Notes under the pieces: generated by a model
Told to the model about the DNA's origin: nothing
Database searches by the model: none
What the model saw: the letters and a program-made list of their open reading frames with translations, nothing else
In this document: in pieces, positions 1 through 44,509 of the stretch
Numbering within the stretch: the first letter of the stretch is position 1
Layout of the letters: every line of letters starts with the position of its first letter
Made by a program: the position numbers and the translations under genes
Virus genome (UHGV): UHGV-0169625
Origin: a virus
Reading direction: 5' to 3' (one strand)
Length of the DNA stretch: 44,509 nucleotides

Positions 1-1446
1 CGGGAAAGTTCCGTCTAAAGTGCGGGTCATATCGTTCAAATCAAGACCTAAGTTTTTAGCAAACGTGACGAAAGCACCGACACCCCCCGCGTAGCCGAGG
101 CCCAGAACCATTGCTTTGGCTATTTGTCTTTGGTCCTTTGTTACATCCTCATAAGCAACGTTGAACACCGTTGATGCGAGTTTCTTATACACATCAACCC
201 CGTTTACAAATACTTCGATTAAATCGTCTTCGCCCGCCAGCCACGCAAGCCCACGGCCTTCAACGTTAGAGTAATCGGCGACGACAAACTTGTGCCCAGC
301 TTCCGGTATGATGCAGCTACGTACCGTCGATGCCGTTAGCTTGGCTACATCGAAACGGCGATGAGCGCGACCCTTAAGTAACGCTGAAATTCCTTTATCC
401 AGTTCATCATCGTGATAGTACCCGCGCGCCAGGTTCTGTGGCTGGAAGCCTTTACCTGCAAATCGTAACGTACGCTTTGCCCCGCCATACTGTATGCAAC
501 CACGGCGACGGTCGTCAGAAGAACGGCCCAACAGCAGTGGGTTATATTTAGTTGATGCAGTTGAAGCAGCCCCGAGGCGCATTTCGATAATCGTACGCGC
601 ATCGTCCGGTAAATCATCATCTGCCAGCAGGTCATTCAGCGTCGACTTCTGCGCGTTGTGGATACGGTGCGCCGGTGCGAGTTCGCGAAGAATCGGAAGG
701 AAGTCTTTACCAGTAAGAGAGCCGCCGTATTTGCGCTGGGCTTCTTCCTGTAACTGTGCCTTGTGCTTCTCCACGGCCTCGATAGCGGCTTCCGCCAGTG
801 CGACGTCAACCTTAAACCCGCGGTCGTTGATTAACTGGTCAAGTTCCAGTACACGGTCTTCGAACTCGGAGTTACCCCACCGCGGCAGCTTATGGAAGAC
901 TTCACGCATCGCAGTGATGTCGCTCACGGCGTACTTGATGAACAGCGCCCACTCGTCCGGGTGTGTTTCTGCGGTGTAGCGGCGGATTTTGTAATTCTTC
1001 GGTGTCGGTTTAGAGAAACGCTGAATCAGCGCCTTGCCGCGTTTATCTTTTGCATTGTCAGCATACACGCCAAGCACTTCACACAGCGCATCAAGTGAAC
1101 CCGGCAGCGCGTGACGAAACGCCCAAATCATCGTATCAATGGTGTTGCTTACGGGAATATCAAAGCCCCAGCAGTGTTTCATGATGAGCCTGTCGAACAT
1201 TGAGCCGTTGTGCCACACCATCTTAATACGACTGTTCGGCTTAACCAGGCGGCGCAGTGCGCGGTGCAAATCACCCGGCATGTCGCTGCCGTCGGTGCAA
1301 TCCCATACCCGCACAGGCTCGTCGTCAAAAGCATATGTGCAGATAAGCACTTCGGTAGTCGGGTGTTCGGCGTAAGCGTAGGAGCCGACTTTCTTTAAAT
1401 CGATGCCGCTGTAGGTTTCAAAGTCTAGATAGAGTAATTCTGGCAT
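1..1446 (-). CDS. DNA polymerase, family A (Pol I-like): N-terminal part with 3'-5' exonuclease domain through motif B; partial, runs off left edge
   Basis: ATG at 1446 (minus) with AAGGG upstream; translation MPELLYLDFETYSGIDLKK (Exo I DxE motif); near position 100 the same frame encodes RQIAKAMVLGLGYAGG (motif B); no stop before position 1, so absent from the ORF track. Confidence 0.85.
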   Translation of the reverse strand, partial: MPELLYLDFETYSGIDLKKVGSYAYAEHPTTEVLICTYAFDDEPVRVWDCTDGSDMPGDLHRALRRLVKPNSRIKMVWHNGSMFDRLIMKHCWGFDIPVSNTIDTMIWAFRHALPGSLDALCEVLGVYADNAKDKRGKALIQRFSKPTPKNYKIRRYTAETHPDEWALFIKYAVSDITAMREVFHKLPRWGNSEFEDRVLELDQLINDRGFKVDVALAEAAIEAVEKHKAQLQEEAQRKYGGSLTGKDFLPILRELAPAHRIHNAQKSTLNDLLADDDLPDDARTIIEMRLGAASTASTKYNPLLLGRSSDDRRRGCIQYGGAKRTLRFAGKGFQPQNLARGYYHDDELDKGISALLKGRAHRRFDVAKLTASTVRSCIIPEAGHKFVVADYSNVEGRGLAWLAGEDDLIEVFVNGVDVYKKLASTVFNVAYEDVTKDQRQIAKAMVLGLGYAGGVGAFVTFAKNLGLDLNDMTRTLDGTFP

Positions 1447-1463
1447 GGTATTTTGACCCTTAG

Positions 1464-1486
1464 TAAAAAGGCCCAATGAAGGGCCT
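1464..1486 (-). terminator. intrinsic terminator-like hairpin between SSB-like gene and polymerase start
   Basis: minus-strand stem AGGCCC/GGGCCT, 6-nt loop, then UUUUU; lies about 18 nt upstream of the polymerase ATG so may attenuate rather than fully terminate. Confidence 0.4.
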
Positions 1487-1506
1487 TAGTTAAATTAATT
1501 CAGATA

Positions 1507-2133
1507 TTAACGGCGACGACGTTCTCGGCGCGGTGCTTCATCTTCTTCTTCGTCTTCCAGGTCGTCGACACTTGCAGCTACTTTAGAACCGCCGAACGCT
1601 TTACCTTCGCCGACGTATTTAATAGCCAGCAGGTTAACGCCGAGGACTTTGTATTTCTGGCTGAACCAGATTTCAACGCTTACGTTAGCGACGCAGCCGC
1701 TGTAAACCTGTTCACCTTCAATCTGTTCCCCGTCTACGTTGAAGTCCTGTTCTACCTGAGTCTCACCCTTTTTAGAGGTTACGATCAGTGGCTGTTTCTG
1801 TGCCTTCGCTTTGAAGTAGAAGCCTTCCGGGAAGTCTTCAAACGGATTGTCGCGCTCGGCAATGTCTTTAATCGCGCATTTATCCATGTGCTTCCCTTCG
1901 CCGTAGTTGGACTTCATCCATTTCTCGGCAGCGGCTGCGCCTAACGCTTCTTCAACTACAGCGTAAACTGTGTCGTAGAGCGCGTCGATTTGCGCATGGT
2001 CAGACGACAGAATGATAGTCGCGCTGTACTGACCTTTAGTGATTGAGCCATCATCGTTTTCACGGTCTTTTTCGCGTTCGAATACGTTAACCCAAGCAGT
2101 GTTTACTTTACGCAGATTCAGTTTCAGTCCCAC
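1507..2133 (-). CDS. putative ssDNA-binding protein (T7 gp2.5-like architecture) with acidic then basic C-terminal tail
   Basis: 208-aa ORF, GTG start with GAGGG SD; C-terminus SVDDLEDEEEDEAPRRERRRR; sits in replication block; family assigned from recollection of pattern, not searched. Confidence 0.45.
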   Translation of the reverse strand: MGLKLNLRKVNTAWVNVFEREKDRENDDGSITKGQYSATIILSSDHAQIDALYDTVYAVVEEALGAAAAEKWMKSNYGEGKHMDKCAIKDIAERDNPFEDFPEGFYFKAKAQKQPLIVTSKKGETQVEQDFNVDGEQIEGEQVYSGCVANVSVEIWFSQKYKVLGVNLLAIKYVGEGKAFGGSKVAASVDDLEDEEEDEAPRRERRRR

Positions 2134-2196
2134 AGTTCAGCCCTCATTAAGTTTAGATTTTCAGTTTACTCCGGGAACTGCCCGGCCAGTGATTTA

Positions 2197-2225
2197 ACTA
2201 TAATAGTTAGCTATTCAGGTGTCAA
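2197..2225 (-). promoter_or_regulatory. sigma70-like promoter (leftward) with embedded palindromic operator
   Basis: minus strand TTGACA (2225-2220), 17-nt spacer, TATAGT (2202-2197); plus strand 2200-2217 reads ATAATAG-ttag-CTATTCA; about 57 nt upstream of the GTG start at 2133. Confidence 0.5.
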
Positions 2226-2229
2226 CACT

Positions 2230-2385
2230 TTATTTAAACGTTTCTTTTGTCATACGGATAATTTTCGCCGACTCGTCTCTAATTACCATACTGAATACAC
2301 GGTATACGGCTTTGCTCCGGCCTAGCTTTGCTCCGTTTCGGTGTTGTTGTAGATAGCTTTTATGCAGTTCTTGAATCGTGCTCAT
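2230..2385 (-). CDS. hypothetical small protein (51 aa)
   Basis: ATG at 2385 overlaps stop of upstream nuclease gene (ATGA), GGAGGA SD 7 nt upstream; track ORF 2230..2415 trimmed to this start. Confidence 0.4.
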   Translation of the reverse strand: MSTIQELHKSYLQQHRNGAKLGRSKAVYRVFSMVIRDESAKIIRMTKETFK

Positions 2386-3647
2386 TCCAAATCCTCCTCT
2401 GTTACCTGATTCCACTCAGGACGTTTGTCGTCCGCCGTTGCGACACATGGTGCACCCGGCTTACGTGTGATAAATGGCTCAAGCGCTGCCATCTCATCTG
2501 CCGAAAGAACTTTTGCCGCCTCCGTAGGGGACATCAATACCTCTTTTTTGAGAATGTCTCCGTGCGACACTTCAATCGCATCGGCGTCTTTCCACGCACG
2601 ATTACCAGGACGACCTTCTACCAGCTTGTACCCCGGTACTTTTTTACCGGAATGCAACGCAGCAGCCATCGCTTTCTCAACCTTGTCGATGTGCTGGCGC
2701 AACAACGGCAACTTCTCATACTCAGCTACAAGTTGCTCTGGCGTAAGTTCCAGTGCAAAGTCGTCTTCCAGTTCTTCCGCCAGTACATCGTTAACGGTTT
2801 TTGTACGCGCGGCGCACTGTTCCGAGAACCGACACCACTGACAACCGTCGACAGACGGCCGGAAGTCCGACGCTTTCAGGTTCTTCTTACCTCGGGAATA
2901 AGCATCAAGCGCTAACAGTGCTCGTTTCTGCGCGAACTTAGCGAACAGTTCCAGGCCTTCAACCGAGATGTCCCACTCCGACGCACCGCCCGCGTACGGC
3001 TGGAAGATGACCAGACGAACAGTCGTTATGTTATAACGTCTCTTGAGCCGGCGATAAACACCGAGAGCATAGAGCATAAGCTGCTTGTTTTCTTTCGCTT
3101 CGACACGATGCCGTCCAGTTTTCAGGTCGCCGATGATAAGCATGTGCTCGTCGGTGTTAGCCAGTTCCTGGACGGCAACAAGGTCAGCAGTTCCGAACGT
3201 CTCAACGCCTTCATACCCCGGATGCAACACCTCAGTAAGATTGACACGCATCTCGAGCTTCGCATAAGTCGCTACGTCGATAATCGGTTTGCAGTAGTCC
3301 GTGTACTTGCGCACCTGCTCAATCATGTCCGCCGTAATCAGTACCGCGCCTTTCATCGGACTGATTAGTGCCTTAATCTGACCTTTACCTTCATCCAGCA
3401 CGTAAGCGCCGACTTCACGCTCTAAAGGCAACGCAGTGCCTTTGATGTACTGGTTTAGATGGACCTCAGCTATGGTGTGCATGGCTGTACCTAATACAGC
3501 GGCTTTACCCGACGTGTTAGGAATATCTTTTTCACAAGCCAGAGATGCACTGCACGCCAGCCACTTTTTAGCGCCTGATGGTGACAGTAATGCGTGAACA
3601 TCGTTATTGCCACCGCGTTCCTTTAAAATCATACCCTGTTCTCCCAC
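2382..3647 (-). CDS. PD-(D/E)XK nuclease, Cas4/RecB-like (DUF2800-type) with 4-Cys cluster
   Basis: 421 aa; IIGDLKTGRHRVEAKENKQLMLYALG matches the D...ExK...QxxxY nuclease core; N-terminal Cys plus C-terminal CQWCRFSEQC resemble the Cas4 Fe-S cluster ligands; ends in acidic tail VTEEDLE. Confidence 0.6.
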   Translation of the reverse strand: MGEQGMILKERGGNNDVHALLSPSGAKKWLACSASLACEKDIPNTSGKAAVLGTAMHTIAEVHLNQYIKGTALPLEREVGAYVLDEGKGQIKALISPMKGAVLITADMIEQVRKYTDYCKPIIDVATYAKLEMRVNLTEVLHPGYEGVETFGTADLVAVQELANTDEHMLIIGDLKTGRHRVEAKENKQLMLYALGVYRRLKRRYNITTVRLVIFQPYAGGASEWDISVEGLELFAKFAQKRALLALDAYSRGKKNLKASDFRPSVDGCQWCRFSEQCAARTKTVNDVLAEELEDDFALELTPEQLVAEYEKLPLLRQHIDKVEKAMAAALHSGKKVPGYKLVEGRPGNRAWKDADAIEVSHGDILKKEVLMSPTEAAKVLSADEMAALEPFITRKPGAPCVATADDKRPEWNQVTEEDLE

Positions 3648-3901
3648 TGGTCAATTAAATGCCTGGTCTTGTGGTCGCAATGTAAGGCCCACCCATACAT
3701 CGACTCGAAGACATAAAAGTCAGGTTTGGCGAAAGTTGTGCGCTTAATCTGTGACACGTGACGGCCAATATCTTTATGCCGTGGTACTTTGCCTAAGTAC
3801 GCCATCTCTTCCATCTGGTGAGCACCGGACGGCGCACGCAATAGCCATAGCGCCTCTGTGTTATCCCGCCTGTCGACGGCGCGGTAGAGTTGGTAAATCA
3901 T
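3629..3901 (-). CDS. hypothetical protein (90 aa)
   Basis: track ORF in minus-strand operon, overlaps start of downstream nuclease gene by 19 nt; no recognisable motif. Confidence 0.35.
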   Translation of the reverse strand: MIYQLYRAVDRRDNTEALWLLRAPSGAHQMEEMAYLGKVPRHKDIGRHVSQIKRTTFAKPDFYVFESMYGWALHCDHKTRHLIDQWENRV

Positions 3902-3944
3902 AATTCCGACCCTCAGTTAAAGCGGCCCGAAGGCCGCGGGATAG

Positions 3945-4463
3945 TTATTCTTCTTCGAAATACTTGTTCTTGATTGCCATCAGGCGTTCCAGGTACTCGG
4001 CCAGGTCTTCGTCTTTAATCGCAGCAATCTTCATCTTCTTACCCGTGAACTCCTCCAGCAGTTCATCAGAATCGTCGCACGCGGCGTCGCTCGGGCCTTC
4101 GTTAATCGCATCGTCGATAGCCTGAATCTGGTCACGAAGAGACTGATAATCGACTTCCTTATCCTCTTCCGGCTCTGGCGTTGGTTCCTCTACTTTAGCT
4201 TTACGCGGCTTGCGTTTCGGCTTCTCTTCCTCCGCAGGTTTAGTGTCGACGATGTCTTCACCTTCAACCGGGATTTCTTTCGCCTTCTCGACTTCTTCAA
4301 GTGCTTTAGCCAGTTCTTTTTTAACTGTCTCTACCCCAGTTACCGCGACGTCAACAGTCAATTCACCTACAGATTTGCTAGTCGGTTGTTTCACACTGTT
4401 TGCAGCAATCAGTTCGTGGGCGACTACGAAACGTTCCAGTAATACTAAGAATTTCTCTAACAT
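3945..4463 (-). CDS. hypothetical acidic protein (172 aa)
   Basis: ATG at 4463 with GAGGAGAG SD; first gene downstream of leftward promoter 4495-4523; Glu/Asp/Lys-rich, ends YFEEE. Confidence 0.5.
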   Translation of the reverse strand: MLEKFLVLLERFVVAHELIAANSVKQPTSKSVGELTVDVAVTGVETVKKELAKALEEVEKAKEIPVEGEDIVDTKPAEEEKPKRKPRKAKVEEPTPEPEEDKEVDYQSLRDQIQAIDDAINEGPSDAACDDSDELLEEFTGKKMKIAAIKDEDLAEYLERLMAIKNKYFEEE

Positions 4464-4494
4464 TTGTTTCTCTCCTCTCGTTTGGTATGGGCTA

Positions 4495-4523
4495 ACTATA
4501 ATAGTGAACTATTCACATGTCAA
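4495..4523 (-). promoter_or_regulatory. sigma70-like promoter (leftward) with embedded palindromic operator
   Basis: minus strand TTGACA (4523-4518), 17-nt spacer, TATAGT (4500-4495); plus strand 4498-4515 reads ATAATAG-tgaa-CTATTCA. Confidence 0.55.
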
Positions 4524-4541
4524 TGGGCTTTTCTAAAATAA

Positions 4542-4559
4542 TTAATATGGTACTATTCA
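4542..4559 (+). promoter_or_regulatory. operator-like site overlapping extended -10 (TGgTACTAT) upstream of the HTH regulator gene
   Basis: TTAATAT-ggta-CTATTCA (degenerate copy of the recurring palindrome); TACTAT at 4551-4556 preceded by TG; weak -35; about 30 nt upstream of ATG 4588. Confidence 0.35.
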
Positions 4560-4587
4560 CATATCAACTAACTAAGGAGTAATTGTC

Positions 4588-4803
4588 ATGCAACCATCTG
4601 AACTAGGCATCCGTGTAGAAAAACGCCGTAAAGAACTCGGCATCTCCCAGCGCCGTCTGGCGGTGCTGACCGGGGTTTCCCAGGGCGCAATTAACCAGCT
4701 GGCACTTGGGGTAACCCAGGACGTCCGCCCGGCAACGCTGTTTAAACTGGCGGAAGTGCTGGAGGTAGACGCCAAGTGGCTGGCGCTAGGTGAAGGGGCT
4801 TAA
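4588..4803 (+). CDS. XRE-family (Cro/CI-type) helix-turn-helix transcriptional regulator
   Basis: 71 aa; ISQRRLAVLTGVSQGAINQLALG is a classic HTH_3 signature; AGGAG SD; the only plus-strand gene inside the minus-strand replication block, divergent from operator-bearing promoters. Confidence 0.8.
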   Translation: MQPSELGIRVEKRRKELGISQRRLAVLTGVSQGAINQLALGVTQDVRPATLFKLAEVLEVDAKWLALGEGA

Positions 4804-4820
4804 CGCCCCTTTCTTTTTAC

Positions 4821-7061
4821 CTATTCCAAATCCTCTTCTGTCACTACCAGCATTTCATTCGGTTCGTATATTGTCTTCGGTCTTAGTCTATCCCCTATTC
4901 TTTCAGGTATACGATACGTTCTCGGTACTACTTCGCCATTAGCATCACAGCCTAGCATTAGTTCACCATCTTTCAGCATTTTATCAAGATGGGTGTTAGT
5001 CACAGAAAAGTCACCGGAACGGGCCACTATCTGCTGCTGAGTAAAACCGCGACCTGTGTCATCTGACTGTTGCAGGTCTTCCAGTGCCGAAAGTATCGAC
5101 TCCTTCCTTACTTCATCCCTGCCGCGTTTAACTTCTTCCTTTACTTTTTGTTTACCTTCGTTAGTTAACCCTTCTTCCCGCTCCTTCTCCTCGTCAGTTT
5201 TGAACGGCTCGAAGCCCCACGGCATCAGAACAAGCGCCTTGTGTGGTTCCGGCAGGTCGAGGTTTACGATTGTGCCGTATTCCTCTGTGCTGCCCAGGAA
5301 CTCAACAGCACGGTACTCTTTCGGCGGTGGTGCTTCACGGAACTGTACAGACTCCAACACCATGCCAACCGTTTTCTGTTGAGGGCCGTGCTTAAATTTT
5401 GAGTGGTATACGTTTATCTGACGGTCGGTTGCGCGTTCAATTGTCAGTTCCACGTCGACCCCAGCATACAACGCCCCGCTGCCACGGGCTTTCTTTCCAC
5501 CTTTCGGTGTATGGTGGACAACACCCACCGCGGCTTTGGTTGCGTCGCGTACTTCTTTCAGGATGGCGATAACCTTACCCATGCCGATTGCCGTTGATGA
5601 ACTGTTCTCGTCGAACTTATCAATCGTCAGGGCCAGTGTCTGGTTGAGAGTATCGAACGCGACCATGCCGATGGGTTCGCCACCCGCAGTTTCTCGCATT
5701 AGCTTAATCAGGCTTTTCAGTTTGCCAACTTCGCCCATATCGATGACATGTACATAATATTTACCTTCCTCGCCGTATTTAGCCGCGAGTGCATCAATAC
5801 GGGTGCGTGTGGCAGCACCGCCCTCGCCGTCAATATAGAAATGGTGGCAACGCTGTGTATCAGCGCCGGCAAACCGGTACCCGGCGGCGCTCAGGTACAT
5901 CATCCCCAGCGTATAGAAGGATTTGTACGTGCCGGATTCCCCGACGATGTCCCAGATGCAATCCGAGGGCATGTACCCTTCAACGACGAAATCAGCCTTT
6001 ACCGGTTCAGGTAACTCGTCCTCCTCTGAGCCTTCGTCATCTTCCAGGTCGTCCAGGCTGCATGAAACGGACTCTCGCGCACCCCAACCGATAGCCTCTG
6101 CTACTTCACTGAATGGCAGCCCGGTCGCATCGCACGCATACTTCCACACCTCTTTCGGTGACATGCCTTCGGTTGCCGTAATGTCGGTGTCGTGAATCAT
6201 GGTTACGTTTGGCGCGGCGTAACCCTCTCGCGGAAAGCACAGCAGGAAATCATCCGGGCGTGGCGTCGGGTCGCTGTAGTTTTCTGCGTGTTCTGGTGTG
6301 GCAGGCATTTTAAGGCCGCGGGGTGTCATAATACCGCCATACTCGAATGCCAGTGCTTCAAACGCATCGGTAAACGCAGTGCGCAGTTCTTCCGGTATCT
6401 GGTAATCCGATGCGCTGCTAACGTCAACGGCGGGGATGCCTTCCAGCAGTTCTTCCGGGTCAATCAGGTCGTTGCGGCGCGACCAAATAACGGTAGAGCC
6501 AACCGGCGGCAGGTACATCGGCTGCGACAGAGTGAACCCGCTGCGGTCAGCGCCCATGCCTTTGAAGAAGTGCTCGAGCAATCCGTGGCGAACGCGGATG
6601 ATGTCGCCACCTTCGACCGGGCGACCAAGCGGCATAACGACGCGAAAGCGCGGTGACCCATCGGTATGTGATGCCGTGGTATAGAGGCACATGGCCAGGC
6701 GGCTGCGCTTAACCAGGTGCACAGCTTCCTGATACTCTTCCGGCGTTGCACTGTCGAAGTCCAGGTAGGCCAGTGATGATTTGCTTACAGAGGCGTCGCA
6801 GCGATAGAAGAAGCCTTTACGCGCTTGCTTAAAGTCCCCGGTTTCCTGGTCTTTTACGGTGCTGTGTGTTGAGTCGCACGCGGCTGTGATATAGCCGGGC
6901 GCGGTCTTAGGGTTAACCCCATCACGAACAGCATCGAGCGGCCGGATTAACTCTTTCAGGTCGTCCAGTGTTGCCGTGTGTGTGGTTCTGACGTTTATAT
7001 CCTTTTTCTCTGCCCGCGCGTTGCGACGAGACCACGAGTAGGATAAAATTACATCGGACAT
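4821..7061 (-). CDS. putative primase/replicative ATPase (prim-pol-like N-terminal domain plus P-loop-like ATPase domain)
   Basis: 746 aa; LAYLDFD (DxD) and TASHTDG resemble archaeo-eukaryotic primase motifs; central GESGTYKS P-loop-like and VHHTPKGG segments; ends in VTEEDLE; assignment by motif only. Confidence 0.5.
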   Translation of the reverse strand: MSDVILSYSWSRRNARAEKKDINVRTTHTATLDDLKELIRPLDAVRDGVNPKTAPGYITAACDSTHSTVKDQETGDFKQARKGFFYRCDASVSKSSLAYLDFDSATPEEYQEAVHLVKRSRLAMCLYTTASHTDGSPRFRVVMPLGRPVEGGDIIRVRHGLLEHFFKGMGADRSGFTLSQPMYLPPVGSTVIWSRRNDLIDPEELLEGIPAVDVSSASDYQIPEELRTAFTDAFEALAFEYGGIMTPRGLKMPATPEHAENYSDPTPRPDDFLLCFPREGYAAPNVTMIHDTDITATEGMSPKEVWKYACDATGLPFSEVAEAIGWGARESVSCSLDDLEDDEGSEEDELPEPVKADFVVEGYMPSDCIWDIVGESGTYKSFYTLGMMYLSAAGYRFAGADTQRCHHFYIDGEGGAATRTRIDALAAKYGEEGKYYVHVIDMGEVGKLKSLIKLMRETAGGEPIGMVAFDTLNQTLALTIDKFDENSSSTAIGMGKVIAILKEVRDATKAAVGVVHHTPKGGKKARGSGALYAGVDVELTIERATDRQINVYHSKFKHGPQQKTVGMVLESVQFREAPPPKEYRAVEFLGSTEEYGTIVNLDLPEPHKALVLMPWGFEPFKTDEEKEREEGLTNEGKQKVKEEVKRGRDEVRKESILSALEDLQQSDDTGRGFTQQQIVARSGDFSVTNTHLDKMLKDGELMLGCDANGEVVPRTYRIPERIGDRLRPKTIYEPNEMLVVTEEDLE

Positions 7062-7119
7062 GTTGTATTTCCTTCAGCAAGTAATTTGGCCTCGGCGTTC
7101 ACCGCGTCGGGGCTTTCTT

Positions 7120-7353
7120 TTATTCCAGGTCTTCTAAAGTAGCGGTCATTCCGCGAACTTCAGCAACGGCGCTATATTTCCCGCCAACATTTTTCACGAC
7201 ACCAGATTTAACCAGCACCTTCAACGACCCTTCAATAATGGCTGAACTATAGTACTTAAAATAACTACGGCGCAAGTCAATAACGCTACACGACCCTTTT
7301 TTACGTGTTAACGAAACGACTGCTGTAAATACGCGTGACTGAAACTCGGTCAT
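7120..7353 (-). CDS. hypothetical protein (77 aa), C-terminus LEDLE
   Basis: track ORF, start overlaps upstream gene stop; no domain recognised. Confidence 0.45.
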   Translation of the reverse strand: MTEFQSRVFTAVVSLTRKKGSCSVIDLRRSYFKYYSSAIIEGSLKVLVKSGVVKNVGGKYSAVAEVRGMTATLEDLE

Positions 7354-7520
7354 TTCACGTTCTCCTTAATCCATGCTTCCACTTTCTCCGGGTCAAACGT
7401 ACCTGGCTGACGACGGCCCATAATGCGGATGCAGCAATCCGGGAACTTCCCGCTCTTTAACCAGTTATTCAGCGTGCGACGGGTAACCCCGATACGCTCA
7501 GCTACCTCATTCTGTGTCAT
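7350..7520 (-). CDS. AlpA/Xis-like HTH DNA-binding protein
   Basis: start moved to ATG at 7520 (MTQNEVAERIGVTRRTLNNWLKSGKFP...EAWI) because the predicted -10 overlaps the track start at 7553; GAGGG SD. Confidence 0.6.
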   Translation of the reverse strand: MTQNEVAERIGVTRRTLNNWLKSGKFPDCCIRIMGRRQPGTFDPEKVEAWIKENVK

Positions 7521-7552
7521 TCTCAAACCCTCATTATTAGTTAACGAAACCA

Positions 7553-7581
7553 AGTATACATTGCGAATAATGGGAAATCAA
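7553..7581 (-). promoter_or_regulatory. sigma70-like promoter (leftward) for the minus-strand early operon
   Basis: minus strand TTGATT (7581-7576), 17-nt spacer, TATACT (7558-7553). Confidence 0.45.
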
Positions 7582-7960
7582 ACATAATCGCACCTATTGA
7601 CATTATGAAAATCTTCGTTTAAGGTGCTTCTATATCTTAGTTACTTTGATTCCTGTTCACCTTGTAAAACCGCTTAAAACGCAGCTGCGCGCAGCGCAAG
7701 CAAAGTGTTAAGCGAAAGTTTACTGAACACGAGAATTATCGTAACTTTCCTTCCTAAGTATCTCCGGTTGCCCTGGGCAAGCTCTATTCACATCGGCAGC
7801 ATATCTCTTAAGTATCTGATTTTCTTAATGTGCCGTAGATTCGCAACCGTAAAAATGTAACGATTATTGGGCAGGCTTAGGGCCTGCCCTTTAGTTACCA
7901 AGTAATAAGAATAAAGGCACAACCTTCCCAGAAGAATCACAACGGCAACGTAACTATCTC

Positions 7961-7989
7961 TTGCACGCCCCAACATAATAGGATACTAT
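7961..7989 (+). promoter_or_regulatory. sigma70-like promoter (rightward) with embedded palindromic operator
   Basis: TTGCAC (7961-7966), 17-nt spacer, TACTAT (7984-7989); 7975-7992 reads ATAATAG-gata-CTATTCA; about 35 nt upstream of ATG 8024. Confidence 0.5.
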
Positions 7990-8023
7990 TCACTTATCGA
8001 AACGAGACAGAGGAGTGAGGGTT

Positions 8024-8215
8024 ATGTTTAAGAAGGGTCAGTTGGTTAAATGCGCCGACGGTAAACACGGTGTGATTGAATTAAAATCCGCTTTATTTCC
8101 GGGAGAGTACCTAGTTACTGTGCAAAAGGTGAGAGGAGTAAATTCGGCGGCATACGTAGCGGAAGAGAATTTAAAACTCATCGGCAACAATTTTAAATTC
8201 AAAGAGGTGAAGTGA
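8024..8215 (+). CDS. hypothetical early protein (63 aa)
   Basis: ATG at 8024 with AGGAGTGAGGG SD; first gene of plus-strand early operon. Confidence 0.5.
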   Translation: MFKKGQLVKCADGKHGVIELKSALFPGEYLVTVQKVRGVNSAAYVAEENLKLIGNNFKFKEVK

Positions 8216-8424
8216 TGGAAGAATTAATTTGCGTGAAAAGTAAATTAACGGAGTTTAAGCCGGGGCGTTTATACAGCAGTTACCCAACACCTGATTACGA
8301 TTATGTTATTGATGAAACAGGAGGCGAATGGGTAGTTGACCAGTTCGGAGATGATGAGTTCGGTATATTTGATGGTGGACTGAGAGCCTCATTCACAACG
8401 GCATCGGATAAAGAGGCGAAGTGA
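8212..8424 (+). CDS. hypothetical early protein (70 aa)
   Basis: track ORF, start overlaps upstream stop (translational coupling). Confidence 0.45.
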   Translation: MMEELICVKSKLTEFKPGRLYSSYPTPDYDYVIDETGGEWVVDQFGDDEFGIFDGGLRASFTTASDKEAK

Positions 8425-8627
8425 TGCAAGAATTATTTGAAGAACTGAAACATCATGAACTAGAAGAAGTGCATTTCATAATTGGCCATTACAAAGTCAC
8501 TTTATTAGACGGTACAACCATTTCTTCAGGGGCAAGTGACGATTTGTTGAAATTTTTACGTTTACTACGAACGGCATCGAATCATGATGCGAGTGTCGAC
8601 GACTCTGAGGGAGGTTGCCGTGAATAA
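8421..8627 (+). CDS. hypothetical early protein (68 aa)
   Basis: track ORF, start overlaps upstream stop. Confidence 0.45.
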   Translation: MMQELFEELKHHELEEVHFIIGHYKVTLLDGTTISSGASDDLLKFLRLLRTASNHDASVDDSEGGCRE

Positions 8628-8681
8628 GTTTGTTTTAATCATCAGCGCCGTTTATGTGGTGCACGCGTTGCGGGGGTTAGT

Positions 8682-8837
8682 ATGAGAATCCGTATAACTG
8701 ACCGCAGGCTTATAGATTTCGGTATCTCGGTAGGTGATGTTTTTCTGGCGTTCAGCAGCAACCATTATGGTTTTATGATTGAGTACAAAGGGTCGTTATT
8801 GTTCGTGTATCGGGATGAGTGCGAGGTTCTGGTATGA
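8682..8837 (+). CDS. hypothetical small protein (51 aa)
   Basis: ATG ORF below track cutoff; stop overlaps next ATG (ATGA). Confidence 0.3.
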   Translation: MRIRITDRRLIDFGISVGDVFLAFSSNHYGFMIEYKGSLLFVYRDECEVLV

Positions 8838-8977
8838 GAGAAGCATTTGAACGGTGGGCCGTCATCGAGGGGCTGCCTGTTAATAAGGGTTCGAAGAAAG
8901 AGTACCTGAACGTTAAGACGCGTCTCGCGTGGCGGGCGTGGAAAGCTGGTGTGCAAGCTGTGATGAATACGAGGTGA
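8834..8977 (+). CDS. hypothetical small protein (47 aa)
   Basis: ATG ORF below track cutoff, coupled to flanking ORFs. Confidence 0.3.
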   Translation: MREAFERWAVIEGLPVNKGSKKEYLNVKTRLAWRAWKAGVQAVMNTR

Positions 8978-8980
8978 GAT

Positions 8981-9181
8981 ATGAGTAAGTGGATTAAGTG
9001 CAGTGAGCAGATGCCCGCTCCTTTCTCTCATGTACTTGTGACCGATGGGGGAGAGGTTGAGATTAAATGGTTCGATGATGATTCGGATGAGTGGGATAGT
9101 TGGGATGAATTCAACTCTGTCATAGACAACGAGGATATAACGCACTGGAGGAAATTGCCTAAACCGCCGAAACTGGTGTAA
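8981..9181 (+). CDS. DUF551-like small protein
   Basis: 66 aa; MSKWIKCSEQMP...ITHWRKLPKPP resembles the DUF551 pattern (W-I-x-C ... THW-x-x-LP-x-PP) from recollection. Confidence 0.5.
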   Translation: MSKWIKCSEQMPAPFSHVLVTDGGEVEIKWFDDDSDEWDSWDEFNSVIDNEDITHWRKLPKPPKLV

Positions 9182-9316
9182 CAGGTCAATAGGTTACTAT
9201 TTGACTGAGTGACTTACGCTGCTACACAGCAGCGTACAACTTTAGATTAGTGTCGTCAAAAAGCGACACTTTCACCGAACGCAACAATCGAAGCGACTAT
9301 TGCAGGAGATGCAACA

Positions 9317-9487
9317 ATGAAACTGAATGACATCGTAACCTGGACCGGTAGAAACGGAGAAAAGCGATTCGGGCTTATTGTTGCGTCAGACGGCAACAAG
9401 TACCGTGTTATGCGATGGCGTCAGTGGGCGAGACGCCCGAGATACTACTGGATTCGCAGCGAACGATTATCGTTAAAACACCAATAA
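9317..9487 (+). CDS. hypothetical small basic protein (56 aa)
   Basis: ATG with AGGAG SD; follows two hairpins after the 8981..9181 gene. Confidence 0.35.
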   Translation: MKLNDIVTWTGRNGEKRFGLIVASDGNKYRVMRWRQWARRPRYYWIRSERLSLKHQ

Positions 9488-9494
9488 AATTTAC

Positions 9495-9523
9495 TTGCAC
9501 GCTAGGATAGAATAGGCTACTAT
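9495..9523 (+). promoter_or_regulatory. sigma70-like promoter (rightward) with embedded palindromic operator
   Basis: TTGCAC (9495-9500), 17-nt spacer, TACTAT (9518-9523); 9509-9526 reads AGAATAG-gcta-CTATTCA. Confidence 0.5.
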
Positions 9524-9554
9524 TCATTTACACGAACGAGAGGAGAGACAGAAG

Positions 9555-9677
9555 ATGTACAGCGAATTTGATTTGTGGGACGTGGTTCTTATGTGGGCCT
9601 CCGGGGAAGATGTTGTTTGCGACGGCGACACATTAAGTATCATATGCGAGGAGCCAGAAGATGTTCCTGGAATGTAA
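9555..9677 (+). CDS. hypothetical small acidic protein (40 aa)
   Basis: ATG with GAGAGGAGAG SD; 3' end overlaps next gene. Confidence 0.3.
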   Translation: MYSEFDLWDVVLMWASGEDVVCDGDTLSIICEEPEDVPGM

Positions 9678-9879
9678 ATCCTACGATGGCTATTGGGTGC
9701 TGACTAAAAACGACCTGTACCACCTCAAAGAAGACGGCGACGAGAGCCGCTGCTACATAATAGACGACAACGGCACTGAACTCGATGTCTATTACACCGG
9801 GTATGGTCGATGGGCGTTATCGGCGGACGACGACTTTGTGTTCGAAGAATATAACGGGGAGGAGCCAGAAGATGAGTAA
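9661..9879 (+). CDS. hypothetical acidic protein (72 aa)
   Basis: track ORF; start lies in 16-nt repeat GAGGAGCCAGAAGATG that supplies SD and ATG. Confidence 0.45.
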   Translation: MFLECKSYDGYWVLTKNDLYHLKEDGDESRCYIIDDNGTELDVYYTGYGRWALSADDDFVFEEYNGEEPEDE

Positions 9880-10186
9880 CAAAAACGAGGTATTCGAGTA
9901 CCTGATTGACCAACTACGGCAGCAGGTAAATAACAACCAGTGCGAAGACCTGGCGCATGAGGTGCAGTCACTTAAGAATCAGTTACGTGATGCGTCGGCG
10001 CAGATTAAGGAGTTGAAGCTGGTGCTGGCAAAAGCTACAGGTGACGTAGAGGCGTACAAACTTATCCGCGAACAGGAGCAATCCGGTTGCCGTAAGGAAG
10101 ATACTCAGGAATGTGAGCACGTGTGGAATAGGTACATTGTACACCCTCACAGAAAGATATGTTTAGTATGCGGGTTAAAGAAATGA
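9872..10186 (+). CDS. hypothetical coiled-coil protein with C-terminal Cys/His cluster (104 aa)
   Basis: start trimmed to ATG 9872 inside the second copy of the 16-nt repeat; C-terminal CEHVWNRYIVHPHRKICLVCG. Confidence 0.45.
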   Translation: MSNKNEVFEYLIDQLRQQVNNNQCEDLAHEVQSLKNQLRDASAQIKELKLVLAKATGDVEAYKLIREQEQSGCRKEDTQECEHVWNRYIVHPHRKICLVCGLKK

Positions 10187-10386
10187 CCAGCATCCTATTT
10201 ATCTGGGTATTGTCCGCAGGCCAGATGCAACTCGCGGCAGCAGAAACGTTTTATTCGATGGAGGCGTGCCAGTCAGCGGCGCGCGCCGCAGAAAACGCGC
10301 ACTTCCTGTTTCAGGGCGACAAGCCCAACGATTCAGAGGTACGCGCTATCTGCTCACCTAAGCGACTTGGTAAACAGGAGAAGTGA
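10183..10386 (+). CDS. small exported protein (signal peptide)
   Basis: start trimmed to ATG 10183 (ATGA overlap); MTSILFIWVLSAGQMQLAAAE looks like a cleavable signal peptide. Confidence 0.45.
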   Translation: MTSILFIWVLSAGQMQLAAAETFYSMEACQSAARAAENAHFLFQGDKPNDSEVRAICSPKRLGKQEK

Positions 10387-10592
10387 TTATGGTACAGAGA
10401 TACTCTAAGTATGGGTCTGACAACCATTTCGGGGACCGTCACGGGGCGTGGGTTAAGTTTGAGGACTACCAGAATCTTGACCACAAGCTGTTGGAAGTTG
10501 AAGCCGAGTTACAGAAATACAAAGACCAGTTTCCGGATTACGTCGAGTGCGCGAACTGCGGGTCAATTACACATGTGGAAGGGGTGGAGTGA
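10383..10592 (+). CDS. hypothetical protein (69 aa)
   Basis: track ORF, start overlaps upstream stop. Confidence 0.45.
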   Translation: MIMVQRYSKYGSDNHFGDRHGAWVKFEDYQNLDHKLLEVEAELQKYKDQFPDYVECANCGSITHVEGVE

Positions 10593-10897
10593 TGATTGAC
10601 GCGTATATCTATTGGAGTGGGGTAGCTTTTAATTTTACCCTTATCCCTGTGATTCTTTGGGCACTTTGGTGTTTGGTACTGTTCCCCGCCGTAGAAGCTG
10701 CTAGCATGGCGCGGTACTACCGAAGAATCGGAAAAGTTCACGGGATTAAAGTGCACAGCTGGTTCAGGCTTTTCCGCGCTAACTACGAATTGTTTGGGCG
10801 CACGTTCACAGCACAGCGGTGCTCTTACGGCTATTGGGAAGGAGTAGGGCGATGGGAAGTATTTCCTGCGGAGGCCGAAAATGAGCCTCGCAACTGA
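10592..10897 (+). CDS. small membrane protein
   Basis: start trimmed to ATG 10592 (overlaps upstream TGA); hydrophobic segment FTLIPVILWALWCLVLFPAV. Confidence 0.45.
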   Translation: MIDAYIYWSGVAFNFTLIPVILWALWCLVLFPAVEAASMARYYRRIGKVHGIKVHSWFRLFRANYELFGRTFTAQRCSYGYWEGVGRWEVFPAEAENEPRN

Positions 10898-11174
10898 TAT
10901 CCTGAAACGAAGCGGCCTTGCGCCGCTGTCACCGAGAGTTAGAACACAGATATACAAGCGCCGCCATAACGCGCTGTACCCTGAGATTCAGGCCAGACGC
11001 AAAGCGGTCCGCGCCTGTGGATTCCAGAACGGGAAGGCCGTTAACCTCGGTGAGTTTAAAACACAGGAACGGGCAGCTATTGCGAACCGGCTATTTAATT
11101 ACTGGAAATCGCTGGGATACGATGATATTCCGACGAAACCACAGAGGCGACAATACATCTGGAGACATAAATAA
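10881..11174 (+). CDS. hypothetical basic protein (97 aa)
   Basis: track ORF; last gene before the lysis cassette. Confidence 0.45.
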   Translation: MSLATDILKRSGLAPLSPRVRTQIYKRRHNALYPEIQARRKAVRACGFQNGKAVNLGEFKTQERAAIANRLFNYWKSLGYDDIPTKPQRRQYIWRHK

Positions 11175-11206
11175 ACCGTTATTAGGATAATTCCTACCCG
11201 TGGTAT

Positions 11207-11242
11207 CCTCCAGTTACTGCATACTTAATACGCACCTGGAGG
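11207..11242 (+). promoter_or_regulatory. hairpin sequestering the holin Shine-Dalgarno site
   Basis: CCTCCAG (11207-11213) pairs with CTGGAGG (11236-11242) across a 22-nt loop; the 3' arm contains the GGAGG SD located 7 nt before the holin TTG start. Confidence 0.4.
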
Positions 11243-11249
11243 ATTCATC

Positions 11250-11558
11250 TTGGATAAATTTACTGAAACAGTGACGGGGTGGCTTCTCGCCGCCGCACTG
11301 GTCGGTGGATTGGTCGGGCTAAGACAACATAAAAAGTCTATATCCGGGCCGATTGACGGACTGGTATTTCTTCTCACCGGCTTCGCGTGTGCCATTTTCG
11401 GCGCACCTCTTGCGGCTCAATGGTTCGGTATTACTGGTGAGCGCGAGATAGCTGGCCTCGGATTCATCATTGCCATTCTCTGGATGCCTATCTATTCCCG
11501 CCTTTCTGGCATCGTATCGGGCGGCGATATTGCCCGCCCAGGAGGACCGCATGACTGA
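11250..11558 (+). CDS. holin (three predicted TM segments), TTG start
   Basis: 102 aa; hydrophobic stretches GWLLAAALVGGLVGL, LVFLLTGFACAIFGAPLAA, GLGFIIAILWMPIY; immediately upstream of endolysin. Confidence 0.6.
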   Translation: MDKFTETVTGWLLAAALVGGLVGLRQHKKSISGPIDGLVFLLTGFACAIFGAPLAAQWFGITGEREIAGLGFIIAILWMPIYSRLSGIVSGGDIARPGGPHD

Positions 11559-11823
11559 GCTATTCTGGTTTGTCGTAATGCTGGCGATGGGCGCTTCGTC
11601 CCTGTTCAACGTGTATAATGAACACGTGGACGACGGGCTATTTGGGCGTGTGCTCTATATCCTGACTGCTATCGTCTGCGCCGCCGGGTGTATCCACCTG
11701 TTACAAGGCAGCATGTCACCTACGTTGCCCGAGACGTTAATCACATTAGTTGCGCTGCGTCAGATTCGTCAGGCGTGGCTGTCGTATGGAGGACATAAGT
11801 GTGTCTCGAAATATTTCAGATAA
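11551..11823 (+). CDS. holin/antiholin-like membrane protein (two TM segments)
   Basis: start trimmed to ATG 11551 (overlaps holin stop); LFWFVVMLAMGASSLF and VLYILTAIVCAAGCIHLL. Confidence 0.45.
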   Translation: MTELFWFVVMLAMGASSLFNVYNEHVDDGLFGRVLYILTAIVCAAGCIHLLQGSMSPTLPETLITLVALRQIRQAWLSYGGHKCVSKYFR

Positions 11824-12286
11824 TGGATTGCATTTCACTGCCGCATTTGAGGGGTTCCGTGGAACTGCGTATCGTGCTACCCCGAATGAGAAGTACCTGA
11901 CTATTGGTTACGGGCACTACGGGCCAGACGTAACGCCCGGAAAGACCATCACGCCGGGACAAGGACTCCTGCTACTGAATCGCGATATGGCTAAGGCCGT
12001 AGCTGCGGTTGACGCAGCAGCACACCATTCACTGGCACAGGCGCAGTTCGATGCAGTGTGCGACCTGGTGTATAACGCGGGTGCTGGTGTGATTGCAGCT
12101 ACTACAGGCACGGGTAAGGCGCTGCGTTCCGGTGATATTGCGACTCTGCGGGATAAGCTGGCGCTGTTCATCAACCAGAACGGCAAACCGTTACTTGGCC
12201 TGCGTCGCCGTACAGCCGGTCGTTTGGCGCTGTTCGACGGTAAACCGTGGCGGGAGGCGGAAGCTATCGGGAGGGCTGTTAAATGA
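11786..12286 (+). CDS. endolysin, phage lysozyme (GH24-like)
   Basis: AAFEGFRGTAYRATPNEKYLTIGYGHY matches the lysozyme catalytic region (E...D...T); start set to first ATG 11786, in-frame GTG 11801 has a better SD. Confidence 0.8.
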   Translation: MEDISVSRNISDNGLHFTAAFEGFRGTAYRATPNEKYLTIGYGHYGPDVTPGKTITPGQGLLLLNRDMAKAVAAVDAAAHHSLAQAQFDAVCDLVYNAGAGVIAATTGTGKALRSGDIATLRDKLALFINQNGKPLLGLRRRTAGRLALFDGKPWREAEAIGRAVK

Positions 12287-12413
12287 TGGACGAATATGAA
12301 GGCGTTTAGTAAACTTATCCCTACGCTGTTTGTGCTTGCATACTAAGCCCCGGTAAACCCGAAGCAGCAGCCCAAGCGGTGGAGACTGCGTAGGGTTCAA
12401 GGGCTTATGACCG

Positions 12414-12444
12414 AAACCCGGACCGCGAATCCGGGTTTTATTTT
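12414..12444 (+). terminator. rho-independent terminator after lysis cassette
   Basis: stem ACCCGG/CCGGGT with 9-nt loop, then TTTATTTT. Confidence 0.7.
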
Positions 12445-12449
12445 ACCAA

Positions 12450-12478
12450 TTGACACCTGAGACCAATCAGACGATACT
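12450..12478 (+). promoter_or_regulatory. sigma70-like promoter between two terminators
   Basis: TTGACA (12450-12455), 17-nt spacer, GATACT (12473-12478). Confidence 0.4.
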
Positions 12479-12484
12479 TAAATC

Positions 12485-12549
12485 ACCTCCTGTTCCATCC
12501 CTCTGCTCTCCAGTTTTATCCCGGCACTGACCCAGCCGGGATTTTTTTT
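12485..12549 (+). ncRNA. candidate small RNA (~65 nt) with anti-SD-like 5' sequence
   Basis: predicted transcript from promoter 12450-12478 to terminator 12518-12549; no ORF with SD; 5' region AUCACCUCCU resembles the 16S rRNA 3' end. Confidence 0.3.
12518..12549 (+). terminator. rho-independent terminator
   Basis: stem ATCCCGGC/GCCGGGAT, 9-nt loop, then TTTTTTT. Confidence 0.7.
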
Positions 12550-12571
12550 ATCTATTTTCTGCAATGACTAG

Positions 12572-12600
12572 TTGACTATTACCCTCGACCTTATTATATT
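12572..12600 (+). promoter_or_regulatory. sigma70-like promoter
   Basis: TTGACT (12572-12577), 17-nt spacer, TATATT (12595-12600); about 30 nt upstream of ATG 12634. Confidence 0.45.
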
Positions 12601-12633
12601 TACTCCATCGACAACGAGAACGGAGTAGAGAAG

Positions 12634-12831
12634 ATGAGTAACGTATCGACGATAGAAATAACCGAGGAACTTGAAGCTAAATGCATCGCGTCTGCTATGG
12701 GTGGGGATTCGGTGGAAAAACTACAGATGAGGGCCGCTGCGGGCTACATACGTAGAGCTAATTCCGCGATGACTGATGTTTTACGTAAACGTTACCTCGT
12801 GAAAGCGTTAGAAATCCTGGAGAATAACTAA
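12634..12831 (+). CDS. hypothetical protein (65 aa)
   Basis: track ORF with GGAG SD. Confidence 0.45.
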   Translation: MSNVSTIEITEELEAKCIASAMGGDSVEKLQMRAAAGYIRRANSAMTDVLRKRYLVKALEILENN

Positions 12832-12980
12832 TGAAAATCACGGATATCGAAGCATTCAAAGACGCACAACTGATGGCGCGCATCGCCGTTAGTAACCTGA
12901 GCAACAGCATTCCCGCGGACGCGTTCTGGTTCGCTGCAATGCAGACACTGAAAGCAGCTTATGCAGGAGAGAAGAAATGA
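12831..12980 (+). CDS. hypothetical small protein (49 aa)
   Basis: ATG overlaps upstream TAA; below track cutoff. Confidence 0.3.
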   Translation: MKITDIEAFKDAQLMARIAVSNLSNSIPADAFWFAAMQTLKAAYAGEKK

Positions 12981-13135
12981 GCGAACACGGTGAAGTAAGC
13001 CAACCCTTACGAGTAGGCCGTAAAGTCAGTCACACCCCGTTCCCGACACGCGAGGAACTGATGAAACGTAACAGTTTCCCGGGACCGGACAAGAACAAGT
13101 ATCTCAATCGCATGTGGGGAGAGCGTAAAGAATGA
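12977..13135 (+). CDS. hypothetical small protein (52 aa)
   Basis: ATGA coupling at both ends. Confidence 0.3.
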   Translation: MSEHGEVSQPLRVGRKVSHTPFPTREELMKRNSFPGPDKNKYLNRMWGERKE

Positions 13136-13350
13136 AAAAGTATAAATTCATAATTGGTGACAATCTTATGTATAACTCAACCCATTTGCGCCGTGTCCGT
13201 TGGTACAATCTACTATTTGTACGTGCAGGATTAGTTAACGTTATTGAGTGGGAGGGCATTGAGTCTGACGTTAAGGTGGCGGAGGGTTTTGCGCGCTTGT
13301 ACTTCAAGAAACGCGGCATGACACCGCATGTTATGGGGCACGAGTTATGA
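13132..13350 (+). CDS. hypothetical protein (72 aa)
   Basis: track ORF, coupled start. Confidence 0.45.
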   Translation: MKKYKFIIGDNLMYNSTHLRRVRWYNLLFVRAGLVNVIEWEGIESDVKVAEGFARLYFKKRGMTPHVMGHEL

Positions 13351-13592
13351 CCGACCGTGAATACGAAAAGATGATGGTAGAGGCTGTTAACGGCGGCGTA
13401 GACATCGGTCGCGTGATGCACGTCCTGAATACTAAAATCGCGGTAGCGGAGCAAATGGTTGAGTCGCTCTATGAGACACGCCGTGAACTGATTAACCGCT
13501 TCAACCTGAACAAGTGCGAACATAAGTTCGACTACAATCCGAAAGATATGTGCGGCCAGTGTGTTAAATGTGGGGTACAGAGACATGCCTAA
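13347..13592 (+). CDS. hypothetical protein with C-terminal Cys cluster
   Basis: 81 aa; CEHKFD...CGQCVKCG. Confidence 0.45.
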   Translation: MTDREYEKMMVEAVNGGVDIGRVMHVLNTKIAVAEQMVESLYETRRELINRFNLNKCEHKFDYNPKDMCGQCVKCGVQRHA

Positions 13593-13788
13593 AATCACAA
13601 TCGCATCACTCGAGCGCCGTATCCTGGTGCTTGAGTCTGAGAAACAGACGTTAGGCGGACAACTGTCAATTAACGGTGAGTTTCAACTGGAGGCGTTTAA
13701 GTTGTTGCTCGTGAAATTGAAGGAAGAAGAGCAGAAGCTACTACTTTCCCCTGAGTTCGATTACGGTGTTGACGATGAAAGCGCCTGA
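13585..13788 (+). CDS. hypothetical coiled-coil protein
   Basis: start trimmed to ATG 13585; track shows GTG alternative at 13561. Confidence 0.4.
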   Translation: MPKITIASLERRILVLESEKQTLGGQLSINGEFQLEAFKLLLVKLKEEEQKLLLSPEFDYGVDDESA

Positions 13789-13957
13789 GCCAGTAGTTAT
13801 CGATGACGTCCTGTGGAAACCTTACTCGGTTAACCACATCGACGCCGACGGGAAGAAGTTCAGCTTCTACATTTTTGCAATTAGCCGTGAACACGCCGCT
13901 TGTGTGGTCGACGATATACGAGAAACGGCGTGGCTCGGTGATGAGATAGTGGGGTGA
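13775..13957 (+). CDS. hypothetical protein (60 aa)
   Basis: start trimmed to ATG 13775. Confidence 0.4.
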   Translation: MKAPEPVVIDDVLWKPYSVNHIDADGKKFSFYIFAISREHAACVVDDIRETAWLGDEIVG

Positions 13958-13961
13958 GAGT

Positions 13962-14192
13962 ATGTTTCACGAACTAAAGATATTACCTGAGCATTTTGAA
14001 CCTGTTATGGTAGGAATCAAGCTGGCGGAACTGCGATTAAACGACCGCGATTTCAAGGAAGACGACACTCTGTGCCTGCGAGAATACGAAAACGGTGAAT
14101 ACACAGGCCGTATCGTTTACCGCCGCGTTATTCATGTTGCGGACGTAGGTGCTTACCTGCCTGGATACGTGCTATTAAGTATGGAGGATTGA
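13962..14192 (+). CDS. DUF3850/ASCH-like (PUA-fold) small protein
   Basis: 76 aa; HELKILPEHFEPVMVGIKLAELRLNDRDFKEDDTLCLREY resembles the DUF3850 pattern from recollection. Confidence 0.45.
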   Translation: MFHELKILPEHFEPVMVGIKLAELRLNDRDFKEDDTLCLREYENGEYTGRIVYRRVIHVADVGAYLPGYVLLSMED

Positions 14193-14194
14193 TT

Positions 14195-14365
14195 ATGTTC
14201 AGTGACATTAACGCAGCAATAGAAGAAGCAATCTGGCGCCGGTACAACGGCGATCAACAACGGCACTTCTGCCTGGTGCAGCGCGGTAACATGATTGCCG
14301 TAGTGCAGGACCGCGATAATAAATACCCAAATGCAATGTGGACGACGAGGAATTTCTTAGGATGA
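14195..14365 (+). CDS. hypothetical small protein (56 aa)
   Basis: ATG ORF coupled to both neighbours; below track cutoff. Confidence 0.3.
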   Translation: MFSDINAAIEEAIWRRYNGDQQRHFCLVQRGNMIAVVQDRDNKYPNAMWTTRNFLG

Positions 14366-14598
14366 TTACCAGCATTCCGAACCTGATTAAAGAATTTGGC
14401 ACGATGGCCGAGACATGCCGACAAACCGGCCTCAACGAAATGACGATTGCGAAGTACAGTAAAGACGTTAACTGTGAGCGCCACGTAATTTATAACAACC
14501 GTCTCATGACGCACGTTAAGACAAGCCCTGTGTTATTCACCCGCCGGGGTATCACTAAAACTGAGCAACGTATCGCACGAGAGGAGGGTGATGTATGA
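14362..14598 (+). CDS. hypothetical protein (78 aa)
   Basis: start trimmed to ATG 14362 (ATGA overlap). Confidence 0.4.
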   Translation: MITSIPNLIKEFGTMAETCRQTGLNEMTIAKYSKDVNCERHVIYNNRLMTHVKTSPVLFTRRGITKTEQRIAREEGDV

Positions 14599-14750
14599 AA
14601 AAGTTAACGGTGTACTGGAAGACAGGCGCTACATCAGAACTTGATGTTTTCAGCGTAACGCAATGTGAGAAGTTCTGGTACGCCGAAACATTCAACGGTG
14701 AAGTGAGAATCCCGTTAGCACTGGTAGACGGCGGATATATCACCGGGTAA
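14595..14750 (+). CDS. hypothetical small protein (51 aa)
   Basis: ATG with GAGGAGGG SD; last ORF of early block. Confidence 0.35.
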   Translation: MKKLTVYWKTGATSELDVFSVTQCEKFWYAETFNGEVRIPLALVDGGYITG

Positions 14751-14760
14751 CCGACCATCA

Positions 14761-14785
14761 AGCCCTCTACGGAGGGCTTTTCTGT
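14761..14785 (+). terminator. rho-independent terminator closing the early block
   Basis: stem AGCCCTC/GAGGGCT, 4-nt loop, then TTTCTGT. Confidence 0.6.
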
Positions 14786-14877
14786 ACATCCAGCCCAATC
14801 CCCTTATATAATCCCTTTAGACGCGTAGGGCGCGTCTGATGCGCTCTGATGGTCAGACGCATATGTCAGGGGGTTAT

Positions 14878-15423
14878 ATGAAACTTACACTTAAGCAACC
14901 ATCACCTGAGGTGGTGCAAGCTGCACATGAAGAGGCTGTTAGTGCCAACCGTCGCCGTAAACGACCGCGCGGTAAACAGAGTCTTTATCAATCATCCCGT
15001 AATTCCGCCGCGTTGTGGGACCCGGACTATTGCGACGCGTTAATCGAGTTCTTCGACCGCACGTCTTGGGAGCTTGTGCCTACGTCTAAGGGTGACGAAC
15101 GCCCGTTGATTCAGGATAAACCCCCGTCACTGGCCCGCTTCGCCTTACATATCGGCGTCACTATCCCTATTATTAAGCTGTGGCTGCGCGAGATTCCCGC
15201 ATTTGCAGAAGCCTGGGAAACCGCTCAGGCGCTGGAAGAGGCGTATTTCACTGAGACAGGCGCTGCCGGTATCTCCGCTACGTTTGCTGCGGCTAAGCTG
15301 GGCTTAAGCAAAGAGAAACCTGTTGAATCCTCCGAAGAAACTGCGCCGACTGAGATTGTGTTCACCGTAGCGGAGCCGGTAGGTAAAATCGTTACCACGA
15401 ACATGGGTGAGGTAGGGGAATGA
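14878..15423 (+). CDS. terminase small subunit (putative)
   Basis: start trimmed to ATG 14878 (AGGGGG SD); basic RRRKRPRG patch; stop overlaps terL start; assignment mainly by position. Confidence 0.5.
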   Translation: MKLTLKQPSPEVVQAAHEEAVSANRRRKRPRGKQSLYQSSRNSAALWDPDYCDALIEFFDRTSWELVPTSKGDERPLIQDKPPSLARFALHIGVTIPIIKLWLREIPAFAEAWETAQALEEAYFTETGAAGISATFAAAKLGLSKEKPVESSEETAPTEIVFTVAEPVGKIVTTNMGEVGE

Positions 15424-16670
15424 GTATTCAGCTATCCGCTCCTCAGGCGCTGTTCCTTAACTGCGATAACAAATACAAGGCCTATGTCGGTGGCTTCGGT
15501 AGCGGTAAGACGTTTGTTGGCTGTCTGGACCTGCTTACATTCATGCTTAAGCACCCCGGTACGCGCCTTGGTTACTTCGGCCCGACCTACCCGGCTATCC
15601 GCGACATCTTCTACCCGACATTCGAGGAAGCTGCTAACCTCCTGGGCCTTGATGTGCTGGTTAAATCCGGCGACAAAGAGGTCGTCGTTGCGAGAGGTAA
15701 GACAGTAATCGGTACAGTAATCTGCCGTTCGATGGATAACCCAGGCTCTATCGTCGGTTTCAAAATAGCCGCGGCGGTCGTTGATGAACTGGACGTTCTG
15801 AGCCGCGAGAAAGCGGAACTGGCGTGGAACAAAATCGTAGCCCGTATGCGTCTGGTTATCCCTGGAGTGGTAAACCACATCTCCGTTACCACGACACCGG
15901 AGGGATTCAAGTTCGTCTATGCCAAGTTCAAAGAGAACCCGACACCTAGCTACTCGATGGTGCAGGCTTCCACACACGAGAATGCGCGGTTCCTCCCGCC
16001 GGATTACATTAGCTCGCTGACCGAGACTTACCCCGCGCAGCTGATTAACGCGTATCTTAACGGGGAGTTCGTCAACCTGACATCCGGCAGCGTGTATTAC
16101 GCCTACGACCGGCGCAAGCACCGCAGCAAAGAGACAATTCAACCTGGTGACACTTTGTACATCGGCCAGGACTTCAACGTTACGAAGAATGCAAGCGCCG
16201 TGTATGTGCAACGTAAAGACGGCTGGCACGCAGTAGCAGAACTGAAAGGTCTGTTCGATACGCCGGATACCGTGCGCGTAATTACAGAGAAGTGGAAGTC
16301 ACAAGGCCACCGCATCGTCGTTTACCCCGACGCCAGCGGCAAGAACCGCAAGACCAACTCGGCGTCCATCTCTGACATCGCCTTACTACAGCAGGCTGGT
16401 TTCGATGTACGGGCTAAATCAGCCAACCCGCCAGTTAAAGACCGTGTTTTAGCAGTGAATACCGCACTGGAAAAAGGTAAGCTGTGGGTTAATGACCACT
16501 TATGCCCTGAGATAGCGAAGACGCTGGAGCAGCAGGCTTACGACGATAACGGGGAGCCATCCAAAGACGGCATCATAGACCATATGGCGGATGCTCTCGG
16601 CTATCCTGTAGTTTACGAGATGCCGGTGGTTAAACCAGTAATCAACATCCCGGTGACTTTTGCACTTTAA
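15420..16670 (+). CDS. terminase large subunit
   Basis: 416 aa; Walker A GGFGSGKT near N-terminus; precedes portal. Confidence 0.85.
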   Translation: MSIQLSAPQALFLNCDNKYKAYVGGFGSGKTFVGCLDLLTFMLKHPGTRLGYFGPTYPAIRDIFYPTFEEAANLLGLDVLVKSGDKEVVVARGKTVIGTVICRSMDNPGSIVGFKIAAAVVDELDVLSREKAELAWNKIVARMRLVIPGVVNHISVTTTPEGFKFVYAKFKENPTPSYSMVQASTHENARFLPPDYISSLTETYPAQLINAYLNGEFVNLTSGSVYYAYDRRKHRSKETIQPGDTLYIGQDFNVTKNASAVYVQRKDGWHAVAELKGLFDTPDTVRVITEKWKSQGHRIVVYPDASGKNRKTNSASISDIALLQQAGFDVRAKSANPPVKDRVLAVNTALEKGKLWVNDHLCPEIAKTLEQQAYDDNGEPSKDGIIDHMADALGYPVVYEMPVVKPVINIPVTFAL

Positions 16671-16682
16671 GAGGATTATTCA

Positions 16683-18164
16683 ATGTTAACTATGAACGGT
16701 CAGAATCAGGGTGTTAAGACAAAACACCGGGAATGGCTGCATCACTTCGATAAATGGCAGAAGGTACGCCACGCTCTGGAAGGCGACCTTATTCGTTATC
16801 TGCGCAATGTCGGGAAGAACGAGCCGGACCCGACCTACGCGGCACAGCGGCAGGAAGAATACGAGAACGGCGCTATCTGCTACAACTTCACCAAGCGCAC
16901 TCTGGCGGGGATGGTGGGGTCGGTGATGCGCAAAGACCCAGAGCAGATTATTCCGCCTGAACTGGAGTACCTGTTACGCAATGCGGACGGTTCCGGTGTC
17001 GGGCTGTGGCAGCACGCGCAAGACACTCTTATGGAAATTGACTCGGTAGGCCGTGGCGGGTTGCTGGTCGACGCCCCGGAGACCGCCGCCGCAACGGCAG
17101 CAGAGCAGAACGCAGGATTATTAAACCCGGTCATCGCTTTCTATACCGCAGAGAACATCATCAACTGGCGACTGACCCGCATCGGTTCGGTTAACCGTGT
17201 GACAATGGTCGTGCTGCGTGAGGTGTGGGAATACTCAGAACCTGGCGCAGAGTTTGAAACCAAGTTCGGTGGGCAATACCGTGTCCTTGACCTGATTGAC
17301 AGCCGCTATCGCCAGCGCATATACCGTTTCGATGCCGAAGGTGGTGCGCAGGGCGAAGTAATCGAAATATTCCCTGAACTTGGCGAACAGTTACGCGGCA
17401 AAATCCCGTTCACGTTCATCGGGGCAAGCAACAACGATGCCACCATCGACGACGCACCTTTGCTACCGTTAGCTGAGCTGAATATCGGGCATTTCCGTAA
17501 CAGCGCGGACAATGAAGAGTCCAGTTTCGTTGTAGGCCAGCCCACTCTGTTCATCGCCCCGGGCGAGAACATGAGCATGGAACAGTGGAAAGAGGCCAAC
17601 CCACACGGCGTGCGCATGGGGTCTCGTTCAGGCCATAACATCGGGTACGGCGGCAACGCGTTTCTGGTTCAGGCAGGGGAGAACAACCTGGCTAAGCAGA
17701 ACATGCTGGATAAAGAGAATCAGGCCATCCAGATTGGCGCGCAGCTTATCACCCCGACGCAGCAAATAACCGCTGAATCGGCCCGCCTGCAACGTGGTGC
17801 GGATACGTCTGTTATGGCGACAATCGCACGTAACGTAAGCATGGCGTACACCGATTCGTTGCGCTGGGTGGCTGCGATGCTAGGGTTGCGTGAAGGCACA
17901 GAGATTGAGTTCAAACTTAACATGGAGTTCTTCCTGCAACCGATGACCGCTCAGGACCGCGCTCAGTGGATGGCGGACATTAACGCTGGCTTGTTACCCG
18001 CCACTGCTTATTACGCCGCGCTGCGTAAGGCTGGCGTAACCGACTGGACCGACGAGGACATTCAGAACGCTATTGAGGATGCGCCGCTGCCGTTGGGTGC
18101 GGTTACTCAGGTGACAGGCGAGATTCCGCAGGAGGCGCAGCAACAAGACGCCACTCAGCAGTAA
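16683..18164 (+). CDS. portal protein
   Basis: 493 aa, AGAGGA SD, immediately downstream of terL; by position and size. Confidence 0.65.
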   Translation: MLTMNGQNQGVKTKHREWLHHFDKWQKVRHALEGDLIRYLRNVGKNEPDPTYAAQRQEEYENGAICYNFTKRTLAGMVGSVMRKDPEQIIPPELEYLLRNADGSGVGLWQHAQDTLMEIDSVGRGGLLVDAPETAAATAAEQNAGLLNPVIAFYTAENIINWRLTRIGSVNRVTMVVLREVWEYSEPGAEFETKFGGQYRVLDLIDSRYRQRIYRFDAEGGAQGEVIEIFPELGEQLRGKIPFTFIGASNNDATIDDAPLLPLAELNIGHFRNSADNEESSFVVGQPTLFIAPGENMSMEQWKEANPHGVRMGSRSGHNIGYGGNAFLVQAGENNLAKQNMLDKENQAIQIGAQLITPTQQITAESARLQRGADTSVMATIARNVSMAYTDSLRWVAAMLGLREGTEIEFKLNMEFFLQPMTAQDRAQWMADINAGLLPATAYYAALRKAGVTDWTDEDIQNAIEDAPLPLGAVTQVTGEIPQEAQQQDATQQ

Positions 18165-18174
18165 GTTCACATAT

Positions 18175-18196
18175 AGCCCCGAAAGGGGCTTTCTTA
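18175..18196 (+). terminator. rho-independent terminator-like hairpin
   Basis: stem AGCCCC/GGGGCT, loop GAAA, then TTCTTAT. Confidence 0.5.
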
Positions 18197-18200
18197 TAGT

Positions 18201-19277
18201 ATGCTATTAACTTTAGCGTCACAGGGTTTATCTATGAGCTTACTTACATCCCTAATCAGCCACCAGATATGGCTGCAACGCACCGCATCCGGTGAAGTGA
18301 AAGACCTCGCACCGTTCCTTCAGGAGATGCGGGACGAAATCAAACGGCAGGTGCTGTTATTCGGCGACGACGGGCGAAGCACCGCGCGACTGAATAAACT
18401 GTTACGCGACCTTGAAGAAGCACTTACCGCGCTTACCGGTGACTGGCAAACGAAGCTGACAGAAGACCTTAAGGAGCTGGCCGCGTATGAGGCTGAGTGG
18501 AACGTAAAGACACTGGCAACCAACGTTAACGCGGAATTTGTTACGCCTACCGCCGAACAAGTGTGGGCCGCTGCTGAGTTTCAACCGCTCTCACTGAGCG
18601 ACAAGCCAGTTGATTTCGTGAAGCTGATGGAAGGCTGGGGTGAAACGGAAGTATCGCGCCTTGTAACCGGCGTTAAGATGGGCTTTGTACAAGGTCAAAC
18701 CACACGGCAGATTGTTAAGAATGTTGTAGGTGCTGGTGGGCTGGCGGACATCTCTGAACGCAACGCGGCTACGGTAATCCGCACCGCGCTTTCCCATGTA
18801 TCAAACGAAGCCCGTAACGAGACGTACCGTCAGAACGACGACATCATCGAGAAATACGAGTGGGTGTCAACGCTGGACAGCCGTACCAGTACGATTTGCA
18901 GAGCCAGAGACGGAATGACATGGGAAATTGGTAAAGGGCCGATGCCCCCCGCCCATCCGAACTGTCGGTCGTGCACGGCGCCAGTAATCAGTTCCGAGTT
19001 CGACTTCCTAGATAAAGGTGCAAAACGCGCGGCTAAGGGTGCGGACGGCGGTATGCAGGTAAGCGCAGACACCACCTATTACGAGTTCCTGAAACAGCAA
19101 CCGGCATGGTTCGTGGATGAAGCACTCGGCCCGGTGCGGGGTAAGATTTTCCGCAACAGCGGTATATCGCCGGAAGAGTTTCGCGTAATATCTGTAGATG
19201 GTTTCGGGAATCCGCTGACGCTTAAGCAGATGGCGGAACTCGATAAACGTGTTGCTGATTATCTGAAAGGGGAATAA
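18201..19277 (+). CDS. head morphogenesis protein (Mu F / SPP1 gp7-like)
   Basis: 358 aa, directly after portal; by position and general similarity to minor head protein F pattern, not searched. Confidence 0.5.
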   Translation: MLLTLASQGLSMSLLTSLISHQIWLQRTASGEVKDLAPFLQEMRDEIKRQVLLFGDDGRSTARLNKLLRDLEEALTALTGDWQTKLTEDLKELAAYEAEWNVKTLATNVNAEFVTPTAEQVWAAAEFQPLSLSDKPVDFVKLMEGWGETEVSRLVTGVKMGFVQGQTTRQIVKNVVGAGGLADISERNAATVIRTALSHVSNEARNETYRQNDDIIEKYEWVSTLDSRTSTICRARDGMTWEIGKGPMPPAHPNCRSCTAPVISSEFDFLDKGAKRAAKGADGGMQVSADTTYYEFLKQQPAWFVDEALGPVRGKIFRNSGISPEEFRVISVDGFGNPLTLKQMAELDKRVADYLKGE

Positions 19278-19738
19278 TGATGGGCTTTTTCAAAGTAACT
19301 GATGTGCTGTCACGTCGTGTAGTCCAGTACGCCCGCGTGTCTGGCTCTGGCGAGAACGTGGTATTTATCGAAGATGAAAGTGTACTGGGTACACCAGTAG
19401 ACGATATGCCGTTTGCGGATAAAACCGGTATTGCGTTGCCAGCCGCGGGTATGCTTTATGAAATTCCGTATCTGGCTGACGCAGGCGACGTGTACTTCTC
19501 GGCGCAACCGCAGGACGCTGAACTGGCGGACGGCAGCGCAACTATCACTGTCGAAGTTAAGGCGGGCAAAGCGCCGTATGCTCTTACCTGGTACAAAGAC
19601 GGTAAGGAAGTTGTAAACGCACCTGAAGAGGCCTTGTCTCTGACGGTTAACGCAGCAGGTGAATACTTCGTTAAAGTCACCGATGCCGGTGGCGTAGAGG
19701 CCGTCAGTAAAGCGGCGAAGGTAACTAAGCCAGAATGA
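19277..19738 (+). CDS. Ig-like domain protein (probable capsid decoration)
   Basis: C-terminal ATITVEVKAGKAPYALTWYKDGKEV...EYFVKVTDAGG resembles a bacterial Ig-like domain; paralogous to 22475..22813. Confidence 0.5.
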   Translation: MMGFFKVTDVLSRRVVQYARVSGSGENVVFIEDESVLGTPVDDMPFADKTGIALPAAGMLYEIPYLADAGDVYFSAQPQDAELADGSATITVEVKAGKAPYALTWYKDGKEVVNAPEEALSLTVNAAGEYFVKVTDAGGVEAVSKAAKVTKPE

Positions 19739-19743
19739 TAAAA

Positions 19744-19765
19744 AGCCCCGTTAAGGGGCTTTTTA
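19744..19765 (+). terminator. rho-independent terminator
   Basis: AAAAGCCCCGTTAAGGGGCTTTTT, stem flanked by A and T runs. Confidence 0.7.
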
Positions 19766-19828
19766 GTGCCTGTGATTATTCCAGTTATTCCACTAAATTG
19801 TAAATGTTGGAATAAACTATTCGAATAG

Positions 19829-19857
19829 TTGACTTTTCACTGAAAATATGATAAGCT
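19829..19857 (+). promoter_or_regulatory. candidate promoter abutting a 16-bp perfect palindrome
   Basis: TTGACT (19829-19834), 17-nt spacer, TAAGCT (19852-19857); AACTATTCGAATAGTT palindrome at 19815-19830 overlaps the -35. Confidence 0.35.
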
Positions 19858-19864
19858 CCACCTG

Positions 19865-20035
19865 AGCTTGTGAAGTATGAACAAGCGACCGCGGCGCGGG
19901 CAGGTAACGGAGCGGGACGTAAGTCCTGAGTGTAGTTACGCTGACGCGTTCGGAAGGGCCATACTCTATTGCTTGTGTAAAAAGTAACTGGTTTACTGAG
20001 ATTACGCCGTTTCTATGTTTAAATGATAAGGACTA
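19865..20035 (+). ncRNA. candidate structured leader/ncRNA upstream of spanin genes
   Basis: about 170 nt without SD-led ORF between candidate promoter and terminator 20038-20062; several local dyads (CTTGT...ACAAG, CCGCGG, ACGCGT). Confidence 0.3.
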
Positions 20036-20037
20036 GC

Positions 20038-20062
20038 GCCCCGCTTTATGGCGGGGCTTTAC
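20038..20062 (+). terminator. rho-independent terminator 20 nt upstream of Rz start
   Basis: stem GCCCCGC/GCGGGGC, 6-nt loop, then TTTACTT. Confidence 0.55.
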
Positions 20063-20081
20063 TTATCGAGAAAGGAGAAAC

Positions 20082-20468
20082 ATGAATCTTAAAGCAACTG
20101 TCGTAGCGGGAGCATGTTTCATCATCCTGGCTTACGCACACGGCATCTACCAGTATCGCAGCGGCTGGAACGAAGGCCGGGCGAATCTCGTTTCGCAGCA
20201 ACAGCATGAAGCACAAGCTGAGTTAGCGAAGAAAACACAACGGCAGCAGCAGGATGAATCAAAGGCCGCCGCCGCCGACAACGAAGGCAAGACGAAATCA
20301 GAGGTCATTACCCGTGAAGTCGTTAAGTACATTAAAACGCCTGGTCGCAGCGTGTGCACTTTCGATGATGCTCGCGTCCTGCTCAAGTCCCGAGCCGTCG
20401 CAAACGCCAATTCCATACCCGGATACGACAATGATGCAGCCGCCGTGCAAACTGGCCGCACCAAGTAG
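20082..20468 (+). CDS. i-spanin (Rz-like)
   Basis: 128 aa; AAAGGAG SD; N-terminal TM segment ATVVAGACFIILAYAHGIY then charged coiled-coil periplasmic region. Confidence 0.65.
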   Translation: MNLKATVVAGACFIILAYAHGIYQYRSGWNEGRANLVSQQQHEAQAELAKKTQRQQQDESKAAAADNEGKTKSEVITREVVKYIKTPGRSVCTFDDARVLLKSRAVANANSIPGYDNDAAAVQTGRTK

Positions 20469-20577
20469 CGATGCCGACGAGGATTTGGCTATCGACGTCC
20501 AGAACGCCGAATGTGTACGGCAACTGAGGCTGAAAGTGTTCATGTTGCAGGATTACGTGAGGAATATTCTGGAATAG
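20314..20577 (+). CDS. o-spanin (Rz1-like lipoprotein) in +1 frame overlapping Rz
   Basis: GTG start with GAGG upstream; signal peptide plus lipobox (V)KSLSTLKRLVAACALSMMLASC, then Pro-rich PEPSQTPIPYP; starts inside Rz and extends beyond it. Confidence 0.6.
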   Translation: MKSLSTLKRLVAACALSMMLASCSSPEPSQTPIPYPDTTMMQPPCKLAAPSSDADEDLAIDVQNAECVRQLRLKVFMLQDYVRNILE

Positions 20578-20659
20578 TTGCCTTGCATGTTGGAATAATT
20601 TATTCTTGACATGTAAATCCGGGCGGCCCGGGTTCCAACGTCCAGGGGACATACTGACT

Positions 20660-21361
20660 ATGAATCGTTTTTTACGTTATCCGTTCCAGGAAGAAGCTGG
20701 AGCAGAAGATAAAGCTGGTGGCGGTGACGCACCAAAAATGTTCACCGCTGAAGAAGTTCAGGCGCTGATTGAGAAAGAAGTTGCCGGGCTTAAGGCAAAT
20801 CAGGAAGCGTTGCTGGCGGAGAAGAAAGAAGCCGCTCGCAAAGCAAAAGAGGCCGAAGAACAACGGCAGCGCGCGCACCAGGAGGCGTTAAAGGCTGCTG
20901 GTAAGATGGACGAGTTCGAAAAAACGATTCGTAGCCAGTATGACCCGGTGTTAGCCGAGAAAGATGGTCGCATCTCCAAAATGGCGGAGCGCATCCTCGG
21001 CAGCGAACGTAAAGCGGTGTTAGGCTCTTTTGCGGGTGACTTTATTACCCCGGAAGCAGCGGACATTCTTGCACCGTTCGTCAAGACTGAGTTCGAAGGT
21101 GATGATGTGGTTACTAAGTTTGTCGGCCCAGACGGCAACGTAATCACGACTGACCCGGAACAGTTCCGCAAATACCTGCGCGAACACAAAGCGTTTTCGC
21201 ATTTGATTAAAGCAAATGCAGCTTCCGGCGGCGGGGCTTCCGGTAGCAAAGGCGGCGGGGCCGCACCAGCGTTTAAAGACATGAGTGAAGCAGAGCGTTT
21301 AGCCCTGTATAAATCGAACCCTGCCGAATTTGAACGGCAACTTAAAGCCCTGAGGAAATAA
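20660..21361 (+). CDS. scaffolding protein (putative)
   Basis: start trimmed to ATG 20660; Ala/Glu/Lys-rich helical protein directly upstream of major capsid gene. Confidence 0.55.
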   Translation: MNRFLRYPFQEEAGAEDKAGGGDAPKMFTAEEVQALIEKEVAGLKANQEALLAEKKEAARKAKEAEEQRQRAHQEALKAAGKMDEFEKTIRSQYDPVLAEKDGRISKMAERILGSERKAVLGSFAGDFITPEAADILAPFVKTEFEGDDVVTKFVGPDGNVITTDPEQFRKYLREHKAFSHLIKANAASGGGASGSKGGGAAPAFKDMSEAERLALYKSNPAEFERQLKALRK

Positions 21362-21363
21362 TA

Positions 21364-22413
21364 ATGGCAATTACCACTATCGGCGATATCGTAACTGGCA
21401 ACATCCCGGTCCTGGCGTCTTACATGACCGAGGACCCGGTAGAAAAAACTGCGTTCTTCCAGTCCGGTATTCTGACCCCGACTCCGCACGCTGCCGAGAT
21501 TGCCCGCGGCCCGTCCAACGTCGCTAATATTCCGTTCTGGAAAGCGATTGACACTTCCATCGAGCCTAACTACTCGAACGACGTATACCAGGACATCGCT
21601 ACCCCGCGTAACGTGCAGACCGGCGAGATGATGGCGCGCGTTGCATACCTGAACGAAGGCTTTGGCCAGGCGGACCTGACCGTTGAACTGACCAGCCAGA
21701 ACCCGCTGCAATCTGTGGCTTCTCGCCTGGATAACTTCTGGCAGCGTCAGGCACAACGCCGTCTGATTGCTACTGCGCTCGGTCTGTACAATGACAACGT
21801 AGCTGCTACCGACGAATACCATGAGCAGAACGACATGGTAATCGACGTGTCCTCTACTCTGGGCTTCGACGCTGGCGCGTTCATCGACGCTACCCAGACT
21901 ATGGGTGATGCACTGATGGGTAACGGTGGTGAAGTGCTGGGCGCTATCGCTATGCACAGCTTCGTATACGCGCAGGCGCGTAAGCAGCAGCTCATTGACT
22001 TCACCAGAGACGCCGACAACGACACCCTGTTTGCCACCTACCAGGGCTACCGTGTGATTGTTGACGACAGCATGACTGTAGTCGGTACCGGCAGCAGCCG
22101 TAAGTTCATCTCCATCATCTTCGGCAACGGCGCTATCGGTTACGGAGAAGGTAACCCGACCAATCCGCTGGCATATGAGCGCGAAGAGTCCCGCGGCAAC
22201 GGCGGTGGCGTCGAAACCCTGTGGACACGTAAGACTTGGTTGCTGCACCCACTGGGCTACCGCTTCACCAGCGCGGAGATCACCGGCAACGGCACCGAGA
22301 CCGTCGCACGCTCCGCTTCCTGGCAGGACCTGGCGAACGCCTCCAACTGGAACCGTGTTGTTGGCCGTAAGCACGTACCGATTGCCTTCCTGGTAACTGG
22401 TGTAGGGTCTTAA
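21364..22413 (+). CDS. major capsid protein
   Basis: 349 aa, GAGGAAA SD, follows scaffold and is followed by a strong terminator; by position and size. Confidence 0.75.
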   Translation: MAITTIGDIVTGNIPVLASYMTEDPVEKTAFFQSGILTPTPHAAEIARGPSNVANIPFWKAIDTSIEPNYSNDVYQDIATPRNVQTGEMMARVAYLNEGFGQADLTVELTSQNPLQSVASRLDNFWQRQAQRRLIATALGLYNDNVAATDEYHEQNDMVIDVSSTLGFDAGAFIDATQTMGDALMGNGGEVLGAIAMHSFVYAQARKQQLIDFTRDADNDTLFATYQGYRVIVDDSMTVVGTGSSRKFISIIFGNGAIGYGEGNPTNPLAYEREESRGNGGGVETLWTRKTWLLHPLGYRFTSAEITGNGTETVARSASWQDLANASNWNRVVGRKHVPIAFLVTGVGS

Positions 22414-22430
22414 GGTTAAGATATAATCGA

Positions 22431-22454
22431 GAGGGACTTCGGTCCCTCTTTTCA
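22431..22454 (+). terminator. rho-independent terminator after capsid gene
   Basis: stem GAGGGAC/GTCCCTC, loop TTCG, then TTTTCATTT. Confidence 0.7.
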
Positions 22455-22474
22455 TTTACTAAGAGGATTCCTCA

Positions 22475-22813
22475 ATGGCAGACGTACTGAAACGACGCAC
22501 TACTGGTGTTTCTGCGGATTGCGGATACAGTTGGCGCATGGAGACGATTTCTCCCGCGTCTTTCTCATCCGCTCTTAACCCTACTACCGCGGTAACCGCA
22601 AGTGAAACTATGACACTGACCGTAACCGTAACAGGCGGTCTGGAGCCGTATTCCTACCAGTGGTACAAGAACAACAACGCTATCGCCGGGGCGAACGCTG
22701 CTTCCTATGTGAAGGCGTCCACTACTACCGCAGATTCCGGTACGTATAAAGTGGTTGTTCGCGATGTGTATGGTAATATTATCTCCAGCAGCACTGTAGC
22801 AACTGTGTCTTAA
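22475..22813 (+). CDS. Ig-like domain protein
   Basis: 112 aa; TMTLTVTVTGGLEPYSYQWYKNNN...GTYKVVVRD; paralogous to C-terminus of 19277..19738. Confidence 0.5.
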   Translation: MADVLKRRTTGVSADCGYSWRMETISPASFSSALNPTTAVTASETMTLTVTVTGGLEPYSYQWYKNNNAIAGANAASYVKASTTTADSGTYKVVVRDVYGNIISSSTVATVS

Positions 22814-22849
22814 TGCGACGGCCCTTCGGGGCCGTAATAAGGAAAGGTC

Positions 22850-23029
22850 ATGGCAGATAATTATGTAATCCGCGAAAAATACACCCACGTTGATGTTGTT
22901 GACGGTCAGGTGATACCAGTTCGCGGTGTTGTAGAAGCGGACGAGCTGGTTGCAACCCAACCGGACAGCGAAGAAGCGCACAACAACGGCGGCGGTACTA
23001 AGCGTCGTCGCCGTAAGTCAGAGGAATAA
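22850..23029 (+). CDS. hypothetical small virion-region protein (59 aa)
   Basis: ATG with AAGGAAAGG SD; basic C-terminus KRRRRK; just below track cutoff. Confidence 0.4.
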   Translation: MADNYVIREKYTHVDVVDGQVIPVRGVVEADELVATQPDSEEAHNNGGGTKRRRRKSEE

Positions 23030-23032
23030 TTT

Positions 23033-23545
23033 ATGCCGCTAATCGTGGAAACGGGAGAAATCGTACCTGGCGCTGACAGTTACATTAGCCTGGCTGACGC
23101 CCGCGCGTTAGCGGCTAATTATGGCCTTGAGCTACCGGAAGACGATACCGCAGCAGAGGTGGCCTTGCGCAACGGCGCTACTTATGTCGGCCTGTCCGAA
23201 CCGCAGATGTGTGGTCGCCGTGTGTCAGCCGAGCAGTCGCTGGCGTACCCACGAACCGGGGTAACGCTGAACGGCTTCCCTGTGGCGAACAATGTAATCC
23301 CTAAGCAGGTAATTCTTGCTCAGGTAATCGCCGCGGTAACATACGGCGCAGGCACAGAGGTGCGTGCTAACTCAGACGGGCGTTCAGTACAGACCGAACG
23401 CGTAGAGGGCGCGGTAACCGTCACCTACTTCAATAACGGCAGCTCTGGCGCTACTACATCAATCACCGCAGCCGATGACGCCTTACGCCCGCTTCTTTGC
23501 GGCGGACTTAACAATGGCTTCTCGTTTAACGTGTACCGGGGTTAA
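23033..23545 (+). CDS. head-tail connector/adaptor protein (putative)
   Basis: 170 aa, GAGGAA SD; N-terminal MPLIVETGEIVPGADSYISLADA resembles head-tail adaptor family pattern; mainly positional. Confidence 0.4.
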   Translation: MPLIVETGEIVPGADSYISLADARALAANYGLELPEDDTAAEVALRNGATYVGLSEPQMCGRRVSAEQSLAYPRTGVTLNGFPVANNVIPKQVILAQVIAAVTYGAGTEVRANSDGRSVQTERVEGAVTVTYFNNGSSGATTSITAADDALRPLLCGGLNNGFSFNVYRG

Positions 23546-23547
23546 AA

Positions 23548-24198
23548 ATGGCGAAGACTAAAACAGAGATATTTACGCTAATCGGGTCAGAATTACCGGA
23601 TAACACAACCGGGCTAATCACCCCGGAGAAGTTACGCGGGGTGCTAACCCAAATGGCCGACTCTCCTATTTATGCCACTCCTGGTGTGAAAGAGGTTGAG
23701 GTGCTTCGTGCGGCGTCTACTGTCGTCCAGGCTCCGTCCGCGGTTGATACCGCGTTGCAGCTAACCTTCGGTGCCGCGCAAGGCAGCGCCTCAGACCTGG
23801 TTATGATTAACGCGGCGGGTCTGGTGACTTTCAACACCGCCGGTAACTACGCCGTTCGCATCAAGTTACAGGCCGGGCGCACGGGCGCTAGCGGGACATC
23901 TATCCTGCTATCGCGCATCCTCATCAACGGCGCTCAGTACGGCTCTCCCGCTGCCACAAAACTGGTAAGTGCCGACACCACAATCCCGATTGAATCTCGC
24001 GTCGTTATCAATCCTACCGCAGGTCAGACGTTTTCCGTGCAGATTATGCGGGATAGCGCCTTCCGCACTACTGGTTATTTCGAGACTGGAGGCCGCCTGA
24101 TGAATAAGTTCACATGTGGTGTAGTTTTTGGTTTTCTTACCGCGGTAGTCTTGCACAGTTACGGTGTTCTTTTGACGCTGCAAGAGGTGCTAAAATGA
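23548..24198 (+). CDS. hypothetical virion structural protein
   Basis: 216 aa track ORF in head-tail joining region; hydrophobic C-terminal extension. Confidence 0.45.
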   Translation: MAKTKTEIFTLIGSELPDNTTGLITPEKLRGVLTQMADSPIYATPGVKEVEVLRAASTVVQAPSAVDTALQLTFGAAQGSASDLVMINAAGLVTFNTAGNYAVRIKLQAGRTGASGTSILLSRILINGAQYGSPAATKLVSADTTIPIESRVVINPTAGQTFSVQIMRDSAFRTTGYFETGGRLMNKFTCGVVFGFLTAVVLHSYGVLLTLQEVLK

Positions 24199-24554
24199 GC
24201 ACCGCTTTCAGTAAACGTATGCAAGGCGTCGGTACACGCCTGCTAACCAAATTTGGTAGCACGGTATCCCTGGTTCGCGCTGGCTCGAAAGTGTGGGATG
24301 AAGTTCTCGGTGAGTATGTCCGGTCCGCGGATGAAGTGCTGCCGTTGAAAGCTGTTCCGGTTCCTGTTAACGCAGGACTGGTGAACGGTACGACGATTCA
24401 GGCGGGCGACATGATTGTTAAAGCGGATTGCAGTGTCGTACCGAAGATGGAAGACAAGGTGCAATCCGGCGGCGAGCAATGGTCTGTCGTAGCCATTGAG
24501 AAGAAGATGGTTAACGATGATGTCGTGGCATACTTTATTCAGGTGAGAAAATGA
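24195..24554 (+). CDS. head-tail joining protein (putative)
   Basis: start trimmed to ATG 24195 (ATGA overlap, AGAGGTG SD). Confidence 0.4.
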   Translation: MSTAFSKRMQGVGTRLLTKFGSTVSLVRAGSKVWDEVLGEYVRSADEVLPLKAVPVPVNAGLVNGTTIQAGDMIVKADCSVVPKMEDKVQSGGEQWSVVAIEKKMVNDDVVAYFIQVRK

Positions 24555-24946
24555 GTTTCGCGCTTGATGTCTCTAAGTTCGTGGAAAAGGCGAAGAAGAA
24601 CCCAGAGAAGGTGATGCGTCAGGTGTCTATCAAGCTGTTTTCCGCTATTATAAAGGCGAGTCCGGTAGATACAGGCCGCTTTCGTATGAACTGGATGGTA
24701 TCTGGTGGTACTCCTGCTTCCGGGATTACGGACGCTACGGATAAATCAGGAAACACAGCAACCGGAAACGCTACAAGTTTCGTACTGAAAGCCGCCGACT
24801 GGCGCGAGTTCACGCTGACAAACAACCTGCCGTATGCTCAACGGCTGGAGTATGGCTGGTCGCAGCAAGCGCCCGCCGGGATGGTCAGGACTAACGTGTC
24901 TCGCTTCCAGCAACTCATTAATGAAGAAGCCAACAAGGTGAAATAA
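24551..24946 (+). CDS. HK97 gp10-like tail component
   Basis: 131 aa; KASPVDTGRFRMNWMVS matches the gp10-family vDTGrlr motif from recollection. Confidence 0.55.
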   Translation: MSFALDVSKFVEKAKKNPEKVMRQVSIKLFSAIIKASPVDTGRFRMNWMVSGGTPASGITDATDKSGNTATGNATSFVLKAADWREFTLTNNLPYAQRLEYGWSQQAPAGMVRTNVSRFQQLINEEANKVK

Positions 24947-25359
24947 TGGGCTACTTTGAGGACTTAACCAAAGCGTTTGATGTGCCGTTGGTAGCCTTCG
25001 GGAACGCAAACGGCATCAAGGTTGCGCTTGAAAACATCGACGCGCCGACGTCAACCGATACGCCGTATCTGGCGAGTTACATGTTGCTGGCAGATACGGA
25101 ACAGGCGGATTTGTTCTTCACCGAGCAACGCTCTGGTATCTATCAGGTCGACATTAACTACGCATCGGTGAAAGGTAGCGCGCCAATCAATAAAATGGCA
25201 GACTTACTTAACACGGCGTTTAAAGCAGGTAAGTCATTTTCACGTAACGACATCTGCGCCGAGGTTCAATCGGTTAGCCTGGGGCCGCTGATTGTAGAAA
25301 ACGGATGGGCCAAAAGACCATTGTCAATTAACTTTATTACATTCACCAAGAGGCTGTGA
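24946..25359 (+). CDS. tail terminator-like protein (putative)
   Basis: 137 aa, coupled start, immediately upstream of major tail protein; positional. Confidence 0.35.
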   Translation: MGYFEDLTKAFDVPLVAFGNANGIKVALENIDAPTSTDTPYLASYMLLADTEQADLFFTEQRSGIYQVDINYASVKGSAPINKMADLLNTAFKAGKSFSRNDICAEVQSVSLGPLIVENGWAKRPLSINFITFTKRL

Positions 25360-25361
25360 AT

Positions 25362-26528
25362 ATGGCTACAACTCCTTTTAAGGGCGCGACTACCGCGCAA
25401 TTCTATGTGGCGGAAGTCACCCCGGGCGTAACACCGGCTAACCCTGTCTGGTCGCCGTTGCGTAACACTGGCGGTGTTCCTGCTATCACCCGCGACACGC
25501 TGACCTCCAACGAACTGGACGGCAGCCGTGAAACTACATCCATCCGCACCGGTAACAAACAGGTTAGCGGTGAATACGCGATCGAGCTTAGCTCGAAAAG
25601 CCAGGATGACTGGCTGGCTGGTGCTTTAGGCTCTACGTGGCAATCCGGTGTTTCCCTGTCCAGTCTGTCGATTACCGTCGCACCCGCGGGCAAGACGTTC
25701 ACACGCGCTACCGGCAGTTTTATCGCTGACGGAGTTGGGGTAGGCGACCTGATTGCATTTACCGATTTAACAGGCGATAACGCAAAACCATTTATTGTTA
25801 CTGCAGTAACGGCTACGGTTGTTACTGGTGCGGGCATCCAACACACCCTGACCACCGAGACAAAAACTAGTAAGGCTAAAACCGGCGACACGCTGGAAAC
25901 CGGTAACACGTGTAAGACGTTCTCTATCCTTACCTGGTACAAAGGCCAGTGCGGCGGTACTGACGCGTACACGTTAACCAAAGGCGTGGAAGTTTCTGGT
26001 TTTACCATCGAACAGGCTGTTAACGCGATGGTAACTGGCAGTTTCCCGTTCATCGGGCGCAGCCAGGAGATTCTCGCCACGCCGCCGACAGGTTCTGATT
26101 TCTCCTCTGTCACGTTTGGTGACGAGCCGTTCTCTTCGGTTGACGTTTCTGTGTTCGATGGCTCAACACCGTTGCGCTGCGACAGCCTGACCATCACCAA
26201 CGATAACAGCGCGTCCGCTCAGTTCGAACTCGGTAATACTAACGTAGCGTTTATTGAGCGTAGCCGCGCGGCTAACACCTTCTCCATCTCCGGCAAGCTG
26301 TACGACATGGCTATGATTCAGAAGTTTATCAACGAACAACAGGTAGAGATTAACTCTATTCTGGCGGGGGTAAACGGGGCTATGTCTTTCAGTCTGAAAC
26401 GTGCAGAACTCACGGCGGTTACGCCAGAGATTGGCGGGCCTGAGTCAATCACTCAGAGCATAGAAGGACAGTCCACAGGCAATCAATACCAGTCGTCTAT
26501 TGTTATCCAGCGTATCACCTACGCATAA
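25362..26528 (+). CDS. major tail (tube) protein (putative)
   Basis: start trimmed to ATG 25362 (AAGAGG SD); Thr/Gly/Ser-rich 389 aa; followed by strong terminator. Confidence 0.5.
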   Translation: MATTPFKGATTAQFYVAEVTPGVTPANPVWSPLRNTGGVPAITRDTLTSNELDGSRETTSIRTGNKQVSGEYAIELSSKSQDDWLAGALGSTWQSGVSLSSLSITVAPAGKTFTRATGSFIADGVGVGDLIAFTDLTGDNAKPFIVTAVTATVVTGAGIQHTLTTETKTSKAKTGDTLETGNTCKTFSILTWYKGQCGGTDAYTLTKGVEVSGFTIEQAVNAMVTGSFPFIGRSQEILATPPTGSDFSSVTFGDEPFSSVDVSVFDGSTPLRCDSLTITNDNSASAQFELGNTNVAFIERSRAANTFSISGKLYDMAMIQKFINEQQVEINSILAGVNGAMSFSLKRAELTAVTPEIGGPESITQSIEGQSTGNQYQSSIVIQRITYA

Positions 26529-26534
26529 AACTAA

Positions 26535-26556
26535 GGCCCCTTTCGGGGCCTTTTTC
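26535..26556. terminator. bidirectional intrinsic terminator
   Basis: AAGGCCCCTTTCGGGGCCTTTTT with A-run upstream and T-run downstream; lies between convergent genes. Confidence 0.75.
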
Positions 26557-26560
26557 TCAC

Positions 26561-26737
26561 TCACTCACTTTTGAATGGCATTTCGTAGAAGTTAGTTAAC
26601 TGCCCCCGGTCACTCCGTTCTGTCATTTCTTTCGAAGCCTCTTCCTTACTACCCACGGCGTAAATATCTACCCACTCGTCCCATTCTTTGTCGTATACGC
26701 GGATTACGTATATTGTTTTCATTACATTCTTACTCAT
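26561..26737 (-). CDS. hypothetical small protein (58 aa), antisense island
   Basis: ATG ORF on minus strand; start overlaps stop of 26730..26936 gene. Confidence 0.35.
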   Translation of the reverse strand: MSKNVMKTIYVIRVYDKEWDEWVDIYAVGSKEEASKEMTERSDRGQLTNFYEMPFKSE

Positions 26738-26936
26738 CAATATTACTCCTGTACTCCCGTAACTTCTCCAGACTTTCTATTGCTTCTGCTAAGTCGGTTC
26801 CTGTGTCTTTGTGTCCGCGAAGGCCCATACACAACAGCTTCTTCAATGCGTGCTGTAGCGCCGGGTCGCGTATATCGAAGGCGCGTAGCACATCATAAAC
26901 GTCTACTGTCATAGTGCTGCCGTGAGTGTTTGTCAT
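26730..26936 (-). CDS. hypothetical protein (68 aa), antisense island
   Basis: start trimmed to first ATG (26936); track shows GTG alternative at 26960. Confidence 0.4.
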   Translation of the reverse strand: MTNTHGSTMTVDVYDVLRAFDIRDPALQHALKKLLCMGLRGHKDTGTDLAEAIESLEKLREYRSNIDE

Positions 26937-26965
26937 TGTGCGGTTGTATTTATTTGTCACTGTTA

Positions 26966-27015
26966 ACTCTCTTAAATCTGGCTATGCCTGACTCTCTTAA
27001 ATCTGGCTATGCCTG
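26966..27015. repeat. perfect 25-bp tandem duplication (2 copies)
   Basis: ACTCTCTTAAATCTGGCTATGCCTG at 26966-26990 and again at 26991-27015; spans the stop codon of gene 26972..27175. Confidence 0.9.
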
Positions 27016-27175
27016 ACTCGTTAATGCTGCCTATTTCAAAGAAGCTGCGATATTTAGGCGAATACATTCTTACGTCGCCGTTCTCTAGGGTGACCCCTTC
27101 ATATACAGCGCCTACTTCGAATCCATTTTTCTCCGCGTACGGACTCACATCGGTGCATTCATACATATCTTTCAT
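26972..27175 (-). CDS. hypothetical protein (67 aa), antisense island
   Basis: track ORF; last 14 codons are encoded inside the tandem duplication. Confidence 0.4.
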   Translation of the reverse strand: MKDMYECTDVSPYAEKNGFEVGAVYEGVTLENGDVRMYSPKYRSFFEIGSINESGIARFKRVRHSQI

Positions 27176-28302
27176 CCCAGCATCTCCGGTGAAATAGTTA
27201 AACGTGCGACCTCGCCATATTCGGCACTATAGGTAATTACATTTGCGCTACGGCCTGACATCCATCCACCGCGCGAGGCGTAGGCGTCTTTAGCCGCCAG
27301 GGTGCGGTGTTGCTCAACAATCATGTTACGGCTTTCCACAATCTTCTGATGGTGGAGGTGGCCTACGTGGGCGTAGCTGTAAACGCTTTCGCCAAATGCT
27401 TTGCGGAACTTGGCAATCATAACCGGTTCGATAGCGTCGAATCGTGCCTTATGCCCGTGGTGAAAGAACAGCGTCGTTTTGCCGTGTTGCACCATCTTGT
27501 AAACATCTGGCGACGTATCGACGAACACACGAGGCTCATTGTCGTACAGCGTACTAAACATCTCAGCTAACCAAATCATTCCGCTTTCGTCGTGGTTTCC
27601 TTGCACGATAAGCAAGCGAACATTTTTATGCTTAACCAGCGCCATACCGACAACACGGCGGACCATACGAATCATGTAGCGGACAAGTTTCTGATAGCGA
27701 GTGTCCGCATCAAGGGCGTGACCGCTTGCAGGCGTAACGGCAACCAGACTGTCGAAGTGCGCGAAGTCGCCCAGCAGGTTAATAACTCCAGTTCCTGCAT
27801 CCGGCGCTTTCTGGAACGCCGCATCGAACCAGCGAGAAAACAGGTCTTCCGCAATCTTCATATCCCAGTCGTCGCCACTCTCGTCGGCCCAGGCCAGCAT
27901 ACCAAGATGGAAATCAGATACAGTGTAAAGATTGAGTAGTTTATCGTCACGTTTGGTGCGAACGGCTTTAACTGGTACAACGGGAGTAATCTCCGACTTC
28001 ATGCCTTCGATTACGGCTTTCATCAACTCGACCTGACGTTCAGCGTCAGTGTCTGTCTTAACCCATTGCAACTTAGTGTTGCCGAACTCGTCCACAAGCG
28101 ACGACGTTCCTTTAATCTTGTAGCCGTCCGGGACAAGATGGCTAACGTCACGACCGTGACCTACGCCTTTCTTCGCCAGCTTCGCTTTACGGATACGAAT
28201 AACGCGGTCTGAGATGCCGTATTTACGGGCGATGTCTACATTCTTCATCCCGGCGTTCAATTCTTCCTGTAACTGTTCGTCGGTTATTTTCTTCTGGGCC
28301 AT
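27172..28302 (-). CDS. HTH domain fused to calcineurin-like metallophosphoesterase
   Basis: 376 aa; N-terminal NVDIARKYGISDRVIRIRK (HTH); metallophosphatase motif series SDFHLG (D-x-H), GDFAHFD, GNHDE, HHGH, GHLHH. Confidence 0.6.
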   Translation of the reverse strand: MAQKKITDEQLQEELNAGMKNVDIARKYGISDRVIRIRKAKLAKKGVGHGRDVSHLVPDGYKIKGTSSLVDEFGNTKLQWVKTDTDAERQVELMKAVIEGMKSEITPVVPVKAVRTKRDDKLLNLYTVSDFHLGMLAWADESGDDWDMKIAEDLFSRWFDAAFQKAPDAGTGVINLLGDFAHFDSLVAVTPASGHALDADTRYQKLVRYMIRMVRRVVGMALVKHKNVRLLIVQGNHDESGMIWLAEMFSTLYDNEPRVFVDTSPDVYKMVQHGKTTLFFHHGHKARFDAIEPVMIAKFRKAFGESVYSYAHVGHLHHQKIVESRNMIVEQHRTLAAKDAYASRGGWMSGRSANVITYSAEYGEVARLTISPEMLG

Positions 28303-28367
28303 GCTTACTTCCTCGTGTTTAGGATTTGTCCTATTTAACCACAGTGGATTCCTTTAAATAAAGGCAA

Positions 28368-28694
28368 CTATTTACTTTCTGCGCCTATTGCCCATCCAGT
28401 CATTACCATTTGCAGACGGGTGGCTGTCAGTAGGCTGTAAAACGCGTCTCCGTTTTTCTCTACCGAACGTATTACCGTGTATGTTACGGCTTGCGGAGGC
28501 AGGCCCGATTTACCAACCTCTACGGCGGACTCGCACTCGCGAACTGTAGAGTCCTTAAATGCCTTTACAAGAGTAGGGTTGGCTTTCTCAAGCACACCAG
28601 AAGTCATAAGAACAGATTCACTAAATACCTGTTCGCACGGGGACCCAAAAGTAGCAAAAGACATAAACCCCAGAGCTAGTACTAATTTACGCAT
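28368..28694 (-). CDS. exported protein with signal peptide, first gene of antisense island
   Basis: 108 aa; MRKLVLALGFMSFATFG signal peptide; GAGGAA SD; about 22 nt downstream of leftward promoter. Confidence 0.5.
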   Translation of the reverse strand: MRKLVLALGFMSFATFGSPCEQVFSESVLMTSGVLEKANPTLVKAFKDSTVRECESAVEVGKSGLPPQAVTYTVIRSVEKNGDAFYSLLTATRLQMVMTGWAIGAESK

Positions 28695-28712
28695 AATTAT
28701 TTCCTCGGTAAG

Positions 28713-28751
28713 TTACAAGTGAATAGTACCCTATTATATTGGGGTGCGCAA
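28713..28751. promoter_or_regulatory. overlapping divergent promoters sharing one palindromic operator
   Basis: leftward: TTGCGC (28751-28746), 17 nt, TACTAT (28728-28723); rightward: TTACAA (28713-28718), 16 nt, TATATT (28735-28740); 28720-28737 is the inverted copy of ATAATAG-N4-CTATTCA. Confidence 0.45.
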
Positions 28752-28858
28752 GTAGTGTGCTAGAATAAGTTTGCGCCTAGTGTCGCACACGAAAAGCGGG
28801 TGGTTCCCGTCTGGCGCGTCAACCTTAACCTGTAACCTCTTAACCAAAGGATTAAAGA

Positions 28859-29275
28859 ATGAAACTTTCTGATTTTTATTTTGCCGACCGCCACGCTACT
28901 GGCACTAAAATGCCTATCCTTCTGCCGAGTGGTAAAGACTCCGGTGAATGGCTGCAGGTCATTGGCCCCGATTGTGATGCGGGTGTTCGTGCAGGCCGCG
29001 CCTACACAACGGCAATTCGACGCCTTACGGAAGAACTTGCGCCATTAGATAAAGAGTGTGAGGCGCTGAATAACTGGGCGCGCTATAACGATGAGAAGGG
29101 CTGGCGGGTGATGGACCTGAACAAGCAGCTCGCTGTCGAAATCGTCACCGGTTGGTCATTCGACGAGCCGTTCAGCAAAGAGGCGCTGGCTAACCTGTTC
29201 GACCAGTACAGCGGACTGGCAGAAGCCGTGGTTAAACACCACACCGATAGCCGCGAGAAACTCTCGGAAAAGTAA
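28859..29275 (+). CDS. tail assembly chaperone (G-like)
   Basis: 138 aa, AAAGGA SD, immediately upstream of tape measure; -1 frame stays open from 29251 to 29637. Confidence 0.6.
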   Translation: MKLSDFYFADRHATGTKMPILLPSGKDSGEWLQVIGPDCDAGVRAGRAYTTAIRRLTEELAPLDKECEALNNWARYNDEKGWRVMDLNKQLAVEIVTGWSFDEPFSKEALANLFDQYSGLAEAVVKHHTDSREKLSEK

Positions 29276-29637
29276 AAGCGCTGTATGAATTTGCGCAATG
29301 GTGCTTTGTCGACCGCCACAAACGTAAGCAATTCGACGACATCGCGGCAGGCCACCAGGCGGCTTTGATTGCAATGGGCGTGATTAAAGAACCGCAGATG
29401 AAAGAAGCGACGGGGCCAGAATGCCCCGTTTCTCTTATCGACGCGTTCGAGAAATACCGTGCCATTAAATTCCTACAGCGCGAAACAGATGATACTATCG
29501 TTATAATCCCGCGCGATGCGCTCAAATGGCAAGATTTGGTAGCGTTTCGTGATGTCGCCGGTTACGGCATAAGTTTGTTCGAGGCCGAGGTTATCATGGG
29601 CTTAGACGGAATATTTGAGGGCAGAGAAGATGGCTGA
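28859..29637 (+). CDS. predicted tail assembly chaperone -1 frameshift fusion (GT-like)
   Basis: -1 frame has its last stop at 29248-29250 and is open to 29637; candidate shift site CGGAAAAGTAA at the last sense codons of the zero frame; downstream ORF has only a TTG start. Confidence 0.4.
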
Positions 29638-31942
29638 TACGGCTTCCCTAATTGCCAGAGTAAAAACAGAAGGTGCTGACGTAGCTGCCAAACAGCTTGA
29701 CGCTATGGCGTCGTCTGCAGACCGCGCGGATACCGCGGTAAACAAGCTGACTCCGGACGTTAATAAAGTAAACTCCACCACGTCTAAAGCGGCCTCCGAC
29801 GGTTTCGCTAAGTTCCGTAACGCCGCAGGGCAGGTTGGCTTCCAGGTGCAGGACATGGTGGTCCAGTTGCAATCCGGCACGTCTGCATTCGTCGCGATAG
29901 GGCAGCAAGGTTCGCAGCTTGCCGGTGCTTTCGGTCCAGGTGGCGCGGTGCTAGGTGCGGTAATAGCGCTAGCGTCGGCGGTTGGTGGCGTTCTTTACAA
30001 ATCATTAACTGAGGCTGAGGGTAGCTCAAAAGACCTGGAAGCCGCACAGAAACAGTTAAAGGACACCTTCCAACAAACGGCATCTGGCTCTCTTGAATTG
30101 ACAGATGGTCTTATCCAGCTTACCCAAATCAGCAGAGAAGCGGCGGAGACTCAGCTTGCTCTGGCTAAGGCTAACGCGGACCTTATTGCACAGCAAACAG
30201 CTAAAGCCGTTCGTGAGGACGCAGAGTCGTGGGAAACGTGGAAGGCCTCCACGACATCGGCGATCAGCCAGTATGATGCGCTGGTCTCTAAGGGCGCCGA
30301 TGTAGGCGACACATTAGAAAAACTAGGCGGCACTTACGAGGGTAACATCGTAGGCGTCAACATGCTGGCGCAGAATATCGCGGAGCTTAGCAGTAAGTTC
30401 GGGGTTAACCGTGACCAGGCGCTGGAGATGATAGCGGCGCAGAGTGCGTTTAACAAAGAACCAACCGCCGAGAATGCCCGTCGTATCGCCGATGTGTTTA
30501 CCGACTGGCTAGGTAATACAAAACAGTTGAACCCGGAACTTATCCGCCTGACCGACAACGCCAACAAGAACGCCACGGCACTGGAGAACGCGGAGAAGTC
30601 AGCAAACGCGGCGGCAGAGGCCCAAAAGAATCTCGGTCGTAACGTCAACTCGACCACGCAGAGGTTCCAGGAACAGAACGAAGCTATCGTCAAAAACCAG
30701 CAAATTGCCATCTTAAGTGACCGTGAGCGCGTCCGGGCGCAAGCTGAACTGGATAAGCAGGCGTTTGCTAAACGTGAAGCTGTCACCAAAGAACAGATAG
30801 CCGCGTATAACGCTGCCCGTGACGCGGAAGCACAGCAAGACATCGCTCGCATCGACGCGACCGAAAAAGCGAAGGCAGACCGCGAGGCTAAATCGAACGA
30901 GAAACGTCTGGCGGCACAAGCCAAACGCGAAGAAACTGCAGCGCAACGCCAGAAGAAAGCCGCGGAAGATTTCCTCGCTACGGTCGACCGAACAACGGGG
31001 GATGAAATTTCTCGTATCACAGCGGCAGAAGAGCAGAAACTGGCGAAACTTGAAGAGTTCAACCGCGCCGGAACAATAAGTCAGCAGCAGTACGAAAACG
31101 CCAAAACGCAGATTATGCTCACCGCCGAGCAGGCCCGACAGGAAGAACTGGATAAGAAAAGAAAAGAAGCCCAGGAAAAGCAGCAGAAAGGTGACGACTT
31201 CATGGCTCAGATTATGGGCCAGAACGCCGCTGAGCTTGAGCTTCTCGACATCCAGGAACAGCAGAAACTGGCGGTCGCAGATAAGTACCGTGAGCAAGGG
31301 CTTATTAGTGAGAAGCAGTATCAGGCCGCGCTTAACGCCATCAACGAGCAATACGCAACCAAGCGTGCCGACGCAACGGCAACCGCCTTCGGTAACATGG
31401 CCTCAAACATCGGGTCTGCGTTGGGTGAGGCTTCTGGCGCGTACAAGGCATTCGCTATCGTACAGGCCACCATAGCCACGTACACCGCAGCTATCGAGGC
31501 GTACAAGTCCACGGCGGCTATCCCCGTAGTCGGCCCGTTCCTGGCCCCTGTAGCCGCTGCCGCTGCCGTTGGGGCGGGTATGGCGCAGATTTCCGCTATC
31601 AGGTCCGCGCGTGAGCAGGGCGGTCAGTTGTCCGCAGGGCAGGCTTCCACCATCGCAGAACGTGGTAAACCAGAAGTTATCATGCCCGCTGGCGCATCGC
31701 GTGTTCGCACCGCACAGCAGATGAAGGAAATTATGGGCCAAAACGGGTCTTCTTCCGGCCCATCTAATGTTACCATCGTAAATAACACATCGAGTCAGAT
31801 TGGCAACGTATCCACTGAGCAAGATGATGAAGGCCGTTTGCGTATCATCATCGAAGAGCAAGTGGCGGCCTCTTTGCAGAACAGCAACAGTAAGATTAGC
31901 AAGGCTCGCAAGGCCACAAGAAACGCGCCGGGGTTCAAGTAA
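29630..31942 (+). CDS. tail tape measure protein
   Basis: about 770 aa, Ala/Gln/Glu/Lys-rich coiled coil with C-terminal hydrophobic segment; start trimmed to ATG 29630. Confidence 0.85.
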   Translation: MADTASLIARVKTEGADVAAKQLDAMASSADRADTAVNKLTPDVNKVNSTTSKAASDGFAKFRNAAGQVGFQVQDMVVQLQSGTSAFVAIGQQGSQLAGAFGPGGAVLGAVIALASAVGGVLYKSLTEAEGSSKDLEAAQKQLKDTFQQTASGSLELTDGLIQLTQISREAAETQLALAKANADLIAQQTAKAVREDAESWETWKASTTSAISQYDALVSKGADVGDTLEKLGGTYEGNIVGVNMLAQNIAELSSKFGVNRDQALEMIAAQSAFNKEPTAENARRIADVFTDWLGNTKQLNPELIRLTDNANKNATALENAEKSANAAAEAQKNLGRNVNSTTQRFQEQNEAIVKNQQIAILSDRERVRAQAELDKQAFAKREAVTKEQIAAYNAARDAEAQQDIARIDATEKAKADREAKSNEKRLAAQAKREETAAQRQKKAAEDFLATVDRTTGDEISRITAAEEQKLAKLEEFNRAGTISQQQYENAKTQIMLTAEQARQEELDKKRKEAQEKQQKGDDFMAQIMGQNAAELELLDIQEQQKLAVADKYREQGLISEKQYQAALNAINEQYATKRADATATAFGNMASNIGSALGEASGAYKAFAIVQATIATYTAAIEAYKSTAAIPVVGPFLAPVAAAAAVGAGMAQISAIRSAREQGGQLSAGQASTIAERGKPEVIMPAGASRVRTAQQMKEIMGQNGSSSGPSNVTIVNNTSSQIGNVSTEQDDEGRLRIIIEEQVAASLQNSNSKISKARKATRNAPGFK

Positions 31943-33354
31943 TGAGCGACTTATATTTCCCACGTAGCCTTAAGCCAGTGGTATCGAAAGGCTACTCAAT
32001 GACCAGACGCAACAACGTCTGGAGCGTCGATTTAGCCGGTGGCGGGGTGCGTCAGGGGCGTGACACGTATTACGACGTGTTTCCGATAAGCGTAACCCTG
32101 ATTACATCTGCACTAGGGCGGCAGGCGTTCCTGTCGTTCCTCGAAAAAGTCGATGGTGGTGCGTCAAGTTTCTGGATGGCGCACGACTTCGGCATGGGCA
32201 TCGAGGATTATCAGGTAACAATCACGTCAACCATCGCCGAGTCCACAGAAGATGGGATTAACTGGACAATCACTTTCACAGCAACCGCCGAGAAATCCCC
32301 GTTCCAGAACCTCGAGAATCAGTGCCTGATTAACAATCTGCCAGATTTGTATGGTTGCTACGGGGATTGTCTGGGTAGTTTCCTGAAAATATACGCGAAC
32401 TATGAGACTACGTTCCCGCGCATCTGGAGCGATGAAGGGCCCGCAGGATACCCGCCGATTAACCTTCTGGCGTCCGCCCTGGATAGCCGCATTGTGTACG
32501 ACGGGCCGCAGGTTTATTACATCAACCGCAACGGCAATCTTGTGCAATCAGCCACTAATGAATGGCCCCTAACATTTATTGATGGTGTTGCCGTTGGGCG
32601 TGTGCCGCCAGAAAACGCTGCTACAAATTTACTCTATAAATCTGAGGATTATTCTATTCAAGACGGCGCCTGGAGTAGCGTAAGGGTTAGCGTAAACTAC
32701 GGCGAAACTGAGGCGCCTACAGGAGAGAATACCGCAGGAAAAGTTACACCAACAACTGATAACAACACCCATACAATTATACAGACTATTACACCGGACG
32801 GTAATTCTGAATATGTGCTATCAGTATTTCTCAAGAGTAACGGCTACACCAACGCTATGGTTCAGATAGGCATCTTCGCAAGCCAAACAGCGCGCAACGT
32901 GGTACATGTAGATTTATCAAATGGGGTTATCACTTCGGCCTCCGATAGTAGCCGCTGTGGCATTCATATAATCGGCGACGGTTGGTACCGGGTGTGGACG
33001 AGAGTATCCACCATTGAATCCCCCACGACAATAAATGCTTCGGTATACGTAGCCGGTACCCGCGGTAATACTTCATTTGCGGGAGACGGTGTTAGTGCTA
33101 TATCAGTTTTTGGCGCCCAAATGGAGAAATCTACCAATTCATCGTCGTATGTTAAAACCGAAGAAAATTTAATTACACGCCCCGCGGCATCGGCAAAAGT
33201 AGCCATGAATGGTGCGACAAGCATCGACATTACATACTCTGATGGTTCCACCGTAAACGTGCCCGCAGTAGATAACTACGCCACCATCCCCCAAGCGGAT
33301 TCGGCGTGGGGTAGTAAATATATCACCCGTATTGATTTTAATGTGGACGGTTAA
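31942..33354 (+). CDS. minor tail protein (distal tail protein position) with C-terminal extension
   Basis: 470 aa, start overlaps TMP stop; positional. Confidence 0.45.
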   Translation: MSDLYFPRSLKPVVSKGYSMTRRNNVWSVDLAGGGVRQGRDTYYDVFPISVTLITSALGRQAFLSFLEKVDGGASSFWMAHDFGMGIEDYQVTITSTIAESTEDGINWTITFTATAEKSPFQNLENQCLINNLPDLYGCYGDCLGSFLKIYANYETTFPRIWSDEGPAGYPPINLLASALDSRIVYDGPQVYYINRNGNLVQSATNEWPLTFIDGVAVGRVPPENAATNLLYKSEDYSIQDGAWSSVRVSVNYGETEAPTGENTAGKVTPTTDNNTHTIIQTITPDGNSEYVLSVFLKSNGYTNAMVQIGIFASQTARNVVHVDLSNGVITSASDSSRCGIHIIGDGWYRVWTRVSTIESPTTINASVYVAGTRGNTSFAGDGVSAISVFGAQMEKSTNSSSYVKTEENLITRPAASAKVAMNGATSIDITYSDGSTVNVPAVDNYATIPQADSAWGSKYITRIDFNVDG

Positions 33355-33357
33355 CTT

Positions 33358-33873
33358 ATGAGCCAGGAATCAGTAGAAGCAGCCTACCGCCGTAAGCTGG
33401 CGTCTAACCCGGACGGCGAGATGGATTACATCACGTTGCAAATCAGCCATCCGTTGCTGTCAAAGACGTATTATCTTGTGCGCGGGCTACAGGAACTTAC
33501 GGCAACACTGGAGACAGGCGAAACAATAACATTCGAGCCAACCCCGATGGAGGCGTCGGGAGCGGCTAACAACAGTGATATGGACCAGACTACGACGTTT
33601 ACTTTACCGGATATCCTCAATCAACTGGATGATGAGATGGATAAAATCCCGATGAGCAATACTGAGTTGCCTAAGTTCGTCTTCCGTCGTTATGTCAGCA
33701 CCGACCTGTCTTACCCGGCTGACGGCCCTGTCGTGTACGAGTTACAGGCCATCAACCAGGAGAAGGGCGAGTTCTCCGCGGATGTCGGTACACCTATGCT
33801 GAACCAACGAAGCACTGGTATACTGATGACACCTAAAGAGATACCGTTATTACGCGGCCTGTTGACAACATGA
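33358..33873 (+). CDS. minor tail protein
   Basis: 171 aa track ORF in tail tip module; positional. Confidence 0.4.
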   Translation: MSQESVEAAYRRKLASNPDGEMDYITLQISHPLLSKTYYLVRGLQELTATLETGETITFEPTPMEASGAANNSDMDQTTTFTLPDILNQLDDEMDKIPMSNTELPKFVFRRYVSTDLSYPADGPVVYELQAINQEKGEFSADVGTPMLNQRSTGILMTPKEIPLLRGLLTT

Positions 33874-34235
33874 ATATTAACGACTACACGGGCATACCTT
33901 ACGACTTTCGCAAGCGCAATTGCTGGCATCATGTGCGAATTGTGCGGGCGGATGCCGGGTTAGAAACCCCGGCGTTCGACGTCACAAGCCCAACGGCAAT
34001 TAATGAAGCGTTCGACGAAGGACATCGCAACACGAAGGGGCTTACGAAAATAGATAAGCCTGAAAACTTCTGTGCGGTGCTTATGGGGTATCGCCGTGGT
34101 GGTCGTATCGTGTGGCACGCAGGAGTTTACTTCGACGGGATGGTTAGCCATTGCGAGCTTGCTTCTCGTCAGGTACGGCTTGACAGGCTGGCGGACCTCA
34201 GAGACACGTACACGGAGATTGAATTTTGGCGATAA
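33870..34235 (+). CDS. small tail protein, possible Cys-His hydrolase fold (lambda K-like position)
   Basis: 121 aa; NCWHHV and WHAGVY segments could supply Cys/His catalytic residues; weak. Confidence 0.35.
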   Translation: MNINDYTGIPYDFRKRNCWHHVRIVRADAGLETPAFDVTSPTAINEAFDEGHRNTKGLTKIDKPENFCAVLMGYRRGGRIVWHAGVYFDGMVSHCELASRQVRLDRLADLRDTYTEIEFWR

Positions 34236-36781
34236 TCCTGCACTACACGCGAAACGCTGATGGCGCTTTCGACCGTACAAAACACGTCGGGATGCCGATG
34301 GAGTTTGTCGTTAACCGTATCCCGGACGGCGTGCCGGTGCGCGTCTACCTCGGCGAAATTGGTGATGATACCGACGTAACTGACGACTTCGACGCACTCA
34401 AAGACGAAGACGCCGTGTACCACATTATAGAGGGTGCTGGTAGCGGGGCGCTTGGTGCCGTTAGTAAGGTGTTTGGTTTTATCCTTAAGCCAATCGCTAA
34501 GTTGTTTGGTCTGAACATGTCCGCAAACGCCAACTATACGGCGACTAACAACCAGACAACATCACCAAATAACAGCCTCACAGACCGCTCAAACAAACCA
34601 CGCCCTTACGAGCGCTCCTATGACATCTGCGGGACCGTGCAGACGATCCCTAATGACCTGATGCGGACGTATAAGGCGTTCAACTCCACTGGTGCTTTGC
34701 TGGAATATTCGTACTATGACGCAGGGCGCGGACATCTGCATATTGAGGCTGATGGCGTCACAGAGGGCGACACCCTGATAAGCGACATCACAGGTTCCTC
34801 TGTTGCCATATATGCACCGTATACGTCACTGAACAACACCACATCGCCGCAACTACAAATCGGCGACGTCATTGACCAGAAACTCTATGTGACATACTCC
34901 AACGACGACGTTGACGGTATTGTACTGAAAGCACCAAACGACATCGGGGCCAACCCAAGCTCCGGTGGAACCGCCAAACGTATTTCGACCACCGGCTACC
35001 TATATGACCCGTCGGGTGATTCTGCTTTTTCTGAGTTTCTTAGTGTTGGTGATGTCGCAGTGTTGAGCAATTTCGACGTTAAGGACGTCACTAACCTAAA
35101 CGGCTCGTTTGAAGTTTTATACGTCGACGACTTTGAGGTTCGGTTGTACGTCGGGGATATAGGTAACTGGGGCAATCTTAATAACGGAGAGACTTACGCA
35201 CTTACAGAGCGTTCTGACACGTTTATCGCCCCGAGCAACACCTATGACGTATCTCTTACGGACTGGTATTACATGGTGCGCGGAGAGGTTGACCGGGTGC
35301 TTGCTAACGTTGCCGGGCAGAACGGCCTCTACAAATACGACGGGGGCTATAACCGCACCAGTGTAACGGTGGAACTCCAGTACCAGATGATTGACTCCCA
35401 ACGCAACCCTTTGAGCGACATTTACACGGTACAGGCTACAATTACAGGCAACAGTACGGATTACGTCGGTACGTCTATCTACGGGCAGTTGCCGACCGCG
35501 TCTCGTTTCCGCGCCCGCATGCGCCGTATAACTAATTTCGACAAGGACTACGACGGTACAGTAAGCGACGAGATAACGTTCATCAACCTGTACGGTCAGT
35601 CACTGGACACTACCCCGCATTACGGCAACCGAACTACAGTACATTGCGCCCGTAAACAGACACCACGCGCCGCCAGTATCGATAACCCTGAACTGCGCAT
35701 GATTGCTACAGAGATGTGCTATAAATACCTCGGCAATGGGGTATTCGATACAGTAATGTCGCCAAACACTCAGGCCGTGCAGTCGCTAATCAGACTGGCT
35801 CGCGACCCGGCGGTGGGCAATCTGGAACTGACAACGGCAAACATGGATAAGTTGCTTGCCGTGCAGGAAGAAATTGAGTCCTATTTTGGCAGTGAATTAG
35901 CCGGACAATTCTGCTACACGTTCGACGACTACGATACCACGATGCAGGACATAGTTCAGACCATAGCGGAAGCCGTATTCTGTACTGCGTACCGCAAAGG
36001 TGCAGATATTATGCTGCGATTCGACCGTCCGGTTGCGGGGCCTGAAATGGTGTTCACCCACCGCAGTAAGACGACCGGTACGGAGAAATGGACACGCACG
36101 TTCAATGATTCGACAACCTACGATAGCTTGTCGTTCTCGTACATCGACCCGGATACTAACGTACAGGAAACGATTTATATCCCGGAAGAACTCGGCGCAA
36201 ACACCGAGGAATACGAATCGAAGGGCGTACGTAACTATCAGCAGGCGTATTGGCTGGCGTGGCGGCGCTACCAACGCAACGCGTTAAGTAAAGTTGTCGT
36301 AGAGTTTGAAGCTACCGAAGAAGGTGCGCTCGCTACCCCAGGCGGCGTAATCAGCGTTGTTAAAGGTTCACGTATTGCGCCGCAGGATGGTTATGTTGTT
36401 GCCGTTAATGGGCTCACACTTACGCTGTCACAGCCAGTTACGTTCACACCCGGCGACGACCACTCAATCATCCTCAAGAAGCGCGATGGCTCCGTGCAGA
36501 GTATCTCGGTTATCAAAGGAAGCCACGACCGCGAGGTGATTATGCTATCCGCGCCAGAGGAAGCGATTTATACCGGGAATAGCGCACTAAAAACTGAGTT
36601 TTCATTCGGCAACGAAGCAAGGCATAATGCACAGAGGATAGTTGTCTCTTCAATAGACCCTGGTGATGACCGCACGGTTAAGATTACAGGTTACAACTAT
36701 GACGAAGGTTTCTACAAATACGACGGCGTCGCGCCTTTCGGTCGCGGTTTCTCCGACGGATTCAGCAACGGTTTTTATTAA
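34226..36781 (+). CDS. tail tip/central fibre protein (host specificity J-like)
   Basis: 851 aa, TTG start with GGAG SD overlapping upstream stop; by size and position. Confidence 0.5.
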   Translation: MAIILHYTRNADGAFDRTKHVGMPMEFVVNRIPDGVPVRVYLGEIGDDTDVTDDFDALKDEDAVYHIIEGAGSGALGAVSKVFGFILKPIAKLFGLNMSANANYTATNNQTTSPNNSLTDRSNKPRPYERSYDICGTVQTIPNDLMRTYKAFNSTGALLEYSYYDAGRGHLHIEADGVTEGDTLISDITGSSVAIYAPYTSLNNTTSPQLQIGDVIDQKLYVTYSNDDVDGIVLKAPNDIGANPSSGGTAKRISTTGYLYDPSGDSAFSEFLSVGDVAVLSNFDVKDVTNLNGSFEVLYVDDFEVRLYVGDIGNWGNLNNGETYALTERSDTFIAPSNTYDVSLTDWYYMVRGEVDRVLANVAGQNGLYKYDGGYNRTSVTVELQYQMIDSQRNPLSDIYTVQATITGNSTDYVGTSIYGQLPTASRFRARMRRITNFDKDYDGTVSDEITFINLYGQSLDTTPHYGNRTTVHCARKQTPRAASIDNPELRMIATEMCYKYLGNGVFDTVMSPNTQAVQSLIRLARDPAVGNLELTTANMDKLLAVQEEIESYFGSELAGQFCYTFDDYDTTMQDIVQTIAEAVFCTAYRKGADIMLRFDRPVAGPEMVFTHRSKTTGTEKWTRTFNDSTTYDSLSFSYIDPDTNVQETIYIPEELGANTEEYESKGVRNYQQAYWLAWRRYQRNALSKVVVEFEATEEGALATPGGVISVVKGSRIAPQDGYVVAVNGLTLTLSQPVTFTPGDDHSIILKKRDGSVQSISVIKGSHDREVIMLSAPEEAIYTGNSALKTEFSFGNEARHNAQRIVVSSIDPGDDRTVKITGYNYDEGFYKYDGVAPFGRGFSDGFSNGFY

Positions 36782-36793
36782 AGAGGATTCTAT

Positions 36794-39031
36794 ATGTCAA
36801 GCGGATGCGGTGACGTTTTAAGCCTGGCGGATTTACAAACCGCCAAGAAGCACCAGATTTTCGAAGCTGAGGTTATCACCGGTAAATCCGGCGGTGTTGC
36901 TACGGGTGCTGATATCGATTACGCGACAAATCAGGTTACTGGGCAGACACAGAAGACGTTACCTGCCGTGTTGCGTGATGCTGGTTTTTCTCCTGTATCG
37001 TGGGACTTTTCTACAGGCGGTACGTTAACAGTTAATGACCGCGACAAAGTGGTGTACGACCCTGTAAGTAAAACGTGGTACTCGTACGCGGGGACGTTAC
37101 CAGTTACAGTTCCCGCGAGTTTTAATCCTGTAGGTAACGCTAACTGGAGGCCACAGACCGATCCTAATTTACGTGGTGAGTTATCCATCATTGAAAACAT
37201 AGCTGAGCTTATGTCTAAAACGCCAAACCCAGAACTCACGTACACCGTGAAAGGCTATGCCCCAGGTACGACTTTCGGCGGGGGCATTTTCTACTGGGAC
37301 GCCACCCTCCCTAAGTCACAACACAACGGCATCACTGTATTTAGTCCAACGGTGCCATGGGACGGAACCTACACCACTCTCGCGACCTTCTTAGCTGGCA
37401 CAGGGGAAACCACCCCATCCGGCAGCGGATGCTGGGTCCGTATGCAGAACAGCCGCGACATGCTCGTTTCTTGGGGCGGCGTTGACATCACAGGGACGAA
37501 CGTTGCGGACGCCGCTGTAACCGCTGTTATTAAGTATGCTAATACGGTCAAGCGTTCTGTTAGATTTGACTCTGGTGCAAATATTAAATGGGGCTTCTCT
37601 ACCCTTGTCCAGCACTTTGACAAGTTCAATCGTAATGTGCAATGTTCTGTTGTTCTGGAGAATATCAGCGGGATTAAGGTTTACGCGGAGAATGACGTTG
37701 AGTTCAACACTGACCACCCTACTTATGCGGAGCGTGTTGTCTTTCGCCTTAAAAACTGTAGCGAAGTAGAATTCTCTGGATTCAACTTCAACTCCAATTT
37801 CACCGACTATTCGACGACGACATCGGACACTACGTACAAGCCCCAAGAATGGTGGCAGGGCTTCACGGCCGAAGGTTGTTCTAATCTAGAAATCACTAAG
37901 CATCACGTTAATGCGTGCCAAGTATTTGTAGGGGCTGATTGTACAAACTTAGCAGCAAACCTTCATAACATAGATATTCATGTTACAGATAACATGTTTA
38001 AGTATGTAACGAATTACTGCGTTATTTCCAGAAACATAAATCTGGTTGAATTCAGCCGCAACAAGGTTTCATTTAATGGGCGTAACTGGCACACATTCGG
38101 AGAGGCGTTCGCCCCTACGACAGGCTCCCTTAATATAATTGCCAAAGATAACATTTTTACTAACCAAATTGCGCAGCAGTCGTGTATTACGCCAACTCTG
38201 GGCGCTTCATCTGTAACTATTCAAGGTAATTATTGCCGTCGACATTATGGTATTTTTGTCGAACTCGGTAGTTCGAGCAATGTGTTAATTTCAGGTAACA
38301 CATCAATAAGTACTGGCGAACGTGCGGATACACCACACATTCTTATGGTTGGAGAGGTAGACGGCAACCCGGCGGGAGGTCTTTCAAACGTCAACATTAC
38401 TGCAAACTATTTTGAGGGTGGTGGTTTTGCCGTTCAAGAATACAATACCGGGTCTGCATTGCGCAGGGGTTTCAGTATAACTAACAACCATATGGTTGAC
38501 TGCAAGTTACCCGCCATAACCAACCAATCTTACATTGGCGTGACTGTTCGCGGTAACTATATGGAAGCACCCACTAACTTTCCTGATTTAGCTATCGCAG
38601 GACAGAGGCCTGTTATAGACGGTAACATGTTTGTTGGCGTTAGGGTGCGTGCAAGAGATTTAGGGTATAGCGTAATAGCTCCTAAGGTAACCAACAACGT
38701 ATGGAGAGCAAACTCCATAGGGGAATCATATCCAGCACTTATCGACTATACCGAATTCACCGCATTAGTGGCGGATGGCAACGACTCAACAGCAGCGGCG
38801 TACACGGACTTCATTGTCCACCCTTTAAATTGTAATAATGTAGGGTTCCGCAGAGTAGGCCATACTGAAGGGTTTACTGTCAGCCCTACTGCAAGATTTG
38901 GAGCCAAGCTCACTGATGCCAGAGTAGGTGATTTTGTAGCTAATTCGTCCCCTACAGCATCTGGTGCTTATGCGTGGGTATGCGTTAGCCAATCAACAAA
39001 AGCGTTCAGTTCTATCGCATTGCGCGCATAA
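36794..39031 (+). CDS. tailspike/tail fibre protein (probable beta-helix receptor-binding enzyme)
   Basis: 745 aa, last tail gene, AGAGGA SD, Asn/Gly/Thr/Val-rich repetitive C-terminal two-thirds; followed by strong terminator. Confidence 0.55.
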   Translation: MSSGCGDVLSLADLQTAKKHQIFEAEVITGKSGGVATGADIDYATNQVTGQTQKTLPAVLRDAGFSPVSWDFSTGGTLTVNDRDKVVYDPVSKTWYSYAGTLPVTVPASFNPVGNANWRPQTDPNLRGELSIIENIAELMSKTPNPELTYTVKGYAPGTTFGGGIFYWDATLPKSQHNGITVFSPTVPWDGTYTTLATFLAGTGETTPSGSGCWVRMQNSRDMLVSWGGVDITGTNVADAAVTAVIKYANTVKRSVRFDSGANIKWGFSTLVQHFDKFNRNVQCSVVLENISGIKVYAENDVEFNTDHPTYAERVVFRLKNCSEVEFSGFNFNSNFTDYSTTTSDTTYKPQEWWQGFTAEGCSNLEITKHHVNACQVFVGADCTNLAANLHNIDIHVTDNMFKYVTNYCVISRNINLVEFSRNKVSFNGRNWHTFGEAFAPTTGSLNIIAKDNIFTNQIAQQSCITPTLGASSVTIQGNYCRRHYGIFVELGSSSNVLISGNTSISTGERADTPHILMVGEVDGNPAGGLSNVNITANYFEGGGFAVQEYNTGSALRRGFSITNNHMVDCKLPAITNQSYIGVTVRGNYMEAPTNFPDLAIAGQRPVIDGNMFVGVRVRARDLGYSVIAPKVTNNVWRANSIGESYPALIDYTEFTALVADGNDSTAAAYTDFIVHPLNCNNVGFRRVGHTEGFTVSPTARFGAKLTDARVGDFVANSSPTASGAYAWVCVSQSTKAFSSIALRA

Positions 39032-39035
39032 AACT

Positions 39036-39058
39036 AAGGCCCCTAACGGGGCCTTTTT
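39036..39058. terminator. bidirectional intrinsic terminator (near-copy of 26535-26556)
   Basis: AAGGCCCCTAACGGGGCCTTTTT between convergent tailspike and replication-block genes. Confidence 0.75.
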
Positions 39059-39059
39059 C

Positions 39060-39197
39060 TTACTCTTCTGATAACTTCTCCAGTACAAACGCCAGTTGCG
39101 CATTAGCGGCATATCTTTGCTGGCGTAGGCGTAGAACCTCCTCCTCGAGTTCCTTGATACGTTTTTGCAATGCTGGAATCGGGGCTATGATGTTCAT
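39060..39197 (-). CDS. hypothetical small coiled-coil protein (45 aa)
   Basis: ATG overlaps stop of TOPRIM gene (ATGA); GAGGAAAT SD. Confidence 0.35.
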   Translation of the reverse strand: MNIIAPIPALQKRIKELEEEVLRLRQQRYAANAQLAFVLEKLSEE

Positions 39198-39709
39198 CTG
39201 GTAAATTTCCTCGCAAGATACGTTATTTCTTCTTCACAAAGTTCATCGAGGTCGTTAGATACAAATCCTCTGGTGAATGTTTTGCTGAACTTTAAGCCCG
39301 CTTTATCATTGTCACCGGCGCACACCCATTCATACGGCAAAAGTGACATTTGCTGCCGTAAGTCAGCTGGTATGTTCGACCCCAATGCGCTAACTGCATT
39401 AAACCCGCAATTCATCAAAGCAACAGCTTTAAATATGCTTTCGGTAACAAATACCACCCCGCTACTTGGCAAATACTCAAGTCCCCATAAACACGGCCTT
39501 GTTGTTCGGGTAAAGTACCGCGCATCCTTTGGGTTCTTGCAGTTCTTTTCAGCATGTGGCTTGTAATGCTGGTACCCGCGTAGCTTACCGTCAAAACCCC
39601 ACAGGTAAAACGTAGCTACTCCAGGGCCTAAGACTACACGTAAACGGTCCGCGTCAAAACCTCGTGACAGCAGATGCGCCTTAAGTAGTAACTCCTCGCC
39701 GTCCATCAT
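39194..39709 (-). CDS. TOPRIM-domain protein (primase-like)
   Basis: 171 aa; VFVTESIFKA (conserved Glu) and CAGDNDKAG (DxD) match TOPRIM motifs. Confidence 0.5.
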   Translation of the reverse strand: MMDGEELLLKAHLLSRGFDADRLRVVLGPGVATFYLWGFDGKLRGYQHYKPHAEKNCKNPKDARYFTRTTRPCLWGLEYLPSSGVVFVTESIFKAVALMNCGFNAVSALGSNIPADLRQQMSLLPYEWVCAGDNDKAGLKFSKTFTRGFVSNDLDELCEEEITYLARKFTR

Positions 39710-41049
39710 TTCTTACCTCGTCTCTTCATGTAATTAAGCAACTCTTCCTGTACCGATTTCTTCTCGTCCGTACGCGCGGCAACAACCTCATCCAGTGTGT
39801 CTTTAGCGACGATGTGATAGAGGAACACCGGGCGCTCGTGCCCCGCCTGCTTCTGGCGAACAGGGCCTATGCGCTCGACAACCTGCAAATAGTGTTCAAG
39901 GTTCCAGCCTTGTGAGATGAACGCCAGATGATGCCCGCCGTCCTGTAAATTCAAACCATGACCGGCTGACGCAGGGTGCACGCATAAAATCTCGATTTCA
40001 CCACGGTTCCATGCTTCCATCTGCTTGTTCCCCTTAGCGCCTTTGGCGAACGCCTGTGCCTGTGGGAATCGCTTAAGGATACGCTCCAGTTCGTGTTTAA
40101 ACTGATAGGCTACCAGCAACGGCTCACCCTGCAACTCCTCAACAATCGACTCGAGCGCATCCAGTTTCGTGTCGTGCACTTTCTCCCAGTCTTTGGTCGC
40201 TTCGCCATCCGGCCCTGACACATACACGGCACCGGATGCAATCTGCAAACATTTCGACGTCTTCGCCGCGGCGTTAGCCGCTTCGACTTCTCCGCTCTCC
40301 AGCTCAGCGAATAACTTCTCCTCCATATCGATGTACGCCTGACGCGCTTTCTTCGGCAGGTCGATTTCAACCGGCACAATAATCGGCGCTTCACAACCGA
40401 ACCACTCGGCAGGGTCGATGGTCAGGCTGATGTCTTTCATCTTCTGATGAATTTCATTATCTGCACCTGGTCGCGCATGATATTCACGCGCCATAGCCGA
40501 CTTACCTTTCTGTACCGAGTTAAACCAGCGGTCTGTGAATGCCGTATACGAAGAGCCGAGGCGCTCGCCAGCGTCGATAAACCAGTTCTGACCCCACAAG
40601 TCTTTGAGGCCGTTTGGTGACGGTGTGCCAGTCAGGTTGATGAAACGCTTAACCTTTCCGAACGCAACCTTGCTGAGCGCCTTTGCCCGCTTGCTACCAC
40701 CCGAACGGCTGCGGAACGATTTAAGCTTCGTGCTTTCATCGGCAACGATAACCGTAAAAGGCCAGTCGTCTTTGCCGTAGTAGTCAATTAGCCACTCGAT
40801 AACTTCGTAGTTAGTGCACACCACGTTAGCATCTGACTCCAGCCCCCCGATGGCGCCCTTCTCCGCACCACATGCATCTAACAAACCCAGACAACCGGAA
40901 TCGCCCTGTCGTGTTGGCGTTAGTTGCCAATTCGCCAGCCTAAATTTGGGTTTTTTGTCAACACCACGTTCCCATCTCACTCCCGGGCCGCGAGGGGGCG
41001 CTTCTCCGAACCAGTTGCATCTACGACACGCAGACAAGGGAATTGCCAT
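39706..41049 (-). CDS. SNF2-family helicase, C-terminal ORF (lacks Walker A)
   Basis: 447 aa; VIVADESTKLK (motif II-like), LTGTPSPNGLKDLW (motif III); N-terminal 50 codons read a diverged duplicate segment in an alternative frame. Confidence 0.6.
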   Translation of the reverse strand: MAIPLSACRRCNWFGEAPPRGPGVRWERGVDKKPKFRLANWQLTPTRQGDSGCLGLLDACGAEKGAIGGLESDANVVCTNYEVIEWLIDYYGKDDWPFTVIVADESTKLKSFRSRSGGSKRAKALSKVAFGKVKRFINLTGTPSPNGLKDLWGQNWFIDAGERLGSSYTAFTDRWFNSVQKGKSAMAREYHARPGADNEIHQKMKDISLTIDPAEWFGCEAPIIVPVEIDLPKKARQAYIDMEEKLFAELESGEVEAANAAAKTSKCLQIASGAVYVSGPDGEATKDWEKVHDTKLDALESIVEELQGEPLLVAYQFKHELERILKRFPQAQAFAKGAKGNKQMEAWNRGEIEILCVHPASAGHGLNLQDGGHHLAFISQGWNLEHYLQVVERIGPVRQKQAGHERPVFLYHIVAKDTLDEVVAARTDEKKSVQEELLNYMKRRGKK

Positions 41050-41273
41050 TTCTCTTGTTCAGCGGGCCACGTACCGGACGCAACACGTAACGGGGCAAGG
41101 ATTAACACGCGGTCCTCTTCCGTAAGCTGCCCGTTGCGGAACAGGCGGTTGAGCACCCACATAGTGGAGGAGGTTTTACCTCCCCCCATTCCGCACCAGA
41201 TATTACAGCGCGGGTGTTGCAGCATGAACGAAGTCATGAGCTTCTGGTATTCGCGCCTTTGAAACTTACTCAT
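40977..41273 (-). CDS. SNF2-family helicase, N-terminal fragment with Walker A
   Basis: 98 aa; CGMGGGKTS Walker A and LILAPLRVASGTWPAEQEKW; terminates at TGA inside a diverged duplicate segment, different frame from the C-terminal ORF. Confidence 0.5.
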   Translation of the reverse strand: MSKFQRREYQKLMTSFMLQHPRCNIWCGMGGGKTSSTMWVLNRLFRNGQLTEEDRVLILAPLRVASGTWPAEQEKWQFPCLRVVDATGSEKRPLAARE

Positions 41274-42219
41274 TTACCGCCCCCATGAATGCCTTTATAA
41301 ATTCAGCGGCTACTTGCGGGACGATGGCATTGCCATAACCGCGCAATCGTCCCACTCTGGCGGGTATCCCATTAGCCAGCGGGAATGCGCCGGGTTCAAC
41401 TGGCCTGAATTTTCCATCCCGGCATCCGAGCCAGTCAGTATCTGACCAGAAGCCGTGATGCGGATTGGTTGTGTTATTTTCAGACCCTGCTCCGTCGAGT
41501 AGTCCAGCCTGTCGAATGTTCTGTCTTTTCCGTCCTTGCGAATAACTGTCTCTCCGCTCCCTCTGTAATCGTTCGCTGTTGGGGTCGGCCATGCCAAAAG
41601 GTATTGTGCGTGCGTCGCCAGATTGCAATTCGCATTCGGTCTGTTGAAGCGTTTTTCCGCGTAGGCTTGTGGGTCTTTCGCTCTGCTGTTGTTGTCGTCC
41701 GCAACCGCTGGCGTCGGCCAGGTTGTGCGCGCCGAAGAACAGTCTGTCGCGTTTGTGCGGTGCGCCGACGCTACAAGCTGGGAGTACGGCAAACCCGACG
41801 GCGTAGTCTTCTCCTTCCAGGTGAGTTTGTAAATCGCACATCCACGATTTTGCAATTGCTGGCGCAACCTGCTCCCCAAAGAGGACTGGAGGTCGGCACT
41901 CGCTGATAAGGTCGAGGAACACAGGTGCGAGGTGTCTCTGGTCGAACTGTCCGAGTTGCTTTCCCGCCGCGCTAAACGGTTGGCAAGGCGGGCTTCCCGT
42001 CCAGAGAGGCGCATCTTCCGGAACTCCCGCAAGTCTGAGCGCGAGAGGCCAGCCGCCGATACCAGCGAAAAAATGACACTGGGTGAACCCGTCAAGGTCT
42101 TCTGGCTTAACTTCGGTAATGCTTCTTTCATCTACAACTCCAAAAGGTATGTGACCCTGTTTTATCAACTCACGCAGCCACGCGGCTGCGCCTTTATCCC
42201 ATTCATTGTAATAGTTCAT
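41266..42219 (-). CDS. DNA (cytosine-5) methyltransferase, orphan
   Basis: 317 aa; FAGIGG (motif I), PPCQPFSAAGK (motif IV PCQ), FGEQV (ENV-like), GNAIVPQVA (motif X); no adjacent restriction endonuclease. Confidence 0.8.
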   Translation of the reverse strand: MNYYNEWDKGAAAWLRELIKQGHIPFGVVDERSITEVKPEDLDGFTQCHFFAGIGGWPLALRLAGVPEDAPLWTGSPPCQPFSAAGKQLGQFDQRHLAPVFLDLISECRPPVLFGEQVAPAIAKSWMCDLQTHLEGEDYAVGFAVLPACSVGAPHKRDRLFFGAHNLADASGCGRQQQQSERPTSLRGKTLQQTECELQSGDARTIPFGMADPNSERLQRERRDSYSQGRKRQNIRQAGLLDGAGSENNTTNPHHGFWSDTDWLGCRDGKFRPVEPGAFPLANGIPARVGRLRGYGNAIVPQVAAEFIKAFMGAVNE

Positions 42220-42407
42220 TTCGCCACCAGAACTAACTCTTTACGACCGAACGCCGTAACGTTACCGGTTACATCTTCGATAACCAGTTTACCGTTTGAC
42301 TCGACGTACACCGTATCAACGGCAACAGGGTGGCGGGTCTTAACGCTGAAAATCATGTCGCCTGGTACGATGTCACGTGCTGGCTTGCGGTCATATTCGT
42401 GTTTCAT
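42216..42407 (-). CDS. hypothetical protein (63 aa)
   Basis: track ORF, AAGGAA SD, first gene downstream of promoter 42441-42469. Confidence 0.45.
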   Translation of the reverse strand: MKHEYDRKPARDIVPGDMIFSVKTRHPVAVDTVYVESNGKLVIEDVTGNVTAFGRKELVLVAK

Positions 42408-42437
42408 TTCTCAATTCCTTATATTGTTGGTGTGTGA

Positions 42438-42722
42438 TTAACTATAATAGCTCGCTATTAGGTCGTCAACCTGTTTAAACGAACCAACGACAAAAACATT
42501 TGCACCACGTTTACGCATCCGCTCATGCTCGCGTAACTGGTGCGGGTCTGGCTTCGTGTTTTCGTCTTTTTTAACCTCGACGAACCAGATGATGCCGCCG
42601 GGGAGAATTACCAGCAGGTCGGGAGCGCCGGAGCGCCCCTCGTAGGAAAGTTTACGAACGAGGCCCCCAATGGCCTCGAATCGCTCTTTTGCGTATTTCT
42701 GAATCTTGCCTTCCGGTGTCAT
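42438..42722 (-). CDS. VRR-NUC domain nuclease
   Basis: 94 aa; PDLLVILPGGIIWFVEVKK gives the PD...(D/E)xK core. Confidence 0.6.
   Translation of the reverse strand: MTPEGKIQKYAKERFEAIGGLVRKLSYEGRSGAPDLLVILPGGIIWFVEVKKDENTKPDPHQLREHERMRKRGANVFVVGSFKQVDDLIASYYS
42441..42469 (-). promoter_or_regulatory. sigma70-like promoter (leftward) with embedded palindromic operator, inside 3' end of VRR-NUC gene
   Basis: minus strand TTGACG (42469-42464), 17 nt, TATAGT (42446-42441); plus strand 42444-42461 reads ATAATAG-ctcg-CTATTAG. Confidence 0.5.
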
Positions 42723-43002
42723 CAGTCCGTTACCTTACACAAAACGGCAACACCTAAAAACACGGCTACGATTACCATAATAAGGGTAAGCATTGTCATA
42801 ATACACACCCCTCACGTTTCGTATGCTCAATCCCGCAGCGCGGACAGATTCGACAGTCTTCTTCGTAGAACCAGTAAATTTTCATTCCAGCACCCACAGA
42901 TAAATTGCGATGAGCATGCCTAATACGGCGACAGTCATGCCGTATTGACCCTCGTGACAGTAGACACCGGCGGCGAATCCCGCCAGTACCGCGATAATAA
43001 GT

Positions 43003-43698
43003 TTACTTAGCATCTCTACATTCTCCTTCAGGCCACCTATTAGGGAAAGACGGTATATGTGAAACTTCTCTCGCCGCTTTTATTCTTTTAATGGCGGGAC
43101 CTATCTCCGTAACCATTTCGATGAATGTAAACCGGTGTCCTCTGGTAAGATTACATGTCTGACAACAAGAAACGCAGTTAGATACTATGTGTCCGCTTGT
43201 GTTATCAATGCGGTCTACCCCGACTTTTGTAGTGCTTCCGCAATAATGACACGGCTGTGATATCAGTTTAATAACACTTTCCAGTGTTAAATCGCACATA
43301 AGCCCTTTCCCTGAATCCGCTCTTTTGTACCCCAACAAAAGCGCGTACGCCCGCGTCCTTTGGTCCTTATTCACCAGTTCCCTGCGTTGCTTGTTGAGAC
43401 ACTCTCGGCAATCTTTCCGGATATGAGAGCCGTTGCTTTTATTTCCTTTCCGGAAGTTTTCCTCTGTTAAGGGTTTTATCTCTCCGCACTTTCTGCATTT
43501 AACAGGCTTCCCCGTGAAAACATACCAAGGGCTTTCTCGCCGTGATTTACCTTGTAATTTAAGTTTTTCGTCATACTTTTCCTTCCTGTTGGCGTTTACA
43601 CACTCTTTACACCAGCTTTGCAGACCGAGGCGCGTTGACTTTGAAAAATACTCCGTAGTCGCGGGTTTATCTTCACCACATCTTGAACACTTTTTCAT
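43003..43698 (-). CDS. HNH homing endonuclease (free-standing)
   Basis: start trimmed to ATG 43698 (MKKCSRCGEDK, GGAG SD); C-terminal CHYCG...VDRIDN...GH...N...CN matches the HNH motif; lies directly downstream of the polymerase gene. Confidence 0.7.
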   Translation of the reverse strand: MKKCSRCGEDKPATTEYFSKSTRLGLQSWCKECVNANRKEKYDEKLKLQGKSRRESPWYVFTGKPVKCRKCGEIKPLTEENFRKGNKSNGSHIRKDCRECLNKQRRELVNKDQRTRAYALLLGYKRADSGKGLMCDLTLESVIKLISQPCHYCGSTTKVGVDRIDNTSGHIVSNCVSCCQTCNLTRGHRFTFIEMVTEIGPAIKRIKAAREVSHIPSFPNRWPEGECRDAK

Positions 43699-43708
43699 TA
43701 GTAACTCC

Positions 43709-43741
43709 AAAAAAAATACCGACATAGTCATTATATCGGTA
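43709..43741 (-). terminator. terminator-like hairpin between polymerase stop and HNH gene
   Basis: minus strand stem TACCGA/TCGGTA, 13-nt loop containing TATAAT, then eight U. Confidence 0.45.
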
Positions 43742-43774
43742 TTTACATTTTCTACAGCGTATTTCCTAAATCTA

Positions 43775-44509
43775 CTACTTGGCGTATCTGTACATTTCGC
43801 TGCCTTCTGCAACCAAAGGGAAGCCTTCTGCCCATTCCGGTAATTCGCACATCAACCGCTCAAGCTCTGCGACATTGTATTCCGGTAAATCTGGCGTCTC
43901 GCAGATAATCTCATCGTGTACGTGAAGTACAATCGGGTAGCCGTTTGCTTCTACGTTCAGCAGTGCATTAGCCAGCAAATCACGGCACAGCGCCTGAGTA
44001 CAGTTTTCCACCAGTTTACCGGAGTAGGTGTACTGGAATCCCCACTGACGAGTTAACTGGTTTTCTCCCTGATACTTGATGCGCACGTTAGTAGACACCT
44101 TTCCATCTTCGTCTGTCTCTTTCGACACGCTCAATCCGACGCCGGGGTAGGACATAACGCGGCCAGACGGCAACGTCATACGCAACCACCAACCGGCGAC
44201 CTTGTTGCCGTTGTTGTCCGTTTCTACGTTGCGCGAAAACTTAACACCCCGCGGCCCTGCAGTGAACTCTTTACCAGGATTGCGGATGGCCGCCATAGCC
44301 GCGTCTTCAATATCGCGCCAGAATTGTACTATCGCCGGATTGGCCTCTCGGTACATGCGTTTCAGAGCGTCACATGTTCTCCATACTTTCTTATCAAGTA
44401 TATATGATGGTCGGTCATCCTTTTCACCAGGACGCGGTGGTCGCTTGGCGTCCTGAATACGCGCCCACTAGTAACCGCGTGCGGTAGCCCCCCAAATATG
44501 GTCCGGGAA
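43775..44509 (-). CDS. DNA polymerase, family A: C-terminal part incl. motif C; runs off right edge; in-frame TAG at 44468-44470
   Basis: frame of track ORF 43775..44356 (YPIVLHVHDEIICE = motif C) stays open upstream to a TAG at 44470-44468 and again to the window end; same frame as the N-terminal part at the left edge if the window is circular. Confidence 0.75.

Follow-up and report, generated by a model that had tools for sequence, protein, structure and literature searches.

In phage lambda, the late transcription unit begins at promoter pR', which carries a protein-binding element, and continues through the 6S leader (194 nt) and the terminator tR' into the lysis genes S, R and Rz/Rz1. 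Lysis genes that are not linked to one another are already known, e.g., from T4, and autoregulation is known for the scaffold of P22. In phage HK022, the put RNAs (putL, putR) of ~70-100 nt form two stem-loops at or just past the transcription start, and two copies may be present per genome, each located behind a promoter and ahead of terminators (PMC9378689). In case of the phages described in the Golestan and SeF1 papers, the spanins are encoded by ORF7/8 or gp9/10, distant from the holins and the endolysin.

Genome identity and gene layout

The window, i.e., the whole stretch of 44,509 nucleotides of virus genome UHGV-0169625 analyzed here, was compared with known phages across positions 19000-21500. 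This segment matches 484 phage records in all, with 98% identity to Escherichia phages vB_Eco_ORH_001 and Hrm2 and 93-95% identity to K1ind1-3, K1G and a large number of further genomes of Kagunavirus. Based on this close identity, the window is assigned to the genus Kagunavirus (Guernseyvirinae).

Two holins (phrog_2359, phrog_2508) and a Phage_lysozyme endolysin (phrog_33703, PF00959) are encoded at 11250-12286 (+). The upstream terminase-to-head unit ends with a gene for a Hoc-like head decoration protein at 19277-19738 (+; phrog_3945, E 1e-84). This gene is directly followed by a hairpin at 19739-19765 with an 11-bp stem and A and T runs on either side. The inverted repeat is 100% complementary, and stem changes in Jerseyvirus are compensatory; from its sequence, the hairpin looks like a bidirectional terminator ending the terminase-to-Hoc unit. 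Some Jerseyvirus records carry a tRNA-Ser annotation, which lies on the minus strand over this terminator; a search with ARAGORN found no tRNA.

Downstream, genes for the scaffold (20660-21361, +) and the major capsid protein (21364-22413, +) were identified from matches to phrog_206 (scaffold/major capsid region) and from the annotations of relatives; a strong terminator is predicted past the major capsid gene (22429-22450). The 5' UTR of the scaffold gene contains a hairpin (CCGGG-CGG-CCCGG; 20619-20631, +) upstream of a GGGGA ribosome-binding site. Across all genera, its stem is invariant, and the central base of the loop varies.

Spanin genes

The two overlapping genes between the Hoc-like and scaffold genes had been read as an Rz/Rz1 pair in an earlier note made from the sequence of the window alone, and both are borne out by family matches. 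The inner-membrane spanin (i-spanin) Rz is encoded at 20082-20468 (+), matches phrog_2536 over residues 1-127 (E 2.7e-54) and carries a hydrophobic N-terminal transmembrane segment (KATVVAGACFIILAYAHGIY). An ORF in the +1 frame (20254-20577) matches the Rz1 families phrog_5672 (E 4.6e-30) and phrog_1267. The true start of Rz1 is most likely the GTG at 20314, in agreement with the coordinates annotated in K1ind1 and Jersey. Read from there, the outer-membrane lipoprotein spanin (o-spanin; 20314-20577, +) consists of a signal peptide (VKSLSTLKRLVAACALSMMLAS) preceding the Cys of an L-A-S-C lipobox and, after this Cys, a proline-rich mature part (CSSPEPSQTPIPYP). The two genes overlap by 155 nt in different frames, and Rz1 extends 109 nt past the 3' end of Rz. 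Thus, the sequence features of an i-spanin, of an o-spanin and of a +1-frame overlap are all present, and the architecture is of the overlapped type. The displacement of about 8 kb from holin and endolysin was likewise reproduced, the real distance between 11250-12286 and the start of Rz at 20082 being 7.8 kb.

A structured leader RNA ahead of Rz

The stretch between the Hoc-like gene and Rz (19739-20081, 343 nt), supposed from the sequence to include an untranslated leader, is indeed non-coding, structured and conserved, with 95-99% identity in 181 phage records. Salmonella phages show the same range of identity for the leader, although that of their Rz protein drops to 63-73%. The transcript predicted from a promoter at 19829-19857 (P1, see below) would contain ~200 nt of non-coding leader, the first ~100 nt of which form two hairpins. 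This structured core (19862-19965, +; 122 bits with covariance model R1) comprises (i) a 5'-terminal hairpin, P0 (19866-19886, +), and (ii) a long irregular hairpin (19889-19953, +) of ~23 bp with stems P1-P3 and a conserved asymmetric internal loop. Stem sequences of the long hairpin vary, while its internal loop and basal stem are conserved; conserved AAGGGCC and CUAUUG stretches follow on its 3' side.

Single-sequence folds yielded the same architecture in all 24 variants, despite sequence differences in the two upper stems. Model R1 was built from Kaguna-type and Ivi-type sequences only, i.e., leaving out those of Jersey-type and Schulenburg-type. It recovers the left-out Jersey-type leaders with E values of about 1e-5 to 1e-6, and the paralogues of Schulenburg and G AB-2017 with 1e-11 to 1e-14. 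In the covariation alignment of 32 distinct sequences, which was fitted to model R1 and is hence structure-guided, 95.9% of the cells pair, compared to 25-43% in controls with partners shifted by 1-3 columns; changes on both sides occur in 18 of the 29 base pairs, and the observed covariation score was reached by none of 500 shuffles. A plain MAFFT alignment analyzed with RNAalifold retrieves the outer stem only, since indels misalign the inner stems. Even though the covariation alignment is fitted to R1, the signal is considered real, as single sequences fold alike on their own and left-out lineages are recovered. The leader represents a new structured RNA family, supported by covariation and previously undescribed: Rfam yielded no match at gathering threshold for the whole window, and only weak, chance-level matches at E up to 10 for positions 19700-20700.

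A 36-codon ORF within this region (19877-19987, +), annotated as hypothetical in some relatives, was rejected as a gene. It has no family match, its frame is broken by a 1-nt indel in the paralogue, and the region of its ATG is replaced in Jerseyvirus.

Distribution and second copy of the leader RNA

The leader RNA is absent from 5,426 E. coli genomes. A plasmid origin was discarded, the sole match labelled as plasmid being a phage genome. A pattern scan of IMG/VR gave matches taken as Guernseyvirinae plus one chance match. Among 15 matches in GTDB genomes, two are real: one (L131) is a Kagunavirus fragment and the other (L138) aligns weakly with the window, and both are taken to be stray phage DNA. 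According to these searches, the leader RNA is confined to Guernseyvirinae. Within this subfamily and its Serratia relatives, the Cornellvirus and Serratia leaders were not detected by R1; they share the short motifs TAGCG, TTCGG and GGAAGGG.

About 43 relatives possess a second copy of the core promoter together with the first ~110 nt of the RNA. This copy is located in the divergent early intergenic region, is oriented toward the rightward early genes and lacks GGAATA sites. At the corresponding place, the window contains a different promoter-leader-terminator unit (7597-7889). Since the same promoter and RNA core also precede early genes, the RNA apparently goes with its promoter and not with the spanins.

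Proposed read-through into the spanin genes

The leader ends with a terminator-like GC hairpin (GCCCCGC-TTTAT-GCGGGGC; 20038-20057, +) of 8 pairs, 7 of them G-C, followed by TTTACTTATC, i.e., a weak T tract. The homologous hairpin of Jerseyvirus has a compensatory stem (GCCCGGC/GCCGGGC), but its T tract is poorer or absent, and that of the paralogues is likewise poor; the hairpin ahead of Rz may therefore not terminate efficiently. A GC hairpin follows the leader RNA in every context. Only 24 nt separate the hairpin from the start codon of Rz, which leaves no room for a promoter, so that transcription of Rz/Rz1 would have to pass through leader and hairpin. Taken together, the leader is most likely a cis-acting element that would set read-through or mRNA fate, a role proposed here with moderate confidence.

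Recognizable Q-like or N-like antiterminators were not found among 17 early/middle proteins scanned. The same scan detected an HTH_3 protein (4588-4803), an HTH_17 protein (7350-7553, minus strand) and a weakly NinH-like one (14338-14598). An antiterminator pairing of the apical hairpin (19911-19927) with the 5' arm of the terminator-like hairpin (20029-20045) was rejected, as the apical hairpin is altered in two leader variants (L016 and L039) that show no compensation downstream.

Alternatively, the leader could be an independent gene for a trans-acting small RNA, with Rz/Rz1 expressed by leak-through and the adjacency of the spanins incidental. The strong promoter, the predicted ~200-nt non-coding transcript and its terminal GC hairpin would suit such a gene, as would the conserved structure, the movable unit of promoter and RNA in a second genomic context, and the near-identity of the RNA in Salmonella phages with divergent Rz. 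However, neither in Jerseyvirus nor in the paralogues is the terminal hairpin backed by a good U tract, and in both contexts the RNA lies on the same strand as, and directly upstream of, protein genes without a promoter of their own. Complementarity to targets was not identified, nor was a host homologue in the E. coli genomes searched. A trans-acting small RNA is thus possible, yet not the expected outcome.

Promoter modules and the shared inverted repeat

Conserved sequence elements ahead of the leader and ahead of the scaffold gene were delineated from alignments of 47 distinct upstream regions (site 1) and 20 distinct Rz1-scaffold regions (site 2). As had been suggested from the sequence, both copies of the repeated element lie at promoter-like sites, termed P1 and P2, which are footprinted by hexamers conserved across relatives. 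Both have conserved -35 and -10 hexamers at the 16-18 bp spacing of sigma70-type promoters; a simple consensus promoter scan called neither of them.

Promoter P1 (19829-19857, +) reads TTGACT-17-TGaTAAGCT and consists of a -35 hexamer (TTGACT, 19829-19834), a 17-bp spacer ending with the TG of an extended -10, and the -10 hexamer (TAAGCT, 19852-19857); its transcription start is predicted at ~19864-19865. Among the 47 distinct sequences, the -35, TG and -10 elements are conserved and the spacer varies by lineage. This footprint holds in Kaguna-type, Jersey-type and Cornell-type sequences as well as in the paralogous copies of the early region. Besides the promoter elements proper, i.e., -35 T(T/A/G)GA(C/T)T and extended -10 TG-n-TA(A/C)(G/C)CT, the conserved blocks of site 1 are TATTCC(A/G)(A/G)TTATTCC, TGTAAAT and GGAATA-N3-TATTC.

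Ahead of the scaffold and major capsid genes, promoter module P2 (20570-20612, +) was footprinted in the 20 distinct relatives. It contains TGGAATAG, including the stop codon of Rz1, as well as TTGCCT (20578-20583), TATTCT (20601-20606) and TTGACA (20607-20612); the conserved blocks of site 2 are GGAATAG, TTGCCT and, after six variable bases, TGGAATAATTTATTCTTG. Judging from these alignments, the promoter is most likely formed by TTGCCT as -35 and TATTCT as -10 with 17 bp in between (TTGCCY-17-TATWYT across relatives), and its start is predicted at ~20612. Serratia phages have TTGCCC-17-TATATT in the same aligned columns, without GGAATA. In Cornellvirus SP-031, a minus-strand ORF is placed between Rz1 and the P2 module, and the module including GGAATAG remains next to the scaffold gene. 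Hence the P2 module belongs to the scaffold gene, and in the window the stop codon of Rz1 just overlaps it.

The repeated element itself was recognized as a 12-mer (ATGTTGGAATAA) with exactly two occurrences in the window (19804-19815 and 20587-20598), both on the plus strand and bracketing Rz/Rz1, as the earlier note had described. The TTGAC said to follow 8-12 nt later is indeed found 8 nt after copy 2 (20607), but 13 nt after copy 1 (19829); moreover, the second TTGAC is not a shared part of the element, being replaced by TTGTTA in Jerseyvirus. The repetition of the 12-mer alone is not beyond chance: when up to 2 mismatches are allowed, the expected number of matches is 3.0, and at least 2 were obtained in 85 of 100 shuffles. 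Significance derives instead from the extended identity, the unique dyad, the clustered half-sites and the conservation across genera. Identity between the two copies extends to 17 of 19 nt, GAATA-N0-5-TATTC occurs at these two places only within the window, and 4 of the 5 exact copies of TGGAATAA in the window fall within 19776-20598. The conserved part of the 12-mer is TGGAATAA plus TATTC, the ATGT part differing between genera. The core shared by both copies is therefore the inverted repeat GGAATA-N3-TATTC, strictly conserved in three genera despite variation in the flanking bases.

Copy 1 (19804-19822, +; core GGAATA-aac-TATTC at 19809-19822) is followed by the palindrome CTATTCGAATAG (19817-19828, +) and preceded by two TTATTCC(A) direct repeats 9 bp apart (19776-19792, +), which are exact matches to the reverse complement of TGGAATAA. 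These repeats are near-invariant in the 47 distinct relatives and form the upstream part of an operator-like array at P1. In relatives with an inserted gene, the insert is found immediately left of this repeat block. Copy 2 (20587-20598, +) and the inverted repeat GGAATAAtTTATTC (20592-20605) both lie inside the P2 module. At P1, the dyad precedes the -35 and is centred ~48 bp ahead of the predicted start, in contrast to its location inside the spacer and -10 of P2. Because of this differing position relative to the promoter and the conservation of the core only, the two copies do not represent a simple duplication.

GGAATA-N3-TATTC is most likely the operator of one dimeric DNA-binding protein co-regulating P1 and P2, and its overlap with spacer and -10 of P2 would fit repression or timing control. 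It appears unlikely that the element is instead an UP-element-like or curvature sequence shared by two strong promoters and bound by no specific protein. The element is A+T-rich and promoter-proximal, and the 12-mer alone is statistically usual; yet this explanation is at odds with the strict conservation of the dyad in three genera while adjacent bases vary, with the further half-sites at helical spacing, and with the position of the P2 copy within spacer and -10 rather than at that of an UP element.

Proposed transcription of the spanin and capsid genes

The following sequence of events may be envisaged. The bidirectional terminator would close the terminase-to-Hoc unit, after which the sigma70-type promoter P1 would start a new transcript, forming the two-hairpin structure in its first ~100 nt and extending over ~200 nt to the terminator-like hairpin and then into Rz/Rz1. 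As a cis-acting element, the leader could determine the number of polymerases, or the amount of stable mRNA, that proceeds into Rz/Rz1 and beyond. Directly past Rz1, P2 would boost transcription of the genes for scaffold and major capsid protein as far as the terminator (22429-22450). One dimeric protein binding to GGAATA-N3-TATTC and to the extra TGGAATAA half-sites may co-regulate both promoters. This reading as a whole, i.e., a standard layout in which two promoters share an operator-like dyad and read-through is controlled by a leader acting in cis, is regarded as the best explanation and given a probability of roughly 0.55. Should read-through or mRNA fate be under the control of the leader RNA, the latter would constitute a portable cis-regulator of compact size and offer a way to approach the timing of spanin and capsid expression.

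Rather unlikely is a role of the long irregular hairpin as a processing site for RNase III (or another nuclease or protein), trimming and stabilising the downstream mRNA. Processing hairpins are known from early mRNAs of T7 and from the N leader of lambda, and the ~23 bp with conserved asymmetric loop, variable stem sequences and conserved basal stem suggest protein recognition. However, as the predicted 5' end is just ~25 nt away, processing at this hairpin would remove little RNA. Equally speculative, and drawn from analogy to the put RNAs, is the view that the two-hairpin RNA might be a new phage-specific, factor-independent riboregulator that acts on RNA polymerase, so that transcription could pass the leader hairpin as well as subsequent terminators, e.g., that at 22429-22450. 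If so, P1 would be the true late-operon switch of Guernseyvirinae.

Position of the spanin genes in relatives

Gene order was compared in (i) K1ind1, K1ind3, Bas76 and Schulenburg, (ii) the Jerseyviruses Jersey, horsemountain and Shelanagig, and (iii) Cornellvirus SP-031 and GRNsp27 as well as the Serratia phages Tsm2 and Smarc3. The order head morphogenesis, Hoc-like, non-coding region, Rz/Rz1, scaffold and major capsid is identical in these annotated relatives. In Dhillonvirus TheodorHerzl, i- and o-spanin genes are found directly past the minor capsid protein gene and ahead of the scaffold gene. Relatives thus carry spanins, and not a different gene, at this position, which is kept in five groups (Kagunavirus, Jerseyvirus, Cornellvirus, the Serratia relatives and Dhillonvirus). 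Serratia relatives have their spanins at the same position regardless of lacking the GGAATA motif. The location of the spanins in this group has been annotated since 2010, and the GC content of the spanin module (0.51-0.56) is the same as that of neighbouring genes.

In Klebsiella phage klb_E, a 40%-identical Rz directly follows the Phage_lysozyme endolysin, i.e., it occupies the canonical place, implying that the Rz family was relocated at a time preceding the split of these subfamilies. As the arrangement is common to all Guernseyvirinae genera examined and Dhillonvirus, any relocation should be ancient. Judged by gene order, the placement of the spanins is the standard, known layout of the Guernseyvirinae head module and not a recent insertion.

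It is very improbable that a spanin cassette invaded the head gene region and thereby duplicated a promoter-proximal element now present on both sides: the two elements do bracket Rz/Rz1 and the klb_E homologue points to some relocation in the history of the family, but the layout is common to Dhillonvirus and each of the Guernseyvirinae genera examined, a compositional signal is absent, the copies have a 14-19-nt operator-like core in common and no duplicated segment, with the core placed differently at each promoter, the second module goes with the scaffold gene, and Serratia phages have spanins here without the repeat. A continued absence of genomes with an empty site (Hoc-like gene adjoining the scaffold gene, single element copy) would further count against it. 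Of the earlier note's overall reading, the separate spanin pair, the promoter-like sites and the leader remain, whereas a recognisable insertion bringing along a duplicated element does not.

Comparison with known systems

New in this locus are two promoter modules sharing an operator-like dyad and a structured leader RNA family outside Rfam, the RNA and its promoter being found jointly in early as well as late contexts. A regulatory hub is thereby defined in a group of coliphages and Salmonella phages that finds wide therapeutic use.

With the put RNAs of HK022, the leader shares a two-stem RNA at the transcription start and a second copy behind an early promoter. This likeness is architectural only: the first hairpin of the leader is poorly conserved in size and sequence, and a one-way search of HK022 with model R1 gave no match at E up to 10 within positions 24000-32000, which we take to cover the immunity region holding putL and putR. 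With respect to the autoregulation of the P22 scaffold, the hairpin at 20619-20631 in the scaffold 5' UTR lies where an autoregulatory operator could act, by way of analogy.

Like lambda Rz/Rz1 and P2 LysB/LysC, the spanins themselves are a two-component system: one protein resides in the inner membrane, and the other is a small outer-membrane lipoprotein read from the same DNA in the +1 frame. PHROG Rz-like matches were obtained for both proteins of the window. Their genes overlap as in P2, unlike the embedded arrangement of lambda; in contrast to both phages, the pair resides in the head module and not beside holin and endolysin. Compared to the lambda late unit, no Q-like protein was found among the 17 proteins scanned, only the spanins follow the leader, and the two conserved hairpins of the leader do not resemble any Rfam family. 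In its overall plan, however, the locus resembles the lambda late unit: a promoter with a putative protein-binding element, a non-coding leader of ~200 nt, a terminator-like hairpin, and lysis genes heading a long structural-gene unit.

A second repeated intergenic motif

Besides the elements of the leader-spanin module, a second motif, TAATAGnGTACTATTCA, is repeated in the window, with 7 intergenic copies versus 0.3 expected. Five copies are on the plus strand, at 2201, 4499, 4543, 7976 and 9510, and two on the minus strand, at 12565 and 28720. The motif includes a dyad (AATAG/CTATT), and two copies are positioned directly upstream of a gene for a Cro-type HTH protein (4588-4803). The motif is the one described in phage Golestan as the 'PHIRE promoter'. 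In relatives carrying a minus-strand gene inserted after the Hoc-like gene, one copy is located left of the TTATTCC direct repeats, at a distance of ~45 bp.

Insertions and mosaicism around the leader-spanin module

The flanks of the module are hot spots for insertion, as seen in the related sequences L002 (1849-2472), L003 (2269-2472), L004 (4576-5145 and 5636-6157) and L013 (176-1030 and 2036-2215). Relatives harbour HNH endonuclease genes between the head-morphogenesis and Hoc-like genes, and minus-strand genes (sliding-clamp-like, a small ORF and PAPS reductase) in the interval from the Hoc terminator to the TTATTCC repeats. In the Cornellvirus SP-031, a small minus-strand ORF separates Rz1 from P2, the predicted promoter ahead of the scaffold gene.

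A promoter-like site on the minus strand (TTTACA-18-AATAAT with TG upstream; 19804 to 19775) points leftward, overlapping the TTATTCC repeats and the conserved TGTAAAT block; in relatives, it faces the inserted minus-strand genes. Transcription from this putative promoter would, in the window, proceed straight into the bidirectional terminator. In some Jerseyvirus records, a tRNA-Ser is annotated over the Hoc terminator (L009, 732-809, minus strand). This call is probably false, since ARAGORN predicted no tRNA in the window.

Mosaicism is evident at 19739-20081 in comparison with the related sequences L046, L047 and L060. In these Salmonella phages, the Kaguna-type leader is 95-97% identical while the Rz protein shares only 63-73% identity, implying a recombination boundary near the start of Rz.

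Early region and leader copies in other records

The early divergent intergenic region (7597-7889) comprises a promoter-like TTGACA-17-TAAGGT, ~270 nt of non-coding sequence and, before the first gene of the rightward early set, a good terminator (7869-7889). The structured-RNA paralogue takes the place of this leader in about 43 relatives.

Some phage DNA apparently stands under other labels: the 'Bacillota' MAG contig JAEWLW010000073.1 (L131) is a Kagunavirus fragment, and a Jersey-type version of the leader RNA is present on a 738-bp Taishania scaffold (NZ_JACVEL010000048.1, L138), which aligns only weakly with the window (~65%). The E. coli 'plasmid' CP088689.1 is taken to be a Kagunavirus genome on the basis of its 44-kb size and two leader copies.

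Scaffold 5' UTR hairpin

The scaffold 5' UTR contains a hairpin (CCGGG-nGG-CCCGG; 20619-20631) that is invariant in Kagunavirus, Jerseyvirus, Cornellvirus and Serratia phages and could represent a translational operator. A similar hairpin (GAGCGGGTGGCCTGCTC) is found in Dhillonvirus ahead of its equivalent gene.

What the first reader, a model, noticed from the sequence alone, without database searches (positions are those of the whole stretch)
26561..28751. Five-gene antisense island inserted in the tail module with its own operator-bearing promoter
Between the major tail protein gene (ends 26528) and the tail chaperone gene (starts 28859), five genes run on the opposite strand: an exported protein, an HTH-metallophosphoesterase fusion and three small proteins. 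The block is bracketed by a bidirectional terminator (26535-26556) and a divergent promoter pair (28713-28751) carrying the same palindromic operator as the early promoters. Late structural operons are normally uninterrupted, so this has the signature of a moron or accessory cassette, possibly superinfection exclusion, defence or counter-defence, expressed early rather than with the tail genes.
Basis: partly seen in the sequence, partly recalled or inferred. Interest (0 to 1): 0.75.

Follow-up and report, generated by a model that had tools for sequence, protein, structure and literature searches.

The report
Conserved antisense accessory operon in tail genes
A block of five backward-facing genes between two tail genes of this E. 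coli phage is real, but every relative examined has it, built around a conserved nuclease-like enzyme with swappable neighbours, one of which probably keeps related phages from injecting DNA.

Summary
The window is a Kagunavirus-like (Guernseyvirinae) phage. Five minus-strand genes, all under purifying selection, lie between the tail tube gene and the tail assembly chaperone (TAC) gene. They are bounded by a strong hairpin terminator and a 164-nt control region.

The palindrome AATAG-N4-CTATT in that region occurs 7 times in the window against 0.02 expected. All copies lie in gaps between genes or at a gene end. Two copies precede a Cro/DicA-like HTH gene, the likely binder.

The "inserted island" reading is only partly right. 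In 47 of 47 related loci the HTH-metallophosphoesterase sits antisense at this junction. The same enzyme family is in about 2,000 phage records, elsewhere among DNA-metabolism or lysis genes. Its model most resembles PolD-DP1, Mre11 and SbcD nucleases.

Only the flanking genes are cargo. The promoter-proximal slot holds either this 108-aa exported two-cysteine protein or a T4 Imm-family membrane protein, each tied to one TAC/tape-measure type. The distal slot swaps a 76-aa protein for a split polynucleotide kinase-phosphatase.

Best reading: an operator-controlled non-structural operon with a nuclease anchor and an injection-blocking exclusion gene. Functions and timing are inferred, not shown. 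Known kind, moderate interest.

The parts
26533..26557 (.). Shared hairpin terminator closing both the tail tube transcript (+) and the antisense operon (-): AAGGCCCC-UUUC-GGGGCCUU followed by UUUUU.
   Evidence: dG -15.4 (+) and -20.4 (-) kcal/mol, z about -4.8 on both strands. The stem is conserved in K1H and Bas73 while the loop varies.
26561..26740 (-). o59, a 59-aa cargo gene with no family match.
   Evidence: Homologues in 7 related loci, pN/pS 0.22. No Pfam, PHROG, PADLOC or NCBIfam hit.
26730..26960 (-). o76, a 76-aa protein that is the commonest occupant of the distal slot. It never co-occurs with the HAD phosphatase + P-loop kinase pair.
   Evidence: phrog_2452 E 9e-37, matching only profile positions 150-220 of 235. 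Present in 27 of 47 loci. pN/pS 0.11.
26966..27015 (.). Perfect 25-nt tandem duplication at the o67/o76 junction. It shifts the frame at the 3' end of o67.
   Evidence: Absent from the closest relative with the same gene order, TPH05A.
26972..27175 (-). o67, a 67-aa cargo gene with no family match.
   Evidence: Homologues in 6 loci, pN/pS 0.28.
27172..28302 (-). Anchor gene: an HTH (residues 8-44) and a beta-hairpin/helix linker, fused to a calcineurin-like metallophosphoesterase (residues 119-376). Predicted nuclease.
28368..28694 (-). exp108, the promoter-proximal slot gene: a 108-aa exported helical protein with two invariant cysteines. Candidate superinfection-exclusion factor.
   Evidence: phrog_14165. 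Only 22 clusters in 5.8 billion proteins; those carrying a name are from Salmonella or Salmonella phages (Jersey, VT223). pLDDT 84, helical, residues 1-14 disordered. Alternates with an Imm_superinfect gene at the same slot.
28722..28735 (.). Palindromic operator AATAGTACCCTATT, shared by both arms of the divergent promoter pair.
   Evidence: 7 exact copies in the window against 0.02 expected. Exact in 45 of 48 related intergenic regions.
28723..28761 (-). Leftward (island) promoter candidates: TTGCGC (28751-28746), 17 nt, TACTAT (28728-28723); or AGCACA (28761-28756), 17 nt, TATAAT (28738-28733).
   Evidence: 35-nt homology with the element 30 nt upstream of the first rightward small gene (7960-7994), and similarity to the site at 9511. 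Jersey-like loci have TTGCAT, 17 nt, TATTAT here (read).
28712..28766 (+). Rightward (chaperone/tape-measure) promoter candidates: GTTACA (28712-17), 17 nt, TATATT (28735-40), with the operator in the spacer; or TTGGGG (28739-44), 16 nt, TGcTAGAAT (28758-66).
   Evidence: The first has the same register as the three strong leftward promoters at 2202, 4500 and 42446 (TTGACA/TTGACG, 4 nt, operator, TATAGT; 10-11 of 12 matches).
28773..28817 (+). Conserved structured RNA in the chaperone gene leader: a closing stem and two hairpins. It starts at the predicted start site of the TGcTAGAAT promoter.
   Evidence: RNAalifold on 10 diverse loci gives 14 pairs, 4 of them with compensatory double changes. 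No Rfam family.
4588..4803 (+). 71-aa Cro/DicA-type HTH protein, the candidate operator-binding regulator. It is antisense within the leftward replication genes, with operators at 4500-4513 and 4544-4557 just upstream.
   Evidence: NCBIfam DicA subfamily E 5e-10, below its cut-off. The orthologue is annotated in K1H as ORF37.

Best explanation
The block is the fixed antisense, non-structural operon of Guernseyvirinae phages, not a recent insertion.

One leftward transcription unit starts at an operator-controlled sigma-70-type promoter. That promoter overlaps, back to back, the promoter of the downstream tail genes. The unit ends at the hairpin it shares with the tail tube gene.

The operator AATAG-N4-CTATT is part of a genome-wide regulon. 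It is probably bound by the 71-aa Cro/DicA-like protein encoded at 4588-4803.

The operon has one conserved anchor, an HTH-fused Mre11/SbcD/PolD-DP1-like metallophosphoesterase with an intact active site. This is most likely a metal-dependent nuclease acting on DNA or on nucleic-acid ends during replication, recombination or host takeover.

The anchor is flanked by two cargo slots:
- The promoter-proximal slot always holds a small envelope-targeted protein. Here it is a Sec-exported, two-cysteine helical 108-aa protein; in most relatives it is a T4 Imm-family membrane protein. It most likely blocks DNA entry by superinfecting phages of the same tape-measure type.
- The distal slot holds exchangeable small genes. 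Here these are the 76-, 67- and 59-aa proteins; in relatives, a split polynucleotide kinase-phosphatase, an HNH endonuclease or a Rha-type regulator.

Shown: gene content, conservation, operator enrichment, slot alternation, fold. Inferred: direction and timing of transcription, the operator-binding protein, nuclease activity, the exclusion function.
For: Conservation and position:
- The metallophosphoesterase is antisense between tube and chaperone genes in 47 of 47 loci.
- The same family lies outside structural modules in Dhillonvirus, Kyungwonvirus and Tunavirus. It is in 2,005 phage records.

Enzyme:
- All five metallophosphoesterase motifs are invariant or nearly so.
- Confident model. 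Its best structural neighbours are DNA nucleases.

Regulation:
- Operator: 7 copies against 0.02 expected in the window, 7 in K1H, 0 in Gluttony.
- 45 of 48 island/chaperone intergenic regions keep it exactly.
- Two copies sit upstream of the Cro/DicA-like gene.

Slots:
- The promoter-proximal slot holds exp108 (15 loci), Imm_superinfect (28 loci) or another signal-peptide two-cysteine protein (3 loci); one locus showed none of these.
- One of those other proteins is a distant exp108 homologue (hhalign E 6e-5).
- The slot gene and the chaperone type go together without exception (28/28 and 15/15). The distal cassette reassorts freely.
- The tape-measure N-terminal 440 residues are alignable only in exp108 loci.

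Expression:
- In Kagunavirus K1B4 the Imm-type slot gene (045) is transcribed. It is classed with DNA polymerase and methylase genes, not with the structural genes the paper names.
Against: - There is no transcript map for this phage. The promoter hexamers are only 8-9 of 12 matches, and the generic promoter scan is not enriched.
- The operator also lies in the rightward tail promoter and, in K1H, before head genes. It therefore does not mark 'early' by itself.
- The K1B4 study labels the slot gene 'late'.
- The link between slot gene and chaperone type could be simple physical linkage plus shared ancestry.
- The Pfam metallophosphoesterase scores are below the gathering cut-offs.
- No Rad50/SbcC-like partner gene is present, and the enzyme's substrate is unknown.
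Confidence: 0.6

Rival explanations
1. The operon is mainly a nucleic-acid end-healing or repair module used for counter-defence. The metallophosphoesterase would act as a 2',3'-cyclic phosphodiesterase or end-processing enzyme alongside a 3'-phosphatase and a 5'-kinase. Together they would mend RNA or DNA cut by host defence nucleases, as T4 Pnkp with RNA ligase repairs tRNA and as bacterial Pnkp uses a calcineurin-type phosphatase domain.
For: In 17 of 47 loci the gene is directly followed by a HAD_PNKP phosphatase (72 bits) and a P-loop kinase-like protein. A 53%-identical homologue in an unrelated 42.6-kb phage contig (L065) is also followed by a HAD-type ORF. The K1H record notes that all three genes have relatives in T1 and Era103.
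Against: This window lacks both the phosphatase and the kinase, so the enzyme must work without them. No ligase is present in the block. In Tunavirus SH6, Kyungwonvirus and Dhillonvirus the enzyme has no such neighbours. The best structural neighbours are DNA nucleases rather than lambda-phosphatase-type enzymes.
Confidence: 0.2
2. The metallophosphoesterase is a host-takeover and counter-defence nuclease. It would damage host DNA early and so silence host defence genes, as reported for the metallophosphoesterase Gp48 of mycobacteriophage A10ZJ24. The envelope protein would be unrelated cargo.
For: The nuclease-like fold and intact active site. An operator-type promoter shared with small early-type genes. 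A precedent in PMC12287305.
Against: Gp48 is a shorter enzyme without the HTH; its first catalytic motif is at residue 10. Homology between the two was not tested. The HTH fusion suggests targeted rather than bulk DNA binding. There are no data on host DNA degradation in these phages.
Confidence: 0.15
3. The exported 108-aa protein is not an exclusion factor. It would serve lysis timing, envelope remodelling or protection against lysis from without. Its association with the chaperone/tape-measure type would be mere genetic linkage.
For: No similarity to any characterised exclusion protein. About 150 nt of conserved intergenic DNA is a short target for recombination. Loci from one sample are not independent.
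Against: A bona fide Imm_superinfect family gene occupies exactly the same slot in most relatives. The slot gene, chaperone and tape-measure N-terminus appear to move between the Kaguna-like and Jersey-like groups as one unit: L007 and L033 share a near-identical chaperone. The holin, endolysin and spanin genes lie elsewhere in the K1H genome.
Confidence: 0.15
4. The block is a recently acquired moron specific to this phage.
For: It has its own promoter and terminator. The cargo genes have lower G+C (0.42-0.48) than the genome (0.511).
Against: The block is present in all 47 related loci, spanning Kaguna-like and Jersey-like phages. The anchor gene has the genome's G+C. The boundaries are conserved.
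Confidence: 0.03
5. The five proteins are virion or tail-assembly components, which would explain their place in the tail module.
For: Their position between the tube and chaperone genes.
Against: They lie on the opposite strand with their own control signals. The anchor is an enzyme that sits among DNA-metabolism or lysis genes in other phage families. The other four genes are present or absent among close relatives with near-identical tails.
Confidence: 0.02

Closest known systems
HK97 gp15 moron (superinfection exclusion gene inside the tail operon)
   Same: A small envelope protein gene with its own signals lies in the tail operon next to the chaperone and tape-measure genes. Its exclusion specificity depends on the incoming phage's tail region (PMC3594210). 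Here the slot gene likewise tracks the chaperone and tape-measure type.
   Different: gp15 is a single gene of a temperate phage, co-oriented with the tail genes and expressed from the prophage. Here a virulent phage carries a multi-gene antisense operon with a conserved enzyme anchor. The exclusion function is untested.
cor of T1, phi80, N15 and Dhillonvirus
   Same: An exclusion gene lying antisense within the tail gene cluster of a small siphovirus. It is seen in Gluttony gp59 at 42054-42272.
   Different: Cor acts on the FhuA receptor (PMC3594210). Kagunaviruses depend on O-antigen or capsule glycans, so a post-adsorption block is more likely. There is no sequence similarity.
T4 Imm / Pfam PF14373 Imm_superinfect
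   Same: Relatives carry a member of this family at exactly this slot. T4 Imm blocks DNA injection by superinfecting phages (own knowledge).
   Different: The protein in this window is not a member. It is a soluble exported helical protein, not a two-helix membrane protein.
Mre11/SbcD nucleases and the archaeal PolD DP1 proofreading exonuclease
Mycobacteriophage A10ZJ24 Gp48 metallophosphoesterase
   Same: A phage metallophosphoesterase expressed early, with phosphodiesterase and DNA-damaging activity and a counter-defence role (PMC12287305).
   Different: A different architecture with no HTH, and a different host clade. Relatedness beyond the superfamily was not tested.
T4 Pnkp and bacterial Pnkp/Hen1 RNA repair
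   Same: K1H-type relatives pair the enzyme with a HAD_PNKP phosphatase and a P-loop kinase.
   Different: That pair is absent from this window. No ligase is present in the block.
Lambda-type Cro/CI operators at overlapping divergent promoters
   Same: A short palindromic operator lies in the spacer or -10 of back-to-back sigma-70 promoters. A small Cro-like HTH gene has two operators upstream of it.
   Different: The phage is apparently virulent: no integrase is annotated in the related K1H genome. The operator is spread over at least 7 promoters rather than one immunity region. Binding is untested.

Membership tests
Moron (Juhala/Hendrix sense) | Extra DNA present in some related genomes and absent from others at the same junction | tested here: not met
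   The block as a whole is present in 47 of 47 related loci. The feature is met only for the individual cargo genes exp108, o59, o67 and o76.
Moron (Juhala/Hendrix sense) | Own promoter and terminator | tested here: inconclusive
   The terminator hairpin is strong on both strands. The promoter is inferred from consensus matches and from homology to other operator sites. There is no transcript data for this phage.
Moron (Juhala/Hendrix sense) | G+C content different from the surrounding genes | tested here: inconclusive
   Island 0.485 against genome 0.511 (14th percentile). The anchor gene is 0.513, the same as the genome. The cargo genes are 0.42-0.48.
Moron (Juhala/Hendrix sense) | Expressed from a repressed prophage | not testable with these tools
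   The BASEL paper treats Kagunaviruses as lytic isolates. No integrase is annotated in K1H.
Calcineurin-like metallophosphoesterase superfamily | Five conserved metal-binding and catalytic motifs (DxH, GDxxD/H, GNH[D/E], H, GHxH) | tested here: met
   D130, H132, G178, D179, N236, H237, H282, G314 and H317 are invariant in 82 sequences of 33-50% identity to the query. D238, H284 and H315 are nearly invariant.
Calcineurin-like metallophosphoesterase superfamily | Pfam Metallophos or Metallophos_2 at the gathering score | tested here: not met
   20.9 bits against 27, and 18.9 against 21.5. The fold match is nevertheless clear.
Mre11/SbcD nuclease | Nuclease fold closest to Mre11/SbcD | tested here: inconclusive
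Mre11/SbcD nuclease | Adjacent Rad50/SbcC-type ATPase partner | tested here: not met
   None in the block. None is annotated in the whole K1H genome.
Imm_superinfect (PF14373) | Profile match at the gathering score | tested here: not met
   exp108 has no Pfam hit. The alternative occupant of the same slot in relatives scores 47.9 bits against 27.9.
Polynucleotide kinase-phosphatase end-healing module | HAD_PNKP phosphatase plus P-loop kinase genes | tested here: not met
   Absent from the window. Present in 17 of 47 relatives.
Rho-independent terminator | G+C-rich hairpin followed by a U-run | tested here: met
   8-bp stem with 6 G-C pairs. UUUUUCUC follows on the + strand; UAGUUUUAU on the - strand is weaker.
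Repressor operator regulon | Palindromic site over-represented and placed at promoters | tested here: met
   7 exact sites against 0.02 expected, six intergenic and one at an ORF's 3' end. Three of them sit in the spacer of promoters matching 10-11 of 12 consensus positions.
Repressor operator regulon | Binding by a cognate regulator | not testable with these tools
   The candidate is the Cro/DicA-like protein at 4588-4803. The enzyme's own HTH is unlikely, because Gluttony shares the enzyme at 75% identity and has no such site.

The most novel reading that the evidence does not exclude
The promoter-proximal slot gene and the adjacent chaperone/tape-measure allele form a matched exclusion-injection pair that is inherited and exchanged as one module. 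Each Guernseyvirinae phage would carry, back to back with its own DNA-delivery genes and under one shared operator, the factor that blocks that same delivery route. That factor is either a periplasmic two-cysteine protein or an Imm-type membrane protein. This would be a post-adsorption exclusion strategy suited to virulent phages whose glycan receptors cannot be masked. The single operator between two overlapping promoters would switch the cell from exclusion and nuclease expression to tail production.
Probability: 0.3. Interest if true: 0.6.

Novelty: new member of a known kind. Interest (0 to 1): 0.4.

Why it matters
Guernseyvirinae (Kagunavirus, Jerseyvirus) are common therapeutic and biocontrol candidates. 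Their genomes are small enough for synthetic rebuilding.

Knowing that the antisense block is a fixed operon with two cargo slots tells engineers which part is probably dispensable or swappable, and which part, the nuclease, is conserved.

If the slot gene is a tape-measure-specific exclusion factor, it would give a simple, testable system for how siphovirus DNA crosses the periplasm. It would also affect the design of phage cocktails that mix relatives.

The operator regulon gives a handle on the otherwise unstudied transcription programme of this subfamily.

Tried and rejected
- Sequence searches of the enzyme against PDB, as a single sequence and as a profile, found nothing useful.
- PADLOC and NCBIfam found nothing for the five island proteins.
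- Rfam found nothing in the window.
- I considered that the enzyme's own HTH binds the operator. I rejected this because Dhillonvirus Gluttony shares the enzyme at 75% identity and has no copy of the palindrome.
- I considered that o76 is a remnant of the K1H ATP-binding protein, since it matches only the C-terminal part of larger PHROG families. BLASTP shows no similarity between the two.
- I first suspected that the shared 35-nt motif drives only the rightward chaperone gene. The sites at 7977 and 9511, where the gene orientation is unambiguous, show that the opposite orientation also fits a promoter. The region is therefore best read as an overlapping divergent pair.
- The Sf11 virion proteomics paper concerns an unrelated siphophage and was not used.
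- The library holds no functional data on Kagunavirus CM001.
- The K1B4 RNA-seq paper gives temporal classes for only a few genes and uses long, probably unsynchronised time points. I treat it as weak evidence.
Full report
**What the window is.** The region 26000-29400 matches 452 phage records. The best matches are Escherichia Kagunavirus-type phages at about 90-92% identity: TPH05A, hz69, fFiEco02, Bas70-76 and K1H. Many Salmonella phages match at lower identity. The window is therefore a Guernseyvirinae siphovirus.

**Checking the observation.**
- The flanking genes are a Phage_tube_2 tail tube protein and two tail assembly chaperone ORFs.
- Against homologues in related loci all five ORFs show purifying selection, with pooled pN/pS of 0.11-0.28. 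They are genes, not chance ORFs.
- The hairpin at 26533-26552 folds at -15.4 kcal/mol on the + strand and -20.4 on the - strand, z about -4.8 on both. A U-run follows on the + strand; the run on the - strand is weaker. Its stem is conserved in K1H and Bas73 while the loop differs.

**The operator.**
- The control region contains AATAGTACCCTATT. The palindrome AATAG-N4-CTATT occurs 7 times exactly in the window: at 2202, 4500, 7977, 9188, 9511, 28722 and 42446. One-mismatch copies lie at 4544 and 19824. Shuffling predicts 0.02 exact copies.
- Six exact copies lie between genes. The seventh (42446) lies at the 3' end of an ORF.
- K1H also has 7 copies, one of them at its island/chaperone junction.
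- Three sites (2202, 4500, 42446) sit in the spacer of near-consensus leftward promoters of the form TTGACA/TTGACG, 4 nt, operator, TATAGT, matching 10-11 of 12 positions.
- The site at 28722 shares a 35-nt block with the site 30 nt upstream of the first rightward small gene at 7960-7994. It also resembles the site at 9511, where both neighbouring genes point rightward.
- Read leftward, the island site gives TTGCGC, 17 nt, TACTAT, or a perfect TATAAT with a weak -35. Read rightward it gives GTTACA, 17 nt, TATATT, in the same register as the strong promoters.
The hexamers are only consensus-level evidence.
- Two operator copies lie directly upstream of a 71-aa Cro/DicA-like HTH gene at 4588-4803. 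This gene is annotated in K1H as ORF37. It is the obvious candidate binder.
- The enzyme's own HTH is an unlikely binder. Dhillonvirus Gluttony shares the enzyme at 75% identity but has no copy of the palindrome.

**Synteny.**
- A scan of viral contigs returned 73 loci with a relative of the 376-aa protein. Together with four GenBank loci fetched by hand, 47 loci carry homologues of the tail terminator, tube and chaperone genes. In all 47 the enzyme lies antisense between tube and chaperone.
- The block spans 1.8-2.9 kb.
- The DNA boundaries (the 3' end of the enzyme gene, and the terminator) are conserved while the content between them is replaced.
- The island/chaperone intergenic region is highly conserved and keeps the exact operator in 45 of 48 sequences, whichever gene sits next to it.
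- The block is therefore an old, fixed feature of the subfamily and not an insertion in this phage.

**The anchor enzyme.**
- It matches phrog_704, "DNA repair exonuclease", at E 2.5e-165.
- Its relatives number 4,582 clusters at 50% identity and occur in 2,005 phage records, including T1 at 46% identity.
- In Dhillonvirus it lies between the lysis cassette and the small terminase gene. In Kyungwonvirus it lies between a Dam methylase and the endolysin. In Tunavirus SH6 it follows helicase, VRR-NUC and methylase genes and precedes the holin. In more distant contigs it is near SSB, primase-like and HNH genes, as read from ORF starts. It is a DNA-metabolism gene, not a tail gene.
- All metallophosphoesterase motifs are invariant or nearly so.
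- The AlphaFold model (pLDDT 93.4) shows an HTH, a beta-hairpin/helix linker and the phosphoesterase core.
- The Pfam scores are below threshold, and sequence searches of PDB find nothing.
- I infer a metal-dependent nuclease or end-processing enzyme. The substrate is unknown.
- A mycobacteriophage metallophosphoesterase with early expression, DNA-damaging activity and a counter-defence role is a functional precedent of different architecture.

**The promoter-proximal slot.**
- In 15 loci it holds the 108-aa protein. In 28 loci it holds a 59-72-aa two-helix membrane protein that matches Pfam Imm_superinfect above threshold. In 3 loci it holds other signal-peptide two-cysteine proteins. One locus showed none of these.
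- One of those other proteins is a distant homologue of exp108.
- The 108-aa family has only 22 clusters in 5.8 billion proteins. Those carrying a name are from Salmonella or Salmonella phages (Jersey, VT223), and K1H has a 95% orthologue.
- Its model is helical with a disordered N-terminal signal region. It has no informative structural neighbour.
- The slot gene tracks the chaperone type without exception: Imm with types T1 and T2 (28 of 28), exp108 with types T3 and T4 (15 of 15). The distal cassette reassorts freely with either.
- The tape-measure protein aligns over its full length only in exp108 loci. In Imm loci only the C-terminal ~330 residues align.
- A Kaguna-like locus and a Jersey-like locus share near-identical Imm-type chaperones (L007 and L033). 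The unit seems to move as a block.
- This pattern resembles HK97 gp15, an exclusion gene in the tail operon whose specificity depends on the incoming tail.
- Kagunaviruses depend on O-antigen or capsule glycans, and the BASEL authors argue that receptor masking is futile for such phages. A block at the DNA-entry step is therefore the plausible form of exclusion. This remains an inference; physical linkage and shared ancestry could explain the association.

**The distal slot.**
- The 76-aa protein occurs in 27 loci. It never co-occurs with a HAD_PNKP phosphatase plus P-loop kinase pair, which occurs in 17 loci.
- Occasional extras are the 59- and 67-aa proteins of this window, an HNH endonuclease, a Rha/KilAC regulator and a small membrane protein.
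- The recurrent kinase-phosphatase neighbours support a nucleic-acid end-processing role as a rival reading. This window lacks them.

**Expression.** There are no data for this phage. In Kagunavirus K1B4 the block is genes 041-045. The Imm-type gene 045 is reported in the same temporal class as the methylase and DNA polymerase genes. The capsid and tail genes the paper names fall in another class. That agrees with regulation apart from the neighbouring tail genes. The sampling was coarse, and the authors call the class "late".

**Composition.** The island's G+C is 0.485 against 0.511 for the window. The enzyme gene is at 0.513 and the cargo genes at 0.42-0.48. This fits a core anchor with accessory cargo.

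**Verdict.** It is wrong on being an insertion, and the early timing is unproven. The arrangement belongs to a known kind, accessory or exclusion genes embedded in siphovirus tail clusters. It has some features I found described in none of the papers read here: a fixed antisense operon, a nuclease anchor, two cargo slots, and one operator shared by overlapping promoters. Interest is moderate.

Noticed in passing
window 28773-28817 (+), with AACC repeats at about 28822-28845: A conserved structured RNA lies in the leader of the tail assembly chaperone gene: a 5-bp closing stem enclosing two hairpins. Four of its 14 pairs show compensatory double changes across 10 diverse loci. It begins at the predicted start site of the TGcTAGAAT promoter and is followed by three (U)AACC repeats that could pair with the UGGUU loop. 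No Rfam family matches. It may be a 5' stabiliser or a translational control element.
   Followed up: partly
window 26966-27015: A perfect 25-nt tandem duplication (ACTCTCTTAAATCTGGCTATGCCTG, twice) sits at the o67/o76 junction. It is absent from the closest relative with the same gene order. It shifts the reading frame at the 3' end of o67. It is either a recent event or an assembly artefact.
   Followed up: partly
window 4588-4803 (+), operators at 4500-4513 and 4544-4557: A 71-aa Cro/DicA-like HTH gene lies antisense between two leftward replication genes. Two operator copies sit upstream of it, overlapping a near-consensus divergent promoter. It is the likely master regulator of the operator regulon.
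   Followed up: partly
window 2202, 4500, 7977, 9188, 9511, 28722, 42446 (and 19824, one mismatch): The regulon of AATAG-N4-CTATT sites covers leftward replication-gene promoters, rightward small-gene promoters and the island/tail junction. K1H has an additional exact copy before its spanin and scaffold genes (K1H 4489). The window has only a one-mismatch copy at the corresponding place.
   Followed up: yes
window about 7560-8020: About 460 nt of A+T-rich DNA (the 7001-9000 windows are about 44% G+C) without a convincing ORF lies between the leftward and rightward gene blocks. It carries a consensus TTGACA-type site near 7598 and the operator at 7977. It may hold further control elements or an origin.
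   Followed up: no
window 26730-26960 (-): The 76-aa protein matches only the C-terminal part (positions 150-220 of 235) of phrog_2452, and of an 'ATPase' PHROG. It may be a stand-alone version of a domain that is fused to a larger protein elsewhere. It shows no similarity to the K1H ATP-binding protein.
   Followed up: partly
L065:7213-7833 (IMG/VR contig 2751185941): In an unrelated 42.6-kb phage contig a 53%-identical homologue of the enzyme is also directly followed by a HAD-type (DLDGTLADG) ORF. This suggests a recurring link between the enzyme and the phosphatase beyond Kagunavirus.
   Followed up: no

Follow-up and report, generated by a model that had tools for sequence, protein, structure and literature searches.

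A perfect 25-bp tandem duplication in the genome of a Kagunavirus-like phage very probably arose by microhomology-mediated tandem duplication, through slipped-strand mispairing in replication, within the lineage of this phage. The duplication lies in the window (the whole stretch of 44,509 nucleotides analyzed here), where two adjacent exact copies of ACTCTCTTAAATCTGGCTATGCCTG, read directly from the sequence, fill positions 26966-27015. Tandem Repeats Finder returns it as the top tandem repeat of the 44.5-kb window (period 25, 2.2 copies, 100% matches, score 108); the perfect adjacent duplication reported in the first-pass annotation is thus borne out by both the sequence reading and the program. 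The perfect period-25 run extends over 54 nt (26966-27019), with the next four bases, ACTC, echoing the start of the unit, and a second row of the program output (2.8 copies at 88%) takes in an imperfect third copy that is already there in single-copy relatives. Beyond these two, no copy of ACTCTCTTAAATCTGGCTATGCCTG was found in the window on either strand with up to three mismatches, zero being expected from 100 shuffles. The elements that matter for the interpretation are the following.

26966..26990, plus strand: copy 1 of the unit, ACTCTCTTAAATCTGGCTATGCCTG; along the gene (minus) strand it comes second and is out of frame, and both the new stop codon and the SD-like GAGAG of the 76-aa gene fall within it.
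26991..27015, plus strand: copy 2 of the unit, with the same letters as copy 1; along the gene strand it comes first, in the native frame.
27016..27019, plus strand: second microhomology arm, ACTC, identical to the first four bases of the unit.
27016..27039, plus strand: imperfect third copy, ACTC-GTTAATGCTGCCTATTTCAA, with a 16/24 match to the unit and one 1-nt gap.
26972..27175, minus strand: small accessory gene, 67 aa here and 66 aa in relatives, under purifying selection.
26972..26974, minus strand: new TAA stop, reached where the second copy is read in the +1 frame (…CAG ATT TAA).
26967..26971, minus strand: SD-like GAGAG ahead of the GTG of the 76-aa gene, within the unit, native spacing kept.
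26730..26960, minus strand: 76-aa gene (PHROG 2452), with its GTG start at 26958-26960.
27172..28302, minus strand: metallophosphoesterase gene, annotated 'DNA repair exonuclease' (PHROG 704), upstream in the same operon.

A comparison with relatives, proposed in the first-pass annotation as a way to tell one copy from two, gives a clear answer: the relatives are single-copy and the window strain has two. One copy of the unit is present in 24/24 more distant relatives examined, including all 19 GenBank phage records that span the site; in each of the 19, the match to 26931-27050 covers 95 nt in two pieces (120 minus 25). An alignment of 13 annotated or Logan relatives likewise displays a single copy within otherwise almost invariant flanks, as do 11 further metagenome contigs (L022, L024, L026-L034), which carry the same 76-aa or 376-aa protein and are at most 97.7% identical here. 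An apparent 58-aa variant in one of these (L033) was rejected as an allele, being a scaffold gap (a run of N). A 24-mer specific for the duplication junction had 0 matches in IMG/VR, JGI metagenomes and GTDB genomes, and no second independent occurrence was detected in more than 50,000 phage records or in three large collections. By sequence comparison, the duplication arose after this lineage parted from relatives of at most 97.7% identity at the site; no single-copy genome of the strain itself was found, and direction and timing both rest on this outgroup comparison.

The single-copy relatives also reveal the anatomy from which the duplication grew. They read TTA-ACTC-TCTTAAATC(T/G)GGCTATGCCTG-ACTC-GTTAATG, such that 4-nt ACTC arms, spaced 21 nt apart, bracket the 25-nt period. 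These arms are kept in 22/24 relatives; L004 and L026 have ACTA (the E53* change described below), and L013 has ATTC at the second arm. A random 25-nt duplication would gain 4 nt or more of extra periodicity by chance with a probability of 0.0156 (analytical) or 0.0145 (simulated on this genome). The ancestral unit, moreover, matches the next 24 nt at 16/24 positions with one gap, a score that places it among the highest 0.11% for pairs of adjacent 25-mers in this genome. Bracketing arms combined with an adjacent imperfect copy are a signature of replication slippage, and a slippage origin is therefore supported. Both copies have a T where relatives vary between T and G, as would be expected of copying in situ. 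Under the proposed mechanism, the ancestral sequence would have been ...TTA-ACTC-TCTTAAATCTGGCTATGCCTG-ACTC-GTTAATG...; a nascent strand that had passed the second ACTC would re-pair with the first, 25 nt back, aided by the adjacent imperfect repeat (TTAAC-GAGT / TTAAGAGAGT on the gene strand), and the same 25 nt would then be copied a second time. The imperfect third copy probably stabilized the misaligned intermediate. The anatomy that predicts a slip is observed in the sequence, and from it we infer the slip itself. Classical examples of slippage are the frameshift hotspots at short direct repeats in Escherichia coli lacI.

Such events have been defined in Schizosaccharomyces pombe as microhomology-mediated tandem duplications (MTDs), with arms of 4-25 nt and a spacing of 3-500 nt (PMC8639346), and the concept has been extended to bacteria and viruses; among tandem duplications in microbes and viruses, MTDs are reported to predominate (PMC8639346; bioRxiv 10.64898/2026.02.28.708716). 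Frequent reversion is a hallmark of tandem duplications in the yeast work (PMC8639346). The window repeat shares with MTDs a segment that is single-copy in relatives and present here head-to-tail in identical copies, a 4-nt ACTC arm and a 25-nt period that fall within the published ranges, and a location in a coding region where the event shifts the frame. Nothing of substance differs: the arm has the minimum length (4 nt being the shortest counted as microhomology), and the imperfect 16/24 repeat adds homology. Of the 'very recent slippage' offered by the first-pass annotation, slippage stands, given the single-copy relatives, the microhomology and the imperfect copy; 'very recent' needs qualifying, as the event postdates the split from relatives at most 97.7% identical and yet is the sole allele in every contig of the strain examined.

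The window belongs to a Kagunavirus-like (Guernseyvirinae) siphophage of E. coli. Around the repeat, 1.2 kb shows 94-95% identity to phages SHAK7693 and Ivi, and 84-90% to Snoke, Schulenburg and others; for a 14-kb piece of the window, the best GenBank phage records stand at only ~90-91%. The window is a near-complete genome and, on the 14-kb figure, probably represents an undescribed species-level lineage. One of the nearest records, GenBank OR594180.1 (Escherichia phage vB_EcoM_SHAK7693), is filed under Autographiviridae, Kayfunavirus, and named 'EcoM', while being 94.6% identical to this Kagunavirus-type siphophage region with matching gene order; its taxonomy line looks wrong. A short leftward operon (26561-28694), flanked by the rightward tail-tube gene and the tail-assembly-chaperone gene, houses the repeat; its five genes are, in order, a 108-aa gene, the 376-aa metallophosphoesterase (PHROG 704), the 67-aa gene, the 76-aa gene (PHROG 2452) and a 58/59-aa gene. 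A scan of 26300-29000 for promoters and terminators returned a promoter-like pair near 28700, likely the promoter region of the operon, and a bidirectional terminator at 26533-26552, with none at the repeat; Rfam and tRNA scans of the whole window gave zero matches.

The genome has other features of note. The first gene of the operon (28368-28694, minus strand) encodes 108 aa with a signal-peptide-like N-terminus (PHROG 14165), and many relatives have in its place a 63-aa T4 Imm-like superinfection immunity gene (PF14373); accessory genes seem to be exchanged at this position. A 41-nt GC-hairpin terminator module (CGCATAAAACTAAGGCCCC....GGGGCCTTTTTCT) is found at 26522-26562, 39025-39065 and 19732-19772, always at the ends of convergent gene blocks, two of the copies being 93% identical and the third weaker. 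A 33-nt element containing TATAAT (TTAACTATAATAGTTAGCTATTCAGGTGTCAAC) occurs three times (2194-2226, 4492-4524 and 42438-42470), the other two copies each 82% identical, and is probably a repeated early promoter or operator.

Within the 67-aa gene, the effect of the duplication is confined to the very end. The ORF is present on the minus strand at 26972..27175 just as first described, and the expectation that a repeat of 25, not being a multiple of three, would change the C-terminus and the stop also proved right: …VNSDK* (66 aa) becomes …VRHSQI* (67 aa). Reading along the gene strand, the first copy is in frame (…ESGIARFKRV), with copy 2 in its native frame encoding S54-GIARFKR-V62; the second is entered in the +1 frame and meets a stop six codons after V62. 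Residues 1-62 are accordingly unchanged and the tail shifts from NSDK (63-66) to RHSQI (63-67). Removing one copy in silico restores a 66-aa protein ending FKRVNSDK, as in relatives, in place of FKRVRHSQI. Among 16 alleles there are 24 synonymous versus 12 non-synonymous variable sites, and we take the gene, on this substitution pattern, to be a real coding gene under purifying selection. Pfam and PHROG gave no family match for its product, whose homologues form only five clusters, all from this phage group. An AlphaFold model (pLDDT 77) depicts a small beta-rich domain in which the last predicted strand (57-62) is intact and the altered tail is less confident; Foldseek of this model against the PDB returned no match at E <= 0.001. 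A natural truncated allele, E53*, is found in relatives from two runs. Given that the last strand is unchanged and that such a truncated allele exists in nature, a mild effect of the tail change is plausible.

The E53* allele is a GAG-to-TAG change at codon 53 in runs SRR22560167 and SRR22560170 (L004 1387-1545 and L026 1311-1469). Another relative, L005 (1162-1363, SRR28755018), has an additional G in a run of G that shifts the frame at codon 27 and could be an assembly error. The slot that follows the phosphoesterase gene is itself variable. L021 is 99.6% identical to the window from 27172 rightwards and then differs, an unrelated hydrophobic 77-aa gene (L021 4128-4361) replacing the 66-aa gene, with the breakpoint of the slot exactly at the gene boundary near 27172; L023 and L025 are without the 66-aa gene, and other relatives have HNH endonuclease genes inserted nearby.

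The duplication also alters the junction with the next gene. In relatives the stop of the 66-aa gene overlaps the start of the 76-aa gene by 11 nt, whereas in the window the two are separated by an 11-nt gap. The 76-aa gene retains its GTG start and its ribosome-binding site, a site annotated at the homologous GAG in Snoke (L003 2063-2065) and also in Schulenburg and Sciku; the SD-like GAGAG is itself duplicated, the second copy lying at 26992-26996. A frameshift fusing the 67-aa and 76-aa ORFs was considered and rejected, the frames being different and a TAA lying between them. The segment 26937-27071, comprising the 3' half of the 66-aa gene and the junction, is conserved at 97-100% of nucleotides among 13 relatives, synonymous sites included, while the genes on either side vary by 5-11%; this may reflect the overlapping ribosome-binding site and start, or a recent spread of the module. 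Against several longer PHROG profiles, the 76-aa protein aligns to the C-terminal third only (for example, positions 150-220 of 235 in phrog_2452; 171-237 of 246 in phrog_17613, 'ATPase'), and from these matches it may be a domain that stands alone here and elsewhere forms part of larger fused proteins. A protein in nr (P0005, from a TPA Caudoviricetes MAG) is a 36-aa ORF, MTNKYNRTMT+KYRSFFEIGNINESGIARFKRVNSDK, in which the N-terminus of the 76-aa protein runs into the C-terminus of the 66-aa protein. A separate tandem duplication of ~100 nt across this junction could have produced it and, equally, so could a wrap-around artefact of a circularized MAG; neither IMG/VR nor JGI metagenomes contain its junction pattern, the GenBank phages give no one-piece match, and no DNA record behind it was found. 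Overall, the effect of the 25-bp duplication on the 67-aa and 76-aa genes is most likely small, and the allele is probably near-neutral and merely carried by the strain. Neutrality is here a reading of the predicted effects; the 3' end of the gene is almost invariant among relatives, and the change could therefore be harmful.

Since the window is a metagenome contig of low coverage (cov 3.8), an assembly or sequencing artefact has to be weighed, be it a k-mer overlap from circularization, a library chimera, or a repeat that the de Bruijn graph collapsed or expanded; untrimmed circular contigs are known to yield perfect short tandem duplications, and there too the copies are undiverged. The window, however, is a raw, unrotated assembler contig (ERZ1311714 NODE_200_length_44509_cov_3.80, an ENA metagenome; the locus L035 drawn from this contig is 100% identical to window 25230-28460), free of any rotation on submission, and no repeat of at least 20 nt is common to its two ends. 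Unlike the overlap of a circular contig, the repeat is interior to the contig, is reproduced independently and is flanked by microhomology, which an artefact does not predict (P = 0.015); nor does the 25-nt unit equal any default k of metaSPAdes. At 54 nt, the periodic run falls short of both a typical read length and 55, the largest k that metaSPAdes uses by default, and single reads or k-mers therefore span it. On record are 14 contigs that encode the exact 67-aa product, duplication-specific tail included; the two-copy allele was located elsewhere only through an exact-protein index. Seven segments fetched from six other assemblies or runs all bear the identical two copies.

L014 and L020, both from ERZ1307772 NODE_1151 (20.4 kb): two copies.
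L015, from ERZ1310596: two copies.
L019, from ERZ1310501: two copies.
L016, L017 and L018, from Logan assemblies of SRR5558393, SRR5558398 and SRR5558397: two copies.

In flanking sequence they match the window at 99.98-100% identity, and the repeat is interior in contigs whose ends differ; all eight contig segments that are at least 99.98% identical to the window carry exactly two copies. The two-copy state is thus judged on assembled contigs, and the six other read sets, which may belong to one study (the SRR numbers are consecutive), speak for reproducibility and not for wide geographic spread. Resequencing, with one copy as the outcome that would count against the duplication, had been suggested in the first-pass annotation; the independent assemblies effectively amount to that experiment, and they return two copies. 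Because the identical allele lies inside differently ended contigs from six other assemblies or runs, obtained with two assembly pipelines, an assembly artefact is very unlikely and the duplication, on the contig evidence, is real; circularization or k-mer overlap is ruled out, and a library artefact is also very unlikely. The artefactual origin raised at first pass is thus contradicted by the unrotated raw contig and the other read sets, and as a reading of the whole we leave it only a very slight chance.

The same mutational origin is compatible with an allele held by selection, in which the new RHSQI tail, or the uncoupled start of the 76-aa gene together with the second SD-like GAGAG, would usefully change the activity or expression of these accessory genes, maybe reversibly, as the 25-nt repeat could collapse to one copy. 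No other allele occurs in the eight contig segments, though tandem duplications are expected to revert readily (PMC8639346); this one alters a gene junction that is otherwise nearly invariant among relatives, and its unit holds the annotated ribosome-binding site of the next gene. Yet it is confined to one clonal strain, where drift or hitch-hiking fits equally well; the searches described above yielded no second independent occurrence; the changed residues all lie beyond the last predicted strand; and the 76-aa gene keeps its native SD spacing and start. We regard selection on the allele as unlikely. That the repeat is a non-neutral, reversible, slippage-prone switch at a normally invariant junction, toggling the 66-aa C-terminus and the coupling of the two genes, and that this junction is a recurrent hotspot of duplication, is highly improbable. 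The repeat resembles contingency loci in that the frame in which the 3' end of a gene is read depends on a copy number, but those are long tracts of 1-7-nt units, whereas here a 25-nt unit is present twice, and the contigs display no variation in copy number, which at contig level is constant at two across the eight segments of the strain, unlike that of a phase-variable locus. The first-pass annotation had also offered paired direct-repeat binding sites, for instance of the iteron or operator type, or a packaging or recombination site. Two identical 25-nt tandem sites at a gene boundary, with high nucleotide conservation, are what such a function might look like, and iterons and tandem operators of phages and plasmids are likewise direct repeats of ~20-25 nt. 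Those arrays, however, are set in a non-coding promoter or origin context and usually comprise more than two sites, whereas the window repeat has two copies only, inside an ORF; the arrangement is not conserved, the 24 more distant relatives having one copy each; further copies in the genome are absent even at three mismatches; the coding sequence around it is under purifying selection; and a promoter- or terminator-like site and an Rfam match are absent there. DNA folding gave no meaningful hairpin (ancestor z = -0.7; duplicated plus strand -2.4, weak, at -5.9 kcal/mol). The single-copy relatives, the coding location, the lack of more copies and the lack of a promoter or terminator contradict this proposal, and we attach a negligible probability to it.

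Microhomology-mediated slippage, the reading preferred here, makes the 25-bp repeat an ordinary lineage-specific mutation of a known kind whose predicted effect is minor. Annotators should treat the 67-aa product as an allele of the 66-aa family with a frameshifted C-terminus, not as a new protein, and should neither 'correct' the repeat as an assembly error nor label it a regulatory repeat. Although its importance is slight beyond such bookkeeping, it provides a clean natural case of a fixed microhomology-mediated tandem duplication in a virulent coliphage, with the ancestral state kept in many relatives.

Follow-up and report, generated by a model that had tools for sequence, protein, structure and literature searches.

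The window analyzed here, a stretch of 44,509 nucleotides, is a Kagunavirus (Guernseyvirinae) genome that carries on its minus strand a real and intact gene whose product joins a helix-turn-helix (HTH) DNA-binding domain to a two-metal phosphoesterase. The gene belongs to a known and very common phage family, PHROG 704, of which it is an ordinary, previously annotated member. As the best overall explanation we tentatively propose that its product is a stand-alone, HTH-tethered DNA nuclease with a binuclear metal site. That the protein would turn out to be a DNA nuclease is fairly likely; that it would serve to degrade host DNA is a real possibility, but a doubtful one.

Gene and protein architecture

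An earlier sequence-only reading had given the ORF its exact coordinates, 27172-28302. The ORF list confirms it on the minus strand as complete, with an ATG start and 376 aa, and a GAGGA Shine-Dalgarno sequence lies just 5' of this ATG. Public data hold proteins that are 100% identical to the product, and that of Escherichia phage vB_EcoM_SHAK7693 is 99.7% identical. In vB_Eco_AMO_3701M the gene is broken at motif IV; if this interruption is a real mutation, the gene must be dispensable. The protein is organized as follows.

27172-28302, minus strand: complete ORF with HTH, beta-hairpin/helix and metallophosphoesterase (MPE) core; PHROG 704 member
28171-28281, minus strand: three-helix HTH (residues 8-44) of the resolvase, LuxR-GerE or sigma region 4 type
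27994-28122, minus strand: conserved family-specific beta-hairpin (residues 61-85) and helix (87-103); G74 and W80 nearly invariant
27175-27948, minus strand: MPE catalytic core (residues 119-376)
27901-27918, minus strand: MPE motif I, SDFHLG (residues 129-134); D130 and H132 invariant
27751-27771, minus strand: MPE motif II, GDFAHFD (residues 178-184); G178 and D179 invariant
27586-27600, minus strand: MPE motif III, GNHDE (residues 235-239); N236 and H237 invariant
27451-27462, minus strand: MPE motif IV, HHGH (residues 281-284); H282 invariant
27349-27363, minus strand: MPE motif V, GHLHH (residues 314-318); G314 and H317 invariant, H315 96% conserved

Conservation was assessed in an alignment of 137 diverse family representatives with 33-50% identity to the query. 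All five motifs are present as the sequence-only reading had quoted them, in the order that defines calcineurin-like MPEs (DxH, GD, GNH[DE], H, GHxH), and their metal ligands are invariant in the 137 homologs. Because of this invariance the protein is almost certainly an active enzyme, as far as its sequence can tell. The loop following motif II is conserved in a family-specific manner (H182, D184, T190, P191, L197, D198, D200, R202). The core has the beta-alpha-beta-alpha-beta sandwich fold. Nevertheless, the scores stay below the gathering thresholds of Pfam (18.9 vs 21.5 bits for Metallophos, 20.9 vs 27 for Metallophos_2), and Pfam's own thresholds would therefore overlook the protein. Since the sequence is this divergent, membership in the MPE superfamily rests on the motifs and the fold.

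The HTH comprises helices at residues 8-16, 21-28 and 32-44, and this three-helix fold together with the model matches identifies it as belonging to the resolvase/LuxR-GerE/sigma-4 type. The HTH of other family members matches Pfam models as well, namely Sigma70_r4_2 (2.4e-10), GerE (5.7e-09), HTH_23 and HTH_28, which bears out the N-terminal HTH of the earlier reading. The domain is retained family-wide (2-9% gaps across the first 60 residues of the alignment), although it is the least conserved part of the protein, with a mean column conservation of 0.37 vs 0.5-0.65. The N-terminal segments are basic (pI 10.1 and 9.1). Thus, the architecture described earlier was right about the HTH and the complete MPE site, but it passed over the conserved hairpin and helix (residues 61-103) between them. 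In the predicted model the MPE core runs to the last residue, 376, and no C-terminal capping domain follows it.

The earlier reading had proposed profile searches and fold comparison. The SbcD and CpdA models gave no match and Pfam Metallophos only the sub-gathering score mentioned above, whereas PHROG 704 ("DNA repair exonuclease") matched over the full length (E 2.5e-165, residues 3-375 against profile positions 1-389 of 390). Searches of PDB sequences with the protein and with the 137-sequence profile returned no significant match; the profile reached SbcD and Mre11 at E 0.5-0.75 only. Fold comparison was therefore needed. The predicted structure has an MPE fold whose best matches are DP1, SbcD and Mre11; its closest structural relatives are nuclease-type folds.

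The resemblance has clear limits in each case. The Mre11/SbcD nucleases are only 13-17% identical to the phage protein, and the NCBIfam SbcD and Mre11 models do not match it. These enzymes carry a capping domain C-terminal to the core, whereas the phage protein has none and bears an N-terminal HTH instead. A gene for a Rad50/SbcC-type ATPase is neither annotated in the near-identical genome of Bas70 nor found among the recurrent neighbors in 77 IMG/VR loci. DP1, the small subunit of archaeal PolD and a 3'-5' proofreading exonuclease (PDB 5ihe), shares 12% identity; it has an OB-fold and the catalytic partner DP2, and the phage protein has neither, which sets it apart from the DP1/B-subunit group. 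Class III cyclic-nucleotide phosphodiesterases (CpdA/Icc, Rv0805) score structurally below the nucleases and, unlike the phage protein, lack an HTH. Nothing in NCBIfam, CpdA included, rose above chance-level scores, and so neither a model match nor the closest fold points to class III.

Family distribution and genomic context

The novelty implied by the sequence-only reading did not hold up, because PHROG 704 already covers the family and hundreds of GenBank genomes have it annotated. Of 50,697 deposited phage records, 2,053 contain a member, and the family forms 4,582 clusters at 50% identity. The gene is conserved across the Guernseyvirinae, the Drexlerviridae (including T1) and many other phages. 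T1 gp16 (YP_003929.1) shares 46% identity over its whole length and combines HTH, hairpin and MPE in the same way. TLS gp66, called a 'proof-reading exonuclease', probably belongs here too, the link being its name in PMC11447400. Temperate phages with integrases and repressors, such as mEp044 and Sulfitobacter NYA-2014a, also carry the family. Both parts of the PHROG name, exonuclease and DNA repair, are predictions, and some GenBank records label members 'transcriptional regulator' instead. Our search of the literature on MPEs or phosphoesterases of Kagunavirus, Guernseyvirinae and Drexlerviridae and on phrog_704 found no functional study of any member. The PHROG 704 protein is not mentioned in a 2026 study of STAND receptors in which T1 was used.

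In the Guernseyvirinae the MPE gene lies inside the tail module, in a minus-strand unit of its own that runs opposite to the late structural genes. In the window this unit has the following further elements.

28733-28738, minus strand: perfect TATAAT hexamer with a weak -35, candidate promoter in the divergent intergenic region, 38 nt ahead of the 108-aa ORF
28368-28694, minus strand: first gene of the unit, 108 aa, hydrophobic signal-like N-terminus, phrog_14165
26561-27175, minus strand: three small downstream ORFs (67, 76 and 59 aa), a variable slot
26533-26552, no strand assigned: GC-rich hairpin AAGGCCCCGAAAGGGGCCTT lying where the tail-tube gene and the minus-strand unit converge, a predicted terminator of the unit

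The ORF of Jerseyvirus VSe101 in the position of the 108-aa ORF is annotated as a superinfection immunity protein. The MPE stop codon overlaps the start of the first downstream small ORF in ATGA. A consensus promoter scan did not call the TATAAT hexamer and reported weak candidates nearby alone; we infer it as a candidate promoter of the unit. Given the orientation of the unit against the late structural genes, and in line with the weak promoter match, synthesis of the MPE probably precedes their expression or is independent of it. The small ORFs near the MPE gene differ between relatives, and to this extent the term 'accessory island' used earlier is apt, but the MPE gene itself is conserved throughout the groups named above. 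Diversifying selection or allele replacement was also considered for the gene and rejected: the VSe101 copy (55% identity) is no more diverged than its flanks, whose products are 46-83% identical.

The surroundings are different in other phages. In T1 and JK16 the MPE gene follows genes for a helicase, a VRR-NUC protein and Dam, and in T1 it stands between dam and the lysis genes. T1-like and Dhillonvirus phages have it right next to the lysis cassette, where early and late genes meet, an adjacency not retained in other lineages. In mEp044 its neighbors are a replication O-like gene on one side and a helicase gene on the other. Three groups of Guernseyvirinae have a HAD 'polynucleotide kinase'-type phosphatase (phrog_415, 6e-66) at most two genes downstream, followed in two of the three by a dNMP kinase (phrog_139, 1.2e-40). 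This linkage is real but confined to the Guernseyvirinae, and it is absent from the window. Across the 77 IMG/VR loci, which represent 19 lineage groups, there was no obligate partner gene and no neighbor conserved throughout. The commonest neighbors in these loci were lysozymes and HNH endonucleases, both probably incidental.

Elsewhere in the window, positions 1507-3647 hold a recombination exonuclease module composed of a DUF2800/PD-(D/E)XK nuclease and a Gp2.5-like annealing protein. The 746-aa ORF at 4821-7061 would be the phage's polymerase, judging from synteny with the annotated DNA polymerase of Bas70.

Candidate functions

In the explanation we favor, the basic HTH would keep the enzyme on double-stranded DNA, while the MPE core would cleave phosphodiester bonds by the two-metal chemistry of Mre11, SbcD and PolD DP1. 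The enzyme would act without an ATPase partner of the Rad50/SbcC type. Host DNA, or other unprotected DNA, would be broken down, which may also supply nucleotides. Of the two roles put forward by the sequence-only reading, nuclease or anti-defense phosphodiesterase, the nuclease is thus the one we favor, because a fused DNA-binding domain suits a DNA substrate and because two stand-alone phage MPEs have been tied to host DNA degradation. The earlier reading had spoken of a 'DNA-guided nuclease'. This is the wrong term; what the sequence supports is an HTH-tethered one. It was correct, on the other hand, in stating that the substrate lies beyond the reach of sequence alone.

The first precedent is A1 of phage T5, a predicted metallophosphatase whose structure resembles nucleases of double-strand-break repair and polymerase proofreading (bioRxiv 10.64898/2026.04.02.716235). 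Among the pre-early genes it was reported to be the only one both necessary for the degradation of host DNA and sufficient to cause it; expressed alone, it leads to loss of host DNA in cells, the nuclease activity itself being a prediction (same preprint). Like PHROG 704, A1 is a stand-alone phage MPE with local similarity at motif III (NHDxxxSxWL). However, it has 556 aa, an unrelated N-terminal domain of about 290 aa and a match to PHROG 1745 only, not to 704. T5 also encodes a separate DNA-binding protein, A2, which has no detectable similarity to the HTH region of PHROG 704. Specific homology between A1 and PHROG 704 was tested with hhalign and rejected: a single sequence and a 10-sequence profile aligned over only 19-28 columns around motif III, at a probability of 17-40%. 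With 28 columns at a probability of 40% and a different PHROG, the T5 precedent is therefore an analogy and not a homology.

The second precedent, Gp48 of mycobacteriophage A10ZJ24, is a cluster A MPE that is made early, has phosphodiesterase and DNase activity, and degrades DNA in vitro and in vivo (PMC12287305). Gp48 and PHROG 704, which we compared by description, are both phage MPEs. The motif I aspartate of Gp48 is residue 10, and Gp48 therefore has no N-terminal HTH.

Genomic context speaks on both sides. The DNA-metabolism neighborhoods in T1, JK16 and mEp044 support a DNA nuclease, and the HAD phosphatase and dNMP kinase next to the gene in relatives fit nucleotide salvage. Against the explanation we favor, this link is found in one subfamily and is missing from the window. 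The lack of a neighbor conserved across the 19 lineage groups also counts against it.

The strongest alternative, which we nevertheless consider unlikely, is an end-processing exonuclease acting on the phage's own DNA in replication or recombination, that is, a minimal Mre11/SbcD- or DP1-like repair or proofreading enzyme. While concatemers form or DNA is replicated, it would trim ends, hairpins or 3' mismatches, and the HTH would recruit it to phage DNA. This is how the databases read the family ('DNA repair exonuclease'), and the top fold matches (DP1, SbcD, Mre11), the helicase, VRR-NUC and Dam neighbors in T1-like phages and the O-like gene and helicase flanking the gene in temperate mEp044 all agree with it. 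Temperate carriers favor it over host degradation, since wholesale destruction of host DNA is unexpected there. On the other hand, the annotation of the near-identical genome lists no partner of the Rad50/SbcC type, and the capping domain is absent. The phage already has a PD-(D/E)XK exonuclease with an annealing protein, making a second recombination exonuclease less needed. In the Guernseyvirinae the gene sits among small variable ORFs in the tail module, which is no replication context, and the copy interrupted at motif IV would, as a real mutation, mean that the function is dispensable.

A phosphodiesterase directed against the second messengers of CBASS, Pycsar, type III CRISPR or Thoeris-like systems is very unlikely. 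A separately transcribed unit with variable small ORFs is indeed a layout typical of counter-defense loci. However, we found no specific support for the anti-defense role that the sequence-only reading had offered: nuclease folds outscore the cyclic-nucleotide enzymes with more residues aligned, CpdA-type and other NCBIfam models remain at chance level, and PADLOC HMMs matched neither the MPE protein nor its four neighbors. A conserved DNA-binding HTH would have no role in such an enzyme. Moreover, nearly all T1-like and Jersey-like phages have the family, with a fixed architecture, whereas anti-defense genes are patchy. The anti-CBASS and anti-Pycsar enzymes described so far have folds other than MPE, namely that of a 2H phosphoesterase in Acb1 and that of a metallo-beta-lactamase in Apyc1.

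Two further explanations are more improbable still. The protein might be primarily a transcription factor, for instance a middle or late activator, with the HTH on promoters and the MPE as a sensor or accessory enzyme. The likeness of the HTH to LuxR/NarL and sigma region 4, a weak match to phrog_836 'late transcriptional activator' (E 9e-4), the position beside the lysis cassette at the early/late boundary of T1-like and Dhillonvirus phages and the 'transcriptional regulator' labels point this way, but the catalytic residues are all invariant and conservation is lowest in the HTH, and it is therefore the enzyme that is the selected function; the lysis-gene adjacency, too, is lost in other lineages. 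Just as improbable is a 2',3'-cyclic phosphodiesterase/phosphomonoesterase that heals RNA or DNA ends like the MPE domain of Clostridium thermocellum Pnkp, in partnership with the neighboring HAD 'PNK' phosphatase, and repairs cuts made by host anticodon nucleases or similar defenses: the MPE domain of bacterial Pnkp does perform end-healing and the next gene in relatives is annotated as polynucleotide kinase/3'-phosphatase (phrog_415), but the adjacent kinase matches dNMP kinase (phrog_139) rather than polynucleotide kinase, no ligase is nearby, and the cassette is missing from the window and most lineages.

Implications for T1-type infections

The family is of modest interest overall, and its member in the window is ordinary. 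Even so, PHROG 704 is among the most widespread phage enzymes without an experimental function and includes a protein of the classic coliphage T1. In T5 and a mycobacteriophage, degradation of the host genome has by now been demonstrated or suggested as the role of stand-alone MPEs. T1 and TLS break down the genome of their host and recycle its nucleotides, and according to the authors of the 2024 re-annotation of TLS the responsible genes are still unidentified (PMC11447400). It is conceivable, if somewhat unlikely, that PHROG 704, represented by T1 gp16, is the long-sought enzyme behind host chromosome degradation in T1-type infections. If host degradation were true for T1 gp16 and the Kagunavirus protein, a decades-old gap in the understanding of T1 and TLS would be closed. 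The same result would also show where the degradation products sensed by recently described defense systems, for example m6-dAMP, come from; one of these systems has been reported to be active against the T1-like phage Bas12.

Active site and spread of the metallophosphoesterase family

The calcineurin-like metallophosphoesterase (MPE) gene corresponds exactly to one open reading frame.

27172-28302, minus strand: MPE ORF, 376 aa

A GAGGA ribosome-binding site lies upstream of its ATG, and its stop codon shares an ATGA with the start codon of the following ORF. All five MPE motifs quoted in the sequence-only reading (motifs I-V: SDFHLG, GDFAHFD, GNHDE, HHGH and GHLHH) were found in canonical order. 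When 137 diverse representatives with 33-50% identity to the query were aligned, D130, H132, G178, D179, N236, H237, H282, G314 and H317 were invariant, and H315 was conserved in 96%. These positions hold the MPE superfamily's metal ligands and catalytic histidine, and their conservation indicates that the active site is under strong purifying selection. Pfam matched the MPE domain only at scores below its thresholds; the match to PHROG 704 ran end to end (E 2.5e-165). The AlphaFold2 model built from the 137-sequence alignment was confident (pLDDT 93.8, pTM 0.82).

In Escherichia phage vB_Eco_AMO_3701M (PQ474795.1; locus L003, 2594-3727), the orthologous gene is broken at motif IV, reading '...TTLFMHTRT*MRDS...' in place of '...TTLFFHHGHKARFD...'. 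The annotation splits it into two CDS and names the second 'transcriptional regulator'. The interruption is either a sequencing error or a sign that the phage can do without the gene in culture.

By tblastn, the protein was found in 2,053 of 50,697 phage records, with at least 80% of its length covered in 1,959 of these matches; among the hosts are Escherichia, Klebsiella, Salmonella, Vibrio, Campylobacter, Flavobacterium, Rhodobacter and Ruegeria. HMMER, run exhaustively against 1.84 billion 50%-identity representatives, returned 4,582 clusters at E <=1e-3 and 1,131 at E <=1e-30, nearly all of 360-420 aa. Coliphage T1 gp16 shares 46% identity with the protein from end to end. GenBank names in the family range from 'DNA repair exonuclease', 'metallophosphoesterase' and 'calcineurin-like phosphoesterase' to 'DNA polymerase II small subunit', 'phosphatase' and 'transcriptional regulator', and public data already hold identical proteins. 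The gene is therefore a catalogued family member rather than a new kind of object, and its novelty was overstated: the family is known, annotated and very widespread.

The 'resolvase/terminase-type HTH' proposed for the N-terminus is right at fold level, since residues 1-44 form three helices and the N-termini of other family members match Sigma70_r4_2, GerE, HTH_23, HTH_28 and HTH_1 in Pfam. Overlooked was a conserved beta-hairpin plus helix spanning residues 61-103, in which G74 and W80 are all but invariant; structural comparison gave no specific match for this element. In some longer homologues in the family alignment (e.g., 410-432 aa), two tandem copies of the hairpin module are apparent by eye ('...PGFEIKRVSTQLGPSGELQREWVQQ...PEGHLIKGVSALIDSDGRTIQQWIKT...'), which suggests from sequence that the hairpin forms a self-contained module that can be repeated.

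Genomic setting

The 3.2 kb around the MPE gene match 452 phage records and are 92-93% identical in DNA to Escherichia phages in the Guernseyvirinae genus Kagunavirus, among them fFiEco02, SZH-1 and the BASEL phages Bas70-76. As the gene order also agrees with the annotated Bas70 genome, the window represents an essentially complete siphophage genome (about 44.5 kb). Five minus-strand ORFs (108 aa, MPE, 67, 76 and 59 aa), with the MPE gene in second place, form a unit inserted between the plus-strand tail-tube and tail-assembly-chaperone genes.

26533-26552: GC-rich hairpin AAGGCCCCGAAAGGGGCCTT, perfect over 8 bp, separating the converging ends of the tail-tube gene (26528) and the minus-strand unit (26561)
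26730-26960, minus strand: 76-aa ORF, two genes downstream of MPE, whose matches are confined to the C-terminal third of far longer PHROG profiles
28368-28694, minus strand: first gene of the unit, 108 aa, phrog_14165, with a hydrophobic, signal-like N-terminus MRKLVLALGFMSFATFGSPC...
28859-29637, plus strand: tail assembly chaperone pair (138 and 90 aa) that follows the divergent promoter region

The hairpin is probably a terminator in both directions. Upstream, the unit borders a divergent intergenic region, in which a perfect TATAAT stands 38 nt before the first ORF; together these elements indicate transcription independent of the late operon. We infer early timing for the unit. In Jerseyvirus VSe101, the ORF at the position of the 108-aa gene carries the annotation 'superinfection immunity protein'. 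The 76-aa ORF aligns with positions 150-220 of 235 in phrog_2452 and 171-237 of 246 in phrog_17613 ('ATPase'), and may be a free-standing copy of a usually fused domain. One GenBank relative lists a 'DUF3310 protein' in this stretch, possibly the same ORF. The chaperone pair of fFiEco02 is annotated with a programmed frameshift product. An HNH homing endonuclease lies between the tail-tube gene and the unit in several close relatives, namely fFiEco02 (L002, 5375-6007), NTEC3, SCS92 and 590B; the window has none there.

Neighbour clustering of 77 IMG/VR loci (19 groups at 70% identity) revealed no obligate partner gene. The sole notable linkage, which is suggestive, is to a HAD 'polynucleotide kinase'-type phosphatase (phrog_415) at most two genes downstream of MPE in three Guernseyvirinae groups, followed in two of them by a dNMP kinase (phrog_139). 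The slot downstream of MPE (26561-27175, minus strand, in the window) varies among near-identical Kagunaviruses (loci L012, L015-L017, L019, L020 and L026), and this cassette fills it in 8 of 19 close relatives. Both genes are absent throughout the window, where three small ORFs occupy the slot instead.

Resemblance to other metallophosphoesterases

In the fold comparison, the best matches (DP1, SbcD and Mre11) were followed by LpxH (13.9), MJ0936 (13.5) and YfcE (12.9), then by the class III cAMP phosphodiesterase Rv0805 and GpdQ (12.2), with protein phosphatases at about 9. Sequence models of SbcD, Mre11 and CpdA did not match the protein, its model lacks a capping domain, and the annotation of the near-identical Bas70 genome includes no Rad50/SbcC-like gene. 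In short, the predicted enzyme would act like a small Mre11/SbcD/DP1-type enzyme and belongs to none of these families.

Phage T5 A1 was ruled out as a specific relative, because profile-profile comparison aligned only 28 columns around motif III (probability 40%) and no other region. Beyond the generic GNHD, both families have 'NHDxxxSxWL' there (residues 228-258 of the MPE protein, 27529-27621; T5 A1 residues 388-417, locus L092). This likeness may be a common substrate-binding feature or chance.

Predicted function

We consider the protein to be probably a stand-alone DNA nuclease, in which the HTH would tether the enzyme and the binuclear-metal core would cut DNA. Of the two roles first proposed, nuclease is thus favoured; degradation of cyclic nucleotides against host defence found no specific support and is quite improbable. 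More tentatively, the nuclease might serve to break down host DNA, whose nucleotides would be salvaged.

The main rival, in which the enzyme would process replication or recombination intermediates of the phage itself, draws on the replication-module context of the gene and its occurrence in temperate phages. The position of the gene differs in other lineages: in temperate mEp044 it separates a replication O-like gene from a helicase; in T1 and JK16 it follows helicase, VRR-NUC and Dam and precedes the lysis genes, which it follows in Dhillonvirus EP23. An Aeromonas phage has it within a nin-like region, and in an N4-like Ruegeria phage it adjoins thymidylate synthase. Against the rival, the phage already owns a dedicated recombination exonuclease with an annealing partner, and we regard this rival as rather unlikely.

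1507-3647, minus strand: recombination module, with a DUF2800/PD-(D/E)XK exonuclease (421 aa, phrog_69) and a Gp2.5-like single-strand-binding/annealing protein (208 aa, phrog_112)

A transcription factor or an end-healing enzyme is, in either case, very improbable.

No experiments on the PHROG 704 family were found in the literature. Two stand-alone phage MPEs of other families have been tied to the destruction of host DNA (PMC12287305; bioRxiv 10.64898/2026.04.02.716235). Gp48 of mycobacteriophage A10ZJ24 has phosphodiesterase and DNase activity and degrades host DNA (PMC12287305). T5 A1, a predicted metallophosphatase resembling double-strand-break repair and proofreading nucleases, was reported to be, alone among the pre-early genes, both required and sufficient for degrading host DNA (bioRxiv 10.64898/2026.04.02.716235). 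According to a 2024 paper on TLS, T1 and TLS break down the host genome and recycle its nucleotides, and the early gene products responsible are unidentified (PMC11447400). T1 gp16 is therefore a natural candidate.

Follow-up and report, generated by a model that had tools for sequence, protein, structure and literature searches.

The window analysed here, a 44,509-nucleotide stretch of viral DNA (UHGV virus genome UHGV-0169625), comes from a Kagunavirus-like (Guernseyvirinae) E. coli siphophage, and it raises the question of how a reading frame located between the tail tube and tape measure genes is translated. A G-like tail assembly chaperone ORF ends there at a TAA codon, and the -1 frame stays open across this codon and on to the tape measure gene. 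A preliminary description of the locus predicted a programmed -1 frameshift that joins the two chaperone ORFs. This is the best-supported reading, given that no start codon is conserved in the -1 frame and that distant relatives carry slippery heptamers in the same place.

Gene layout and conservation of the chaperone pair

The G-like ORF (28859-29275), taken from the ORF list and its translation, encodes 138 residues in the zero frame and ends with TCG GAA AAG TAA, the TAA occupying positions 29273-29275. In the -1 frame, a TAG at 29248-29250 is the last stop before an open stretch of 128 codons that begins at 29251 and runs up to a TGA at 29635-29637; the +1 frame contains many stops. Translation confirmed the open frame from 29251 to 29637 that had been reported beforehand, and the sequence confirmed the reported zero-frame ending. 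The two frames overlap at 29251-29272: there the -1 frame has opened before G has ended, and the shift would have to fall within this stretch. If AAG is read, the ribosome steps one base back and decoding resumes at 29272, then G (28859-29272) would be joined to the T part (29272-29637), which comprises 121 codons (VKALYEF...GREDG) and ends at the TGA (29635-29637). The resulting GT protein would have 259 residues, the size foreseen in the preliminary description. These ORFs, the tape measure gene and all signal elements described below lie on the plus strand.

The genomic context is that of a tail assembly chaperone pair. The gene order is tail tube (25356-26528; Phage_tube_2, E=1e-36), G, T and tape measure, with a 2.1-kb reverse-strand block between the tube gene and G. 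The tape measure protein gene (29630-31942; 770 aa) matches PHROG 1538, tail length tape measure protein, with E=2e-198, and its ATG at 29630 overlaps the stop codon of T (ATGGCTGA). Pfam searches assigned G to Phage_TAC_4 (E=1e-8; 35.9 bits vs a cutoff of 21.1) and the -1 ORF to Phage_TAC_18 (E=5e-17; 62.2 bits vs a cutoff of 27). A single PHROG profile, the 259-position ‘tail assembly chaperone’ profile PHROG 15027, spans both halves, with positions 1-138 matched by G (E=2.5e-65) and positions 139-259 by T, and its length equals that of the predicted fusion. A search for solved structures homologous to the chaperone returned nothing below E=0.4. The locus therefore holds a -1-overlapping ORF pair between the tail tube and tape measure genes, both members of which belong to tail-assembly-chaperone families in Pfam and PHROG. 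Its synteny, its protein families and its conserved shift site make the pair, as far as its sequence can tell, a member of the G/GT family, and the earlier assignment to a G/GT arrangement upstream of a tape measure gene is further supported by the joined CDS of relatives.

Comparison across lineages revealed that the arrangement is widely kept. The 1.1 kb around the shift region matched 117 phage records at 80-96% identity. Querying tblastn with the 259-aa fusion retrieved 513 phage records; in 489 of these, at least 80% of the query is covered at a single locus, and among the matches listed all full-length ones come in two pieces that correspond to two frames. No natural single-ORF G-T fusion was present among 10 matches, which contained only separately called T ORFs of 76-118 aa. 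From 50 IMG/VR loci and 34 metagenome loci, we derived 20 lineages of less than 90% nucleotide identity, among which the identity of the G protein falls to 44%. The -1 frame runs on for ~120 codons past the G stop in 20/20 lineages and the same junction is kept, so that, judging from this comparison, the G/-1 frame arrangement is far beyond chance. The -1 frame protein is conserved from its first codons on (V-x-A-L-Y...W...FD-I...H). Over the 30 codons that precede any canonical start, pairwise differences at the three -1-frame codon positions are 0.28/0.29/0.57, a third-position bias from which it follows that the stretch evolves as coding sequence in the -1 frame. In distant relatives (29-35% identity), the corresponding overlap contains a canonical heptamer, four of them having T_TTT_TTC and a fifth A_AAT_TTT, which suggests that frameshifting is a habit of the family and that the type of site has turned over.

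Existing records treat the pair in different ways. A joined CDS of 779 nt is annotated at the same place in RefSeq K1H (ORF19A/19B) and in phage fFiEco02, where it is labelled ‘frameshift product’; in Bas71 the two chaperone genes are annotated separately, with the CTG that corresponds to 29281 as the start of the second, and the second ORF is labelled hypothetical in many relatives' records. Several hundred Kagunavirus/Jerseyvirus genomes are thus annotated inconsistently with a joined CDS, two ‘chaperones’ or a ‘hypothetical protein’. As the joined CDS of K1H and fFiEco02 and the fusion profile of PHROG 15027 already exist, the frameshift itself is not new. In the literature on the frameshift signal in Guernseyvirinae, we found nothing besides one published remark (Shashou) that a relative has “no canonical slippery sequence”, and the searchable literature yielded no experimental evidence of the fusion protein in this phage group. 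Altogether, the frameshift is ordinary and already in the databases, and the new part is the architecture of its signal.

A slippery tetramer beside the stop codon

The shift site GAA AAG (29267-29272) contains the slippery tetramer A_AAG (29269-29272), on which tRNA-Lys can re-pair from AAG (29270-29272) to AAA (29269-29271). The overlap is only 16 nt in several relatives, which confines the shift to the last five codons of G. Within this overlap the only conserved element is GNA AAG TAR, found in 20/20 lineages. The GNA codon specifies Glu in 13 lineages, Val in 3 and Ala in 4, with Gly in two sublineages; its third base is always A, though this phage uses GTA, GCA and GGA at fractions of only 0.26, 0.19 and 0.08 within their codon families. 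The lysine codon of the site is likewise always AAG, which has a codon frequency of 0.44 in this phage. By contrast, the base that precedes GNA varies, most lineages having G, L025 having A and L047 having C, and a canonical X_XXY_YYZ heptamer is missing from the site in 7/20 lineages. A_AAG is thus the slippery sequence conserved within the overlap in 20/20 lineages, and as a Z_ZZN tetramer it allows cognate re-pairing in the A site. On this comparison, the conserved slip unit is the A_AAG tetramer beside the stop codon and not the G_GAA_AAG heptamer.

The stop codon is conserved along with the tetramer. In 20/20 lineages it abuts AAG and reads TAA or TAG, TGA being absent, and the next base is A or C throughout; TAA or TAG followed by A or C are weak termination contexts. 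This AAG TAR arrangement, with the stop codon directly 3' of the shift codon, is that of a ‘shifty stop’. In the source phage, the zero-frame TAA (29273-29275) and the two bases after it form a 5-nt spacer (29273-29277) between the shift site and the helix described below. Nothing resembling a Shine-Dalgarno (SD) element is conserved within 60 nt 5' of the site, and an upstream stimulator of the dnaX/IS911 type was ruled out on this ground. Transcriptional slippage was rejected as well, because the A run of 3-4 nt (GGTAAAG in some lineages) is too short.

Studies in E. coli indicate what such a site could achieve. The smallest -1 site there is a Z_ZZN tetramer, and how well NNA_AAG works depends on which tRNA reads the 5' codon (PMC5009743). 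Among the tetramers, A_AAG is by far the most shift-prone (PMC4066793). Tetramers that lack a stimulator shift at background, about 0.15%, whereas shift-prone tetramers followed by a strong structure after a 5-nt spacer shift at 0.26%-5.6%, with A_AAG well above the others (PMC4066793). A slow-to-decode A site promotes slippage, too (PMC5009743).

The preliminary description offered two routes, a Lys-tRNA slip from AAG to AAA at the stop codon and a slip on G GAA AAG. Comparison of the site in relatives, which it had also suggested, favours the first, as A_AAG is kept in 20/20 lineages within GNA AAG TAR and the -1 frame is conserved along with it. The second route, a tandem slip of two tRNAs on a heptamer one base off the lambda G_GGA_AAG, appears unlikely. 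The heptamer G_GAA_AAG occurs in the source phage and 12 other lineages, where tRNA-Glu could re-pair with GGA through a central G.U pair, and the sublineages L042 and L079 possess the exact lambda sequence G_GGA_AAG, which is highly shift-prone in E. coli (PMC5009743). However, the heptamer is not conserved: the codon before AAG may be GAA, GTA, GCA or GGA, and GTA or GCA, present in 7/20 lineages, would make P-site re-pairing fail; in L025 and L047, this codon is preceded by A or C. What is universally kept is A_AAG alone, so P-site re-pairing is not a conserved requirement. In the lineage of the source phage, a partial re-pairing of tRNA-Glu on GGA may add to the efficiency of the slip.

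A long-range RNA helix downstream of the shift site

The 5' arm of the predicted closing helix (29278-29293; GCGCUGUAUGAAUUUG) codes for A-L-Y-E-F in the -1 frame, and the 3' arm (29466-29481; UAAAUUCCUACAGCGC) codes for K-F-L-Q-R. Positions 29474-29481 pair with 29278-29285 and positions 29466-29472 with 29287-29293, leaving one U.C mismatch (29286/29473). The helix encloses a structured interior of ~172 nt (29294-29465), with predicted inner helices at about 29298-29301/29457-29460 and 29308-29312/29333-29337 and a hairpin at 29409-29430. A conserved terminator-like hairpin lies within the loop of the helix. In the core of the helix, GCGCUGU, which starts 5 nt past AAG, pairs with (A)CAGCGC 100-180 nt downstream. 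A loop of this size is unusual for a bacterial stimulator.

The two arms differ in how they are kept. The helix starts exactly 5 nt after AAG (spacer UARNN) in 20/20 lineages, whichever 3' arm is used, which places a stable structure within about 5-9 nt 3' of the motif, as in tetramer-type signals. CAGCGC, in turn, lies at stop+203 in one clade, where it is read as CAG-CGC (Gln-Arg), and at stop+129 in the other clade, where it is read as xCA-GCG-Cxx and the encoded amino acids vary; these positions and codon phases are non-homologous. The pairing extends over 11-16 bp in clade A and over 9-14 positions in clade B.

Several features of the sequences point to selection on this pairing. Among 28 conserved amino-acid columns with at least fourfold-degenerate codons in 13 lineages, only three keep an invariant codon, namely the first -1 codon GTA and the GCG and CTG of the helix 5' arm; the invariance of GTA is forced by its overlap with the stop codon. 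No 6-mer other than CAGCGC occurs in the T region of 13/13 lineages, and CAGCGC is missing from all 13 G regions. An unbiased scan, in which 7-mers at 340 start positions from -200 to +140 were searched for a downstream complement in 20 lineages, revealed the 7-mer at stop+5 as the only position with such a complement in 20/20 lineages, against a background with a median of 2-3 lineages that never exceeded 3 when only Watson-Crick pairs were allowed.

Covariation gave a consistent picture. In a clade A alignment of 23 sequences, 92% of the cells are paired vs 26-48% with the partner slid, a control that is biased in favour of the helix because the helix was derived from the same sequences. Double compensatory changes occur at three adjacent pairs and the covariation score is above that of 500/500 shuffles, with most of the compensatory cells in clade A coming from one lineage (L013/L014) and the core of clade B being almost invariant. 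The metagenome lineages were inspected after the helix hypothesis had been formed, and all fit. L078 has GCGUUG/CAACGC in place of the GCGCUG/CAGCGC of the others, which changes a C-G pair of the core to U-A, and L063/L064 possess the U.G intermediate; in L062, UAC/GUA replaces UAU/AUA (U-A to C-G). The lineages compared for the helix are related to one another. The non-Watson-Crick cells of the helix comprise 18 G.U and 1 A.C, a ratio which indicates that selection acts on the sense-strand RNA. This ratio of 18:1 also ruled out a DNA-level inverted repeat and an antisense RNA.

Structure prediction, which covered nested structures only, recovered the same helix. RNAalifold found it unprompted when supplied with the whole region, together with inner helices that show compensatory changes of their own. 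In local folds the pair probability of the helix is about 1 in 12/13 lineages; in the source phage it is about 1.0 locally and 0.46-0.97 with flanks of up to 1 kb, dropping to 0.46-0.8 when the flanks are long. The duplex has a ΔG of -20.4 kcal/mol in the source phage and of -16 to -24 kcal/mol across lineages, and the 210-nt domain has a minimum free energy of -78.1 kcal/mol (z=-3.87 vs dinucleotide shuffles). Within 60-120 nt of the site, RNAalifold gave an energy of 0.0 and no consensus for a local hairpin or pseudoknot, a null result that ruled out a compact local stimulator. A partner of GCGCUGU at +86 (GCGGCGC, ‘AAL’ codons) was discarded, as it exists in some lineages only and is missing from the source phage. 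An Rfam search for known RNA families returned only a sub-threshold chance match.

Could the frameshift be real and the helix have another role? The slip would then rely on A_AAG and the adjacent stop alone, and the helix might stabilize the mRNA, keep ribosomes from starting spuriously inside the T region, which is rarely translated, or act jointly with the terminator-like hairpin in its interior to adjust the G:TMP transcript ratio. We find this doubtful. Slow decoding of the A site does promote slippage (PMC5009743), the stop codon is adjacent and followed by A or C in all lineages, the terminator-like hairpin is conserved in the same region, and the position of the 3' arm differs between clades. 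Nevertheless, A_AAG that lacks a stimulator stays near the background of about 0.15% in E. coli (PMC4066793), and the start of the helix at 5 nt in every lineage is needed by a stimulator and not by the other roles.

In the papers searched, we found no stimulator reported for G-T shifts, and a long-range helix at a phage G-T frameshift has apparently not been described before. The preliminary description overlooked the helix, and the reporter segment it suggested (29240-29290) excludes the 3' arm; with a short construct that ends before 29466-29481, the measured frameshifting would probably be too low or absent altogether. For annotators, GNA_AAG-stop followed by GCGCUGU and its downstream complement provides a concrete rule. 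For the recoding field, the locus would represent a natural, phylogenetically supported tetramer-type -1 shift in a phage, the candidate stimulator of which is a helix that closes over 100-180 nt of coding RNA and has had its 3' strand relocated in evolution.

Proposed mechanism and comparison with known systems

With a probability of roughly 0.75, we infer a -1 frameshift on A_AAG that gives a G-T fusion, with the helix probably promoting the slip. Most ribosomes would read GAA AAG and terminate at TAA, yielding G (138 aa). In a small fraction, tRNA-Lys would re-pair from AAG to AAA at 29269-29272, one base back, and these ribosomes would continue with GTA AAA GCG CTG ... in the -1 frame to 29637, yielding the 259-aa G-T fusion. 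The helix 29278-29293/29466-29481, the 3' arm of which lies about 175 nt downstream, probably stimulates this slip. The position about +12 from the P-site codon corresponds to the entrance of the mRNA channel, and with AAG in the A site the helix would sit at this channel mouth. Such a placement is the canonical geometry for -1 slippage during translocation. It also fits the need of A_AAG in E. coli for a downstream stimulator after a 5-nt spacer if shifting is to reach a few percent. The adjacent stop codon might permit a second slip, in the P site, while the ribosome awaits release factor. Zero-frame ribosomes would stop just before the helix, so that the T region would be rarely translated and free to fold. 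By analogy with lambda, G would bind and coat the tape measure protein, and the rarer GT would tether it to the tail tube protein, to which its T domain may bind. On the same analogy, shifting by a few percent would be of the right order of magnitude for a lambda-like G:GT of 30:1.

A more speculative extension, to which we assign a low probability, is that the shift is self-limiting, the helix acting as stimulator and the large loop limiting its use. A shifted ribosome crossing the 100-180-nt interior would keep the helix open, and close followers would meet a bare A_AAG-stop and terminate. If true, the helix would set a low, evenly spaced GT:G ratio that requires no finely tuned slippery site, and it would be understandable that the 3' arm has moved between clades yet stayed inside the T ORF. 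The locus would then parallel, in a phage, the ‘traffic control’ that has been proposed for plant RNA viruses with distal frameshift elements.

The most serious rival to frameshifting is reinitiation at CUG/UUG (29281), which we regard as quite improbable. T would be a separate protein: ribosomes ending G at TAA would melt the helix and restart at the CUG six bases downstream (UUG in some relatives), the helix would be a translational-coupling device, and no fusion would form. Indeed, T codon 4 is invariantly CTG, or TTG in L063/L064/L078, the second chaperone gene of Bas71 is annotated from exactly that codon, and a 118-aa version that begins at this codon is represented by PHROG 4557 and by several database proteins. 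Nucleotide constraints already dictate -1 codons 1-3 (V, variable, A), and protein conservation alone is therefore silent on a start at codon 4. However, reinitiation leaves unexplained why A_AAG is kept in 20/20 lineages by way of minority codons for three amino acids, and why distant relatives possess canonical slippery heptamers. Moreover, no SD-like sequence lies upstream, and CUG is a very poor initiator in E. coli. Finally, in the lambda paradigm G and T must be physically linked to function (PMC5009743).

The -1 frame does contain codons that might start translation further downstream, namely in-frame ATGs at 29374 and 29398, a TTG at 29365 and a GTG at 29380. The earlier statement that the downstream ORF has neither ATG nor SD and begins with TTG only is therefore right about the SD, as none of these candidates is preceded by an SD-like sequence, and wrong about the start codons. 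No start codon is conserved in the -1 frame, and the only widespread methionine (Met35, IAMG) is replaced by Ile in four lineages. That T is an independent gene starting at TTG 29365 or ATG 29374 is hardly credible and is rejected on conservation: a mechanical ORF finder starts the ORF at TTG 29365, the Phage_TAC_18 match begins at its residue and several database proteins are 87-aa versions, but neither codon follows an SD, the lineages with Ile at Met35 (L016, L018, L028 and L029) include one, L028, in which the first 60 -1-frame codons hold no ATG, GTG or TTG, and the 30 upstream codons are conserved as protein with third-position-biased substitutions.

In function, the locus would be a G/GT pair. 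As in lambda G/GT, a frameshift arrangement conserved in long-tailed dsDNA phages, two overlapping ORFs lie directly upstream of the tape measure gene, a -1 shift is predicted near the end of the first ORF by slippage of tRNA-Lys on A_AAG, the fusion has about twice the length of G, and both parts belong to chaperone families by Pfam and PHROG; in lambda, G:GT is about 30:1 (PMC5009743). They differ in that lambda uses the heptamer G_GGA_AAG, whereas here the tetramer alone is conserved and abuts the stop codon, a long-range helix follows the site, and genes on the reverse strand lie between the tail tube gene and G.

The shift signal is closest to the IS3 type, with which it shares A_AAG, a 5-nt spacer and a 3' structure, and a dependence on the downstream structure at a level of a few percent would be expected in both (PMC4066793). 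Compared to the compact pseudoknot of IS3, in which the zero-frame stop lies inside the pseudoknot, the phage locus has a single predicted helix closing over 100-180 nt of coding sequence, and its stop adjoins the shift site. In the three-way junction of IS911, a basal helix soon after the shift site similarly closes a branched domain (PMC5009743; also cited in PMC4066793); however, IS911 combines the heptamer A_AAA_AAG with an upstream SD-like stimulator, of which there is no conserved counterpart here, and the domain here is larger and its 3' arm moved between clades.

Far 3' sequences also contribute to the signals of T7 gene 10 (>200 nt) and of the plant viruses BYDV, PEMV and RCNMV (PMC5009743). 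The plant viruses rely on a kissing interaction between a distal loop and a local stem, whereas in the phage locus the distal sequence itself supplies the second strand of the stem beside the site, and the effect in T7, which is unexplained, involves a transcription terminator. At the slippery site, the closest parallels are the NNA_AAG sites of B. subtilis cdd (A_CGA_AAG) and IS1222 (G_CGA_AAG), which likewise work by a single tRNA-Lys slip with no P-site re-pairing, and the efficiency of such hexanucleotides depends on the tRNA of the 5' codon (PMC5009743). This 5' codon is CGA in those sites and GNA, with an invariant first G, in the phages compared here.

Stop codon and context of the predicted shift site

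The zero-frame stop of the tail assembly chaperone gene G (28859-29275, +) directly abuts the slippery tetramer A_AAG (29269-29272), and its identity is restricted among the 20 lineages compared. Behind A_AAG (29273-29276 in the window, and the equivalent positions of loci L013-L081), all 20 lineages use TAA or TAG as the stop; TGA would still leave the -1-frame Val (as GTG), yet it occurs in none. The base right after the stop is A in 12 lineages and C in the other eight, with no other base found, and the -1-frame residue at this position is variable (K, D, E, A, T or N). Together, TAA or TAG followed by A or C may provide a context of weak termination. The codon preceding AAG (29267 and equivalents) invariably starts with G (GAA, GTA, GCA or GGA) despite the differing amino acid, which is accounted for by P-site re-pairing only where this codon is GAA or GGA.

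Inner helices and a terminator-like hairpin within T

Within the loop of the closing helix (29278-29293 paired with 29466-29481), RNAalifold on clade A predicted two inner helices, 29308-29312 with 29333-29337 and 29298-29301 with 29457-29460, which have compensatory or G.U changes of their own. One example is the inner pairing GUCGA/UCGAC, which covers the Val-Asp and Phe-Asp codons. In the minimum-energy fold of lineage L047, the 5' arm of the closing helix is paired with a nearby alternative complement, GCAGUGC at stop+114, rather than with CAGCGC at +129; the two 3' partners may compete.

The T ORF, read in the -1 frame, harbors a terminator-like hairpin (29409-29440, GACGGGGCC-AGAAU-GCCCCGU followed by UUCUCUUAU) that spans its T-G-P-E-C-P codons. 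Most lineages (for example, L031, L025, L078 and L015) possess a U-tract after a GC-rich stem of differing sequence. In clade A, the loop of the closing helix encloses the hairpin; in clade B, the hairpin follows immediately downstream of this helix. It could be an attenuator that puts G well above the tape measure protein (TMP), a stabilizing 3' hairpin, or a component of the stimulatory fold.

Transcription, TMP start and annotation of T

The tail module is interrupted by a block of reverse-strand genes (26561-28694) that separates the tube gene (25356-26528) from G, so that G-T-TMP must start a new transcription unit. Among the genes of this block are one for a 376-aa metallophosphoesterase/DNA repair exonuclease (PHROG 704) as well as several small ORFs. 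A promoter-like site is located at 28712-28740 (+). The TMP gene, with its ATG at 29630, overlaps the end of T, including the T stop codon, by eight nucleotides (29630-29637, ATGGCTGA), and GAGGGCAGAGAAG precedes this ATG. The layout points to translational coupling, or to TMP having its own RBS inside the end of T. Several public annotations and protein clusters (Bas71 (L001), 2082-2438; PHROG 4557; database proteins P0003/P0004) let the second chaperone ORF begin at Leu-4 (codon CTG or TTG, equivalent to 29281 in the window) or at Met-35, so that the protein is 118 or 87 aa long. Such versions are probably artefacts of gene calling in which the frameshift was overlooked.

Putative shift sites of distant relatives

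The A_AAG-stop-GCGCUGU arrangement occurs in none of the five relatives at 29-35% G identity (L049, L051, L052, L053 and L088). Four of them (L049, L051, L053 and L088) carry the canonical heptamer T_TTT_TTC, usually as CGT TTT TTC (Arg-Phe-Phe), 18-48 nt upstream of the G stop. L052 has A_AAT_TTT in its place, and L053 possesses an additional T_TTG_GGC immediately adjoining TAA.

Follow-up and report, generated by a model that had tools for sequence, protein, structure and literature searches.

A PacI-like nuclease gene inserted at the 3′ end of a coliphage DNA polymerase gene is probably a free-standing homing cassette

What kind of nuclease is encoded directly 3′ of the DNA polymerase gene of this phage, and how did its gene come to stand there? 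The window, which is the whole 44,509-nt stretch analysed here, is the genome of a Kagunavirus (a K1G-like coliphage infecting E. coli). Because this genome is circularly permuted, the family-A DNA polymerase gene (pol), recognised from the annotation of relatives, is split between the window ends, its 3′ part lying at 43775..44509 with the stop codon TAG at 43775-43777 and its 5′ part at 1446..1. All features described below are on the minus strand. The nuclease ORF of 231 aa occupies 43003..43698, from an ATG at 43698-43696 to a stop at 43005-43003; a longer, TTG-started ORF (43003..43812) was rejected as the real gene because it overruns the polymerase stop. The first-pass annotation had placed an HNH endonuclease with its own Shine-Dalgarno sequence between the polymerase gene and the rest of the replication block. 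Both position and ribosome-binding site were confirmed: GGAG lies 6 nt 5′ of the ATG (43705..43708) and is kept in the relative Bas72, with pol on one side of the gene and, on the other, small membrane-protein genes, a VRR-NUC gene, a methyltransferase, an SNF2 helicase and a primase-like gene. The first of these neighbours, known from the ORF list and from alignment with relatives, encodes a hydrophobic 43-aa protein (42882..43013), and its ATG shares an 11-nt overlap with the nuclease stop.

Inspection of the same locus in relatives showed that the gene is sporadic. Among 371 phage records matching the flanks, only Bas72, Bas73, Bas74 and KMB35 carry it, and one IMG/VR contig (L031) adds a fifth relative; with 4 carriers in 371, the first-pass annotation's own refuting condition, a conserved ancestral gene at this locus in every relative, does not hold. 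All six Kagunavirus copies, including that of the window, have an unbroken ORF. A 50%-identical homologue occupies the same position, again sporadically, in 26 of 158 Dhillonvirus records, and homologues at 45-64% identity lie directly 3′ of polA in L005, L006, L026, L027 and L028, so that polA-adjacent homologues were found in at least four other phage lineages. The polymerases of L005, L006 and JLBYU60 are themselves about 65% identical to that of Kagunavirus. Remoter homologues (31-40% identity) are scattered over other genomic contexts, as is typical of homing genes.

Comparison of the junctions defined the extent of the insertion. In relatives lacking the nuclease, the ATG of the 43-aa gene overlaps the pol stop by 11 nt (ATGCCAAGTAA), and alignment of the junctions showed that carriers hold this overlap twice, one copy on each side of the insert. 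The start of the 43-aa gene that overlaps the nuclease stop, ATGCTAAGTAA at 43003..43013, repeats by this alignment the overlap of pol stop and ATG and marks where the insertion ends on the right. The cassette at 43003-43801 is inserted precisely where the pol stop codon meets the start of the following gene. A direct repeat of 11-14 nt is present on both sides of the insert. We also considered whether the whole nuclease tail (…PEGECRDAK) might be a decayed duplicate of the former pol C-terminus, and dropped the idea: homologues end in …FPNRY.TGETK, and therefore only the last 11-14 nt of the nuclease gene are clearly pol-derived. The gene occurs sporadically, at one fixed site, with precise junctions, among close relatives that are otherwise collinear.

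The cassette also differs from its surroundings in divergence and composition. Between the window and Bas72 it is 95.2% identical, and among the other carriers 99.7-100%; for the same pairs the pol flanks are 86.9% and 93.8-95.7% identical, giving overall 87-96% for carrier flanks vs 95-100% for the cassette (KMB35 was left out of the flank comparison because it is identical to Bas72 throughout). The GC content of the nuclease gene is 44.3%, below the 52.7% of pol and the 51.1% of the whole genome. These comparisons indicate a cassette that is younger than its flanks and foreign to them. Between the window and Bas72 the nuclease codons show 32 synonymous and 3 non-synonymous changes, a pattern indicative of purifying selection. 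Together with the sporadic presence and the sharp boundary at pol, the youth and low GC of the cassette bear out, at the level of sequence comparison, the earlier reading of the gene as a homing endonuclease.

The polymerase gene itself changes at the boundary. In the last 700 nt of pol we found 9 fixed differences between carriers and non-carriers, all of them within the last 27 nt (43775..43801 in the window), where divergence is 35% between the two groups and 1% within the carriers. This stretch is the left edge of the mobile unit, and a candidate target or immunity segment. In Dhillonvirus carriers the pol end is likewise recoded, with changes that are clustered and mostly synonymous. Three alleles were distinguished over the last ~9 codons of pol: allele A (GAAGGTGCGGAGATGAAGCGATATGCCAAGTAAACTG), allele B (GAAGGTCAGGAGTTAAAACGTTATGCTAAGTAAACTG) and allele C, the form in the window (…EGSEMYRYAK*, stop TAG). 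All nine sampled genomes without the nuclease have allele A or B and the tight overlap. The carrier Bas72 and the non-carrier Bas70 show zero mismatches from -35 to -969, that is, over 935 nt of pol; the block of identity ends at -34, the cassette boundary, where the alleles switch. Such a boundary fits an exchange in either direction between Bas70 and Bas72, and ordinary homologous recombination that halts at heterology would produce it as well.

Other occupants of the same site were then compared. An unrelated HNH_3 gene (PF13392) lies at the identical position in XY2, VIPECOTPH05A (where it is frameshifted) and VIPECOMC04. The vB_EcoS_XY2 protein (QIG59289.1; 165 aa, with a canonical VDHINH…N motif) shares with the PacI-like nuclease of the window the insertion site, the allele-C pol end and the duplicated ATGCYAAGTAA on the right side, and differs in its protein and in lacking a window-type hairpin or spacer. 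In Ro145c2YLVW the site is an empty "scar", where allele C is followed by a spacer of 12 nt. Allele C thus also accompanies an HNH_3 gene and an empty site and is not exclusive to the PacI-like nuclease; it may pre-date the PacI-like cassette rather than being its immunity determinant, and the proposal that it is the private immunity segment of this cassette is weakened. The comparison supports a homing hotspot at the junction of pol and the small gene, and the earlier impression of the polymerase region as a recombination hotspot gains substance from the three pol-end alleles, the second HNH_3 element and the Ro145c2YLVW scar.

To classify the protein we turned to profiles and predicted structure. 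Searched with the 231-aa sequence, Pfam gave no HNH family even at E ≤ 1 and no match to Endonuclease_7 (PF02945), NCBIfam gave no significant match and PADLOC no defence family at E ≤ 1; the labels "canonical HNH", "endonuclease VII" and "defence nuclease" were therefore not adopted. A canonical HNH enzyme (PF01844, PF13391, PF13392 or PF14279) was rejected for want of a profile match and also on the active site, where Arg163 (in DRID) replaces the beta-1 histidine; this arginine is invariant in the subfamily alignment, and DR occurs in 140 of 142 motif-bearing representatives. T4 endonuclease VII was rejected as the identity, since PF02945 does not match and PHROG 1035, which does (E = 3e-30), merely bears that name. 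An anti-phage defence nuclease was rejected likewise, as no PADLOC model matches. PacI was the best PDB match, and the only significant one, by profile (3ldy, E = 1.5e-4), by hhalign (94.8%, E = 5e-8) and by fold; Foldseek ranked it first among PDB entries (prob 1.00), followed by the Cas9 HNH domain, ScoMcrA and Hpy99I. The AF2 model has a pLDDT of 83 overall and above 90 in the core, which is formed by strands 159-163 and 175-179 and helix 180-187. On this modelled fold the protein is a member of the His-Me finger (beta-beta-alpha-metal) superfamily, and the earlier term "HNH-motif endonuclease" holds at the level of the superfamily, not for the Pfam HNH models or for the active site, which is of PacI type.

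Within that superfamily, PacI (PDB 3LDY/3M7K) represents group 20 of Jablonska et al. 2017 (PMC5714182). Sequence features place the phage protein in this PacI-like clade: it lacks the beta-1 histidine, has Asp and Asn as predicted metal ligands, and carries two zinc motifs around the core. Its motif reads CxYCG…DRxDN..G[H/Y]…N….CxxCN and follows two zinc-ribbon modules. Module 1 (aa 1-48, 43555..43698), presumed to bind DNA, has cysteines C4/C7/C30/C33 (CxxC...CxxC) that are kept in close homologues; it aligns with PacI residues 1-41, including C4/C7/C24/C27, and is shared by proteins whose nuclease domains differ (P0006, P0024). Module 2 (aa 62-110, 43369..43515) has C68, C71 and C97 invariant and C100 nearly so in the subfamily alignment, and the AF2 model puts strands at 65-67 and 74-76 and a helix at 98-109. 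The nuclease core (aa 139-210, 43069..43284), delimited by invariant columns, the PacI alignment and the high pLDDT, contains an invariant zinc site (C150/C153/C179/C182), the metal ligands D162 and N183, R163, the omega-loop H170 and N174; the PacI counterparts are C63/C66/C109/C112, D92, R93, Y100, N104 and N113, with D162-R163 corresponding to D92-R93 and N183 to N113 in the hhalign alignment. His170 aligns with PacI Tyr100, so that the omega-loop tyrosine of PacI is not found here. We deduced that Tyr100 is the catalytic tyrosine of PacI because it is the sole Tyr in the omega loop, and from two reviews. Among 142 motif-bearing sequences from the 150 best representatives, position 170 is H in 79 and Y in 61, and position 183 is N in 139. 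With PacI as the top match, invariant catalytic and zinc residues, H or Y at position 170 and few non-synonymous changes, the nuclease is probably active. The word-indexed protein search returned few homologues, 6 and then 23; the family sharing DRxDN…G[H/Y]…CxxCN comprises 16,369 clusters at 50% identity (E ≤ 1e-3). We found no published characterisation of any subfamily member except PacI in the literature.

The comparison with PacI brings out both kinship and difference. PacI is a chromosomal restriction enzyme, a homodimer that recognises an 8-bp palindromic site. The two proteins share a zinc-ribbon module, a helical linker, a beta-beta-alpha-metal core braced by a Cys4 zinc site, DR at strand beta-1 where DH is canonical, Asp and Asn as metal ligands and a catalytic residue supplied by the omega loop. 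They differ in the identity of that residue (His170 vs Tyr100, with H and Y alternating across the family), in one additional N-terminal zinc-ribbon module in the phage nuclease, and in setting: PacI is chromosomal, whereas the nuclease is phage-borne and sporadic, at a fixed site beside pol. A longer, asymmetric target site is suggested by the tandem arrangement of the two zinc ribbons in the phage nuclease.

Between pol and the nuclease gene the cassette holds two further elements. A conserved 30-nt spacer, TAGnTTTnGnAAATnCGnTGnAG (43745..43774), follows the pol stop directly. It has homologous counterparts in Bas72, L005, L006 and L026 and a looser one in L027, and is kept although the nuclease proteins are only 60-64% identical; a pattern scan of IMG/VR for it gave only one additional locus. 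Next comes an intrinsic-terminator-like structure (43709..43744), located by terminator scan and folding, in which a 13-bp stem with loop AUGAC (43744-43714) runs into a T8 tract (43716-43709). Its fold energy is -20 kcal/mol (z = -3.2), and the scan found no other terminator-like site on the minus strand of the region. The first-pass annotation had listed a terminator-like structure alongside an upstream hairpin; the structure is present between pol and the nuclease gene, the two are one and the same object, and none follows the nuclease gene. Hairpins occur in all six homologous spacers, with differing stem sequences and z from -3.2 to -5.5, each sequence having been folded separately because the window and Bas72 hairpins are offset by ~2 nt from those of L005 and L027 in the alignment and the columns mismatch. 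A compensatory change, A-U to G-C, distinguishes the hairpins of L005 and L027. The hairpin with its T8 tract belongs to the cassette and would end transcription of pol.

The same hairpin contains a perfect TATAAT (43735-43730), which had been described as lying in the hairpin loop; the loop accounts for only two of its bases and the upper stem for the other four. With CTGTAG (43757-43752) and a 16-nt spacer it forms a candidate sigma-70 promoter (43730..43757). A consensus promoter scan made no call at this TATAAT, because the -35 element is weak. TTGTAG-N16-TATAAT occurs in Bas72 and L005 and TTGCTG-N16-TATAAT in L027, L031 has TATAGT at the -10-like position, and the motif is absent from the spacers of L006 and L026 among the six compared. 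A sigma-70 promoter inside the hairpin is kept as a hypothesis, and as a weak reading.

Taken together, 43003-43801 is quite probably a free-standing homing-endonuclease cassette at the junction of the pol stop and the next gene's start, an element of an ordinary kind with an unusually clear anatomy. It contains the recoded last 27 nt of pol, the 30-nt spacer, the hairpin and T-run with the -10-like TATAAT, the ribosome-binding site and the 231-aa nuclease. In the proposed mechanism, D162 and N183 would bind metal in the catalytic core, the omega-loop H170 would act as general base in place of the PacI tyrosine, the Cys4 zinc site would hold the core fold and the two zinc-ribbon modules would bind DNA. 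During mixed infection the enzyme would cut or nick the genome of a non-carrier at or near the presumed target, the pol 3′ end, and repair templated by the carrier genome would copy the cassette into the non-carrier; the carrier would escape cutting, its own pol end being both recoded and split by the insertion. Homing is supported by comparison, which also shows that this nuclease lineage is tied to polA 3′ ends; cleavage, the exact target and the roles of promoter and terminator are inferred.

Known homing systems offer partial parallels. T4-type phages carry free-standing HNH homing endonucleases, MobE and other Mob genes (PMC2790892, PMC2988022), and homing genes mark boundaries of genetic exchange (PMC10448857). 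The present cassette resembles them as a sporadic intergenic nuclease gene beside an essential DNA-metabolism gene, with flanking sequence that moves along and a presumable target in the neighbouring conserved gene. The Mob proteins combine HNH_3 with a zinc finger, whereas the PacI-like nuclease is of a different clade, and homing of MobE is experimentally proven while the window gene is known by sequence comparison. I-HmuI and I-HmuII (SPO1/SP82) and I-PfoP3I are HNH endonucleases that target phage DNA polymerase genes (PMC3428280); like them, the nuclease is a His-Me enzyme with a phage family-A polymerase gene as presumed homing site. Those enzymes are encoded within group I introns in pol and nick one strand; the window gene, in contrast, is free-standing after the pol stop codon, with no intron. 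T4 endonuclease VII, the name under which Bas72-74 annotate the gene, and F-CphI belong to the same beta-beta-alpha-metal superfamily and have the CxxC…CxxC zinc site, and F-CphI uses an Endo VII-like core as a free-standing homing enzyme (PMC6083498). The active site here is DRxDN…G[HY] vs HxDH in T4 endonuclease VII, with no sign of junction resolution.

Could the nuclease instead act in trans, as a PacI-like restrictase against host or competitor DNA, or in recombination and junction resolution? The closest solved relative, PacI, is a restriction enzyme, viral PacI homologues have been speculated to be viral restrictases (PMC5714182), both PHROG 1035 and the GenBank label read endonuclease VII, and the gene lies among replication and recombination genes. 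Yet it is dispensable, being missing from ~99% of relatives; the phage already has a VRR-NUC resolvase; neither Pfam Endonuclease_7 nor PADLOC matches; and a trans-acting role leaves unexplained the fixed position at the polA 3′ end with recoded junctions in at least five lineages. We consider such an accessory role unlikely. Exclusion of competitors and homing are compatible and not mutually exclusive.

Somewhat less likely still is a homing gene in decay or already inactive, or a remnant that binds DNA, kept only through its linkage to the essential polymerase gene. The life cycle of homing genes predicts degeneration after fixation, the same-site HNH_3 gene is frameshifted in VIPECOTPH05A, and the canonical beta-1 histidine is missing; against this, the ORF is whole in every Kagunavirus copy, synonymous changes far outnumber non-synonymous ones (32 vs 3), every PacI-equivalent catalytic and zinc residue is invariant, and the missing histidine is a family trait common to active PacI (PMC5714182, PMC4081073). 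We regard as very improbable an ancestral replication-module gene deleted in most relatives between the short duplicated pol-end repeats. The 11-14-nt direct repeat around the insert could mediate precise deletion, and homologues stand at the equivalent place in several genera, but hundreds of independent identical losses would be required, the cassette is more alike between carriers than the flanks and lower in GC, and deletion should leave allele C, whereas the HNH-less genomes sampled (9/9) have A or B; Ro145c2YLVW alone resembles such a loss.

The preferred reading, a homing cassette, can be extended more tentatively, to a conjecture that we rate as possible and somewhat short of probable. 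Nucleases of the DRxDN…G[H/Y] type may chiefly be phage homing endonucleases, not restriction enzymes, with the window lineage specialised on the last codons of family-A pol across at least five lineages and competing with HNH_3 for the landing site; the hairpin, as terminator and promoter, would stop readthrough from pol while transcripts begun inside it escape and are translated.

In the annotation of relatives the gene goes under "endonuclease VII", "restriction endonuclease" or "hypothetical"; it is better read as a mobile homing cassette. At its locus, coliphages that grow readily, several of which belong to the BASEL collection, already present a range of natural variants: Bas72 with the cassette and the near-isogenic Bas70 without it, the three target alleles, another element unrelated to the first, and an empty scar. 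Such a system would allow tests of how targets at the ends of essential genes are chosen and retained and of the competition between two elements at a single site. Should the enzyme prove active, it would be the first of the PacI type for which homing is shown, and it would indicate that His can take the place of Tyr in the omega loop. Elements of this kind matter for phage therapy and engineering because they bias recombination around the polymerase gene.

The window is the circularly permuted genome of a Kagunavirus, a K1G-like coliphage of the Guernseyvirinae; 371 phage records match the flanks of the nuclease locus at 80-95% identity, and the annotated relatives are placed in this genus. 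The nuclease gene is a 231-aa ORF on the minus strand (ATG at 43698, stop at 43003), starting 76 nt past the stop codon (43777-43775) of a minus-strand family-A DNA polymerase gene that spans the window junction (1446 to 1, then 44509 to 43775). A GGAG on the same strand (43708-43705) lies between the two ORFs, and the nuclease stop overlaps the ATG of a gene for a 43-aa hydrophobic protein (42882..43013, minus), beyond which VRR-NUC, methyltransferase, SNF2 helicase and primase-like genes follow.

Several features of the surrounding record were observed separately. Identical 6-nt ends (CGGGAA; 1-6 and 44504-44509), together with the polymerase gene crossing the junction, indicated that the record is a circular assembly opened inside the polymerase gene with a 6-nt redundancy, which explains an apparent FP duplication in the polymerase (…DGTFPFPDHIW; DGTFPDHIW in phage Bas72). 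This essential gene also contains an in-frame TAG (…ATARGY*WARIQ…; 44469-44471, minus), at a position that codes for Glu (GAA or GAG) in 13/13 relatives examined; a sequencing error, an amber mutation or a genuine truncation or splitting of the gene could account for it. A palm/fingers patch of ~75 aa (aa ~406-480; ~1-231 plus the window end) is strongly diverged from Bas72, with blastn failing across ~120 nt, in a polymerase otherwise nearly identical to that of Bas72; the patch is a mosaic replacement. In the DNA methyltransferase region, two long minus-strand ORFs (41266-42219 and 41310-42131) overlap in different frames, and both are methyltransferase-like (FAGIGG / PPCQPFS / GNAIVPQVA versus WPTP repeats / NPxxSRWLMGYPxxW). 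Both are annotated in K1G; a frameshift, one gene nested in the other or faulty annotation could explain the overlap.

The first-pass annotation had called the 231-aa protein an HNH endonuclease. A Pfam scan returned nothing significant and zero HNH families, NCBIfam and PADLOC scans gave no match, and PHROGs assigned the protein to phrog_1035, named "endonuclease VII" (E = 3e-30). Using a profile of its alignment with ten homologues, the best solved relative was the restriction enzyme PacI (3LDY, E = 1.5e-4), and hhalign against PacI gave 94.8% probability, pairing C150/C153/C179/C182 with the second zinc site, D162-R163 with D92-R93, N183 with N113 and H170 with Y100. All of these residues are invariant in the ten-homologue alignment, as are C68, C71, C97, G160, N166 and N174. 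The AlphaFold model (pLDDT 83, core >90) has a strand-strand-helix over 159-187, and Foldseek against the PDB placed only PacI below 1e-3 (prob 1.00), with Cas9 HNH, ScoMcrA and Hpy99I lower down. The nuclease assignment thus stands as a His-Me-type fold nearest to PacI, but not as an HNH family known to Pfam.

PacI lacks the canonical beta-1 histidine and uses an omega-loop tyrosine, while its Asp and Asn hold a single metal ion (PMC5714182, PMC4081073). An exhaustive HMMER search yielded 16,369 representative clusters (E <= 1e-3), and 142 of the best 150 carried the motif D-R-x-[DN]…G-[H/Y]-xxx-N-…-CxxC-N; among these 142, the R was present in 140, position 183 was N in 139, and position 170 was H in 79 and Y in 61. 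Because H and Y alternate where PacI has its catalytic Tyr, His170 probably acts as the general base in the window protein. Many uncharacterised phage and giant-virus proteins matched in a search against viral models, consistent with the description of PacI group 20 as "predominantly viral" (PMC5714182). Unlike PacI, which has one zinc ribbon, the window protein has two CxxC…CxxC ribbons in its N-terminal half. In homologues of aa 1-110 this module is joined to an HNH domain of the canonical type (WHVDHIRP… in P0006, PF01844 in P0024), pointing to a predicted DNA-binding module shuffled between nuclease types.

Among relatives, the gene proved sporadic at this locus: only Bas72, Bas73, Bas74 and KMB35 carry it among the 371 records (4/371), with one IMG/VR contig as a further carrier. 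JSSK01 is ~91% identical to the window at the locus and has no nuclease gene. In HNH-less genomes the 43-aa gene starts with an ATG that overlaps the polymerase stop (…TATGCCAAGTAAACT), and carriers have two copies of this overlap. The left copy (…TACGCCAAGTAG) has lost the ATG synonymously and changed the stop to TAG; the right copy, ATGCYAAGTAA, combines the nuclease stop with the start of the 43-aa gene. Comparing the last 700 nt of the polymerase gene between five carriers and nine non-carriers, we found all fixed differences (9/9) within the last 27 nt, where between-group divergence was 35% (4-20% in other 35-nt windows) and within-carrier divergence 1%.

The last ~9 polymerase codons occur in three forms, A (…GAEMKRYAK) and B (…GQELKRYAK) in non-carriers and C (…GSEMYRYAK) in carriers. 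A search for allele C further recovered XY2, VIPECOTPH05A, VIPECOMC04 and Ro145c2YLVW; for XY2 and VIPECOTPH05A, the pair examined, the polymerase is only ~70-75% identical upstream. XY2 has an unrelated 165-aa PF13392 HNH_3 gene (L034 1365-1862) at the identical junction of polymerase stop and small gene, in VIPECOTPH05A the HNH_3 gene (L032 1358-1865) is frameshifted and unannotated, and in Ro145c2YLVW (L033 1349-1366) the site is empty, the polymerase TGA being followed by a 12-nt spacer, GAGGTGGTTCTA, and then ATGCTAAGTAA. Allele C is therefore not private to the PacI-like nuclease: it accompanies sites that either element occupies or once occupied. Earlier invasions may have left it behind as a resistant or co-converted allele, and the cassette seen today may have inserted where the junction had been uncoupled before. 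The three alleles, the HNH_3 gene at the same site and the empty site bear out the earlier view of this region as a recombination hotspot. Separately, EM1 has three further HNH genes around the polymerase (L004 821-1318, 1814-2311 and 4867-4940), one replacing the methyltransferase, another separating VRR-NUC from the small genes and the third upstream of the polymerase, indicating a heavily colonised replication module.

The cassette is 95.2% identical between the window and Bas72 and 99.7-100% among the other four carriers; for the same pairs the adjacent polymerase is 86.9% and 93.8-95.7% identical (KMB35 equals Bas72 throughout), and downstream DNA is 75-91% identical between carriers. GC content is 44.3% in the nuclease gene, 52.7% in the polymerase gene and 51.1% genome-wide, and the window and Bas72 nuclease copies differ at 32 synonymous and 3 non-synonymous codons. 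Bas72 and the non-carrier Bas70, both isolated in the Basel area, show zero mismatches 35-969 nt upstream of the polymerase stop, followed by the allele switch, and differ by ~5% right downstream and also further upstream. This pattern marks a recent exchange ending at the cassette edge, as described for phage nuclease genes (PMC10448857).

Fidelity to polymerase 3' ends extends to more distant homologues. On metagenomic phage contigs, P0002-P0005 (60-64% identical) and P0009 (45%) lie directly after polA in syntenic modules with a PD-(D/E)XK nuclease, an Enc34-type SSB and the polymerase, and a 50% identical Dhillonvirus homologue lies between the polymerase and VRR-NUC; the compared polymerases share only 64-67% identity with that of Kagunavirus. 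The distribution in Dhillonvirus is likewise sporadic (26/158 records), and carriers there have the last ~27 nt of the polymerase recoded by clustered, mostly synonymous changes (GAC ATC ATG TAC AGG TAC AGG AAG TAA to GAT TGC ATG TAT CGC TAC CGC AAG TAG). Homologues of 31-40% identity occur between tail genes, before ribonucleotide reductase or beside a methyltransferase, scattered contexts typical of homing genes. Dhillonvirus polymerase annotations also include a group I intron in Sodalis phage SO-1 and an intein in Pubbukkers, so mobile elements of several other kinds also target this polymerase family.

Between the polymerase stop and the nuclease ATG, a conserved 30-nt spacer precedes a 13-bp hairpin (43744-43714, minus; loop AUGAC; -20 kcal/mol, z = -3.2) that is followed by a T8 run, the sole terminator-like site on the minus strand in a scan of the region; there is no terminator 3' of the nuclease gene. 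The perfect TATAAT described earlier is present (43735-43730, minus), but most of it forms the upper end of the stem and only two of its bases fall in the loop; the promoter scan did not score it, and the -35 element paired with it is weak (CTGTAG, at a spacing of 16 nt). With these refinements of the TATAAT position, the -35 and the terminator side, the earlier description of the gene, including its Shine-Dalgarno sequence and position, was right. The spacer is homologous in the window, Bas72 and the polA-adjacent loci L005, L006, L026 and L027 (TAGTAGnTTTnGnAAATnCGnTGnAG, with several deviations in L027), although the nuclease proteins are only ~62% identical. Folded separately, each spacer forms a 12-17-bp hairpin (z -3.2 to -5.5) with differing stem sequences, and a compensatory pair separates the L005 stem (GAATACAGG/CCTGTATTC) from that of L027 (GAGTACAGG/CCTGTACTC); the hairpin and spacer are thus parts of the cassette. 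A T-run follows the hairpin in four spacers and partially in a fifth. TTGnnn-N16-TATAAT is retained in Bas72, L005 and L027, varies in the window (CTGTAG) and the IMG/VR contig (TATAGT), and is absent from L006 and L026. Tentatively, the hairpin would stop readthrough transcription from the polymerase gene, and a weak promoter with its -10 inside the hairpin would start transcripts in the descending arm, which would form no terminator and leave the ribosome-binding site exposed. Phage T4 similarly restricts expression of its own homing genes.

Taken together, the locus is probably a free-standing homing endonuclease cassette, active or very recently so, that spreads by cutting cassette-free polymerase ends. 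We infer the cleavage, its target and the direction of transfer: in co-infecting phages, the enzyme would cut the polymerase end of the cassette-free genome, and the cassette would spread. A trans-acting accessory or restriction-like nuclease is compatible with homing but would leave the site fidelity unexplained, and we consider it unlikely. That the gene is an inactive remnant is quite improbable, as residue conservation and the ratio of synonymous to non-synonymous differences oppose it, and an ancestral gene that was widely lost is very improbable given the age and GC content of the cassette and the distribution of the alleles.

Homing genes that stand free next to a phage polymerase gene are a familiar arrangement (PMC2988022, PMC10448857), the same nuclease gene has already been deposited in four relatives under other names, and the novelty of our findings is modest. 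What is new is the assignment to a PacI-type clade with His replacing Tyr, the size of that clade, to whose window member curated Pfam/NCBIfam models have no match, the exact anatomy of the cassette, and a natural series in which the site is occupied, holds a different element or is empty.
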